A DNA stretch of 64,000 nt from NCBI GenBank assembly GCA_053919585.1, contig CM132819.1; one strand, 5' to 3'. Position 1 is the first letter of the stretch, and each line of letters opens with the position of its first letter. A model generated the notes under the pieces. It did no database searches. It had not been told where the DNA came from and saw nothing but the letters and a program-made list of their open reading frames with translations. This stretch comes from Euprymna scolopes. Lineage: Eukaryota. This document shows, piece after piece, positions 1-64,000 of this stretch. The position numbers were made by a program, and so were the translations under genes.

Positions 1-93
1 GATTAAATATCAATTATAAAGTTAAGCATGCTTTTTTCCTGAGTGCTCATTTTAGAATGGAATGTCTGGCTTTCCTCTTCAAAGATATAAGAA

Positions 94-126
<33 letters not shown>

Positions 127-1458
127 GTGTGAAAGTATGTTTTGCATACACTTTTTATATAGAACAACCGTTTCGATGTAAATGTCCGATGAGCGCTAAG
201 ATTTAGCAACAGCACATATAGACAGTATTAATATCTTAAATTAAATGGACTAAGCGTTTATTTATTTTATTGTTCATGTTTTTACCAAATTTCAAAACTT
301 ATATAAACATTTTGACGAGCGATTATACCTATAGATGGACAACCCAAATAAATTGAACTCTAGATCTTTCAACGTTGTGCTCTTCCGAATAAAGTTTGTC
401 TTCAGAAAAAAAACTATAAGGGAAAGATGTATTCAATGTAAGTTGCTTGATTTCATGTTCTTTTGTTAGCTGCCTTATGATTTTTTTTTTCTGAAAGAAA
501 ACCTTCGACTTGTGAAGAGCACATTGTCGAAAGATCTGGAATGACATATTTCGATTGTTATTCTATAGAAAAATGCACTATAGTTTTGGATTCGGAAAAA
601 AATGAACAGTAAAATTCATAAAATCGCGATCACTGGAATTAAGCTTACTATTGTCTATATATACTACAAAGAACCTGTGCCTCATTTGATCACATATAAA
701 GAAAGATATAAATTGCTTGAATAAGGAAAACAGATCTCTTTCTTTCCCAACCGTATTTCACTATTCCCTCTCCAGTTACAAGTTAAATAATATTACTAAT
801 AAATGATATTTTATTTTATGTACATTACAATCTGTACCTGTTTTAAATTTTATAACGTTTTACTCATGAGGAAGTATGGGAGCATTTTGAGCAATAAACA
901 CCATATAAAATAAGATAGTGTAACTATTAACGACAAATAGTGATAGAGAGTGATAGAGATATTCTACGTAAGAGATAGGTTACTTAATGAATTAATTGAA
1001 AATTATAGCTAATTTAAACGATATGAATTTTTTTCAAACATAATCCCAGAAGGTAGGAGTATAGTATGCATCTTGTTTGCGTTAATAAAATTTATGTTTT
1101 GTACTAAAACAGCTGTTCAGAACAATCATAAATTTATTCAGCTTCAGTACAATATGTGGGTATGTGTGTGTTTGTATGCTTTCAGTAATAATTTTTTATC
1201 CGGCTTCTTCAGACGAAACTAATTTCACTTTCCTGAGAACGTATGAAAATCAGTTGAGGCTTTAAAATGTCATTTAATTTTGGTCATTTTAAGTCTAGAA
1301 TTAAATGTGATTTTTAGTTGTATATTCTGTCCGTTTCTCTATATCGTCGATTGGTGTCTATTCCATCTAAAGTTTAAATATAGTCAGTACTCGACAGGTG
1401 TCTGTAAAAGAGTTAAATTCATTATCGTTAAAAATATAATACTAATATAAGTATTATC

Positions 1459-1491
<33 letters not shown>

Positions 1492-2151
1492 AATATCCAG
1501 AGGGGGAGAAGAGAGAGGGAGAGCGGAGTGAGAGCAAGAGATAAAAAAAAAATAGAGAAAGATGCAAGCAAAGAATGGATAATAATCCGGAGGTTTTTTT
1601 TTTTTTGGGGGGGGGTCTTTAATTTGGGAGTTCTGTTTATTTTTTTTTATTTCGATTCTTTCATGCGTTTTTGTTCGTGAAGAGACGATTATTAAACAGG
1701 AAAGCAATGTTTGCATTGCAGCTGACATTCCTCGCAGATTTTCGGAATGCAATAACCTCATAAGTAGCGAAAGAAAGACAAAAATAGGGAAAGTACAAGC
1801 AATAGTAATAGAAAGATGGAAGATCGGGAATAATGCCATCGGTTTTAGGAAGACATTTGCATCTTCATTACGATATTTTTTCTTCCTACTTTTCTAAGAA
1901 TTAAGTTATCTTTCTATTCGCACAACATATGCCGACTCAATCAAGATTCATTCAACCCTTGTGTACATTTTAACAAAAAGCCAACATTTTCTGAATAAAC
2001 TTTAATTAAGTTTAAGTAAAGGATTATGATTTAGGACAACCAAAAACAAATTTCAAAAATTCAGAGATATATATGAGAGGGAGAGAGAAAGACAGACACA
2101 GACAAATCCATACATATAAAGAAACAGATCTATAAATATATGAGATCCCCC

Positions 2152-2201
<50 letters not shown>

Positions 2202-3497
2202 GAGAGAGAGAAACAGACAAATCCATATATGTTATGAATCCGTCGTAAACTAAAAGACAGCTTTACACACATTTACAGGAATGGTGCTAGCTATATACAC
2301 ATAACTATTTCTGTCTGTAAGAAGGTAATTTAAGAAATAAAATCTTTAAAAGAATAGAAATCACTTCTTGAGATTTCTTTCCTCCAATAAACATTTGTAA
2401 CCAAGAATTCAGAATAAAGAAAGAGAATTTAAAACAAAACAGATGTTCCTCAAACTCTAAAGGACCTGATAATTACGTTGAGTTGGACCACCAAAATCCC
2501 AACCATTTCAAATTAAAAAATAATTAAAAATATACATAAAACTGAAATTTTAATCAAATATTTTTGCCGTCTATGTGTTGGCGCTTGCTAATAAGGCAGC
2601 AGAAGCAGCCGCTCAGGACATGACAACTAACCATTTCACACTGGTCGAATTGAGAGTCTGAGAGGTACAGTCAAATCAAAGAGGAGTGGGGTTCAAACCA
2701 TTGAGAATTTTTTTATACATAAGAAGCGGTTTCGGGCAAAGGGGTCGAACATTTTTTTTTTTTTTTTTTTTAAGTAATGAACCGTAGGAGAAAGGGAGAA
2801 TGTTTAATAAAGAAAAAAATTAATGAATCTTGCAAGGCAGTGTCTGGATCTTAGGCCATTTTTTTTAATTGAAAATATAAGATTTTGAGTGACTTTCTTC
2901 CTACTATTAGGTCTTGAGAAAAACATTTTTGCATAAAGTATGGTTTTATTACTACTAATAATAAACAGTAATAACGCACCTATCAGTGCGGGAAAAGAAA
3001 ACAGCAGCGTTGCCTCGTTTTACCTAGCCTTCATTAGATGGTTTACCGTGGGGTTACCAGTCCAAAACATTGCCAAATCGCATCAGAAGTACCTCACGAC
3101 ACCAGGCTTAGTTTTCAAAATTCGTATGTCTACTTAAAGACAAAGCAGCTTTTTTCTAATCTTGGATCACATTACTCGGCGAGAAGTCGTTATTCTGCCA
3201 CAAGTACAAATAACTTCCGATTCTTTCACAATGTGCCTTACACAAGATGGAATTTCCAGGAAAAAAATTTCCAAAAATTTTTCATTTTTAAAAAATATTA
3301 CTACGGGACTGTTCCCCTGCAGGTTACAACATGGTCATTTTCAAATACCTGTAAACCGTAGTAATAAATAATTCAATTTATATCCATTACATTCATCAGT
3401 TTCAATCCTCTCATGGTATTCTTTCATTTCAGCTGACAATCCATGTACTTAGCCATTAGGAAGGCCTAAAATCACCCGATTATATGTGGTGATTTAT

Positions 3498-3569
<72 letters not shown>

Positions 3570-3625
3570 AAATGAAGTTCTCCGGCAATTGTCAGTCATT
3601 GAGATTTGGATTACTCTCAGAAGGT

Positions 3626-3700
3626 GCCGGGTGTAATCTAAGTGGTTAGAAACGCCGACTACGGTCTAGACAGTAGATCACCGGCTGGAGGCACTTGTTT
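3626..3700 (+). mobile_element. Degenerate tRNA-like SINE head
   Basis: gccgggtgtaatctaagtggttagaaacgccgactac...ccggc; the B box is decayed. Confidence 0.35.
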
Positions 3701-6700
3701 TTTAGCCACATTGAAGAGCTGTAATACAATAGAACAATGTCTGTGAATGACGTTCATAGATATAACCGGCCAACTTAAAGTGTCAAGTCAGGTTTGCAAC
3801 CAAAAGGAATCAATTGTCCTACATTTTTTGAAGCTGCTTGCTTAATGAATCTATATATCCAATCGATTTTTGCTTCAGGTAAGAATGGTAATAAAAATAA
3901 ATTAAAATTATTGAATTAACAGGACAAACACCAATATAAGAATTCTTGATGATAAATATTGCCATAATTGTAAAAAAATTGAGACAGTTTCGAATCTAGC
4001 ACAATGCTCCAATCCATGCAACTATTAAACAACATAAATTCATACTTTTCATATTTTTCCTAATAAGTTTTTTTTTTATTATATCATTGATGCGTTGCGT
4101 GACTTTGTTATTTTCCAAACATTCAGTTTGAATTATTCCACGGACTAATCTAAAGGAAATGGGGAATTGCTCAAAGAGTGATGCGAGCAGATACGATTAC
4201 GAGACAAAACACTGTCATATCAAAGAAAAAAAAAGTAAAACCTCTAAATTATTTTAATTTTCTGCTGACTTATTTATAAATATTCACTTATCTAGTTTCA
4301 TCCTCGTAGTTAAAACATTTTTTAACCAAACATAAATCGTCACCGGAGTTTAATTCATTACATAAAAGTTAATTACATAATAGCGATTTGGAGAAGTTCG
4401 GGGAAAGAAAGATTGAATAAAAAAGACTATTCAATTTAGTTTAATAGGAAGTGGGAGATTTAAGTTACAATTGTACAACAACTATGAATTGGACAAAAAA
4501 GAAATCTGTAAAAAAAAATGTGTCTTTGAAATGAATTTACGGGCTTTAAAGCCCTTAATTTAGAATTTGGAGATTTTATCTAATCGAAGGAATGAAGACA
4601 ATTTGATGTTGCGAATGATTTTGTTTTTTAATACATCGAGTCTCAGATCATGTGATGCGAAAGCATTGCTTGATTTAGCCACGTGATTAGAAATAGAAAA
4701 GCGCAACTCTGATTTCAACTTCCTCTTATTTCTCTGGTCTGACTCTCAAGATGGTAACATGTCTCCTCTCTTTTACACTTTTTCCTTTAATTCCTGAAGC
4801 AAAATAACATACGAGCAGTAGACAGCAGTTAGGTTTTTATGGCATACTATGCTTATAGGAAAACCGTACATATGAAAATCGATGTTTCACTTTGGTGATA
4901 TTATAGAAATCAGTTAATTTTATTATAGCAATGCTGCTTTCACTTGTCCACACCTACTTTGTGGGGTATGATTGGTGGGTTTCTTGGTAAATCTGTCTTT
5001 TCCAATACCCACGTATTAGGAAGATAGACTTGCATGCAGGGTGTGATGTATTACGTCTAAAATATCATAAAATATGAAATAAAGTTGACCACTGCATCAT
5101 CAAAATCTGGGACTTTGTGCATTAAAAATATTCAACTCCACATTGAGAGAAGTTTCTTTGGTTTTGGTTTCTCCTATATAAAAAGCATACAACTGTAATA
5201 AACTGTATATATATTTTCTATATGTCGCATAAAGAGTCTAAGAGTTTGGGCAAAAATATTTAGTGCCTTTTGCTTGTTTTCTGTTCTTTCTAGTTCTACA
5301 TTTAGTAATATCAACTCAAAATCTTCAAAGACATTCCATATAGTAAGTGATTATTAATAACTGTATTTATACTTATATGCTGCCATATGGAGTATTTTTT
5401 AATACGTTTTTAATAATAAATGAAAACGAAAGGACTATTCATGAGAAAACATTGCAAAATAACAAAAAAAATGTTTTGTTGAGTTTTTTTTTTTTTTTTG
5501 TTCTTTGCTATTTTTTTTAATAAACATTTGCATGGAGCACATTCACACAGGCACAGAATAATGGAAAAACAGTTCATGAAAAAGGTGATTAAATTGAAAA
5601 CTTTCTTTAGTTTAAACTTTATAAATATTCATTATTAAAACCCTCAGAAGCGAATGGAAAGAATATTTGGTAATCATTTTTTCTTTTCATTCCCTTTTAT
5701 GATTGCAGATATTTTGGTTTATTTACATTTACATCATATATATATATATATATATAATTAATATACATATGTATGTATATAGATATATATTTTACTTACA
5801 TTTTTTTAAATATTTTTTATTTGTAAAAGAAACTGAAGCATTAAAAACCCTTCCATATTTTTCTTTTTTCTTATAAATGTGAAACAACATCTGCTTATTT
5901 CAGAAAATTAAAAACAGTATTACTGTAATGGTGAAACATTGGTTATAACGCGCAGTGTAATACGTGCAAATATGTCTTTGTATTTTCGGATATTTTGTTT
6001 TATTCTATGTTGTTTTCATGCACTCATGTGTGTGAGAACATATTTCTTAGTGTCTTTTAGTGTCTTTGTGACCGTGCGAGCATGTGTGTGTATGTTTGCT
6101 GAATCAAAGAAAATGTGCCTCATTTCATAGAAATAAGGAAAATCGTTTTCATTCAAGAGACAGAAGACTCCGATAATAGTCTGCACAAGGGAAAACACTT
6201 CGAATTAAATCTCAAAAACAAATTTCGTCTCTTTAAATTTTATTTTAAAATTTCCTCAAAAGATAAAATGTATTGCTGCCGAGAGAGGTATTAACCAAAG
6301 AGGGGGAGGGGTCTTGAAGATTGTCGGGTGGGAAGAGAAAATAAAATGGAGTCTAATTGTTTAGAGGAAACCAAAGTGTGCAGAAGTATTTTAACTTGTC
6401 CAAACTAGTTTCAAACACGCCCACTGTTGTATATGTAAATCTTTTTGAAATCTATGTTAAAATTCCCCCGTTTCAACCAATTAAACGTATCCTTGTTATC
6501 AGCAAGATATTATACCCACCAATCAATAATTTCTGTGTACATTGTCTTCTATATAGTTGCTGACCAGTCGTTAGATGGATCACTAGGATATAAGAAAATA
6601 TAAACTGGTAATGTCAATGTATAAAAACCGTGTATCTATATATTTTCCATTCAAATATATTATCAAAACTTAATACGGGGTCACTATAAGTGTGACTCTA

Positions 6701-9700
6701 GAACATAATTAACACACATTTGCTGCTAATATTCAGAACTATATTGCACTTGTAATCTGCTATAAAAATGGACAACTTAGCCAATCAAGTAAATAAAATG
6801 TCTACTGCCACCATAAGCCATAACATAACTCAAAATTTAACTTTCAAATCATATTACTCCTGACTAATATACAATAAATGCATCAAATCACTTAACATTT
6901 AGCCTATTTGGTACTTAAGTTGGGCCACAATGTGTGTTGTGTTTGTTATGTTTAAACATGGAATACTGTCCCATAAATCTAAAATCAACAATAAATCACA
7001 AGTTCAGATCCGAAGAGAATTTATGGGCATTGTTTAAACCATACATTTTAATCTTATTATAGATATGAAATCAAGAGGGAATTTCCCCTATTCCTTTGAT
7101 CGAAATAGGTTTAAATTACAATGTCATGAAGTATAAATAATTACCGACAATTCAGATGCTTACTTATTCGTTTTCTCTTCAGCTTTGCATCCAATGATGT
7201 TAATAATAGTGCAGGGTAGTCCAAAGTGGTAATCATTTTTGATAAAATAGCATTTACAATTTCTTGTTACAGTCATGTTTGTAAGACCTTAAATGGTATA
7301 AGTTTCCCGATTTTGAGAGCACAGCTCAGTTTTATAATGTACTCCTTCCGAGCACCTTCGCACTATATATATTTGTACATTAAATTTTTTAATGTTGCTG
7401 TGTTATATATTCTCTTAATCTTTGTTCGAATTTTATTCTTGGGTGCAGCATAGATCATGCATTTTAGGCATCCCACAGAGAATAATCCAAAGGAGATAAA
7501 TTTGGAGAATGTGTAGTTCAAGTATGGTTCCTATGATAAACAATGAACCTGTCTTACAGGTAGTTGCGACTGGGATATCTGAGTGAAGCAGTGGAGTGAT
7601 GTAGTGTTGTTTCACTCTGCTGATAAATCACAGTATCCATGTCTATCATTACACAGAAATGATAGCAATAGTGGATGCATCTTTTTGGAAGACTGTACTA
7701 TGCCAAGAATAAGTAATTCTAAGATATTGAAGCAAACGGTTTGAATATGATAATGGTTTATGCAAGGTAGCAATAAAGAATTACAATATTATGTAGACTT
7801 TTTCCAAACACCAGAATATTGAAAGTATTAAAGAAATTACACCTGTATGCGTAATTACTACTTTATAAAGTGGTTAAATAAATGAATATCTATTTTTTCG
7901 TTTATAGAATTCTACAGATCAAAAAGTAAAATAAAAAAGAGAAAAATATTTACTTTTTTGTTATTGCCTATTGGTAGTATACCTTCACCAAAATATCATA
8001 TGTATACGTAAATAAAGAGAGAGATAGAGAGAGACGCGTGTGTGTAGAAAAATAAATGGAAGAAAAACGTCAGTACACCGATATTTTATTTCTTTTGAAT
8101 AGATTCTATCAAAACAAACAGTCCCTTCGCCTTCTTACTTCGTTTGTCATAGAAAAAGTATCAGAAGTACTATCCTTGCTCACTTTGAAAAAGTTTCTTA
8201 TTAAAAGAAACGAAATATCAGTATGGAAAGTTTTTATGTGCTTTTATTGTTTGCGTTTCGCCCATGTTTCTATACATTTTGCCATATTTTTCATTATATT
8301 ACTATATGTGTATGTATGTGTGAGTAAATACTTAATTGGGGAGAAGAAAAGAGAAAAAGAATGTACAAATGAGCAAAAATTAAGCAGTAAATGATAGTGT
8401 AAACCCTTGCCAAAATAAAATAAAGAATAAACATCTCCGAAATGTGTTTTATATAAAAACAAACGAAAATATGAAAAAAAAATTAAAAAATGTTTGCCAA
8501 ATAATTTTCAATTAAATAAATAAAATTTTCGTTTTAATAAAAAAAAAAATGAATTGGTTTTCATTTAAAATAAAAAGTTAAGTATTTATAAATTAGAATA
8601 AAAATAATCTTACCCAAAACAAAGAGAATCATTTTAAACATAACTAATTAGTACTAATGAATTTTCCTCGTTCTTTATTCATAGATTCTGAGCCTTTTGC
8701 ATATTAAACACTGTTAGTCGGTTTGACCAGCTGATAACTGAATTTGGGAGAAATTGTTTACAAGGCAGAGTTTTGATATATGACATTTCTTTCTGTACTT
8801 ACATTAACATTTACATGCTCTATAGTGTGTACAAAAATACAGCCAGACGAAAAATTAGTTCTTTAAAAGAAGTGGGTGTTTCTTTTCATTTAGAAATAAA
8901 AACAAGATTTTTAAAAGAATAAAAATAGTAAAATAATATTGCAGACTCCTAGGAAAACATATGGATTCGAAATACTCAACGTGCAAATACATACACAAAG
9001 AGAGGGCGGGGGGAACTAATTGTTTAAAACTATTAAGTCTTGAGCCAATAAAACCTAGTAAATAGACAGCTTACTGAGACAAAGAAAATATGTGCTAGAA
9101 AATAAAAATATGTTAAGAACAAGAAATTCTAAAGTCTTAAAGACAAATACGAAACCATTTATCCAGTTTTCAAAAATCTACATTACCTACAGAAATATCA
9201 ATGTTTATTTGTACCAGATCTGCTATTAAAATATTTGGCTGATGTGATTTTTATTTCAACAAAAAAGTATATTTAAGTGTACTAATTAGTTTTTTGGGTT
9301 TTTATTCCTATAGTAGTTTACATAGAATAGTACATACATTAAAATGTATTACCATTGTAGGTTTTAATTACATTAAAAGAATAAAGGTTGTCCTAATTGA
9401 AATGTATGCTCATTTGCACTAAAATTATTTACATTACTCTTAATGAATTTACATTGTATTGTATGAAGTTTCGAAGTAGATTTTAATATATATATACTAA
9501 ACTCATTTATTTATATCCGATGTAGATTTACTATTTGTATGCTTTTTATGTGTAGTATCAAATTTGTTTTTATGATTTTTATAATATAATTTATAATCCA
9601 GTCAATGTCAAAAGAGAATTAAGTATTTTTATTTTATCCACTAAGAAATAATACTATGAAAATATTTAAAAGAATATCTGACAGAATGCTTAGGTATAAT

Positions 9701-11099
9701 GTAATAAGCAAAGAAGAAAAATTAACGGCCATGCTTCCTTTCATTCAATATTTTCCTTCTGTATTTAAACTTAGCTATTCTCGGTAAACCTTCACAACTG
9801 AAACGAAATACTGTTAAAAACATTTTTTTCCTATTCTGTTTAATTTTGTTTTTGCTTATTACTACCCACTACTGATATTGACATATGCCGGATAAATGGT
9901 AAAGTACATGCGGTTAAATTTTTCTTCAAAGAAACAGGGATTGAAAACATGCATTTAAAGTGCGTTTATATTGACAATTTAGACGAATAGAAATGGGTAA
10001 AAAATATAAGGTCATTTTAAATGCAACAAGCAAGAATTGTTTAGGTTTTTATTTGGGGGTTGTGCTGTATTTTCTAAAAAAAAATCTCAAAGAATAAAAT
10101 ATCCTTTTGTTTAGAATATTCACGCTTTCACGCACACATAAGGCATGCACACTCCAAATGAAGAGAATGATTCAGTTTTATATTTTTCCTTCTTATTCCT
10201 GGACCATTAATCATCCTTTTTTTTTAGATTTAAATCTATGGATAACCAGGCACAAAGAATAACAAAAATGAAAATTTCTGGGGGTTATCTTTTTTCCTGT
10301 TTTTGTTGTAAGAACAATTATACAAATTGACTTGAAGAATCACAATGTCTCAGCTTCTTTCTTTCTCTCTTACAGACTCTTTTACCGAATTCTACACAGT
10401 TATACTACCTTATAGTTCCTTTTTCTTTTATGTATTCTAATGAAAGGAGAATATTCGTTCTTACTTTTTTTTAATGTTTATTAGCATTTAGGTAGGTTGG
10501 TGAAAGGGGCAAGGTGTGAAATTTGAGGAAAGATAATGGTTGAAAACCAGATATGACAACAGACACAGTTTAATTATATTTTTTCTTTTCTTTTGCATAG
10601 CAACACTTTTTTTTTGGGGGGGGGGTATTCTTGCTTAGTTTCATAGTGAAGTAAGCACAATAATCAGTGGTGATTTTTATGAAGGTAATAAAACCCCGCT
10701 CTAAGATAAAAATACAAAATATAACACAGAAAATATCAGTCTTTATATAAAGTTTCTTTTAAATTCCCCACTTTCTAGATATTAAACGTTTTTTGTTAAT
10801 TCGATTAATAAAAAAAAAATGAGAAAATTATTTTTGTTGTGGGGGTTATTTTCTTTCTGTTTTAATGTTTTAATGGTAGATGAATATTCCACTGATATGT
10901 CCTTACTTATTTCTGCTCTCAAGATAAAAATAAAAACAAAATAAAACAAAGAGAGCAGCGACTATGTAAAAAAATAATTAGACAACGCCAATTATTAAAG
11001 GAAACGAAATAAAGGTGTTTTAGATATATTTTCCTTACTTCTGTTAGCATTAATTTCATTTCCAGCAATTGACATGAAATCAATTAAATTTGAGAAAAA

Positions 11100-11130
<31 letters not shown>

Positions 11131-12977
11131 TGAATAGCATATCAACACATCAAAATGGAGAAACAAAACACCTGACCAATAACCAACCAATCAGATTTCA
11201 TACTCTGTTATTGTAAGAGGAGACTTATTGGATTTTCAACCAATCAGATCCTGTTCATGAAAGGAGAGATTTAAAGGATTTTCAACCAATCATAATTTGT
11301 GCAAGAAACACTACATTTTTACGAGAGCAAATTCCGATCCTCAAATAGAGGCCAGTGCAAGAAATGCACCAGTTTCTTTATACGAGTAAAAAGTGATTTT
11401 TCAAGTGAACATTTAAGATTGTGGGGGTCAATAAAAGGCATCGTCTTGCACAGTCTTCATTGTCTTCGATTGGTAACCTTCTCTGTATTTGGGTTTGTGA
11501 ACATAGTTGGGACCTGTTTTGTTTTGAAAAAAGAAAAAAAACTAAACAAAAGTGGTTTGGGAGAGAATAAATGGGTCCAATAATTTTAGACTAAGGAATG
11601 TTAACTTTTGTAAGAAAATTTACTTTTTCTTTTTGTAAAAAAAATGTAGAGTTTTTTAAAAAATTAAAGAAAGACAACAATCACATTCGCTGGTAAAGAT
11701 TTTTTTTATAAAAATGTCATTTTTTTGTTTCTTTCTTTATCCGAAAACAAAGAAATAGGGTGTATTTTTTTTAATATTTTCATCAATTGTCTGTGCGTGT
11801 TGAATGTCTTGTGTACATATACATACGTATATATTTATACACATATGTGTGTGTGTGTGTATGTGTAGAATCTTTCACTGGTTGGTAATTGTTTGGAAAG
11901 GTGCAGGAAACTATAACTGTAGCTTGATTGTTTTGTTGTTTTTTTTCTTGTATAATAATAATAATAATAATTAATAATAATAATAATATAATCCAACAAT
12001 TGATTTTTTTTTATTTCTTCAAAAAGCTCAATATTTTTGAAGAGTTCTTGTTTTTTTGTTTTTCATTTTCAATTTTTATAATTTTTTTGGTAAATTTTTC
12101 CGTTCATTTATATATATATATACATATATATATACATATATATATATATATCACAATAAATAATCTTTATATACAGCCAAAGTTAATGTTCATGGGATAT
12201 CCATTTCTTTTGGGTATTTGTTTGCAGTCGTTCAAATACTGAATTTTTTAGAATTCAGTTTTTTTTTATCTCTGTTTCCCTTTGTTTTATTGTTTGTTTC
12301 CTTGAATATGTGCAATGCTATGTTTTTGTGTCTTTGTAATCGATTATTTGGTCCATTTTACCAGGGGAGGCAGAGATAGCAAGATTTCTTTTCTCTTCCC
12401 TCATTGCCCACACCCGGAGTATCTCGCCACCACGTATTTCACCATCTTTTTTTTCTTTTAGCTAATTAAAAAAAAAAAAATTCAAATGATTGAGAAAAAA
12501 AATTCTTATAAACTGACCTTCGACCAAATATACAGTAGCAAAACTGTAATTCTCTCACTTAGAAATCAACAGATGTTCATTGTGTGGGTTGTCTTTTGGG
12601 TACTCTATCTTTCAAAAAGAAACAGTTCAAAATCACATCCATGATTCATTTCGTTTTGTGTTGTTTCAGTGTTGGAGGTCGAAACTCTTCCATTTGGTTT
12701 TCAAATCACCAAGCTTTGTTTTGGGCTTAGTACGAAAAAGAACCAGGCAAAAATAATCACTTTTGTAACAATGCTTTACCAAATTTGCACTTGCAATCAT
12801 TAGATGACGATTTTAAAGCTGCGTTGAGTGTATTTTATATTTTTAATATGAAATATTGGGTTCAATCACGATCAATGTTTATTTTTACATCGTGAAAACT
12901 TTGAGATATTCATCCTAATATTGGATTTTGTTAATATATAAAAAGCTATTTTACCAAGTAATTCTTTATTTTAAACA

Positions 12978-12983
<6 letters not shown>

Positions 12984-13059
<76 letters not shown>
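12984..13059. repeat. (TA)n microsatellite; similar tracts near 95, 2160, 3510, 23510, 25170, 28970, 33255, 42982, 46320 and 60670
   Basis: Seen directly in the sequence. Confidence 0.98.
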
Positions 13060-13060
<1 letters not shown>

Positions 13061-13642
13061 TGCAGCTGATAGATTTTCATGCTAGCCACTGTTAGTTTGA
13101 ATCACAGCATGCCGATTTGAAAATATTATGGTAGAGCGGTGTTGAACAAAAGGCTGCCATTTACATACTGTGCCTTTTTGCCTGGTTCTGACTCAAATAT
13201 TTCCGTTCCATTTTTCATCATCACATCTGTTTCCTTCCAGGTGTCCTACATGTTATCAAGGTTTGCTTATTCAAGGTGTATATGTGTATGGATAGATGCA
13301 TGCGTGTATATGTGTGTGTGAATGGGTGGTGGGTAAAGGGTGAGTGAGAGTGTGTGGGGTGGAGATTATGTTAATGGGTAATATCAATAATAACTTTGTT
13401 TTCTTTTTACCAAATTCATTCTTTTTTCTTTAAAAAATATGTTTCTAGGTTTTTCTTTTTCTTTCACTTAATTAAAAAGAGGTGTCTTTTATATTTCGCC
13501 CCCCAAAAACGATTCTTTCCGCTTACCCCTTCCCCCACTTTTTCACCTGCCCACCCAACCCAAACATGTTTTTATATTCATTCTGAATTCAAAATTACTT
13601 CATTAATATTTTTTCCGGTTCGTCTTCTCCTCCCATTAACAG

Positions 13643-13913
13643 CTATACGAGAAACCCTTCTGACATTTGAGCCCCGTAGATCTGAGCACGGAGCATCTGT
13701 ACACTGTTCATGATTTTCTTCTGGTGACCCACTAGATTGATATTAAGGTCCATAAGATCTTTCATTGTGATCCGGGCTACCTGGTCCATACTCATGTAGC
13801 CGGCATTCATGAAATTCTCGATATATCGTTCCATCTTTATTGACATAAGCCATTCTTCAATACTAGTGAAGCTGGTCAGGTCAGGAGCATTCGGGTCGAT
13901 GAAATTGTGGGGT
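13643..13913 (-). CDS. Eph: Eph terminal coding exon: SAM domain and PDZ-binding motif ([22 protein letters not shown]...SEGFLV*)
   Basis: Acceptor ttttccag, phase 2 matching the previous exon. SAM signature WLxSIKMxRYxxNF...[11 protein letters not shown] at 13643-13645. Confidence 0.96.
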
Positions 13914-16705
13914 CTGGAAAATAAACGACAATAGAAATTTTAACATAAAACAGTGATTTTTTATCACAAAGGTTAAAATATATATTTATAATTGATATAG
14001 GGTTTAATATATTCAAGCAGGAACTAAGACATACATAGTTAGTTATAGGGGCATACAATTAGAGACGTAGTGAAGGGTATACAATTAGAGGCATGTAGAT
14101 GGTATAGAAATAGAGGTATCTGGGTGTATACAATTAGATTTTACTTCTGTTTATGTATTTTTATTATTGTCTAGCAATTCGGTTCATCCAACAAGTCTCT
14201 TGAAACAAGGGTGCAAGAAAATAGGTGTGACACCTGAATTAAATTTTAGCCGTTTCTGTACTAGCAGTCCAACTTGGCTTTGCTCGGGCCCTATGTACTG
14301 TTCATAACTTTGCCTATGTTTCAATACACTTTATGTAAGATTTCAAATGTTTAGACCAAAATCTGTCCGAGCAATTTGGTAGAGACCGCAGAGATCAATT
14401 TTATTAAACTTTGACCCCAATTTTAACCTCTTAACACTTATTATTTTGGCCTCGAATACAAATACAAAGGTTTACCCATGTCCAAATTACCTACATCTAA
14501 AATTTCAAGTCTTTAGACCCAAAATTGGTGAAGGAATTTGGTAGAATCTACAAAGGTCAACTCTTTAAACTTCGACCTTTTGGCAGCCAAAGTTTCGCCC
14601 CAAAACTGATTAAAATGCTTGCCGCATGTCTGAATACCCATTATATATAAATTTCAAATGTTTAGAACCAAAATTGACTGAGTAGTTTGCTAGACACCGC
14701 AAAAGTCAAATCCTTTGAACTGACAGCTCAAATGTTCGACCCAAACCGATTAAAACGCTTGCCCTATCTCTGAATACTCTTTATGTAAAATTTCAAATCT
14801 TTGACCAGAAACTGGCTGAATAATTTGGTAGAGACCGGAGAGGTCAAAATTTGACCAGTTAACATATATTGTTGGGGGGGCAAATCAAATTAAAAAGTTT
14901 CATGTTCATGTAACCTACATTCAGGATGTTCATGTGTTTAGACCCAAAATTGATGGAGGTGTTTGGTAGAGTTTTCAAAGGTGAAATCGTTGAACTTTGA
15001 CCCCTTGACAGCCAAATTCCTGACCGAAAACCGATTACAAATTTTTTCCCAAATTTTCAATACTCCTGGTAAATCTCGAGTCTCTAGACTGAAAATTGAT
15101 AGAGTAATTTGGTAGGAAATGTACACAGACATTTTCACCTTTATATAGATTATTAATCAGATCAGATGAATGTACACATCATAGTAAAGTTGATAAAAAG
15201 CATGCTATTCTACAAATACTGTGTACGGAAATATTGGCAGTATGGAATAAGGAAGTACATGCGATGTCAATTGAAAAAGTTTTTCAAATTTAATGAGTAA
15301 CATAGTAAGGAAAGCTGCACTATTTTTTGATTGCTGCTTCTTTGTCTCATAATCAGAACATGTAAATTAAGATTAGCTGGGAAAATATTAGACAAACCTT
15401 GGTTTAGCCATTTTCCGTAATAATTCAGGTGCCCTTATTAATTTATCAAGGGTTTTAACTATGGCACCGAATTTTGGCCGATGATTCCGCTCTCTCTGCC
15501 AGCAATCTAACATCAACTGGTGGATGGCTTCCGGGCAATCCTACAAAGAAAATATTAACAGATTAAATCTTTATACTTAGAAGAATAAATGCATCTTTCT
15601 TTCAAATATGGTTCTCCAATTTCATACCAAGTTTTGGCCCAAAAAAGTTCATGAGTTCTATAATCAATATAAACATAATATATTCCAATAATAAAAAGAA
15701 ACCAAAGTAATGAAATCCAGGATGTTCAATTAAAAAGATTTCCAATCATACGATCATTTGCTTTTAGCGTTTTCAAAAGGTTTTGTACAAAAATGTTTTA
15801 TTTTTCATGTAGTTAACTTGGCCTGAAGAGGTCAGCTTAAATAAGGCTAGTAAATGTAAAAAAAAAAAAAATCGAAAAATAAAACGTTATACTAAATAAA
15901 TAGCTGTACTTTTTGATAATTATCATATAAGCACAGTAAGGCTCGATGGGATTGCATGTCGAAACATTAAAAACACACTTTATTCTAACCAATTTAAGTC
16001 CATCAAGCACGATAATGGTATGCAAACAATATGAATATTTTTATTAATCAAGAGACATTTTAACAGACTGCCTTACCATTGGAGGTGGTAAGCGGTATCC
16101 CTTCTCAACAGCCTTAATGACATCTTGGTTTGACCAGTTCCAATATGGTCGTTCTCCGTATGACATAACTTCCCACATGACCACACCATAGCTCCAGACA
16201 TCAGACGCTGAAGTGAACTTTCGGAAGGCAATGGCTTCAGGAGCTGTCCATCTGACAGGAATCTTACCACCCTGGAAAAATTGGATTAAAACCAAATATG
16301 TCAATGAAAAATAGTGTTAATATTAATGAAAGAATAGAAATTCGAATAATCTTCATTTGTTTTGTATTTCTGTAGACATTTTTTGTTTAGCTTACCTTTG
16401 TTGTATAGGCACCATCTGTGGTATCGTTTTCTACCTCTCGGGACAAGCCAAAGTCAGCCACTTTGCAGACTAAGTGTTCTGTAACTAGAATGTTTCGGGC
16501 TGCAAGATCCTAGAATTGTAAAGAAATCGATTTGGAAATTAATCTATTTGACAGTTCGAAGAATGCTGAACTACTTATCAAAGAATGCTGAACTACTTAT
16601 CAAATGTTTTTGAAATAATTATGCAAAAATTTGGGCAAACATTTAATGATGAATATGGAAATTTCCACTAGTGCTTTCATTAACCTAATATTTACATTTC
16701 AAGGA

Positions 16706-16736
<31 letters not shown>

Positions 16737-19700
16737 CTATATATAATTAGGCGAACGTTATTCAATAACACCGAGCATCCTTTCTTTTTTCAAATAATCA
16801 ATTCGATATTTTGGTTAGTGCATGTAAGTACTGCAGGTTTTGTGTTCCTTTTTTTTTTATTTCGTCGTGAGTACTTTAGAAATGATTCATTTATAACGAA
16901 ATACAGTATGGACGATTAAAAACTTGGAAAAAAAAGGGTTTATTAAGCAAAAACATCCAGTTTTATTTTATGTTTCCCTAAATAAAAAATAGACTAAATA
17001 CAAACAAACATACATATACACATGTTTCTGACAAAGCAAATCAGCGAATTATTTAATTTTTTGTCGAAAATAAAATTCATAATTGCTCTTTAATTACATC
17101 GACCTTTTAGACCGGGAGCTTAAGGCACTTAAATTTGACCAATGCAACTGATAAGTTTTTGTCTGCAAAGAAATCGACAATTTACTTACCCTATGAACAT
17201 ATCCCATTTCGGAAAGATACTTCATGCCTGAAGATATTCCTCTCATCATACCAATAAGTTGTAAGTATGAAAATTTGCCATCGTTATTCTACAAAAGAAA
17301 ACACGCATTGGATATTAAACTCAACGACCAAAGAACGAAGTGCATATTGGCAGCATCAGGCAATAAAAATCCTACCCATGAGTATCAGAATAATTTCCAC
17401 ATCCGTCAATTTTTATCTGAATTTTAAATGCTTTATTCAGTTCAACTAATCTCAAGGTTGTTATGAAACTCACCACTAGTAGGAATGAAAATGTATTTTT
17501 AACATCGCCGCCCATGCACTCTAGAGAGAATATGAATATATTAGTACTTTTTTTCCATAACCAGCGCGAGGTCCTGGTGAAATCGATGCTATGTGTATCC
17601 TGTGTAGATTCTGACAGATTCGAACACACATAATACTAGCAGGGCTTCCCGGAATTGCCCGGTGCAAAAGTGTAACTTATTTCGATTAAAACGTCTTCTC
17701 CCTTCGTCTTTCTAACTTTTTCCCCTCTCCTTGTTTTACTCTTCCATCTTTCTTATTCCTTTTTTCAGCTCCATCCTTTCTGTTTTGTATAATAAGTTCC
17801 TTTTTTTTCCTTTCTAAATTAGTATATAATTGAAAAACAGACTTTTTCTGACGAAACCTGGCGCAATTGTACGCCAGAGAATGAATATTTTTCTAAAATT
17901 TTAAATATTTCGTGGATGGAAATTCCAATCAAAAATACATCAACTGTGTGGCTCTTCGGTTTATAGTCTTATTTTTACCCTTAGTTAGATATACATACAC
18001 AGACAACTGTACAATATTCCTTTTATATCATATTTAAAACATCTTCCCCTTCTATTTTAATTTAAGATAATTTTTTTTGCACACTTAGCATTTCATTTTT
18101 TCTCAGAATATTCCATACAATCATCCTCCTCTCATCCGAATCAACCATTCGAAATTTAAGCAATCAATCTACTTTTTTCTGTGTAGTCTATAGTTCCACA
18201 TAGATTATGGAAATCTTGTTGTGGGTTTGGTTTTTATCGTCTTATGTTAAATTGAAAAAAAAAAAAGAATCAAAATTGGAGACAATGAATTATCCTTTGT
18301 CATCGGAAGCAGCAGGCCTGTTACTGAAGGCTGATTTAGCGTTTAGTGCAGGCAGATCCTAGTGACAACTGCCACTACTGCATTATTCTCAGTCGAACAA
18401 GGATAATAGTCTCATCTTCACACTGAGAATCAATGAAACACAGATTTAGTAAATCTTCTAGTTTAAGAACTAAAGTGCATTGCTATGCGAGGACGACAAC
18501 TATTAAATTATATTTTCTTTTCTTTTTTTCAGCAGAAATCTTGTGCTGATCGTTATGAAAGAATTGGAGGAAAGTTTTTTTTATATCCACTAATATGACG
18601 CATGTACATGGTGCATGAATAATTTTCAGGCTATTAGAATTATTTCCTTCCTACGTGAATTGGTCTAATTTGATAACTTTTCCTTGACACTAAGATTCAA
18701 GCAATGCTGATTCAGGTTAAGTGTAGCTTTGTTTCACAATTACATGTGCAGTTACCCTTTGTCTTTAAAAATAAAATGGAGGCCATGATAAAAGCAAATA
18801 GAATCTGATTTGTTTTATCCATATACAGCAAACCACTTTTTGCAGCACCTTAACACACCTGAATACTGCAGATACGATGAAAGCAGGGCAAGCTAAGAAT
18901 TGGTTGGTTGTTTTTGTTTTACGGCATACCAACCTTTTTCACGTTATTTAATGCCGAATCTAGTTATTTTGAGGAACGATTTTTAATGGAGTATGTTTTT
19001 TTTTACGTCAGATTCTATTTAACCCATAGTTGGGACCCTAACAGGTACTACCACTCCGGGTCAGAATGGACCTGTGAGCAATGGCAATTAAAGGGTGGCT
19101 CCACACTCCCTAAAGCCCGCAAGGTGGGGCCTCACTATCGGATATAGTTTTCGCTCATATCCAGGACTGCAAGCTAAGGAAGAGCGTCTAATAAGTAATT
19201 TTACTATGTGCAGTATAACCGATATAAATCTCTTGAATCCAACACCATAAAGAACAGGCATAAGATGCTTAGTGTTGCCCACCTTGGAGTCTGGACCACT
19301 CGAAGAACCCTATTTATAAAAACCAGATGATATTTCAAATCCATTTGCATCACTTTCTCTAATGTCTTCATTGGCTTTTCTATTCCAACTAATTCCATAA
19401 ATCATCCTAACAATAATGTGCACTTCTTAAAGTAAACAAATATAAAACATTCTTACCCTTAAAAACGTATCAAGCGAACCATTTGCCATATATTCTGTAA
19501 CTATCATGATTGGATGATCTGTAAAAACGTTAAAAAGAATAAAGGTTAAATCATAAGACATGGCAAAACATTCAAATAAAATATCAACATTTAGAAAGAA
19601 ATTGTATAACACTAATTTGCCCATGCAATACTGCTTAACGAATTGATATCGTTATAATTAAATCGCATATTCTCACAGTTAATAAACAGCAAGTATCGCC

Positions 19701-22700
19701 TGTACCAAGGTACAAATCACAAAATAAACTTTATGTCTAGAATCCTCATTCCAATTTGGAGCAAAATTCATTAAATGGTTTTAATTATTGAGGAACTTTT
19801 AACTTTTACTTAATTTAAGCCTAAAAATTGAAATCTTCCTTATTTGATGTTTGATAGTGAATCAAAGATAATGCAAATCGAAGCTGACTTTTCAAATATA
19901 AGGTTATGTTGCCAACAAAGCTTTAAAATACTTTAGACACTGATATCATTTATATTAATTAAAGTCTAATAACGAAGATTAAAATTTCATCAAAATCATA
20001 GGTATCTGAATTTGCACAAAGTGTCTCTAACGCTCTATGTAATAGTAAAACTAAAAGGTAGGTCACGTTAAGGTATATTGTTCTTGTTCTGTCAGTCATG
20101 ACTGAACTAAAGTGTTAATTTTATATTATTTTAGTTATCGACTCTAGTAAGGATTGAACATCCAACCTCCAGAAGACTCATTTAATACGGACTGTAAATC
20201 AACACCTTTCAATTGTGCTACGGATAAATGAGGAAGATAGTAACTCAAATAATATAAATTCTCTAAAATCCTTTAAAAATTGTCTCAAAATATGAAGGTG
20301 AATACCTAGTACGGCATTAATACTGGTCAGATTACTTCCTCCAAATTAATATTAAATTCACAAGCAGCCCTCCCCCAGTCGCATGCATATCCTAATCTGT
20401 GATATGGACCAAGTTATTCGTTAAAGTTCACCCATCTGGTACTGGTTAGATTCAACATTGCTTAAGTTCAGTGATCTAAGGAGAACCAATGTGTCTATGT
20501 GGTTATCCTGTGTGTGTGTATATGTATATATATATAACGATGGTGAATATTGACCCTTCAGACATGGTATAGTGATTCAAATAAGTTCAGTACAACAACG
20601 TTGTCTTCGTGATCGCTAGTTTTCTTTCAGCTTCCCTGCTTAATGACCAGCATTCAGTTCGTGCACAGCAACCGATCATACCAAACTAACGTGGTTTTCC
20701 TGTCTGAAGCTGTGGCAACAGATGGCGTGACATTTAAGCAGAGTAAAAGTGTCACAAACAAATAACGATATTTGGTGACCAATCGTCACGGATAAAGATC
20801 TTTTTTCAAAGTTAAAGAAAATCAAAACTGGACGAATATTCCATGATGGCACACAACAGTTTGCATAATTTAATAGTAATCAGTTTTTGTTTTTTGTTGT
20901 TTTTTTAGTCAAGAACGACATTACTGATATCATAAAACAGTTTCAGTTCTCGTGTTCATTTGCTTCTCTGTAATTATGCTTATTCACCTTTGTACTATGT
21001 TATCACATTTCACACCGATTTCCAAAAACAATTTAATTTTCTAATCGCCAAAGTTATTGGTAGGTAAACACAATAGGAATACATCGTTTTTTACTCTAAT
21101 CCAATTTTTCATTTTTAGTTCTGCAAAAGTCGGTTTAGTTTTGTTCTTATTGTGTACAAGCATAGATTTATATTGCTAAAGTAAAAAAAAAAAAACAACT
21201 ATTTCTTTTATTTTAAAAATGAATTGTTTCAAAATCGAATTATCTTATATTATCCACTTTAACAGTTTAAAAAAAAAAAACATACTACTTCGATTTTTTT
21301 AAATGTTAATGCCATTTTAATTTACATTTAATTGTTACATTTTTCATGAATTAAAGAGACATTCATTTATTCCAACAATTGACAAGGACGAATATTTTTA
21401 CACAAGTTTGTTAATATTATTAAAACTTTCATACACTGACTTTTAAGAAGAACAGTAAGATAAACCAGTAGATGAAGAAAAAAACGTTCAATTCCCAAAA
21501 TACCTGACAAATGAGTTTTATATATCTGACTTTTTTCTCTTAAAGTGTTAGTGATGATAGTGAAGGCGAATATATGCATTAGAGTAGGATTCAAAACAAG
21601 GGTCAATCATAAAACTTAATATTTACAATGTCTTTCTGCCGATCTCTCTACAAAGTTTGGATGGAAATCACTTAAGACAAGGCATAAAGCCACTTGATGT
21701 AATGACATGTAAAAAATAACACTTCAAGGTATAAACAACAAAATTAAGTATTATGTGGATAGATATCGACTAAAAAAACAGCAATATATGTACAGTTTTA
21801 TATGATGAGAATCGTTTGACCGAAAGCAACAATTATTCTGTTAGAAATATCGCACATGGAATGGAATGTTTAAAGGACAATAAGGAAAGCAAGAATTACC
21901 AGGCCAAAATACACTTTATATTGTCCAGTTTTGAATCGATAAAGTCTTCGATTTATAACTGCTTAATGATAAACACACCTGAACGGTCCAAATTGTCAAT
22001 TCTGACATAATCTTCACTTGGCAATTCCGATTTGGAATGTGATGCCCCTCAATTCAGAAACAGATTAGTGATTATTTTGATAAACCTTATCTTTGAGAAA
22101 ATACCATGAATAAAAATCTGGAGGATTAAGCCCATTCAAAATCATGATAGAATATGCCTCTGCACACCATTGCAAAATGACTGTTCAACATTTAGAAATG
22201 TAATTTGGTAGACAAGTTAGTCATAAGAATAAACTGACTTGTGCCAAATATGGTTGCATTGCTAAAAGGATTGTGAGTTTTATATATAAAATATTATTTA
22301 TAGATGTGTTAATTTGGATTTTTTTTACCTTATTTAAAACAATAAGATTGCTTTCTGTAACAATGTCGCTCTAAAAGCCATAAGACATTGGATAATCTTC
22401 ATCTAGCAGTGAACTGTCATTTTTAGTCGTGTTTTCATAACTCGTTGATAGATTAAAAAGTGAATTGTGCAAGTGCAAGAAAATGGTAACACATTTGCTA
22501 ATTAAATCGTCAATACATTTTTTTTATTTAAAAAAGGTACATTCTATTAACTTGCTATTTGCAACTATTGTTACTTTTGGGCAAGTGCCACTCAAAGTAC
22601 TCTCTCCTGCCTTAAGTAAAAAGTCAAGTATTTTGCAAATAAATTCGTGATCAGTATTCAAAAAACATTTTCCTCTAGAAAATTTTTTTTAAAAGGTTTT

Positions 22701-23506
22701 ACAATTTGAACAACATTCACTAACTACTTTTCTTAAGGAAAGAGCAGGCAAAAATGACTTTGTGCAGATCATTTCCGTGGCAGACAATATTGCTCAGTAA
22801 AATCATGACAACAATCAAATAGCAATGACACAAAATTAAACCAATGCTTAAAAAATGGAAAATAAAAACACAAATATGTATTTACATTGATTTTTTTTAA
22901 TAATTATTGGTGGCAATTGTTTTTGTTTTTTTCGTTTGTAATTATTGTGCTTCCTATTGTTTTACATTTGAACGTAAGATATTTAGTTGTGAACCTTGAA
23001 ATTGTCGTAACCTTAATAGCCACTTCTCAATAAGAACTTTTTTTATTATTATGTAAGATTGAGTATCTTTTAAGGTTTTCACTTTTTAGAATTTGCTTTA
23101 GTTATATATGTACAAGCTTGTTTAAAGGAATTAAATAACTTGTAGGTATAGATATGAAAAAAGGAATAATCAAAGACTAAGAAATGTTTAACACAGAATC
23201 AATTTTATCTAGATTCGATATTCTGTTTCGGTTATAAACCTGCTAAAAAATCTTTATCAAGTTTCATAACTGAAACGAAATATCGAATCTAAAGAAACGG
23301 GGTTTGATTTATTTTTTTTTTAATTTCTTGTTTTATAGCTTTTTTGTTCATAATATATATTTTGGGAAGATCAGTAGTGCTCAATTATTAAAAATAAATC
23401 AAAATAAAAGCATAATGTTTATTATATTACAGATATCAAAACATGATACTGTCAGTTTTGAATAACTTATTGGTCACCTGTTTTTTTTCAAGGTACTATA
23501 TTGTTT

Positions 23507-23559
<53 letters not shown>

Positions 23560-25165
23560 AACCGTTTAATTTACTCTATTAAAACGTTTAAAGAGTTATT
23601 GTGGCTAAATTTAATTCTTACAGAATTTTTAAGGATTAAAAACATTATCAAATCTGCAGAATATTTTTCAAAGCTGAAGTTAAGTTCTAAGGTCAATAGT
23701 ATATACCAGCCAGAACTTTATATATTAATGCTTGTTACAGAAATATTGATTATCAGAGTAAATTTTTAGATATTCGAAATCATAACTAATGTGTTTTGAA
23801 TTTTTGAAATGCATACTATTAATATGATAGGGGTAAGAGAAAGAGTAGACAAGAAACTATTTCAAGTGAATAAAATTAATGAAGATGTAGATTACATCAA
23901 GTACACAATGGAACTGGAAACGAAGAGAAAGACATTTTTAATGATTTCAGAATTGACAAGGGATGCAAGGCAGGAAGTGAGATCAGTGGGAGATTCTGTG
24001 GTCTACGCAGAGAGATGAATGGGAGGAACTAGCATTTTTAGTAAACATCTTTGAGACTGATTCATTGCAAACGAAACTAGAAATCTGTAAATAGGAGGAG
24101 AGAAGGAGGGTTTGGAGATTGAGGTCAGCGCCAAATCTTTGTTCATCTTCAATTAGACTTTAAACCCTTCAACCAAAATGAAAAGCATTGATTGATATTT
24201 TATCATATATCTATACTCAAAGATTGCAGTTAGGTTTTTCGTGAACCCACACACAACTTCAGCTATATTAGTCTATTTGCTACTTATTTAATCTTTTTAA
24301 AAAAAGTAGAAAGCGAAAATGAGTGCTTGCATAGATTTACTCCCATGATGCATAATTTTAACTCTGTAAAATGATGACCAAAATCAAATGGCAACGATAC
24401 AAGTAAAAAATAAATTAAAATATGACAATGAAATTAAATGCATATACTATTACCATTAGTTAAACTATTCATATGCACAATTCTTGTATAGATTTTGAAA
24501 GCGTTAAACTAAGTAATACTTATTGCTATATGGATTGGATGGATAAAAGGCTCTGCTCAAAATTCTGTATATAAAAGTTTTAAAAGATGGATCTGAGGTT
24601 TGAATATTATTTCGGCTGAAATGCTTTCAATATAACCAAGCAAAACTAATCAATTCACATATAAACTATTCAGCATTATTTTATTAATTAAAAAAAAAGT
24701 TAATGATAAACATGAAAAAATATTAAAACATTTTTAAACAAAGTGTTAAATTTGTGCAAAAAGAAATTGTGATAAATTAGTTCAACAGCGAATTAGAAAT
24801 ACCTATGTGTGCTTTATTAGTATGGATTCCAATAACAATTAGTGAAAATTAATTAAATTTAGGTTATTTTGAAAATAATTAAAATGAATTCAAGAGGAAA
24901 TTCTAGCTGTTAAATCAGAAACGATTTTCTTGGCTTTAGTTTAATCACATTTACAGGTATCGTAAGATGTGCTGGTGTGAATAATAATTCATACAAAATA
25001 AATATACAGCTCTATTTGTAAAAGAGCACTTTTATATAAACACAAAGTTCAGAAGATTGTTGCTCAACCAATACAAACAATTATACCTGAAATATTTTTC
25101 AGAATTCTTTGGGTGAGGGCTGGTGATTTTTATTATTTGGATTATTCAGACTTCATCTTTTTTGC

Positions 25166-25212
<47 letters not shown>

Positions 25213-28200
25213 TATATATATATATTATTCAATGCCTATATGTATAAAACTTAATGTTTATGTGTGGTATTTCTGTATTCCTTATGAAAAGAAAAGTTTG
25301 ATAATTTACATAAAATCTAAAGGCATATTTCTTTGTAAAAAAAATTATCGAGGAAGACAATGGAAGAATTCTCTAATCTCAAATGTACTCCTGAACAGCT
25401 GCGAAGACATAACCCATATAAAATCATATATTGTTTTTGGTGAAGGACTATGAATGTAGTTCTGAATCAGTACATTACCTTCCTGCTAAACATAAGTGTC
25501 AATTTCAAACTTAAGATACACATATCCGATTTTAGTAAGATTTAAACTACCCATGTAAGACACTACAGTTTTCCAATATTTTAGCTTTTCACTATATTAG
25601 GTGGCGAAACTAGAGAAGATATGAGAAATAAAGACAAAGAAAATATCGTAGTGTTATGAACGTAGCGAAATGTATATAGTAGTGGTCCTCAGTCAATCTC
25701 CAGTAAAAGTGTATAATTATTTTTCCATTAAAAATAAACTCTTCAATATACATATGTGTTCATTTTTTCCATGATCTCAGCTCGATTAAATTATTCTTTC
25801 TCCACATTTCAACTCTGTTCCTTAAGTGTAACAAAACTATTTGCTCTCAATGCACATATATGAACCTACTATACTTTTATTTGAGATATTCAAGATAATC
25901 AGGTTGACAGGCTGGTTCCTGTTAGATCACCAAAGTAAAGTATCATTGTACTCTCCACTTATCTCAGCATTGTTTCCAATCGTTCTAAGCTTCTCTGTCA
26001 GTAGGATATAGGAATGACGATTCAAAAGAGGTGTGGTTGGAGATTGTGCAACACTTGCTTCGCAATTACACGTAAACAGAGGGGATCCGTTATCTTTTAT
26101 GGCTGCATAGAAGCCATGATGTAAGAGAGACTGTACTTTTTTCCAAACAATTCCAAAATTCCTTAGGTGTCCCACCGCCTTCACTTTCTGCCTATCAAGT
26201 TTTTTTACTTTGATGTAGAGGTTAGGGTTACTAAATAGAAAATAGAGAATGATTTCTTTTTTTTTCCATACTCAAGTTGCCTACCAGCCGCTTTCGCTGC
26301 CCACCCTTGCTGACCATGTTCCACCTGTAAAGTATTATCAACTCACTTTTGAAGACAATCGACACGACAGGGGAAGATAGCAAAAGTATGTTCTCATGAC
26401 TCGAAGATCAAGAAAGAATGCCTTGCGTGTTTTCTGGTTTCCATCAGATTGCTAAACAGATTGCTAAGATCCATCAGATTGCTAAACTCACATTTTCGGC
26501 TCACATCTATTCCACTAATTTAGAATTCGTATCCCTTACCCTCACAAATAAATCACGTGCAACCTATTCATAAAACGACTGGAATGTTCATATCAGTACA
26601 ATAAACTCGATTGTCTGTTTTGGAAGTTTATGGACACCCAAACATAGATGCAATCATCTCTATTAAATTTCAATTATGTATATTGTTTTATAGATTAATG
26701 CTGATACTTTCGCAAGTTATTGGGGATTTTTTTTTTAGTCAGTTCGTTATTCGATTCTAAACTTTGCAGATCTTCAGTTGGAAATCTTAGCATCATTGAT
26801 TTAAAAATATATATACATCCACAACAATAGTGACTGAAGGTAAAAAAAAAGTTTTTGTTTTGCTCATTTCGTTATTCTTGTGTACATGCAGAATCCCCCA
26901 GCTATGGGCAAATAGCCCCACTGCCTTGTGGATGCTTTGGCAAAGGCTAAGGCAGTAAACCCAACAAAAAATCTGGTCTGGAGTCCCAATAGGCAGATGA
27001 TGAAGCTCTGCAACATCTTTCTAGCAGCTCCTTCAGCCACACTGGCACCGAATGTATTGGCTTGCCTTTCCATTGGAGTCTGTCTACAACGACGAAAGAG
27101 GGACACTTATAAATGGGTATCTCTTATTACCTGTCCAGGCTTGCATCTGGTTAGCCTCAGCAGATGCTGTAGTAAACCAAACTAGGTGCAGAATGCCATT
27201 GTCTCAAGAGACAGGAGATTGCCATTATTACATTTTGGATTTACTGGTGATGGAGCATCCTATAGTATATCACACATTCACCAGCTATTTCTGAGATTTT
27301 AATCAACCTCTTAATTCAATACTTACAAGAAACCATTGACTCTTTACTAGACATCATCCTCGAGTGTGTTGGATCTTTTTTTTTGTACAAGAGTTTATCA
27401 AGTCACTATGACATGAGGATACATATCTTATAAAGTGACGACTGATCAATTATTACAAAATAGTAAAATAAAAATTATGCACCATCTCCTCCAGCCAATC
27501 AACACATCTTTTGCGTTGCGGATACTGGCAATACAGCACCCAGAGAGGAAGAAGTAAGCAATGGTGTAAATATTTCCGCCTTTGATAGTATGACAGAAAG
27601 CAACCATGATAGAGACCAGACATGAACAGTCTGGTACCATATCGCCATGTGAAGTTTGCACAAAAATAAAATATAAGAGGCATAAAAATACAGCTATAGT
27701 ATATTGCACAGAATAAGGTATTATTGTAATGTTACCACTATTCTAAGTTGGCCAAGTGAAGAAAAATATAGAATGAGAGCATAACCTAGAAAATCAGGTA
27801 GTGCTGACTATTTTGGTGACGAATTTATTCACTGGACACTTTCTTTTCTGACTATTCCCTGGTTTTTATATTTGCATAAGATTCATCAGCAGGAATCAAT
27901 CGAACAATTTAGAGATTGCATTTGTAACATCAGATGCTTTTTTGTCATGATGCTTACGACATGCACTCTTCCAGGCATTACCTCCTCATTTTGAGAGGGA
28001 AGTTACTGTTGATTTGCTGAGGTAGTAATACTAGGGATGATTATTCTTGTTCCTAGTCAAAGTTCCCTCTCAGGGGAGAGGACGTTCACTCACCTTCTAT
28101 CCTTATACTATATCTTGCAAGTACTTGCTTCTAAAAAAATTTGATTTTCTAGTTGTCAGTAGCATATAGACCCGACTAAATTAATAGGCATGGGATTTTT

Positions 28201-28967
28201 TTATGCTATTTAAATAAATTAGGTGAATAAATCAACCAGAATGTATTACAGTTTCTTTAATAAAAAAGAGATCTCAATCTTTTGTGAATAGTCGAAAATA
28301 AAAGAATTAGTTACTTTGAACTACTTCCAAATTTAATATTTTTGGAAGCATTTACACTTCGAATCGAAATTATTTACTGGCTTTAAAATCCTCAGCAAAT
28401 TGATTGAAAGGTATTTTTAGTCTATTTACATCCAATAATTTTATAGATATTAGAATACGATTACAATGACAAAATGAATAACTTTTAGTAACTATTTGAA
28501 ATAAAGTAGTATTTAAATTTAATTTCAAAATCCTATTTAAAAAAAGAGAATTTGTTAAAAACAAAATGAGCATAGTTGAAGAGAAAAGTGAAAAAGAAAG
28601 TAAAGAAACTTTATGAAGATACACACAGTCTACTTCAACTTTATGTATATTTTAAATAAATATTAATTTTTATACCTACATTAGTGCATCATGCTTATGC
28701 AATTATCGGTGTAGGAAGTGATTACTCATAGTGGTCAGGAATTTCACAACTCAGTCGACAAACCCACTATTGCTTAGAAGGGTAGCATCTTTCCTCCAGG
28801 CTACCAGAAACAAACACATAAGTGGAATGCAATTAAGTCTGAATGCGATTTTCGATGGGGTTTCAGTGAGTTTGAGTATTCAACAGAAAGTTGGAATGAT
28901 GCGTTTTAGCTCAAGTTTATTGCTTTTTCTTATTTCCCTAAATGGGGCTCGAATTTAATTTTTTCAA

Positions 28968-29007
<40 letters not shown>

Positions 29008-30898
29008 TAGATAGATAGATAGATAGATATGTGCATCGGAGTCGCCTTTCTTAGCGAGGGAAGGCTGAAAAGACTTCTACATATAAAAAATAGAGAGAGA
29101 GAGAGACAAGACGTAAAATAGAGAGACACAGATATAGACATACATATACAAGGAAAGACATACATAGAAAGAGTCACAAGGTAACATATATAGGGCATTT
29201 GTACCTGGTGGAGACAATCCTCTTCCAGGTTCGTTAATGAATCAGATTAGTAATGCTTTTTGACCCATAGAAGAAATGGTTGGGGGGGGGGTCTCAGGAA
29301 ACAATGTGGTTAAGGCTGGATCTTGAAATCAACTCCGTGACTTCATTATCTATGCCTGGAACCATGGCACTATACAATATCAAGTTTTAACTTTCTTCAC
29401 CAAAAGATTTAAATGAAAGATGCAGTTTGAAAATTCAAATTTAGATTTTTTTTAACTACTATTCTTATGTTAATTGTTACTGTTACAATGCTTCGGCCAA
29501 AGTAACCTCTTTCGTTAGATGCTTTTTTTTAAACTTGGAAACTTGAACTTTGAAATCTGAATAGAATTTTATTATTTAATCCATGGATGTAGATTGTATT
29601 CAATCCATCAGTCATGTGGCTGCGTAGATGTGTTCATTTATGTGACTGAAGTTTCGTCTTCTGAAATACTTTCACTTAAAACTGAATTTTAATCATATGT
29701 TCATATGGCAATGCTTTTATAACTAAATAATCAAGACTGAAGAATAAAAGTTAACATTGTCGGTTTAATATTAAAAGGTGATTGAAAATAATTGATGGCA
29801 TGATTTGAAGACGACCATATTGTAAGCTTCAGGAAAGTAGTCCACTGACGAAAAATTCTTGAAACAAAACTGTGCAATGGAAAGTCTGGCTGATGCTAGG
29901 CACGCAGAAGTAGAACACAAACAGCTTTTCAAATTATAGTATTAAGAGGAGTTATTACTGTGAATGTTTTACAAGTAGGGTGATTGGAGCTCAGTCGAGC
30001 ATCTTCCATGAAAATCCAAATTACCAATCCTCATTCTAATATTTCAAAAATAAAAATTTCTATATGATTAGCAACTATAAAAAAAGGAATCCAAAAAGGG
30101 CCAGAGAATTAAACGGCCGAAACGTTGTGAGAACGGCAACATTCCAATTGGGAATAACTGTTAGAGTTATTTATCTAATGTAAGAACAATATTATCAGAT
30201 TATGACTTGCTGAACATGAAAAACAAATTACAAGAAAATGTAAAATTATTACAAGCGTCCAAAAGAAGTTAATTGAAATACCAATATTTCTTGAGTTAGT
30301 GTTGGCGTAAGAATTGATTGAGTTCGGTGGGTGGGGAAATTTTTTGTTAAAGAGTGGGTGGCAAAGGTCGTGTTGTGAAGAAAGAAAAGAAAAGAACAGA
30401 AAGAAAGGGAGCTGTCAGATAAGTTTTATATACAGTGAAACTCACCAACATCGACCGGTGTACTGTCAAGGAGGGATTCATCTGATTGTGAGGCAAGGGT
30501 GATCCGCATCATAGGGAGTGACGAGGGCAGGTGATTGTGTGTGTTTTTTTTTTAGGAAACAAACGAAGGAAACGAAATGAATGAATGAATGCAAGAGAGG
30601 CAGAAAACTCATTTATTCAAATAATCTGGTGGCACCAAAAGAAACCGTTCCAAGCGGTTCCTAGCACCATCAGTTGTTCTTCATCATTCTCTCAGAAAAC
30701 AGACATGCAAGAATTTAGCACCTCAGAGTCGAAAGTTTGAATTATCGTTTTTTTTTTGTTTTTTTTGTGTTGCATCAAGATTAAATTGAAAAATGTTTTT
30801 ACATAAGCCCATGTATTCTAAGCGATAAAAGAAGCAACAAAAATAAGAAAATTAATTCGCAAAAATTATAACGAAAATGTTTCGCCACTAAAGGAAGA

Positions 30899-30932
<34 letters not shown>

Positions 30933-33250
30933 AAAAAAAAAAGACAGTTGCCACTATTTAAACTTATAGCCAGCCAAAATCAAAACACAGACTGAAAAAG
31001 ACATCCGTTTTTTTAATAGAGCGTTAATAAACAGGCTATCCACTGGAATAGACTTTTTTTTTTTTTATTCAACTTTTTTTTTATATTAAATATGTTCATC
31101 TGAAGAAAGTTGTTTTGGTATAATGAGTACAGACATGATATTTTTAACTTGCATCAAATTTCGAGAAATCCATATAATAAAGACTAATGTGTTTTTGCCT
31201 ATTTCATATAAATCAATATATATCTCTTAACACAAAAGTGAGTAAAATATGTACCTTTTCTAGTCTTATAGCAAATCTATTTCAAATGGCATAACGGCAA
31301 TAATATACGGCACAATCACGTTGACACACCGGTTCTCACCAGATCACCGAAGTTAAGCAACGTCGAGTCTAACCAGTACCAGATAGGTAACCATTTGGGA
31401 AGGCGAGGCACTGTATGTATGTACCGCAAGGTAAAAATACCAGGTTGAGAAACTGGCGTGGTTTATCCTTCTCTCAAGGGTAGATGGGACTCTCTTAAGT
31501 CATGGTAGGTAACCCATCTAGTGATGGCGTCAAGATAAAAAATACCCTTGATAGCTCTGGCGAAACATCAAGTATTCAGCTACCGACAAGAGTTGAATTA
31601 GACTACAAACTCCTGTATGAGTTCACTATCGGCTACAGCCGTGCTGGATGGATGAATTTCAAATGATTAAACGAAATGAGAAAGCAAATAGCAAAGACAA
31701 CCCTCACAATTTGAAACGAATTCAGAAAAACATTCTTCATTCTAAGTAATGGCTACGATAATTTCATTTTGTTCTTAAGGTAAAAAAAAAATAATTTATA
31801 TACGAAAACATTAAATGAATTACAAATCACAACCATATCCATCTTTTTCAATGGAGGGTTTACACTAGCTAAATGATAAAGTTATTTTCTAGGTTTGGCC
31901 CTTGGGTTCATACAAGTGACCTTCACCTTGGCACTATTCTGTAGCTAGGGTTCGGCTTTGTCAGATGGATTTTAGTAAAATATATGGTACAACTTGATCT
32001 TAAAGTTTCACCCTCCCAGGCATCATCCTCTTCCTTCAGGAAGGCAATAAGTATTGCAGGTTGTCTGAGGCAACTATACCAGTGAAGGCTGACATAAACC
32101 TGGATATGTGTCATTGATTTTAGTCGAAAAAAGGTTTTATACCAAATAAAGAGAATTGTCATTGAGTTTTTTTTTTTTTGTTTTTTTTTTTAAGAAATTG
32201 TTTAAAAATCTGTTAGAAATCTAATTAATTTCAGTACTAAGCATTGACCAATGAACTTAGTTGATATTAAAAAATTGAAAATCGACCTACTTTATTGTTG
32301 ATAAATTCTTGATACAATTGAAATTTATCACAAAAGGCAATTTGGAAAATACCTCAGCAAACTTGCTCTATTGTATTCGATAGTTTTCTTAAGGTTTTAA
32401 TTGGATTACATTGTGTTTTCGAAATTTTTTTTTTAAATTAGAGAGATTTTGTTAAGATGAACCTCTGAGTAATAGCTTCTCATCAAGAAGGGCACAAGGT
32501 GTATCAAGATTGATCGATACTCAAACAGACGAAACCACAAAGCAAAATATGGAAGAAATGCACTATTCGTAGATGTGACAGGAAATTTATGGAGTCATGG
32601 AAATTGGTAGATAGGAAAGGAAGTAGGAGACCAGAAAAGAAAGAAAATGAGCTTTTTTTTCTTTGCAATTTTTTATGACAAATAACGTGTCGTTAGTTTT
32701 ACGGCATATTAATCATCTATGAGTTATTTATTCCAAATAAAGTTGTCAAATATAATTATATATGCAGAATACATTGTTCCGAGAATATCTCAAACATGCT
32801 ATATTATCACTTAGAAAAATCAGTTTTTTAATTAAAGGCTTGAGAGCATCGTAAATGGACAGTTGTGCAGCAAAATGTTCACATGTATTTAAATGCTTGT
32901 CGTAAAGTTAGGAAAACGGGAAGCAGGGAGGGAAATTAAGGCAACCGGTCTTGTGTCATGAGCGAATTTCTCGACATGGTTGATTATTCCATACTTCTGC
33001 ATATTCGTTGAATCTGCATATCCCATTTAGTGTGAAAAATCCATTGCACACAGTGAGCCTTTTCATGATGAGTAGCCATATTGAGGGATTCGTTTTTATT
33101 TAGTAAACAAATAAAGCGGTTTCAAATTAAATATGGTATCAATTGCCTTTGTAGTAATGAATTTGGAATTGAAAAGTAAATTCTAAGACAATCGGTAGAA
33201 TTCTAGAATTAATGTTTTGCATAAAGTGTGTAGTCTTCCCTTTTAAATTT

Positions 33251-33316
<66 letters not shown>

Positions 33317-33976
33317 CGAACAAACAAGAATTCCTAACAAAGCCGAAATTAAATTCTTATAATCTTCATGTAGTTTTCATTGTTTTAACTCTGGTCTAAT
33401 GAAATTTATATTGTTCAAAACGTTATGTTTCACTATTTATTTAGCATTGCAAGTCGATTTAATACACTAAGTCAATCTACAAGAATTGTGTCTAACTACT
33501 GCTTAGTTTTAATTATAAAGTGACCTCCCCCAAATGCTGTCTATTGAATTGTTAATAAAATTCATAATAGATTTTGCAATCCAATCATATTTGGTAAATT
33601 CAGTCTTTGCCCGGCTTGTCCACTAACTTTCAATCATTAATCCATATTAGAGTATTTTCGATCTGGTCCAAGGTATTTTCAGGTTAATCTATTAACATTA
33701 AAGAATACGTCAAAATATAATTAAAATTTGAGCAATATGCTACAGACAATCTGCACTGATGACGAATAAAATTCATTAATGGAAGTTATATGGATTATAA
33801 ATGTCTTACTTTGTATATGAAAGTTTAAAAAGTATATATACATATTTAACTAGACGTCAGTTTCTCACATATATATATATATATATATACACATATATAT
33901 ATACACAGGGTGTTTCAAAAGTCTTGGGAACATAACGATTTTAAATATGTTGTAATGTTCCCAAGACTTTTGAAAC

Positions 33977-34008
<32 letters not shown>

Positions 34009-37000
34009 GATAGAGAGAGATAGAGAGAGATATGAGAGAGAGCATTTATATTTAATGAATATATATAGTCTACAGGCTGAATAAAAATGGAAATCCAGCA
34101 AATTATATTTTTTAAATTGAAATTTGAGGCTCTCATATCAAAATGGAAATCCAGCAAATTATATTTTTTTTATTGAAATTTGAGGCTCTCATATGTCAGA
34201 ATTAGATATTTTTAAAGCAAAGGTGACATTGAGGAATTTCGTGAACCGGTCCCTATGTTAGCACTATGCGACGCAATAAATGTACCCAATCGATAGTAAA
34301 TAACCAAACATACATCATGATGCCACATTCATCTTGAAGTTACTCTTAATACCACTGAATATAAACATATGATGGATATAGAGGCGTAAACCTTGACTAA
34401 AAATCTTGCTACTCCATGGGTAGCAGTAATTCCAGTTGCATTCCTTAGCAAACTTAGGTTATGGTTCTGAGAATAGCATGACTTCACAGATATTTGACGA
34501 TAGGAAAGCATAACTGCTCCTGCATATAGTTTATATTACTATATAGTAATATAAACTACATGCAGGTTTAGCATGTCACATACATCCTTATATCAGCGAT
34601 TATATAAAAACACAAAGTTCAATAAACATACCAGGGTTAAATGCATCATAGTACATGAACTTCGTGAATGTGTCATCAATTGATTGGTTGCTAGTTATTT
34701 TTTGTTTTACGGTATATCAACCCTTTTCATGCAGAATCCAGTTATTTTGAAGAAAAGAATTTTTCATAAAATATTTTTTTTTCAAGTTGGTTTCTATTTA
34801 ACCCATAGTTGGGACGCTAAGAGGTACTACCACTCAGGGTCAGAGTGGACCTGGGAGCAATAGCAATTAAAGGGTGGCTCCACAATCCCTAAAGTCCCTA
34901 ATGCCTCACCATCGGATATAATTTAAGGTCATATCCAGGACAGTCATCAATTGATAGATGACTGAAGTGAAATAGATCAGTTTTTAACAATTCATTTGTC
35001 CTGTAGTCTTGATAATCGATAGCTCAACAAAGATAACATCGCAAACAACTTTCACCAGCTCTTCAGACTGTATGTCTTTGTGAGTATATTACTCAGTGCC
35101 AGCCCTATCCACTCTTGAATGTTGCCTTAACGAATCTTTATCTACACATTCTGCCTCTGTAAAGACCCTTGCAAGATTGTCTTTGTGAAATAAGTAGATT
35201 CGTCCGCTAAAGCTGTTTCCTAGAAAATACGACTTGACTTCTTTTTTATGAAAATGTTTAATCACATTTCAGACTGACACTAGTGCATTCATCCAAAACA
35301 ATTTTAAAAACAAGAGCAGACGATTTTTTTACATCTATTCTCGGGAATTTGAGACGATTATTAACAAGAAGCATATCTGTCTATGTTCTGCCATGGCGAA
35401 GCATAGACAATTTTTTTTTTTTTGTTTTAAATTTTAGTTTCATTTTTTCAGAAAATAAAATGTATTCTTTAAAAATAGTTAATGGATGCAAGTACAAATT
35501 CTGTTGGGAAATTCGTAGTTGATAACGTTTAGGGGGATTTACTCCATAGATTATGTGTCCATTATATATATATATATATATAAAGCAAGGTTTTACGCTA
35601 TAATGAAGTAACTACTTTCCAAACCTTCATTACATATAATTAATACATCTACCCCAAATATAATACTGAAATTAACAGGGCTTGTTCATATGAAGACAAT
35701 CATTTAAATCTTATTCCGTTTACAACATTTTGACATTCTTCAAATATACATTTTTGTCAATTTGTTAATTTTCTAATCTTTGTCAAACTTAGAACATGTA
35801 TAGAATTTTTAACCAACCTCTTCATTGAATTCATGGGGTAAATTGTTCTCTTTGCGTCATTGTCATGATATTCTTAGTTATTATAACATCTGCTAAGAAC
35901 TGAACATTCAATTTTCGGAAGATAATGCTTGATAACTAACGTTCTTAATAGTTATACTATGAGACAATTCTTGTATGAATTGTTAATTTTGATTTAATAT
36001 GAAATATTACTTATATTGATATTTTACCCGGTATACATGTACACGATATTTCTTTTTGTACTATCTATATTACATTACATTACTTTTTGTACTGTTTACA
36101 TTCAATTAATACAAATTATCCTCATTTTATAAATTCCGATATATAACAAAAAAATCTTCAGAAATTATTTTATTTCTATCTTAAAATAATACAATCTATG
36201 AATTCATTTTAATATTATAAATACGCATAAAATAAAAAAAAATATTTCAAACACTGACACTTCGAACGAGGTTTCACAACAGTTTTCTCATTTAAGATAT
36301 TAAAATCTCTGACGGTGCTCACATGTGTACAAAGAGATCAACCTGCATGCTTTTTCAATCTGTTAATTATTGTAGGTGTGTTTCTCCACAAACAGAGGGG
36401 AGAGCATGCAGCCTAAGCCCGGATTTTCATTTAAAATGCATCAAGAAAAATAAACAACAGAAAACATGCAAATTTTCAGGAAGGACATCAGAATAAAGTT
36501 TTAGTAAACATTTAATTTTTTTTTAAATCATGCATTTTGCACCAAGAAACTAAACTGTGGTGTGACCCATCAAAAATCGTCACTCATGGAATCGTTAATA
36601 AAATTTACAATCCTTTCTACAATCCAACCAAATTTAATACAAATGCACTTTATCCTATGCCTGACATCTCCACGATGTTACAGCCATAAGTTTTCAACAG
36701 TCTTTTTTCATCGCTGTTCATACTTATGACGTTGTTCATTTGGCACAGTCTGATTTGGCCTGTGATGGCTTCTTCAGTTCAGGAATATGCTGGGACTTGT
36801 TTTGACAGACTTTCCTTTTAAGATAATCTCACATATTAAAATATGTAGGGCAACGATGCAATTAATGCGAGTACATCCGAGTTGTTTTTTTGTTTTTTTT
36901 TTTCTTACAAGTTATTTCAAATGAATACACTTCTTTTGCGGGACATATCAAGTAAAGTTAGATTATAATATAGTCTGTTCAAGATGACAACTCTTCATGA

Positions 37001-40000
37001 AGCGATCACCAAAGTGCCACTTCATATCATTAAACCGAAATAAAACAAAGATTGATGAACATTCACGAAGGAATCTTGGACAAATCAAGTATAGACTGAA
37101 ATACATTTGTATCAAATATGGTTCAAATGCCGAGCAAGTTGCAAATTTTATTAATAACTGATACGTTTTTTGAGAGTCACTCTGTAGTAATAAGACAAGA
37201 ACTGAGGATTGGCCACCCCTTCATTAATCATAAAAATAATTATTATATTCTTCTTAGATCATCCCGTAAGTTTTGTTGGGATTTAATTCTAACATTTAAT
37301 AAGTGATGGAATTAAATAATAAAGTTGTCGATATAAGTAAGATTTAAATAATAGAATTAGAGAAAATTGGAGTAATCAACAGTAATTTTGATTAAATATT
37401 TTGTTTTAGTTATGAACCATCCTGATTCGTGAAAATTACTAAGTAAAAGAACAGTAAAAGAAAAATAACTATAATCAAAGTAAACAGGATTAGCTTGACA
37501 GCATCACAGATTTATACTAAATCAATTTTCATAACTGAAACGAAATATCGATCTAAAAGAATGGTGTGCTATTTAGTTTGTCTTATTCCTGTCTATATGA
37601 AATAATTATTAGCATGTCATTTTCCTGGTTTGATTTAATTTAATTAAATGCTATTCCCTGACAAACTTTTATAACTGAAACGAGATAACGCGAAAGAGAA
37701 TGATTTTGTATCGATTTTCTGTTCTATTTGGTTTTATGCTTTGCCTAATTAGTTTATTCCAGGGGGTGGCGGTGGTTCAGTGGTTAACGACAGAGACTGA
37801 CTCCTGGGTGCGCCAAGTATCCAGTTCATTCCACAGAAACACTTTCACTTAGGACGTTGGCAACCTTCACCTCGTCCCTCCTGTAAGTAGCCGATGTTTT
37901 TCTAGTAGAAATTCTAACCAGAAACATATCATAGAAATCAATGCCAACAACAGAATCATGTAATTCTTATGAACTATGTAAATCAGTCTTATTTCTGTCT
38001 ATAGTTACACATTCTGTCAGATATTTATTCATGTACGTGAACTCGTTATAAACACTTATTTACAAACTGTTTTAACCAAGTTCCATAGAAACAATTGTTT
38101 ATAAATAAGTTTTTCAAGAAAATATGAAATGTATCTGAATCAGTAAACCCTACATGATATGTAATTAAGAGCTTTAGTTGGTAATACAGCTACAATGTGA
38201 TGATCCGTGCTAACTTTAAATCTACATAATATATGTGGATATATTAAATGATATTTTACAAAACAATTTAATTAACTTTCACTGTTTAAGTCTTTTCAGC
38301 GTGATAGCATTCAAGGAGCATTGAAGTATGTTTTAGGAATTATATAAAAATTAACTCCACAGTCACACTGACTCGAAATATTCAGTTTATGAAGAAGAAT
38401 ATCTGAATAAAAAAAAAACTTGCAAAAGATGGTTCACAAAGTTCACGATTGGAACATGAAAACCGATTGTAACATTCAGTTGAGTTTAATTTGGCTCATT
38501 TTTACGTCTGTATTGTCAAATGAAGAACTGATAATGAAGCTTTCCTCAAACCATAATTATTTGTATTCAGCTTCAACAACTTGGAAAGGTTCCTAAGTTT
38601 ACAAAATGAGTTCCTGGTGAATTGTCAAAGGCAATTGCTTATAACTAGTGCTAGGACAACATCATATTCGAGTGTGTATCCGTTGATACATAATTTTATA
38701 TAGAATGATGTGGTTCTCGGTTGATTAACTATTGCTATATGAAGTTTTGCAGGAATTTTTATTTTTCAAAAATACCATACATATAAACTTTATTTTATTC
38801 ACGCAAGGTGTTTTAGGTACTTATATTCATTCCGGTCATGTGTACCCAAATAAAGATTCTGATTTGTCTGAAGCGCATCAATTTATGCAAACAACAACAC
38901 CTCATATATCGCTTCAAATACCCAATTGTTTAAGTCTAGTTTTGCTTATAACTAGGGCTAGGACAACAGCATATTCTTTTCATTCGGGTGTGTATCCATT
39001 GATATATGCTTTTATATAGAATGATGTGGTTCTCGGTTGATTAACTTTGTCTAGGTGTGTTGGATATATACTAGTCAAAACAATGAAAAGAATATGCTGT
39101 TGTCATAGCCCTACTTATAACGAGTTGAAATCTTCAGACACGGCATTTTAATAAGTTCGGAGAGCAAACAATTTAATTACACATATAAAACCCACTAGTG
39201 ATAAGAGTAGTAAATAATGTCCATCAGAAAAACATCTCATTTCAATAAGTGAGTTGTTTGTCCGATTTCATTTTCTCTTGAAAGCAAAGTCGATTCTCTA
39301 GCCGAACAATATGTAAATTAGGCAGTATTATCAGTTTCATTTCGTTTGAATTGTCTTATTTTTACCTTAACGTTTGCCTATCTGTTACATAAGCTAGAGT
39401 TTTGATATTTATATTTTAATATTACAAATGTTTATGCAGATAAATTTGGTACATGTTGGAAAATGACAGTGAAAATAACTTTTTAAACATAATATTAACT
39501 CATTAAAAGAAAGGTGTGACACTAAAAAGCAAATAAAACCTAAAGACAAATTTAACAGTTAAGTAACATCAGAGTAATAATTTAAATTTGGGCGAATCTA
39601 TATTTCAAATAAGGAACAAATAGAGATGGAAGAAGAACATTTTATCATTCATGATTCATTCTTATAAACAGACTTATTATTGTATAGATTAATTAACATT
39701 AATATAACAGATTAATAAAAAATATACAAATATTTGTTAACCAATGCGAAAGATTACAATTAGGATAATTGAATAGACAATATAAAGTGCATGAAATATA
39801 AATGAAAGAATAAAAGACCTACTTTTGGTAACTACTCCTTCCAGGAATATGACATTCGGGTCATCAAATTGTCCCATAATGCTAGCTTCTGTTAAGAAAT
39901 CCAATCTGTTCTTTTCTGTTGCTCCTGGTTTGAGAGTTTTGATAGCAACCGTCATGTCTGGTCGCCCAGGTACTCTCAGCTTTCCTTTGCACACGTCTCC

Positions 40001-40858
40001 AAATTCCCCTAGAAGTTGAGAAAGAAAAAACAATTGATGCGAATAATAGACATGATATAAGTTTTTTTTTTTTTTTACTTATATGTAGAACCTCAGTTTT
40101 TGAAAATAATTCGTTCTGAAAAATTAAAAAAAACAAAAACATTTTTCCAGTAAAAACAATTTTAAATGGATTAATTATGCATTTAATGGGTTTATATAAA
40201 AAATTATTAAAGATCAGTATACATTTTTTCAATACTAATCATTATGTACGACCACGTTATATCAAAAATATTCTCTGAACTGCTTATGTATTAAAAGTAT
40301 TTTACTGAATTTTAATGCACAATTTGTAATATATTTTTTTTTATTTTAGTAGGTAGTTAAAATATAGTTTTTTAGAAAAAAAATTGGACAAACAAAAATC
40401 CAGATTTGGAATAAAAAACTTGGGAGTGGAAACTCCAAACAGATCTGTTTACATTCCATTAATCATTATGGTTTAGTTGTCAGCGTGATTTAGAAATCAA
40501 GACGTTGTTAGAAAACCAACTCTTTTTTTCTTCAAAATCCAAATAGTCCCAGTTCATAGATGTTCACTACCTACGATCCGACTGTATATGTAAATATTAA
40601 GTATTTTTATTTTTAATTCAACAATTTGGACAATTTTTTAAATGTATTTCTCAATATCTAATTGATATGAAGTTTTTCGTTGCACACTGCAAAGTAAATC
40701 TATAATATACCAACCTCCACCAAGGACTGATTCTATGGTGATGTGAGATGAATCTATTTCTCTGGTGAATTCCCTGACTGCTTGGTTAGGGTCTTCGTAT
40801 GTATGAGGATCGATGTATGATCTAATAGAGCCTGGTGGTTGAAACAATGGTACAGTCA
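13643..40858 (-). CDS. Eph: Eph receptor tyrosine kinase, partial (juxtamembrane + kinase + SAM + PDZ-binding tail); 8 exons joined, about 404 aa in window
   Basis: Exons join in one frame with GT-AG introns. Motifs: [76 protein letters not shown] domain, terminal SEGFLV*. Confidence 0.97.
14261..15149 (-). mobile_element. Non-autonomous Helitron-like element with about six internal 140-160 bp tandem repeats
   Basis: On the minus strand it starts A|TCTATATAAAGG and ends with a degenerate GC hairpin and CTAG|T. Unit ...tttcaaatgtttagaccaaaa...tttggtagagaccgc...ggtcaa recurs near 14340, 14500, 14650, 14790, 14930 and 15070. Confidence 0.75.
15398..15540 (-). CDS. Eph: Eph exon: [24 protein letters not shown]...LRKMAKPR, 143 nt, phase 0-2
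   Basis: Acceptor ctttgtag, donor AG|gtttgt. Encodes the end of the kinase C-lobe. Confidence 0.95.
16077..16271 (-). CDS. Eph: Eph exon: [12 protein letters not shown]...YRLPPPM, 195 nt
   Basis: Acceptor ttttccag, donor gtaagg. Lies within ORF 16044..16304. Confidence 0.97.
16396..16509 (-). CDS. Eph: Eph exon: catalytic and activation loop [38 protein letters not shown], 114 nt
   Basis: Acceptor ttctag, donor gtaagc. Contains the HRD aspartate, DFG and the activation-loop Tyr. Confidence 0.97.
17190..17288 (-). CDS. Eph: Eph exon: [33 protein letters not shown], 99 nt, phase 0-0
   Basis: Acceptor ttttgtag, donor gtaagt. Translated manually; not in the ORF track. Confidence 0.96.
17636..18032 (-). 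mobile_element. Non-autonomous Helitron-like element
   Basis: Plus strand actagcagggcttcccggaattgcccgg gives a 3' hairpin + CTAG on minus. The 5' end (ccttttatat...) is degenerate. Confidence 0.6.
18901..19168. repeat. Interspersed SINE-like repeat, copy 1
   Basis: Colinear with 34682-34941 (ctatttaacccatagttgggac...ggtactaccactc..ggtcaga.tggacctg.gagcaat.gcaattaaagggtggctccaca...atatccaggac). Confidence 0.85.
19457..19518 (-). CDS. Eph: Eph exon: hinge ([21 protein letters not shown]), 62 nt, phase 1-0
   Basis: Acceptor tttacag, donor gtaaga. Follows a 20.3-kb intron. Confidence 0.96.
20405..20512 (-). mobile_element. Second 5S-derived SINE head or 5S pseudogene
   Basis: Reverse complement ggttctccttagatcactgaacttaagcaatgttgaatctaaccagtaccagatgggtga. 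Shares tctaaccagtaccagat with the 31.3-kb copy. Confidence 0.7.
23209..23292. repeat. Fold-back/MITE-like repeat family, paired copy
   Basis: tagattcgatattctgtttcggttataaac ... gtttcataactgaaacgaaatatcgaatcta. Single arms recur near 9790, 37525, 37665, 45580, 45715 and 46515. Confidence 0.7.
25950..26200 (-). pseudogene. Possible mariner transposase fossil (HTH/linker region)
   Basis: [13 protein letters not shown]...PLLNR resembles mariner HL..LG.V.K...PFL.RI; weak. Confidence 0.25.
31303..31655 (+). mobile_element. 5S rRNA-derived SINE (SINE3-like): degenerate 5S head (31303-31418), body and short ggat tail
   Basis: tacggcacaatcacgttgacacaccggttctcaccagatcaccgaagttaagcaacgtcg follows the eukaryotic 5S rRNA consensus. 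There is no oligo-T terminator, and about 230 nt of body follows. Confidence 0.8.
33906..33982. mobile_element. Tiny Tc1/mariner-type MITE (about 77 bp)
   Basis: 27-bp perfect inverted repeat agggtgtttcaaaagtcttgggaacat / atgttcccaagacttttgaaacaccct, inside a TA microsatellite. Confidence 0.75.
34084..34194 (+). repeat. Tandem duplication, 2 x about 56 bp
   Basis: aaaatggaaatccagcaaattatattttt..attgaaatttgaggctctcatat occurs twice. Confidence 0.9.
34519..34566. repeat. 48-bp palindrome with one mismatch
   Basis: cctgcatatagtttatattactat|atagtaatataaactacatgcagg. Confidence 0.9.
34682..34941. repeat. Interspersed SINE-like repeat, copy 2
   Basis: Direct-orientation homologue of 18901-19168. 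More decayed pieces occur near 32.7 kb and 54.3-55.0 kb. Confidence 0.85.
37762..37925 (+). mobile_element. Degenerate tRNA-derived SINE
   Basis: ggcggtggttcagtggttaac A-box-like head with a GC-richer body; no complete cloverleaf. Confidence 0.45.
38737..38943 (+). repeat. 207-bp near-identical duplicate of 49502-49708
   Basis: Direct comparison shows only a few substitutions and no gaps. The ORF track shows the same peptide twice. Confidence 0.95.
38946..39120. mobile_element. MITE with about 39-bp imperfect terminal inverted repeats
   Basis: ttataactagggctaggacaacagcatattcttttcatt / aatgaaaagaatatgctgttgtcatagccctacttataa. Confidence 0.7.
39823..40008 (-). CDS. Eph: Eph exon: kinase N-lobe ([11 protein letters not shown]...LEGVVTK), 186 nt, phase 1-1
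   Basis: Acceptor cttctag, donor gtaggt. Contains the VAIK lysine. Confidence 0.97.
40715..40858 (-). CDS. Eph: Eph exon: juxtamembrane segment to Gly-loop ([24 protein letters not shown]...VLGG), 144 nt, phase 1-1
   Basis: Acceptor tttccag, donor G|gttggt. Carries both conserved juxtamembrane autoinhibitory tyrosines. Confidence 0.95.
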
Positions 40859-40942
40859 CTGGAAAAGAAAGAAACATTCAACATTTAATGCAAAGATAAA
40901 ATCAATAACCAGAAAGAGACATCAGCTGCACTTATCTACATC

Positions 40943-40973
<31 letters not shown>

Positions 40974-41010
40974 AAAATGTGCAATAACGCACCCAACCCA
41001 ATTTGCAGAT

Positions 41011-41064
<54 letters not shown>

Positions 41065-41276
41065 CTAAAATTTGCCGATAACTAATTTTTTTTTTAATTT
41101 TCAATATTCATAATTTTCAAAATTTCAGTCTACTTTACGGAAAATCAACTCTGTAGTTATTTAGGTCTGTTGAAAACGATCAGTTTTATGATAAATTAAA
41201 GAGTAGTTTCCATTTTAGCCAATGGTAAGATTATATATTTGGTTCATATCTCTCACAATTACAGAAATGACCGTAA

Positions 41277-41355
41277 TACAGGATGTCCCAAAATAAACCT
41301 ATTTTGAAAAATAAATTAGCATTCAAATAGATGATTGATTTAGGATTATCCTGTA
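41277..41355. mobile_element. Decayed small Tc1/mariner-type MITE
   Basis: Imperfect TIRs tacaggatgtcccaaaat ... attttaggattatcctgta with TA flanks. Confidence 0.45.
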
Positions 41356-42292
41356 TATATCTGATAAAATTTGAATATGGCATTGCCGATTCCATTGGCA
41401 GCAACAGTAAATATTAGCCGAATGAAACTTACTTAATGTTCTTTTAAGGTCTCATCATTGAACATATATAACTTATTGATATTTTCAACAGACTGAAAAA
41501 ATGTATTTTTGCAGATTTATTTTATCAATTTAAGGTAAATACTAATAATTTTCTGAATTATAAACAAAAATTAAAATTTTATAAAGTATTAGATTGGAGG
41601 TTATTCTCATATTTCCCTTGAAAATCTTTTAAAATAAAAAAGGGAAATTTGTCCAATACGTTATTTAAAATTTTGCCCTTATCATCGTGTTCAAAAATTC
41701 ATAATAGTTAATTAGTTTAAGAGAGAATCTTGTACAGCCAAAATCATGTAAAACATACATAATATTATGTAAACAAAATTAAAAGCAATTGTTTTATGTT
41801 AAAGGTTAAACAGAACAAATTACCTGAAATTAGTGGTAAGTTAATTAGTATTTATATACAACTTTACATCAAGCCAAAAGCGAATTCATCAATTTAAGGT
41901 CCAAACATTAACAAAAGAAAATGCAAGAAAAAACGGATATTTTTGCACAATAACACACAAACTGGAAGCTCAAATTATATTTATTTATTTTTTTAATTTA
42001 CAAAACTTGAAAGTAAATTACTTTTTTAAATTTTCCAAAGAGAAAAAAGCATTATCGGAATCAATAAAACAACAATGGCCGTAGATAAAAGGAAAATTAT
42101 TTAGTTGAAAATCAGCAAAAAAAAAAAAATGGTAAAAAAATAATAGCAGTATTAACCACCAGTTGTGCTGAATAGAAAAGAACAAGAGAAATCTACATTG
42201 AAAAAAACATAATAGTGAGTTCTACAAAATAATGCATGAAGAATAACAAAAGAATTCATTAATTATAATTGATGTAGTAATTGTGTGTTTAC

Positions 42293-42304
42293 TCTCGGGT
42301 TTTG
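42293..42304 (-). CDS. Eph: Candidate 12-nt microexon, phase 1-1 (xKPE)
   Basis: Branch point CCTAAC at 42349-42354 with no AG before gtcttcag|CAAAACCCGAGA|gtaaac. Confidence 0.55.
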
Positions 42305-42976
42305 CTGAAGACATAAGACACGAAATACAAATACACATTTTATTTTTTGTTAGGTTATAAACTTTACCATGAAAAATGGATACAATTTTGGTAAGAAAAC
42401 TGATATTTCACATCAAAAAAATTTATTTTTGTAATATATATTTTTTTTAATTTCACTGTAGCTGAATTCAGAAAATATGTCTTTTTTGCAAATGGTTATT
42501 TCAAAATTTTCGTTTCACAAACCTTTTATTGTTTCTACACTTTTTGCAACAGATATTTCTTGGAATTTTTATCCAATGAATTGTTGTATAAAATACTGCT
42601 ACAATGATATTGATATTCTCAGTTATTTATGAATTAGCATGCGATATATATATATATAACTAATGCATTAAAAATGGTGCTGATCCACATATGTATATAC
42701 ACGTTTATTCAAGCGATTTATTCTGATAAAATGTATTTTGTAATGTCATCATTTTATTAGATAATACCAGAATTTATGTCCTAATTTTAATTCTCTGGGA
42801 TTTAATAGTGAGAATGATTACGAATTATATATTAGTAATATTTTCTTAGTCTTGTTTAATATATATATATATATATATATATTAGTCTTGTTCCCAAATT
42901 TATGCATGGATAGCATTGTATCTGACGAAACGTTATTTGATAATGATTGGCTAAATTTTTCTTCTTCCAATATTTA

Positions 42977-43059
<83 letters not shown>

Positions 43060-44418
43060 GAGAGAGAGGAGACAGATTAAAATTTATTAGGTGTAGATTG
43101 CTTAAAAACTTTAAAAGAAACATTCAAGGCAAGTTGGAGTTAGAAAATTATTATCCTGCAGCAACTCGAAATATTCTCTCTGCTTAAGTCCAAATGAAAG
43201 AACATCGAAAAAAAAAAAAAAGAAAAAAAATGGTTAACAAATTTCAAAAATTAAAATTTTGCTCTTGATTAAAAATGATCTGAATATCGTGCTGAGTCTG
43301 TAAAAGAGTTCCTAGTGGAATCAGTTAAAAAACACTTTGTAGAATCCCACAAAGATTTACCAATGACTAGTGTTTCTCGTTATCCTCAACAACAATCAAA
43401 AGTTCCTTAGCTTGTTAAAAAAGAAAGGAAGTGTAAATTGTGAGATGAGATATGATCTATAAATATTATTTAGCTTCATTATACTGTCACATTTATTTTA
43501 GAGAATTTACATTTGAATAGAACTTATGGGCTGGCCTTAGAGATTAGCATGTATATGTCTTTATAAACCGTATCCATAAATGAAGTGTTTGTGCTGTAAA
43601 GTAGATTTTGGTTTATTATACTATATTAATAAATTATTATTTATTTGTAAGTTTTTAGTGTCTATCTATTATTATATGTTTTTAAGTATAAAGTTAGAAA
43701 TACTTGAAAATGTAATCGAGAGACTAGTCATGAGTTCTGGAACTAATTAACAAAGTTAGGTTGCGCTGTATTTTCTTATCCATTAATCTAAGGTGAAATA
43801 ATTATTTATAAAAAATATCAAACCAATGTCAGTACAAATATTGTATCATGTTTTTAATCACATGAGTTAATTAGTAACAAAACATAAATATATATGCATT
43901 TTTAAATAACATGAACACAGTTTTAAATCAAAACCTTTCACTGGTTTACATAAATAATTGTTTTAAGACGAGCATTCTTTTAATTGTGTGATGAATTCAA
44001 ATGTCAAAAACATTTGCTCTATCACGTCTACTTTTTATTTCACATTTTCTAGTTTCACTAACATGCTTCTTTCTTTCTTTTTTTTTTAAATAACCCAGCT
44101 AACAGATAAAGCATGCCAGTCATGGAATGATGAATAAACATTTATTTTTTGTAATTCAACCATATTTCACACAAATAATCTCCAATCTTTGCATAATTTG
44201 TCCACTAAGTTATCATCATTAATGTCCAACAGTTTTTATTTTATATATTATTTAATTGGAATTCATTATTAAGATGAGTATTATTTATTAATTTGTTTAT
44301 TGCGGACTATTATCCATGAAAGCCAGAGGAATAGCTGGCCGAAACCTCGTGAAACAACTAAGAAAGATGAGGATAATAGTCCGCAATAAATAAATAAAGT
44401 CTTTATTTTATTAAACTA

Positions 44419-44908
44419 CTAGCAAGCCGTCCGGCGTTGCCCGGTCGTAAAATACGCATAAATATTATATTTTAATTTACAGAAACTGAGACAAGGGCAT
44501 GTGAATATGATGTTTTTCTAAACAGTTCACTCATTGTAAGTAAAAAAACTCAAGCTGAGATCGAACCAAAACCTAAAGATAATGAGTGAAGTACGATAAC
44601 CATTAGATTATATAGACACGATTTTAAGTGTTTTCAAACCTACTTATTCTTACCATAAGGAAACTCATGTTTCGCGACCGGACATGTGCAGTCGTAAAAC
44701 AGTTAACAAACTGATAAAAATCTAATGACCCACTCCGAGTAATATTTTTTTAATTTTTAACCCTTAGCTGCATTTATTTTCAGATGAAAACAGATTAAGA
44801 CTTTTTCCACATGTTTGATTATCCTATATACTAAATATCAAGTCTCTAGACCAGAAATCCGTTGAGTATATAGGTTGAGAAATGCTCTCACATTCTCTCT
44901 TTTATAGA
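44419..44908 (-). mobile_element. Non-autonomous Helitron-like element
   Basis: Termini actagcaagccgtccggcgttgcccgg ... ctcttttatagat. Shares the aagtctctagacc-type subterminal unit with 14261-15149. Confidence 0.75.
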
Positions 44909-45077
44909 TAAATAATTCAGACACTCTCCTTCGTTTGAAGTTACGGTTAGTGTAAGGAAAGATTCATTTTTGTTTTAATGGCCCTCTCTAATGCAGAAAT
45001 AGACTTAAATTATTTATTAAGCAATTGCTGGTATTATGGTTTTCTGAGTATAAAGCCCCATTCAGAATGAAACTAAC

Positions 45078-45102
45078 TGAGGAATCTATCACCAAATTGT
45101 CC
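45078..45102 (-). CDS. Eph: Candidate 25-nt microexon, phase 0-1 (GQFGDRFL)
   Basis: ttttatacag|GGACAATTTGGTGATAGATTCCTCA|gttagt, with an upstream TGC. Confidence 0.45.
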
Positions 45103-45162
45103 CTGTATAAAATTGAACAGCATTAAAACAACGATTGTCGAACCTTTTTGACTGAAACCTAC

Positions 45163-45181
45163 TAGACTCTTCAGGCATAGC
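45163..45181 (-). CDS. Eph: Candidate 19-nt microexon, phase 0-1 (AMPEES)
   Basis: ctccag|GCTATGCCTGAAGAGTCTA|gtaggt; the pyrimidine tract is weak. Confidence 0.4.
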
Positions 45182-45437
45182 CTGGAGTTCAATTGTACTA
45201 AACATGGTTGGATTGCAGAAAAAGCTGTCAATTTTATTAACAATTTCATTGATGGCATTTTTAGTAAACCATTACAATACTTTAATGTCATACAATATTT
45301 AGAAAAAAAATTCATATTACATATAAACAAATATAAACAACTAAAAACTACTATAATTCCTATAATACAATATATATACACATGGTACTGCAGACACGTT
45401 CTTTTTGTCAAGACATTTAATTTATAGAATTACTTAC

Positions 45438-45469
45438 ATATACACGTGGAAGTTTGTTTAAAGGAAAAA
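45438..45469 (-). CDS. Eph: Candidate 32-nt exon, phase 1-0 (xFPLNKLPRVY)
   Basis: CTAAC upstream, weak acceptor tttttaag|, consensus donor |gtaagt. Confidence 0.3.
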
Positions 45470-46317
45470 CTTAAAAAGTAATAAGCAAATGGCAGACTAG
45501 TTAGAAAAAGAGCAATTAACACAAAAACATGCTTATTTGTAATCTATATTTCATATAATTCTGAAACCTTTACTATGAAAAAGTTTCATAACTGAAACGA
45601 AATAGCGAATCAATGTGTTAATTTTTCTTGTTCTAGCGTGTTTTCTTTTTTGTTACAAATTACAGCCTGCATGTATAAATTCGATGTTGTTTTAATTAAG
45701 AAACCATATATGAGAAAGTTTCATAATTTAAACAAGATAGCTAATCAATAATATAATCTTAGTTTTTCATGTTCTAACTAGTCTGTTCTTTGCTTATTTT
45801 CTTATTTTGGATGAACTAACATACATACGTACATAATTATGCAGTTAAGTAAGGAATAAGAATGCATGTGGTATCTGAACTCAACACATTCAAATTAACT
45901 TATGTAACACTTATGTATATACTTGTATCAATTTTTTGTGTGAACCAGTGTACTAATATCACGAGCACATAGTCAACATTTCTAGTCAGCTAAAAGACTT
46001 TCTGAAATATATGAAAACATTAACAACATCATATTCAAAAACAACAACGAAAAGAAAGTTAAATTGTCAAAACAAAGCCTGGAATTAAACATGAAAAGAA
46101 TGAAAAAGAATTCGGCGAATTTCGATTTATAAAATATATTTAGATATATTTTATTAAATGCTTTTGACTTACGGTTTTATAGCAGATAAAAGAAATTAAG
46201 ACCAAAAACAACACAAAAAGCAGAGTGATATAAGTTTTGAATACTTATGGAGTGGATTTTAAAATAATTTTTTGCCGTTTTATTTTGAAATTTATCACCA
46301 TTTTCCCCCTTTTATAT

Positions 46318-46358
<41 letters not shown>

Positions 46359-48149
46359 GATAGAATACAAATTTTTGTACATACTTACATACAAATGTTT
46401 AATGTATCCACAGTAATGAAGTATTAAGCAAAGAACTAACTAATATGAAAAAATTAACAATCCTACATTCTTTCAATCAATATTTAATTTTCGTTTTTCG
46501 TGGTATTCTTGATAAAGTTTAATAATTGAAACAAAATAGCAAGTTAAATAAAAGTAGGATTCAGTATTAAATTTCCATGTTAGTTTGTACTTTGCATAAT
46601 TACATTTTTACCTATCTATACTGAGTTTCTGTTCAATAGATATTCCTTTAAAAACTTTTATATATAACCTATATGGGGGGAAATAGTCGTTTTAAAAGTA
46701 TGTTTATAAAGTTGTACATAAAATAATTATAGTTTCCAAACTAAAAGTTCCCTGGCATGTATTTTCATGTTTTATTTATTTTATTGACATTTATTAAGTA
46801 TTCCCATCTCTTCTGCCCGAATTTTAATTCAGAAATAAAAGTGGGGACGTCTAATGGAACTAAACAATATCTATACATCATTAATAATTTGTATCTTAAA
46901 AAGATAAAATTTTCAGTTAAAAGCCCTTAAATACCCTCAGATACTATCGTATTTCAAGATAAAAAAATGTCTTACGAGTTTTAAAATAGATAACTCAACT
47001 ACTGAAGCTATATATTTTGGCTTAAAAATGTGCAGAAGACGGTTTACAAAATTCTGTAATGGAAATTTCGCTTTTAAAAATGAAGACCAAGCATGAGTTT
47101 GATGGACTTTCTACAGCATCATTTTAAAGAATTCAACTTCACAAAACTTCATTGCGTACTCGTTTTCAAGCCTAGAAACAAGTTTATATTACTGAAGATG
47201 TGTAGCCGAACCCTCGTGGTGAGGTTAAGCAACTGACTTCTGGTCTTTTTCGAAACTGTGGCTCGTGATATCTAGTCGGCCGGGAGCTACAGATGACGAT
47301 GAACAGTTGTTTGGTTTCACAACTGATACTACACAGTATTCTTCTAAATAATACCACAAGGTATACCACTTCAAACTCAAGTGAACGTCCCGATTCGTCT
47401 TCAAAAATGCAATTTCCATTTGAGAATTTTGTAAAACCATTTCTGTGTTTATTCCGGAACAGTTGAGATTTAAATGGGATGGGATAATTTCAATTTTTTT
47501 CCTAATTACGATAAAATTAGATTCTATTTTAAATTTTTAATTTTACTTTTTAAATCTCTGAATATTACGCTATGGAGTTTTTCTTTATCTTTGTAATACG
47601 TGCATATATTTTTTGCAAATGTAAAAAATGCACATGATTTTTGGAATAATTTTATTATTTCTAGTTTCAAATCAATAAGTATTTATCATTTTATAATTAC
47701 TATCAACAATCGAAAATTATATTTAATAAAAGAAAACGAAAAATTTAAACGAATCATTTTTGGCATCGGAAAATACACAAAAGGCATCCAATTCTGATTC
47801 CGACACTAAAAAGTCGGATTTTTCTGATTCCCGATTCCAAAAAAATTCCAGACTATGTATGAAAGGATCAGCGAGTGATTATATATATTATTTAGTTCTA
47901 TTAGACTTTTCCATTTGCAATTAAATTTCATGGAATTAAACATAGAACAGAAAGTATGGGCTGGATTGCTATTTTAGAGAGAAAGAAATGCATAGTGAAC
48001 ACAATGCTGAAATAAATCAATTATATAACAATATTTGAAATGTGTGAGTTGTTCTGTCCGTCTGTCAGCAGATGTTGTACTGTGATTGCTGTTGAGAAAA
48101 TAGGTAAAAAGCATGCACTGAAGAAGAAGTGTTCTACATCTGGCAAAAC

Positions 48150-48159
48150 CTAATGGAGT
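48150..48159 (-). CDS. Eph: Candidate 10-nt microexon, phase 0-1 (TPL); donor uncertain
   Basis: GCTAAC at 48253-48258, about 90-nt AG-free pyrimidine-rich zone, gtccag|ACTCCATTAG|gttttg. TGCATG lies about 35 nt downstream. Confidence 0.45.
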
Positions 48160-48359
48160 CTGGACCGAGAAAAAAGAGTGATAGATGACAAAGCATGAAG
48201 GATAGAGAGATAGTGATATATGAAAGATGTCAAAGGATGAGAATAGAAAAATGTTAGCTGGCTAGCCTAAGTTTTGTGTGTGTTTTTTTTTTTAATTTTT
48301 GAAGGGGGTAGATTTTCTGTGGGGCATGGGGGCAGCTGAGTGCACTATAGTAGACTCAC

Positions 48360-48401
48360 GTTTTTCACCCTTCTGGTCAGCCCATATTAAACGTCTTAGG
48401 C
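48360..48401 (-). CDS. Eph: Candidate juxtamembrane cassette exon, 42 nt, phase 1-1 (xLRRLIWADQKGEK)
   Basis: About 30-nt pyrimidine tract, then tgctttttag|, donor |gtgagt. Symmetric and open in phase 1. Confidence 0.7.
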
Positions 48402-49501
48402 CTAAAAAGCAAAATAAAAAAAAGAGAAAAAAAGACATCACTTAGATGGAAGATGACAGCCGAGAGAGAGAGAAACTGAAAACAAAGACATAAAAAATTA
48501 TTTGTTAAAACTATTTTTGAATTTTAAATGAAACCATTTTTTATAAATAATTCTTCTTACTCGAGGACTGGATTATTTATTTTTTATATGGGGATTTTTG
48601 TTTATTTTTAATAGGCAAAAATCTTAATGGAAAAAATAATTTATAAACTATGTACCTGATGTTTTTCGGATAGAGATGTATAAAAATGTTAGTTTTTACA
48701 AATAACTACCTGTATTTACTCGGCGTTGCCTCAAACTCATTTTACTCTAATTATGGCTTTGCTCATTGTTCACTTTTGAATAAAAGAACGTGAAGAAATT
48801 TAAGTCATTAAAAATTAAAAAAAAATATTAAAACAGTTTTCAAGTATCTCAGTTGTTCGAAAATTTTAGAACCCATTTTTCCCATTGTTGGTTCTCTTTA
48901 TTTTCTTGCAAGAAAATATTTACATGTTGGAAAAATTCGATGAATTCCAAGAAACCGAATTTGCAATAAAATTTATTGGAGATCTTACAAAATATTTAAA
49001 TTTAAATCCAATAAATGCTTTCAAGTCTTTTAGTATTTTTATCTTAATTCAATAAATTGAGGCTCAGAACTACAATTATCAAATCAGCAAATATGCACAG
49101 AGAGAGGGCCCTAATTATGTGACAAATGCAGAGAGGAAGAAACTGGTTAAGATTATGTACTTATTCTCTGGAGTGAGAAAAGGGTAAGAAATAAGTGATT
49201 ACTTATTAAAAATTCGTTCACTCGCGTACGAAGTAATCGTGAAATTTTACCTTGCCTCATTTGAGTTGAGTATTTCTCTTTAATAGGATTTCTAAAATGT
49301 TCATTGAAGCAGTATATGTTAATAATTTTTATTTCATTTTATTTTACTAAACAACCAATTAATAATAAAGTGTACATCTGGTAAAAGTGAGAAAAACTAG
49401 ATTACATAATTAATAGAGATTAAAACTACCATAAATTTAAAAGTATATTAGAACTTGACAAATACAGTGCTAAAATATAGCAAGTGTTTTAAATTTTTAG
49501 A

Positions 49502-49708
49502 ATATGAAGTTTTGCAGGAATTTTTATTTTTCAAAAATACCATACATATAAACTTTATTTTATTCACACAAGGTGTTTTAGGTACTTATATTCATTCCGG
49601 TCATGTGTATCCGGATAAAGATTCTGATTTGTCCGAAGCGCATCAATTTATGCAAACAACAACACCTCATAGTTCGCTTCAAATACCCAATTGTTTAAGT
49701 CTAGTTTT
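49502..49708 (+). repeat. 207-bp near-identical duplicate of 38737-38943
   Basis: Direct sequence comparison. Confidence 0.95.
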
Positions 49709-51056
49709 TATGGATTATGTAATTTAACAGAATGATTAAGCCTTAAAAATGGATTATTACCTTGTTAAAAATTTTGCAGAAAAGGATTTAAATTTATGGA
49801 CGTTATGTTTCAGATATTTTTCAGATGAGGATTGATGACTTAGATAATTCGGAATACTATTTCAATCTCGATTATTATATTCAGCATATCGGCTGATGAA
49901 ACCTCCAACCTTTTTCATGTGCATCTTTAGGACATTTTAACCTTCTAATTTAACTTGAAGAATCTTTATGTTGATCCCGAGAAACTATGCAGAATTTGGA
50001 ACTGAGCCTTTTATTGAACAGAGTTAAACACCAGGGTCGATTTTTAATGTGGAGAAAAGGAGGAAAAATTTTAAATTGTCTCAGTCGTGAAGGATATCCC
50101 CTCTACTGCGAGAGAACAAGAAATTCAAGCGCAGCATCAGAAGAACAGATATTACACTTTGATCTTGGCTAGCAGGCCAAGAAATCTCTTATGGTATGTA
50201 ATACCGTGTTAATGTGAAAAATATACAAAGCTGAAAAAAAACCTTGACATTATTGGCATGGCATAATATGTAGAGACACTAAAGAGTTGGGTATGGCTGA
50301 TCATATGAGGGAACCACCCAACTTTGTGGGACGAAGTTAAAATTATAGACAGAATGATTTTGGGGCGTAAAAAAATCCCCTAAATCAGCGCAGGTGCTGG
50401 GCGATAATGACCTCCAAAATAAACCTAGTATAGAATGGATTGCAATGTGGGAAGTAATAGCTCTGAAGAATTAGAACAAGTAAATAAATAATCGTAGAAA
50501 AATAATTCTACACACCGAGACAAAATTGTAACCATGCCAAAATTTATACTAAAATTGTTTGCATGGACGGTATTTAATAGTTAAGAGTATTTGTAACCAA
50601 ATATTTATGATAGCCTTCTGAAGGTTGGAAATTCTTACATCCTTACAAAAGATAATAAAAACTAATAACATAATTTAACATTTATACCCGTTTATAGCAG
50701 ACAGAATGAGGACAATCCGCCTTTGGGAATTAAATAAGGAGTTGAAATATAAATTATATACAATTTCCAAATTTCGGCATAAAGATTCTCCAAATGAGAC
50801 TCAAAATTTCAAAAGTTTGAAAAGCTGCACCTGAAAATGATTAAAGATTTCATCAGTAAAAGCGTTGTAAATATAATAATCGAATTTTTGAATAATAGTC
50901 TGAATAAGCCTCTCAATAAAAGTTGAACTATTTGGATCTGAAAATGATATTTTTGCCTATGAATAAAAAATATTGCGGTAGTCAATTTTTATTTATTTTT
51001 TTTGCAAGTTGGACAGCAACTGACTTTGCTTCGTTCTTGTAGTCGGAGATTGTTAC

Positions 51057-51145
51057 CATTTGATCCCTGCGTGGGGAGGTAATGTCTATGATGCACCCAT
51101 GAGTGGAGGAGAAAACCTTGTGTGGACCACCTGAGAAATGAGCCA
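51057..51145 (-). CDS. Eph: Candidate alternative exon, 89 nt, phase 1-0 (xAHFSGGPHKVFSSTHGCIIDITSPRRDQM), or a terminal exon running to the stop at 50982
   Basis: CACTAAC branch point at 51234-51240, long pyrimidine tract, about 85-nt AG-free zone, aacag| acceptor, gtaaca donor, locally raised GC. Confidence 0.55.
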
Positions 51146-54100
51146 CTGTTATTGTATTCATTCCAACAAGAACCATGGAAGGTAGATTCGAGACAAAGAA
51201 AAAGAGAAAAGAGAAGGAAAAAAGAGAAAAGACGTTAGTGAATGAAATGTGAAACCGTTAGTAAAAAAGCAATTGAAAATAGAAATAATCGGCATTGGCA
51301 AAGCTAACAGACCACAACATCTGAAATCGTTTTGCGATGATATAAAAAATGATTTTTTTTAATGAGAAAAAGAAACTTATTAATGCACCTATTATTCACC
51401 CAGACGGTATTTTTTTTTTTTTTGCCAAAAAAAAAAAAACAGTGAAAAAAAAAATCCTAAAAGAAAAAGTAAAAGTGCACTTTTGCAGCCGGATATGAAC
51501 TTTAAAATATACAGTTTTTCAGAAAAACATTGAAAATATTTTTTTTTGTTAAATAGTCGTTTGATTTACAAATATTATAATTTTTATGATAAGTACTAGC
51601 AAAACAAAAATAAATTTTAGTATATATTCTCCATTTATTTTTTTAGCATTTTTATTCGTGACTTAGAATGAATTTTCTATTTTCTTTTTACTTTAATAGT
51701 AACCGAAATAAATCAGTGTCTACTCTGATATTATATGCATAGATTTTTTTTTAAATGTGCTTATTTTAATTCAGTATTTTGTATGCCTATCTCAAATTTG
51801 CTTTAGAGAGATCAACATTCGTCTTTCTATTTTGACTGTATATCGCCAGCATTCCTTTTTTACTCAGTTAATCTGGAAATATATCTCATTAAATTTGCTT
51901 CCGGTGTACAAGAATAACTATAGTAATAGATCTGAAAGTGAAATTAAAAACTTGCACCCCTTGCCTTAATTTAGGAATTGAAGGTTAAATATCGATAAGC
52001 TCTAAATATTAAAATCAATCGGAAATAAGAACTTAATTTTTAAGATAACAGACCAATATGTGTCCGGCGAAACTGGATTTCGTATGTACATTAGAACAAA
52101 ACTATTGAAATCAAAGAAAACTGACTCGACTATCTATAGCACATAACGAAACGCTTGCCGTTGCTTATTCGCTCCTAGAACTGCAATCCACATCCAATGC
52201 CAGAGACCATGTTTGCAGCCAACTAATATATATATAAAACAGAAATGGGCACTATTTTCTTTCTATTTTCTTTCAATCGATAATATGAAAACATCTGTTA
52301 AATATTTCTAAGAATTTCCTATCACTACTCATTTCATGAGAGCATTGTTTTTGCAAGCATAGAAAAGGTCAAGTACTTTTAGACTTACTAAGAAAATTAA
52401 AATATCGAATCAATATTTTCTTTGTTCTACAGTGTAATAATGTGAACAATGGAAATTTATTTGTTTTATTTTATCTGCAGAAAATAGATATTAATAAGGA
52501 AAATAATTTATAACATTAATATTTTTTAAATACTTGGCAATGTTAATCCAACGTTTCTCTGTGGACCTAGTCGTGTAAAGATGACAAACAGATTTTTAAA
52601 GATTTCAAATATAAAACGCAAGTTTTTTTTCCAAGAACAGAGGAAATAGCCATTATCTGTTTTTATTTAAGAACATTAAGAGTAAATTTGAGATAGTACA
52701 GGCTAATCCCTAAAAATTGTCATCCATGAAATCGTTAAAAATTTCACAATCAAACCTGCAATCAAACCATACTTTGTAGCTATACATTTCATTTTATACT
52801 GGAGTTTTAATCATGCCCAAAAATCTTGGTTTTATTGATATTCAATGATACGCTGGGACACTTTAGTGATCGTTTCATCAGTAGGAAGTGGGATCATGTA
52901 TGCCAAGCAAAGAGCATGTCAAAGTTATTGATGTAATACGAAAGTTCGCTAATTATTCAACAGAAATAAAACCAAGACTGTTGGACATCCATGGTTGAAA
53001 ATTGGTGGACAATTTCGATATATGCTTGCAGAAAGAATAATGTATTTTAGCAACAATTGCATCGATGACATAGTTTGCAGGTTAAGAAGTCCTTGCTATT
53101 GAAACCGGCTTGCTTGTCTGGTGAAGAAAGGGAAACAATTTTAATTTGTCTATTTAAAAGATCTGAAATTAAATATTGGAAAAAGCATAGTTTTTTTTTT
53201 CTTTTTGCATTGCAAACAGAATTGATGAGTTTTGCTGAATGTTTAGGAATTAGGTATCATCCGTTATAGCACATAGTTCATAGCTGAAGATACAGATTAG
53301 AAAATATCTAACTCAAAATAAATATCCTATAAGGAGTGCGAGTACAAATAAGCTCGTTTTAAACAATTGGTTAAAAAGAAAAACAGCATTTTTGTTAATA
53401 GGTTAAAAAGCAATAAATAAAAATCAAATGAAGCAAAAAGGAAATAAAATAGCATTAAATAGGAATTTTGTTAAATTATTAATAATTAGGCATACATAAT
53501 TGTTTTATTGTTACAGCATTTCGAATGTTATCCTTTAAGGCCTCCTTCAGATATCTTGTGTTAACCATCTGAAATGCTCAACTGAAAGCCATGAGATTAG
53601 TACATATTGGCTTACCTCTAGGATTATGGAACATTAAAGTAATATATTTTATTAACCGATGCCCTCCCCTAAATTATACAAAACAAAACAGCGCATCAAT
53701 ATTGCTATAAAGTTAGATATGTATATTTTTTTTATATATTTGTATGGGCCGGATTCATAAACTAGTTAATTGATAATTATGAATTTTCGAACACAGGTAT
53801 TAAGCATAAGAGTCGTAATATATAAAATATTTACGTTACGTTTTATGCACACGAGTTGAAAAAAGGTGAATATAAATACAATATCTCATTTGAAAAGTAT
53901 TTCAGATCATCTTAAGCAAGATTCAATGAATTTTATGTTCACATTTAAAAAAATAAAGACCTTACATTTTAGAGATAATCTAGAATCCAAATAATCTAAT
54001 TCGCTTTGATCAAAATTAGAAATAATGATTCCAGACAAAGCTTAGAATCATTATAACCCGATTTTAATCTTCATAAGGACCGGGGAGAGCATAACAGTGG

Positions 54101-55906
54101 TGTAAAACTTCTGGATTAGGAATGTATTTTCCCCGTCCTGAGACGGGTATTTTTCTAAAATATAAATTTATTTTAGGATTATACTATACTAAATCAATGT
54201 CCTATGCATTGAACACACGTTTCAATTTTAGCCATGACACACCAGGTAACGGATATATTTTAGGCGTGTTTAGTTTATGGCATATTTACCCTAATCGTGC
54301 GATTTAATTTTGAATCCAGTCATTTTGGTAAATATTTTTATGCTTCAAGTTCTTAATATTTGAAAACAATAGATCAATTTGGTTTATGAATAGTTTGTAG
54401 ATAAATTTACTTTGGGAATAGTCTCGAATTAATACATTCTATGTGACCAAGTGATGGGACTTCAGTGTAGACCTAAGAGTCATGATAATCCAAGAGTGAC
54501 TGAACTCTTAAACCACTTTTATAAGGGTCTCATCACTGGACTCCGATTCATGTTATATCCTTTTTGGCTAGGATCAAAGTGTAGTATATGACCAATGACG
54601 CCCATTTTCCTACACTTCCGATTGACCGTGTGCCTAATTTGCTTAAAATTAGGAAACTATTTTTTTTAATTTTACAAATAAATAATTCAAAGTGTAGTAA
54701 CTGTTCTGACATTGAACTTCTGTTCTCAATGAATGAAGGAAAATATTCTAGACTGAATCTATTTTTATTTTTTCACAATCTTGAGTTCCGTCTGTAGGAA
54801 GACGAGTTTTATCCACATTATGAACCAAACGTGTATCTAACACTTCCTTTGTGTGGGGGCAAGGAAATAGAAGCCTTTAGATGTAACTCTAGCAGATAAG
54901 ACCACTACAACTCTGAATGCCCTTAGAGCAGTAGAACTGAAGGCCTATTTTACACCTCATCAGATACAGATCTGTGTCAGATGTAGGTAGGGGCTTAATA
55001 GAGAGAACTTATGTATTTGATAGAGTTGGCAAATAGGGTAGGTGGAAGAAAATAAGTAAAAATGACTGAGAAGAATTTCTGAGACATTTTAACTATTTTT
55101 CGATGGTGATGTGGGAGGGGGAACCTTGACCAACGCTTTGATTCAGGTTTAGTTTCCAGAAGAATATATTTTAGGAATTTAAGTTGAAGATAAAGCGTAC
55201 TAGTGGGGCCCATGGAAATTCAAAAGCTGTATTCTTCATCTCTTGTATATTGCTATAGTTCCTAAAAATATTTTTATATTTTTCCAAATGGAAACACACT
55301 TATCTTAGTAGTCTGGTTAATCTAGTTCAAAAATATGCCTAATTATGAGAGTCTATCACAAAAATCCTTGACGTTTGGTGTGAAGGCAAACCTCACAATA
55401 TTTTTGTACTATTTTTAGACAGAATGCATATAAAATTTTATTCAAGCTTAAGATCTAAGAAATTTCTTAGTTCAAGTTCCATATTCGATAAAAAAAAAAA
55501 AAAGCGATAAAAAGGCGACATGAGATGAAATTTAAAAATATTTCTTCTTCGATGATCGGGCGGTAGTATCTTTTTGAAAAGGAGATGAAAGGTGATGGCG
55601 TACCTACGCACATGAAATTATTTTAATGTATTATTATATAGGTAAAAGAAATTCTAAAACCTTGGATGCAAATCTGTAGTAACTGTGAACAGGAAGAAAT
55701 ATAGGAGTTTGTAAAACTATGGTAATTCTTTTATCTCAAAAATAAATGTCGTTAATTGTATTTTTTTTTCTTTTAAAGGGGTTGAGCAGGATCAAAGAGT
55801 AATCCAGCGAAAGGGTGAGTGTGTGTGAGAGAGAGAGAGAGAGACAAAAAAAAATTAAGAGGTGAAGGCGGTTAGATAACTGCGGTAATTTTATCAGGGT
55901 ACTTAC

Positions 55907-55948
55907 TTCCCCCGTTTATTTGTGTTTCCATCGGCGGACACTGAATAA
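55907..55948 (-). CDS. Eph: Candidate juxtamembrane cassette exon, 42 nt, phase 1-1 (xIQCPPMETQINGG)
   Basis: Long T/C tract ending ccccag|, donor |gtaagt. Length divisible by 3 and open in the phase required by exon 40715-40858. Confidence 0.75.
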
Positions 55949-58139
55949 CTGGGGGGAGAAAAAAAAACAGAAATAATAATAAAGGAACAACACGAAGACC
56001 TGAGAAAGGAACGTAGCAATTCAAAGATGAATGCGGAAGCGAGCAGGCATGCGGACAGCCAAGACAAAAAAAAAATGGAGCCGTAAAGAAACAAATAAAC
56101 AAACAAAAAGATGAAGAGGAGAAAAGAAATCGCGAGCAGCGTTTGCCATACGCAGGCATGCATATACGCAACGAAAGAACAAATTCTAGATTCCAAAAAG
56201 TGGAATTACTTTATTAAATTGGAACCAAATTAAATATGGCATGGAACCAACTGAAGACGAATGTTCTAAATTCCACTTGGAAATTTGAATAGAATGTTGA
56301 AACATTTAAGAGGATTTCTGCATGTTATTTAATAATAGATTATCAATGACACCTACGGTCACAACCACTATTGTTCCATTTGTGTTTCATTCAAAAATTC
56401 ATAAACTTAATTGTTTTTATGGGTTTTTTTTTTACATAACTATAAATATTGAGTTTTTATTTCTACATGTTTCATGTGAATTATATGCATAAAGGTTGCT
56501 ATTATTTTGCTATTTGGTTTACATAAGTCTTTGCGGTGTGTAGGAACACAATTAAAAAGAGAATTACTCTTTCTCTAACTGCTCACAAAGGCATTCACAA
56601 CTATTGGAGAGTAGTTGAACAATGAGAACGCAAAAGACTTTCATAGGTAGGTACAAGATGAGTAACATGTTCAGTTAACTACAAATTATCGCTAATTAGA
56701 GTGGATTAGAATTTTAAACATAACTGTGCCAAAATTGAGGAATATTTTATCATGTATTTTGCATTTTTATAATCATTTTTTTATAAAAGCCTTAGATAAA
56801 GAAATTTTTTTTTACTTGGCCTTTGTACAAAAGATTATAGATGATGAATCAGAGGAAATCGTCCGTAAAGTCTGGTATAATATGTAAAAAAAAATGAATG
56901 AATAAATAAATCAATTGGAATTTACTTTCTTTTCAATGCAGTAAGATGTGACGAGGTTAGCTGGAGGATGGGGGAGGTCAACTCCTCCCGCTGGGGTAAC
57001 TCTGGTCAAATGCAAAATAGCTGATAACAGACCTGTGAGCATTACGCATTAGCAGCACTTTAGACGATCAGCAATAACTCACTCAGGTTGATCTCCAAAG
57101 ACTTAACTACTTAATTCTAAGAATGGTATCGCGTTTTAAGTTACTCACTAGATTACCGGATACCAAGGTTGGTGTGACAATTGGAGAATATTTAAATATC
57201 CTATGTGTTTCGATTTCATGAACATCTTGTTTCTGAATATATATTGTTATTCATTCAATTAAAAATGTTTTGACTGTCATATTTCTTCTAAAACCATCTC
57301 CACATTTTATTTGAGATTCGTTTTACATGCTTGCATGTGTAAAATTGCTTTTAGAAATTGACTTCCAAGCTAACCTACCTCTGACCAGACCTTTTTTTAT
57401 CCCACTTTCTCTCAATTCTATCTTTATCTCCTCGTCTTCTTCTGCCTTCTTCTCTAGGCTGATCCTACTACCTAAATTGTTCCACATCTAATAATCCAAG
57501 AACTATCATTTTTTTCAATATGGCCATTGAAATATCATCTACACATATCTTCAGATTTAATATTCCGTGCTCATCAAACTTAAGCCCCTCTTTAAGATTC
57601 ACATTACACATTGTGCCATTCTTATACTTCCTCCCAATGCAATGTGTATCGTCAATAATCACTGTCTAGCTTTCACTTCTATACATCGCATTGTGTACAC
57701 ATGCCTATTATATTTTTCTCTCCATCGACAGTGGCAATGCACTGCTGATTAGTAATGACAAATGTTTCATGAACTCATTTCATTCACTCCTAATTAATGT
57801 TGTCACACTAGCACTTGTTCCATTTTTCTTCCGATGACATCATAAAGATAGAACCATTTCTGAACCTCAATAACGTCGACATTCATATATATTTTTCTGC
57901 ACATTCGAGTTCTCATTCGTCCCACTGTCTTACACTCTTTGCAGATAAACTGGTAATTTCTCAAACTACTTCATCCTAGAATATATTGCTTTTGCTTTAG
58001 TTGCATGGAATTAAGTGTGATATTATGGAGTTCAAGGTCGGATACACAAGCAAACATAGCACGCGAAAAATTGACCAATGTGCTGGTACGATCCGTGTTG
58101 AAGAAACCTGATGTAGATGGCTTTGTTTTCTTCAGATAA

Positions 58140-58290
58140 TTTTGTATTATTCTGTCCTCATCTCCGGCATTATTCTCGCAACGTTTTGGGCTGAAGTATC
58201 TAAATTTATTTAGGTTGCTCTTGTCAAACTCGGGAATCTGTACGGAATTTGTAACAGAACTCATTTAATTCAGGGAGGTAGTTTTTTCAC
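58140..58290 (-). mobile_element. Decayed Penelope-like pseudo-LTR fragment
   Basis: Homologous to 49870-50040, 59521-59650, 44316-44398, 30088-30170, 53500-53560 and 61620-61715. The family consensus resembles ctgaaga-stem-cgaaacg. Confidence 0.55.
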
Positions 58291-58957
58291 ATTCCCTCAG
58301 CCACAAGTAAAGTAAAAATCTAAAATATTTTGTACTTGTGTTCTTAGTATAGCTCGTACTGAAGATTTAACCGAAAATCCTCAGAAGACTTTCACTTAAA
58401 ACTGATTAATTTAGTGCTTATATCCAATGGGTCACGAGTGCTAGAAGAATCATACCAAGGATGAGAACAGTAGTCCGAATAATACAAATTATCCATCTTA
58501 GAAAAGGTACAAAACTTAAAATCAATATCAAGCAGGAAGCTGTGCTTGGAATTATATATCTTGCTTTAACCTCGGTTAGATGTGATATTGGAAACATAAA
58601 AACAACAAAATAAGCTTGATCCAAGCATTTGAGAAAGAAATTTAAACACGATTAAGCTTGTAAACAATATTAATGTGGCTTGAAAAACATAGTGAAAATG
58701 TGTATAGATGAGCGAGTGAGCGAATTATTGAAAGCAGATATGCAAGCGAGGGTTGAAGCAGCAGCCATGTCAATTTCAAACAAAAAAAAATAAAAATAAA
58801 AATGGGACACAAGATAACAAAGGTCAAGGGTTTTGTGCTGGAGAATAAAAAGGGAGACCCAATGCAGATCTGTGCAAATGGAATGTGCAGATTGCAATCG
58901 AAGAAATAACCCACACTTTACACACACCCTGTTCCCCCATCGCCGCCGTAAACTTAC

Positions 58958-58971
58958 ATGTCGTCCACATT
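58958..58971 (-). CDS. Eph: Candidate 14-nt microexon (AATGTGGACGACAT), reading phase unresolved
   Basis: cttcgttctgtcctccag| acceptor and |gtaagt donor, embedded in a GC-enriched non-repetitive block. Confidence 0.5.
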
Positions 58972-59520
58972 CTGGAGGACAGAACGAAGTTGGAAGGATT
59001 TAATTCAAATCTCTGCACATCAAACGAATTCATTTTCTAATTAACACTTTTTGAAAAAATAAATTATTTTGCAAATTTTACGGTTTAAAAGAAAATTTTT
59101 CATACCCGCCCAGGCAACTTTCTTCTCTTAATATATTCTTAATATATATTACATACGATATATCCATTACGATATTTCCATTATATTACATTATTAATAT
59201 ATATTGCATAGTGATATTTCCCTTAGATGCTGATGCCTTTTATGAGATGGGAAACCCGGTGCATTGGGTTAATATATACTACATTAGTTAGTTAATTAGT
59301 CAATGGTCTAATATGATTAGACGATTAAATTACAAGGAAGCAGTAATGAATGTAAATACTAATCTGTATTATTTGGATTCTTTGAATTACTGCTTTCATC
59401 TTGAGTGGCGTAGTGGATAAAGTACTTAGTAAATTCAGTTGTAAGTTACACTCTTTTGGATGTTGAATCCTCATTGCAATTCCATTGACACTTAAAATTT
59501 GATTATTTCTTAGAACGTCG

Positions 59521-59650
59521 ATCCAGTTATGGTTGATAGGAGAGTATGCTAGCCCCGTGGAATTAATATAGGGTTCTGTTCGAAATTTCATGCAGTTTGC
59601 AGAGTTAGACAAGATAAAAAGGTAGGAAGTTAAAACGGCCAACACGTGAA
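59521..59650 (+). mobile_element. Decayed Penelope-like pseudo-LTR fragment, opposite orientation
   Basis: ccccgtggaattaatatagggttctgttcgaaatttcatgcag...gagttagacaag...aacggccaacacgtga is an approximate reverse complement of 58140-58290 and 49870-50040. Confidence 0.5.
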
Positions 59651-60667
59651 AATGCCACTCAACATGAGACCAATCGTCTGAAGAATCCAAATATTATGAA
59701 TAGTCATTCCTCATCTCAAAGACTCAAAAACGTAGACAACAGTATTTGAACAGACAAACTTGATATTATTTTTAATCAGAAATTGTTAAGTATTGTCTGA
59801 TGCTTATACAATTAAAAATCTAAAAAGCATAAATAAAATAAAGTAGCTCTCAACCCAATGTGTATCCACGTCTAAGATGGAAGGGGAGATTATCTAGATG
59901 TCTGGAAAGACGTTAGCAAAATTTTGATAATGCTAGAATAATGGTATTCAAATACTGGCATTAAATTCAAAATTTCATTGTAATGAAGCTTGTCTGATTT
60001 CAAATCCATTATTCCCTTTATCTTATACGACCGAGACACAAAGAAAAAAAAAGTTGTGGAAAATAAGGAAAACGTCAGAGAAGTTTGTGTTTATTAGCGA
60101 GGGAAAAAGCCTTTGTTTACAGTTCTAGCACCTGAGACCCTGACACACATACACACATTCAGAACACACACATGCGTATGCATTACAACCATGCAGCTGC
60201 TGCTGCTGCTATCAGCAGTCTCATCTTGACTGAAAGCCTTCAGGTAAAAAGCTGATAAATTTCTAAAATCGTTGGTACGCAGGGAGGGGGGATAATAGAC
60301 AAGCAAAATAAAATAAAACCAAGAGGATGTTCATAGGAAAAAGTCTGCAGAAGACTTGAAAGGAAATGTTGCCCTTGCTGCTACCATAGTTCATACAGTT
60401 TGAGGGCATTTAGGGTCATTTAATGCTGAAACACTATAGACTGCCCATGTGCCTTGACGAGCATTGGACCTAGAAGTCAAGCGTAATAATTATGAATATT
60501 ACCACTTTAAGATAGCAACATTGATACGAAAACGAGTTACCCAGCACACACACTCTTATCATATGTTAGTGTTTGTGTATTTTATAATGTTGATTTTGAG
60601 CGGGACTACCCTCAAAATAAAGTGAATAGCCATATGAAGTCTTGTTTTGAGCATATTATGCTCTGGG

Positions 60668-60726
<59 letters not shown>

Positions 60727-61759
60727 CAGGAGCAGGACCGTGTAGAAACTTCAGTGCTTGTTACATCCATCTATATAATTTATTGTTGATAGTTTTAATA
60801 ACTTTGACTCCGAATTATGCTATTTTAGTATAAAAAAACAGCATCAAAGATCAAAGTCTTTTTCTTATTATATTCACTCCAAGCATGTTATATTGCCACT
60901 GAGATTGAGGTCAGATCTATAGAATGCATTCCAAGCAATTAGTTGTGCAGCAAGACGTTTGTCAACATTACATTTAAATTTCATGTTGGTGCAATCTGGG
61001 AAAACACTTTTCTGGCACCTCGGGATATATTCAGTGAAAGAGTTGATCTTTTGTTGCTAGTCAGATTGATTGAGAGCACTGAACTAGTACAAATAGAAGT
61101 TCATTGGAGAACATTCTATGAAAGTACTTGTAAAATATGCAGAGATACAACCCTGCAGCGATGTGGTAGAGATTAGAGTTTGGCAGAGGGTATGGTATCG
61201 AATAGGTTAGAGGTTATTTTATTTTCACAAAAGGAAGACACTTCTGGTTAGTGAACTAGCCAAGATATCACACAATACTTCATAAACAGGCAGATACTGG
61301 TTTTATAGAGAGAATAAAAAATGATACAGGAAACAATTGTTCAAGTTAATCAGCATATTGATATTGTGTTTTCAATCAAATGATGAATAAAAGTTTTAGT
61401 CACGATGACCAGTTTTGCAAGTCAAGATGTGTAACTTATTTTCTTTGGACATTGCAATAATTCAGATTTCTCCACTTTAGACAAAAGCAGAGAAAACATT
61501 TTAATACAAGTTTTATTTTTCTTTTGATTTCAAAAGAATTTTTCCCCCTGGACATTTACTTTCATTGTAAAGATTAAAAATAGAATTCTTATGCGTTCTA
61601 ACAATAACCAGACAAACAAGTTTGTTTTATTTGATTTATTCTAACTACTGTTCCCATCTTGTGGTATTTTTACGACGTTTCAACCGATATGACCTCTGAT
61701 TTTATTTTCAGCTGTAGATCTTCGTACTCTGAAAATTATTCAAACAGACTTTCTTAAAA

Positions 61760-61893
61760 ATAGAAAGTAAAATATTGCCAAAGCAAAATAATTTTGACTG
61801 TAAAGTACGATTTGAATCTTTTGTGGGTCTCAATCGAGGATCAAACCTCAGTCTCCTAGCCAATTAATGAAGACTAACCATTATATCAAATGG
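61760..61893 (-). mobile_element. Degenerate tRNA-derived SINE, 5' part
   Basis: Minus strand gatataatggttag (A box-like) ... gaggtttgatcct (B box-like), followed by caaaagattcaaatcgtactt. Confidence 0.55.
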
Positions 61894-61918
61894 GATGCAT
61901 TTACATATATATCTATAT

Positions 61919-61919
<1 letters not shown>

Positions 61920-61965
<46 letters not shown>
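61920..61965. repeat. (CA)n microsatellite
   Basis: Seen directly in the sequence. Confidence 0.98.
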
Positions 61966-61967
<2 letters not shown>

Positions 61968-62409
61968 TAAAAAGAGACATGTATGCTCACACACATAACT
62001 ATGGACCATACAAAAACAGACTAACACCCAGGTATACATGCATACATAAACGCACATGGTGCATGGTTAAGGTTATAGTTAGATATTTGAGGATTTATCA
62101 CACCCCTTCCACCCTTAACTTCGTCCGAAATGTCTCAGAGCAACAGCTTATTTTCTTTCTTGAAAAGAGCTTCATATTCTTACTTTTCATTTTCCTAATA
62201 TCCGCAAGGCCAAGTACATTCTTTTTACGTCTGCCATTTCAGTTTTAAAATGACTACCCTCCACATGACCCCCCCTCCTCGATCTCCTAGCAAACTTTTC
62301 CCAACTTCAGCTGCTATCAACTCCCCAGAGGATGAAGACAATTAGGGGTTCTATTACGACACTCGTCGTCACAGTTTATGTTAATTTTTGCAACATCCAT
62401 CTCACTTCC

Positions 62410-62930
62410 CGCATCAGCAACCAAAGCGATGTGGTGGTAGTGAATTGGGTGATGGAGAGTGATGGAGTTGAGGATGTGCTGGTTTTTGAGCGGCGTTGGG
62501 AGAATGCGGTATCTTCCTCATTATAAGACACTTTCACGTTTGTGATCGGGACTGGATGGTGTTGTTCCAAACCTCCCACCCTCAATCCCTTGAATTACGC
62601 AGGATGTGGGGGTGGCAAATTATAGTTGAATGACACAAATGTGTAAGCCTCCAAAAACACATGGAAACACCAGTAAAAAGATTCCTGCTCTAACAATTCT
62701 TTAATTCTCCCCTCGCGTGTGATTGTGCATCTTGTCAGTTCAACTCAAAAGGGCTATATTGCAATTCTCCAGAAACTTGGCGGCTTTGCGAGGAACCGAT
62801 CGTTGTAGATTATAAAATAAATCTTTCGTTCTTTGTTTTTTTTTTTAATAAAATAAATTAAATTTAATGAAAAAATATATTTTTTTTATTTTTAAAGATA
62901 AAATTTGATTGACAGAGAGTTTGTCCGAGA
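62410..62930 (+). pseudogene. Highly decayed Tc1/mariner transposase fossil
   Basis: Frames give VVVVNWVMESDG and W..SKPPTLNPLNY, resembling the VMV.G.VSS.G and WPP.SPDLNPLDY motifs; stops and frameshifts present. Confidence 0.35.
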
Positions 62931-64000
62931 TTTGTCTCTAGAGAAATAATTTAATGAATTGTGGTGCAGCAATGATTTTTTTTTTAATTCCAGTTTTAAA
63001 AATACAAAATAAAAATTTTAAAATAAATTTGAATTTTGCAAAGAACCTTGGGTTATAGGTTGAAAATTGTTTTAAAAACATTTACAGTATTGTCCTCATC
63101 AACAAGGTTTCTCAAGGGGGTCTGGAGCTGTTTTCAGGAGCCACAAGGCCATATTTGAAAAATGGAGAGACTACAGAATATTTAAGCCCGACAAAAATAT
63201 ACAAGTATTTTGTAATTAATTATTATTTACAATTTAAATATTAAATTTATTAAGTGAAATATAAAATTATTTTTTTTATTATATCTTTCCTCTGATCTTA
63301 GGCAAAATGGCTAGTTGGGATTAAATTTTTTCAACCTGCTATATTAACTAATTGAAAACATGTCAAACCAGAATCACTTATCGATTATGGAGGAAGAAAG
63401 CTATCGATGACAAAAATAAAAAAAGACCGACTTTTCATTACATGTTAAATGCTCATTAGTTGTACAAGTCGATGTTTATCATTTTAGTATTACATGTGTT
63501 GGATTATATTTCTCCATATAGTTTCATAGTCGCACTAATAGTAAACTCGTATTTCTGGACTTACAATCATGTAGAACATAAGAGAACTAAGTCGTACAAC
63601 AGTAGACCCATCTTCTGGTACAACCAATTATCTCAAAACCCGGGTCGCAATAATACTATTAACCGGAAATTAAGGCACCATTGTACATATAAAAAAGACT
63701 AAAATACCTTGGCCATCAAGTAATAAATAGTAACGTTAACGAGGACAATTTTTCAAAGCTATACAATGTATCTTGCTTCATTTAAAAAATGATTAAATTA
63801 TAATAGGATTTTTGCCATTTTAACTAGATAAAGTTTTCAAATAATCCAGACTTAAACTATTTGTGATAGAAGAGAAGTCATAATTTTAAACGATGAATTT
63901 TCGAATTTTTTTTTTTTGGGGGGGGGGTCATTATATTTAAAAAAAAAATCTTTTCCCCAAATAAAATGTAAAATTAGATTAAATCAATAAAAAATGTTTT

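What the first reader, a model, noticed from the sequence alone, without database searches (positions are those of the whole stretch)
42293..58971. Array of candidate micro/cassette exons that could combinatorially diversify the Eph juxtamembrane segment
Seen: at least nine short AG...GT-bounded segments on the Eph strand upstream of the phase-1 juxtamembrane exon. Three are symmetric and open in phase 1 (42, 42, 12 nt), three read phase 1-0 (14, 89, 32 nt) and three read phase 0-1 (10, 19, 25 nt). Three have CTAAC branch points followed by AG-free zones of about 45-90 nt. Known: the Eph juxtamembrane region controls kinase autoinhibition and adaptor docking, and neural microexons are typically regulated by Srrm-family and Rbfox proteins. 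Inference: a modular splice code could give one invertebrate Eph gene many signalling isoforms. AT-rich introns also produce pseudo-exons, so some candidates will probably be false.
Basis: partly seen in the sequence, partly recalled or inferred. Interest (0 to 1): 0.85.

Follow-up and report, generated by a model that had tools for sequence, protein, structure and literature searches.

The report
Two real Eph juxtamembrane cassette exons
Of nine proposed mini-exons in a large intron of a cephalopod's only Eph receptor gene, two 42-base exons are real and combine to give four receptor isoforms, while the other seven look like chance.

Summary
The window holds the 3' half of the genome's only Eph receptor gene, on the minus strand of a 5.9-Gb, about 30% GC, cephalopod-like genome. 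All nine AG...GT-bounded segments exist with the stated lengths and phases.

Two candidates are genuine cassette exons:
- B = 55948-55907, encoding VIQCPPMETQINGG.
- C = 48401-48360, encoding GLRRLIWADQKGEK.

Same-species mRNA contigs (100% identical in most exons) join the post-transmembrane exon, which lies outside the window, to the juxtamembrane exon 40858-40715 in three ways: directly, through C, and through B+C. B alone is seen in a related species. Octopus RefSeq isoforms show all four forms, and a Doryteuthis pealeii cDNA carries C.

B, C and the juxtamembrane exon are the only collinear blocks conserved with the Octopus bimaculoides intron. B has recognisable counterparts in molluscs, a brachiopod and arthropods.

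The other seven candidates, including every frame-shifting one, have no support from transcripts, laid contigs or conservation. The "array of nine" is therefore over-called, but combinatorial diversification of the juxtamembrane linker is real. It is already annotated in relatives.

The parts
55907..55948 (-). Cassette exon B: 42 nt, phase 1 in and out, encodes (V)IQCPPMETQINGG. Acceptor ccccccag|, donor |gtaagt.
   Evidence: The exact junction string post-TM exon|B|C|JM is present in same-species mRNA contig L013. B alone is in L014 and L015 from a related species. Proteins P0355 and P0360 carry it. Octopus orthologue at L021:9984-10025 has 39/42 nt identical and conserved AG/GT. Homologous inserts occur at the same junction in molluscs, a brachiopod and arthropods.
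48360..48401 (-). Cassette exon C: 42 nt, phase 1 in and out, encodes (G)LRRLIWADQKGEK. Acceptor ctttttag|, donor |gtgagt.
   Evidence: Exact junctions are in same-species contigs L016 (C only) and L013 (B+C). Contigs of three runs lie exactly on 48360-48401 or 48360-48403. D. pealeii GenBank protein UZQ18783.1 carries GLRRLIWADRKGEK, and Octopus and Argonauta isoforms carry GLSRLIWADRMGEK. Octopus exon at L021:18305-18346 has 34/42 nt identical.
40715..40858 (-). Constitutive juxtamembrane exon: 144 nt, phase 1, encodes [47 protein letters not shown]. It is the common acceptor for all four isoforms.
   Evidence: Pfam EphA2_TM match at E 3e-10, sequence read, mRNA-to-genome junctions.
39823..40008 (-). 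First kinase-domain exon (GEFGDVCKG...LEGVVTK).
   Evidence: tblastn and mRNA alignment.
48402..48497 (-). Intronic block just upstream of exon C that aligns with Octopus. Candidate splicing-regulatory region.
   Evidence: Block 48497-48354 aligns to L021:18207-18352 at 67% over 149 nt, E 9e-11. It is one of only three collinear conserved blocks in the intron.
55949..55985 (-). Polypyrimidine and acceptor flank of exon B, conserved with Octopus.
   Evidence: Block 55985-55894 aligns to L021:9946-10038 at 84% over 93 nt, E 2e-18.
58958..58971 (-). Candidate 14-nt segment (phase 1 to 0). Unsupported, probably a pseudo-exon.
   Evidence: Absent from all mRNA junctions and protein isoforms. Not conserved with Octopus. 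On its own it would shift the frame.
51057..51145 (-). Candidate 89-nt segment (phase 1 to 0). Unsupported.
   Evidence: Weak acceptor with 6/18 pyrimidines, at the 73rd percentile of intronic AGs. Absent from transcripts. Not conserved.
48150..48159 (-). Candidate 10-nt segment (phase 0 to 1). Unsupported.
   Evidence: C is spliced directly to the JM exon in L013 and L016. Weak donor gttttg. Not conserved.
45438..45469 (-). Candidate 32-nt segment (phase 1 to 0). Unsupported.
   Evidence: No contig piece was laid there although exon C was laid in three runs. Absent from transcripts. Not conserved.
45163..45181 (-). Candidate 19-nt segment (phase 0 to 1). Unsupported.
   Evidence: At 19 nt it is too short for read laying to place, so one search has no power here.
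45078..45102 (-). Candidate 25-nt segment (phase 0 to 1). Unsupported.
   Evidence: Weak donor gttagt, at the 68th percentile of intronic GTs..
42293..42304 (-). Candidate 12-nt symmetric segment. Unsupported.
   Evidence: Acceptor at the 74th percentile. Absent from transcripts. Not conserved. Outside the stretch on which reads were laid.

Best explanation
The stretch is most of a 26.4-kb intron of the single Eph receptor gene. This intron separates the post-transmembrane exon (window-equivalent 67313-67246, outside the window) from the juxtamembrane exon 40858-40715.

It contains exactly two demonstrable cassette exons, B (55948-55907) and C (48401-48360). Each is 42 nt and starts and ends in phase 1, so each can be included or skipped independently without changing the frame. 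Only the junction codon changes: Val when both are skipped; Val...Met around B; Gly...Leu around C; Ser at the B-C joint.

The result is four isoforms. Their tether between the membrane and the first regulatory tyrosine ([10 protein letters not shown]) is 38, 52, 52 or 66 residues.

Shown: the exons, their junctions, the four combinations, and conservation from octopus to decapodiform cephalopods (B far beyond).

Inferred: the inserts sit in a flexible linker N-terminal to the autoinhibitory juxtamembrane segment. They probably tune kinase release or partner docking through tether length and added sequence. B is proline-rich with a cysteine. C is basic and amphipathic.

The other seven candidates are most likely chance AG...GT pseudo-exons of an AT-rich intron.
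For: Gene context:
- The genome has a single Ephrin_lbd match.
- The gene model comes from tblastn and from mRNA-to-genome alignment with GT-AG introns.

Transcripts:
- Same-species mRNA contigs are 100% identical in most exons.
- L017-L020 skip both cassettes, L016 has C only, and L013 has B+C.
- L014 and L015, from a species about 89% identical, have B only.
- Each contig contains exactly one of four 80-164-nt junction strings.
- 23 cephalopod proteins in two clusters show only these four patterns. They include the D. pealeii cDNA UZQ18783.1 and Octopus and Argonauta isoforms.
- Exon C is laid exactly by contigs of three runs.
- Five runs on record as RNA (polyA, oligo-dT or random-primed) hold only 0.22-0.33 of the words of a 116-nt stretch centred on B, about the exon's share. 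Genome-sized runs hold 0.78-1.00.

Conservation:
- Against the Octopus bimaculoides locus, the only collinear conserved blocks are B, C and the JM exon.
- B is 39/42 nt identical, against 118/144 for the JM exon.

Splice sites:
- A weight matrix from the 13 constitutive sites puts B and C in the top 5 of 5,646 AG...GT pairs in the intron.

Deep homology of B:
- B-like inserts sit at the same junction in chiton, bivalves, gastropods, Lingula, insects, crustaceans and chelicerates.
Against: - B in this exact species rests on one assembled contig (L013) plus indirect word shares.
- Assembled contigs drop rare variants, and exons shorter than about 31 nt cannot be placed by read laying. Rare, neuron-specific inclusion of a 10-25-nt exon is therefore not excluded.
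- The one raw-read RNA run (X23) had zero depth even on exon C, so it says nothing.
- The Octopus locus has N runs covering about 3.9 kb of the B-to-JM interval.
- No functional data exist. The AlphaFold model was poor (mean pLDDT 49), so "disordered linker" is only weakly supported.
- Tissue specificity is unknown.
Confidence: 0.85

Rival explanations
1. One reading: an array of nine or more micro and cassette exons, including frame-coupled pairs (14/89/32 nt with 10/19/25 nt) and a mutually exclusive 19/25-nt pair, that generates many isoforms.
For: All nine segments exist with AG/GT bounds and open frames. Two of the nine are real. Annotated arthropod isoforms carry very short inserts at this same junction, such as GKK in ticks and GLVVTYM in insects, so very short exons here are not implausible in principle.
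Against: No transcript or protein isoform shows any insert other than B and C. C is joined directly to the JM exon, although five of the seven lie between them. None is conserved with Octopus. 488 AG...GT pairs in the intron have both splice-site scores at least as high as the lowest values among the seven. No GKK-like or GL[VIL][VIL]-like phase-1 segment exists in the intron.
Confidence: 0.02
2. Beyond B and C, one or a few of the seven candidates, or another unlisted microexon, are used at low level in specific neurons. Assemblies and annotation pipelines would miss this.
For: Contigs drop rare variants, and read laying cannot place exons shorter than about 31 nt. The 14-nt and 32-nt candidates rank in the top 25 pairs by splice-site score.
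Against: The 14-nt and 32-nt segments shift the frame and need a 0-to-1 partner. All three candidate partners have weak donors or weak acceptors. There is no conservation with Octopus. No variant appears among 23 cephalopod isoforms.
Confidence: 0.1
3. B and C are not true exons but assembly chimeras, retained-intron fragments or annotation artefacts.
For: Each same-species form with a cassette is seen in a single Logan contig (L013, L016).
Against: The junctions fall exactly at AG/GT with both flanking introns removed. Independent samples, species and pipelines agree: Logan contigs, a GenBank cDNA and RefSeq/ENA models. Length, phase and splice sites are conserved in Octopus. B-like inserts occur across protostomes.
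Confidence: 0.02

Closest known systems
Annotated cephalopod Eph isoforms: Octopus bimaculoides, O. sinensis and O. vulgaris X1-X3, Argonauta hians X2, and Doryteuthis pealeii Eph cDNA UZQ18783.1
   Same: They carry orthologous 14-residue inserts at the same junction: METQTNGG (end of B) and GLSRLIWADRMGEK or GLRRLIWADRKGEK (C). The same four combinations occur. In O. bimaculoides the exons have the same 42-nt length, phase and splice sites.
   Different: This genome has Q where D. pealeii has R in C. Intron lengths differ: B-C is 7.5 kb here and 8.3 kb in Octopus, and C-JM is 7.5 kb against 10.4 kb. I found no paper that describes these isoforms.
Alternative inserts at the same junction in other protostome Eph genes (predicted and RefSeq isoforms)
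   Same: The inserts lie between ...CD(T)L(E/Q)Y..GE and (V/L/M)T(V/M/T)PLF. Examples are molluscan VVHCPPLEPHMNGG, Lingula VQYPPPVIVDTHMNGS, insect VHCNLDNPPIVTTHTNG, crustacean VHGVLENPPIVQTHTTGS and chelicerate VVPALEHPPIVQTAR. Isoforms with and without the insert exist.
   Different: Arthropods add short upstream inserts (GKK, GLVVTYM, GLIVTFSKL) and gastropods add VQADLAR. Neither has a counterpart in this intron. C appears only in the cephalopod sequences retrieved.
Vertebrate Eph juxtamembrane splice variants, such as the neuronal chicken EphB2/Cek5+ variant with a 16-residue juxtamembrane insertion (from memory, not verified here)
   Same: A short, frame-preserving insert in the juxtamembrane region of an Eph receptor produced by alternative splicing.
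   Different: Homology of the inserts was not tested. I could not retrieve the primary papers. Vertebrates spread diversity over 14 or more Eph genes, whereas this genome has one.
Srrm4/Rbfox-regulated neural microexons
   Same: Short, symmetric, highly conserved alternative exons in a neuronal signalling gene. B is more conserved at the nucleotide level than its constitutive neighbours.
   Different: At 42 nt they exceed the usual limit of 27 nt. Neural specificity was not tested. TGCATG density near the exons is hardly above background.

Membership tests
Eph receptor tyrosine kinase gene | Ephrin-binding domain, cysteine-rich domain, two FN3 domains, transmembrane segment, juxtamembrane YxxPxxYEDP motif, tyrosine kinase domain and SAM domain. 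| tested here: met
   The products of the same-species mRNA contigs hit PF01404, PF25599, PF00041 (twice), PF14575, PF07714 and PF00536. [10 protein letters not shown] is in exon 40858-40715. The protein ends in EGFLV.
Alternatively spliced cassette exon | Both the inclusion and the skipping form are observed as spliced RNA with exact AG/GT boundaries. | tested here: met
   Junction strings for skip, C and B+C are present in same-species contigs, and B alone in a related species.
Alternatively spliced cassette exon | Frame-preserving: length a multiple of three, open in the gene's phase. | tested here: met
   B and C are each 42 nt, phase 1 to 1, and all four concatenations are open.
Alternatively spliced cassette exon | Orthologous exon conserved in related species. 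| tested here: met
   Octopus bimaculoides L021:9984-10025 and 18305-18346, with 39/42 and 34/42 nt identical.
Combinatorial (independent) cassette use | All on/off combinations occur. | tested here: met
   Skip, B, C and B+C are all seen in decapodiform contigs and in Octopus isoforms. In this exact species B alone was not seen.
Mutually exclusive exons | The two exons are never included together. | tested here: not met
   B and C occur together in L013/P0360 and in Octopus X1/X2. The proposed 19/25-nt pair has no transcript support at all.
Neural microexon (Srrm4/eMIC-dependent) | Length of 27 nt or less. | tested here: not met
   The real exons are 42 nt. The candidates of 27 nt or less (10, 12, 14, 19, 25 nt) are unsupported.
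Neural microexon (Srrm4/eMIC-dependent) | Neural-specific inclusion and dependence on Srrm or Rbfox proteins. | not testable with these tools
   Run metadata are coded and the one raw RNA run had no depth. One TGCATG lies at -214 of B and one about 240 nt downstream of C, against a background of 0.19 per kb.

The most novel reading that the evidence does not exclude
The junction between the post-transmembrane exon and the juxtamembrane exon of Eph may be an ancient, protostome-wide splicing hotspot. Cassette B would have been kept for more than 500 million years, and lineages would have added their own partners: C in coleoid cephalopods, GKK or GLVVTYM inserts in arthropods, VQADLAR in gastropods. 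In this reading the inserts functionally tune forward signalling of a single-copy Eph receptor through tether length, membrane association or partner docking. That would do by splicing part of what vertebrates do with many Eph paralogues. A few further rare microexons among the seven unsupported candidates could add to the set.
Probability: 0.3. Interest if true: 0.6.

Novelty: new member of a known kind. Interest (0 to 1): 0.35.

Why it matters
Eph receptors guide axons and set tissue boundaries, and their juxtamembrane segment controls kinase autoinhibition. Cephalopods build very large brains with a single Eph gene. Two independently used cassettes give four receptor forms in the tether that links the membrane to the regulatory tyrosines. 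One cassette is conserved across protostomes, which argues for selected function and against splicing noise. This offers a simple test system of four natural isoforms from one gene for how linker length and sequence affect Eph signalling. The case also shows that picking exons by AG...GT bounds and open frame alone, in AT-rich introns, gave seven unsupported calls out of nine.

Tried and rejected
- **P0151 (Logan, ERR3431203).** It has the JM exon 100% identical but continues as TYKLHMAGSINL... That tail is not in the 104 kb examined and no DNA was available. It is probably unspliced DNA of a relative. Left unexplained.
- **The look-up of encoding contigs for P0368.** Not on record. P0362 was used instead.
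- **Raw-read RNA run X23.** Zero depth on the positive-control exon C, so it gives no test of the other candidates.
- **Depth peak at 44250-44860.** This is a high-copy repeat, not an exon.
- **60-nt query for runs holding B.** Too short for the index. A 116-nt query worked.
- **Kinase-domain cassette known from D. pealeii and Octopus.** Searched in intron 39822-19519 by tblastn; no convincing match.
- **Arthropod-like GKK or GL[VIL][VIL] cassette in the intron.** None among 491 symmetric phase-1-open segments.
- **AlphaFold2 model of the transmembrane-to-kinase region with B+C.** Poor model, mean pLDDT 49. The linker has pLDDT below 40 and no secondary structure. Used only as a weak hint of disorder.
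- **Literature.** No paper in the library describes these invertebrate cassettes. The chicken Cek5+ precedent could not be verified from held text.
- **CTAAC branch points as a predictor.** Rejected. The two real exons lack CTAAC, and its background is 1.06 per kb.


Full report
**Context**

The window is G000:C37:21824001-21888000 of a 5.9-Gb genome with about 30% GC. An Eph receptor gene runs on the minus strand. Its juxtamembrane (JM) exon is 40858-40715. It is 144 nt, enters and leaves in phase 1, and encodes ...[18 protein letters not shown].... The first kinase exon is 40008-39823, and further exons follow down to a stop at about 13646. The genome has only one Ephrin_lbd match, 74 kb upstream of the window, so this is a single-copy Eph gene.

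**The observation**

| # | Coordinates | Length | Phase in to out |
|---|---|---|---|
| 1 | 58971-58958 | 14 nt | 1 to 0 |
| 2 | 55948-55907 | 42 nt | 1 to 1 |
| 3 | 51145-51057 | 89 nt | 1 to 0 |
| 4 | 48401-48360 | 42 nt | 1 to 1 |
| 5 | 48159-48150 | 10 nt | 0 to 1 |
| 6 | 45469-45438 | 32 nt | 1 to 0 |
| 7 | 45181-45163 | 19 nt | 0 to 1 |
| 8 | 45102-45078 | 25 nt | 0 to 1 |
| 9 | 42304-42293 | 12 nt | 1 to 1 |

All have AG before, GT after and open frames in the stated phases. CTAAC lies upstream of four of them.

As a class they are not remarkable.
- The interval holds 3,592 AG...GT-bounded segments of 3-100 nt, and 1,525 are open in the three phase classes.
- Markov shuffles and the antisense strand give similar numbers.
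- The whole intron holds 491 symmetric, phase-1-open segments of 6-45 nt.

**Gene model upstream**

A phmmer search with the JM exon and word-index searches returned mollusc and other protostome Eph proteins. I fetched 40 kb beyond the window and ran tblastn. This placed the FN3, transmembrane (68591-68480) and post-transmembrane (67313-67246) exons outside the window, in window-equivalent coordinates. The boundaries were refined with mRNA contigs and the GT-AG rule. The intron in question is therefore 67245-40859, or 26.4 kb.

**Two candidates are real**

The same tblastn matched 55946-55896 to inserts in a freshwater mussel and a snail Eph protein, exactly between the post-TM and JM exons. 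Cluster members of the two cephalopod Eph clusters show only four patterns in this region:

| Form | Sequence across the junction |
|---|---|
| Skip both | QGE-V-TVPLF |
| B only | QGE-VIQCPPMETQINGG-M-TVPLF |
| C only | QGE-GLRRLIWAD(Q/R)KGEK-L-TVPLF |
| B+C | QGE-VIQCPPMETQINGG-S-LRRLIWADQKGEK-L-TVPLF |

The members include a Doryteuthis pealeii GenBank protein, Octopus and Argonauta isoforms, and eight Logan transcript products.

I fetched eight of the underlying mRNA contigs. Six of them are 100% identical to the window in most exons, so they come from the same species. String tests with 40-nt flanks gave these results:
- L017-L020 join 67246 directly to 40858.
- L016 goes through 48401-48360 (C).
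- L013 goes through 55948-55907 and then 48401-48360 (B+C).
- L014 and L015, from a species about 89% identical, carry B alone.

No contig has any other insert.

**Reads**

I laid four runs on 42450-48449, with C as positive control and four other candidates inside.
- Contigs of three runs lie exactly on C: 48360-48401 in two and 48360-48403 in the third.
- Two of these are 72-nt unitigs made of the 42-nt exon plus 30 unaligned bases, which is consistent with a branch between alternative forms. The third is a 3,041-nt contig.
- Nothing lies on the other four candidates. Exons under about 31 nt cannot be placed this way, so this adds little for the 10-, 19- and 25-nt segments.
- The only raw RNA run had no depth even on C and is uninformative.
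- A strong depth peak at 44250-44860 comes from a dispersed inverted-repeat element with thousands of candidate copies.

For B, five runs on record as RNA (polyA, oligo-dT or random-primed) hold 0.22-0.33 of the words of a 116-nt stretch centred on the exon. That is roughly the exon's share. Genome-sized runs from several organism labels hold 0.78-1.00.

**Conservation**

The Octopus bimaculoides locus L021 carries B at 9984-10025, C at 18305-18346 and the JM exon from 28765. All have AG/GT, and B and C are 42 nt.

A sensitive blastn of the whole intron against L021 gives only three collinear blocks:
- B with its flanks (84% over 93 nt).
- C with about 96 nt of upstream intron (67% over 149 nt).
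- The JM exon.

None of the seven other candidates lies in a conserved block. N runs in L021 hide about 3.9 kb of the B-to-JM interval.

Nucleotide identity to Octopus is 39/42 for B and 34/42 for C, against 118/144 and 146/186 for the constitutive neighbours.

B-like inserts occur at the same junction in a chiton, bivalves, gastropods, Lingula, insects, crustaceans, chelicerates and a millipede. Isoforms with and without the insert are annotated. C was seen only in cephalopods. Arthropods and gastropods have other short partners (GKK, GLVVTYM, VQADLAR), which have no counterpart here.

**Splice sites**

A weight matrix was built from the 13 constitutive donors and acceptors of this gene. It is a small sample and only indicative. 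It ranks B and C among the top five of 5,646 AG...GT pairs in the intron. For comparison, 488 pairs have both scores at least as high as the lowest values among the seven unsupported candidates, and 13 pairs reach their medians.

Every 0-to-1 partner that the frame-shifting candidates would need has a weak donor or a weak acceptor. The two real exons lack CTAAC.

**How it works**

Shown: two independent 42-nt phase-1 cassettes yield four in-frame isoforms. These lengthen the segment between the membrane and the first JM tyrosine from 38 to 52 or 66 residues.

Inferred from general knowledge of Eph autoinhibition by the unphosphorylated JM segment: the inserts lie N-terminal to that segment, in a linker that a poor AlphaFold model leaves unstructured.
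- B is proline-rich with a cysteine.
- C is basic with a moderate helical hydrophobic moment (0.50, net charge +2).

The likely effects are on tether length, membrane association or docking. None of this was tested.

**Comparison and novelty**

The same exons are already present in Octopus RefSeq and ENA isoforms and in a squid cDNA. For this genome they are therefore new members of a known kind. I found no paper describing them or the protostome-wide conservation of B. The vertebrate precedent, the chicken EphB2 JM insert, is from memory only.

**Verdict**

Noticed in passing
window 44250-44860 (core 44259-44398): A dispersed repeat with inverted-repeat structure. The first look found 3,124 candidate copies genome-wide. 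RNA and contig depth pile up here from other copies, with opposite-strand joints at 44288/44395. It could be mistaken for an expressed exon.
   Followed up: partly
intron 39822-19519 of the window; L021:32818-32856 in Octopus: Other cephalopods and molluscs have a further alternative insert right after ...LEGVVTK in the kinase N-lobe. Examples are D. pealeii NESPIDSPSANLD, Octopus MKFFSIWPYQSEC, oyster NEDAEVIICFAG and mussel NFVFAD. tblastn found no convincing counterpart in this window.
   Followed up: partly
window 48402-48497 (minus strand): About 96 nt of intron immediately upstream of exon C align with Octopus (67% identity). This is a candidate splicing-regulatory element. TGC lies about 9 nt upstream of the acceptor here but not in Octopus.
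   Followed up: no
exon C, window 48360-48401, codon CAG: This genome encodes Q in GLRRLIWADQKGEK, where D. pealeii and other decapodiform transcripts have R. Q-to-R is the kind of change that A-to-I editing makes. The contigs laid here show no other letter at this exon, so it looks like a species difference.
   Followed up: partly
protein P0151 (Logan contig of ERR3431203): The JM exon is 100% identical at the protein level but is followed by TYKLHMAGSINLATEMEIFAEFRSAIFIL and a stop. This sequence is absent from the 104 kb examined. It is either a relative's intron read-through or an alternative terminal exon located elsewhere.
   Followed up: partly
related proteins, not in the window: Annotated arthropod Eph isoforms carry very short inserts at the same junction. 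Ticks and horseshoe crabs have GKK (apparently 9 nt), and insects and crustaceans have GLVVTYM or GLIVTFSKL. Gastropods have VQADLAR. The junction looks like a recurrent splicing hotspot across protostomes.
   Followed up: partly
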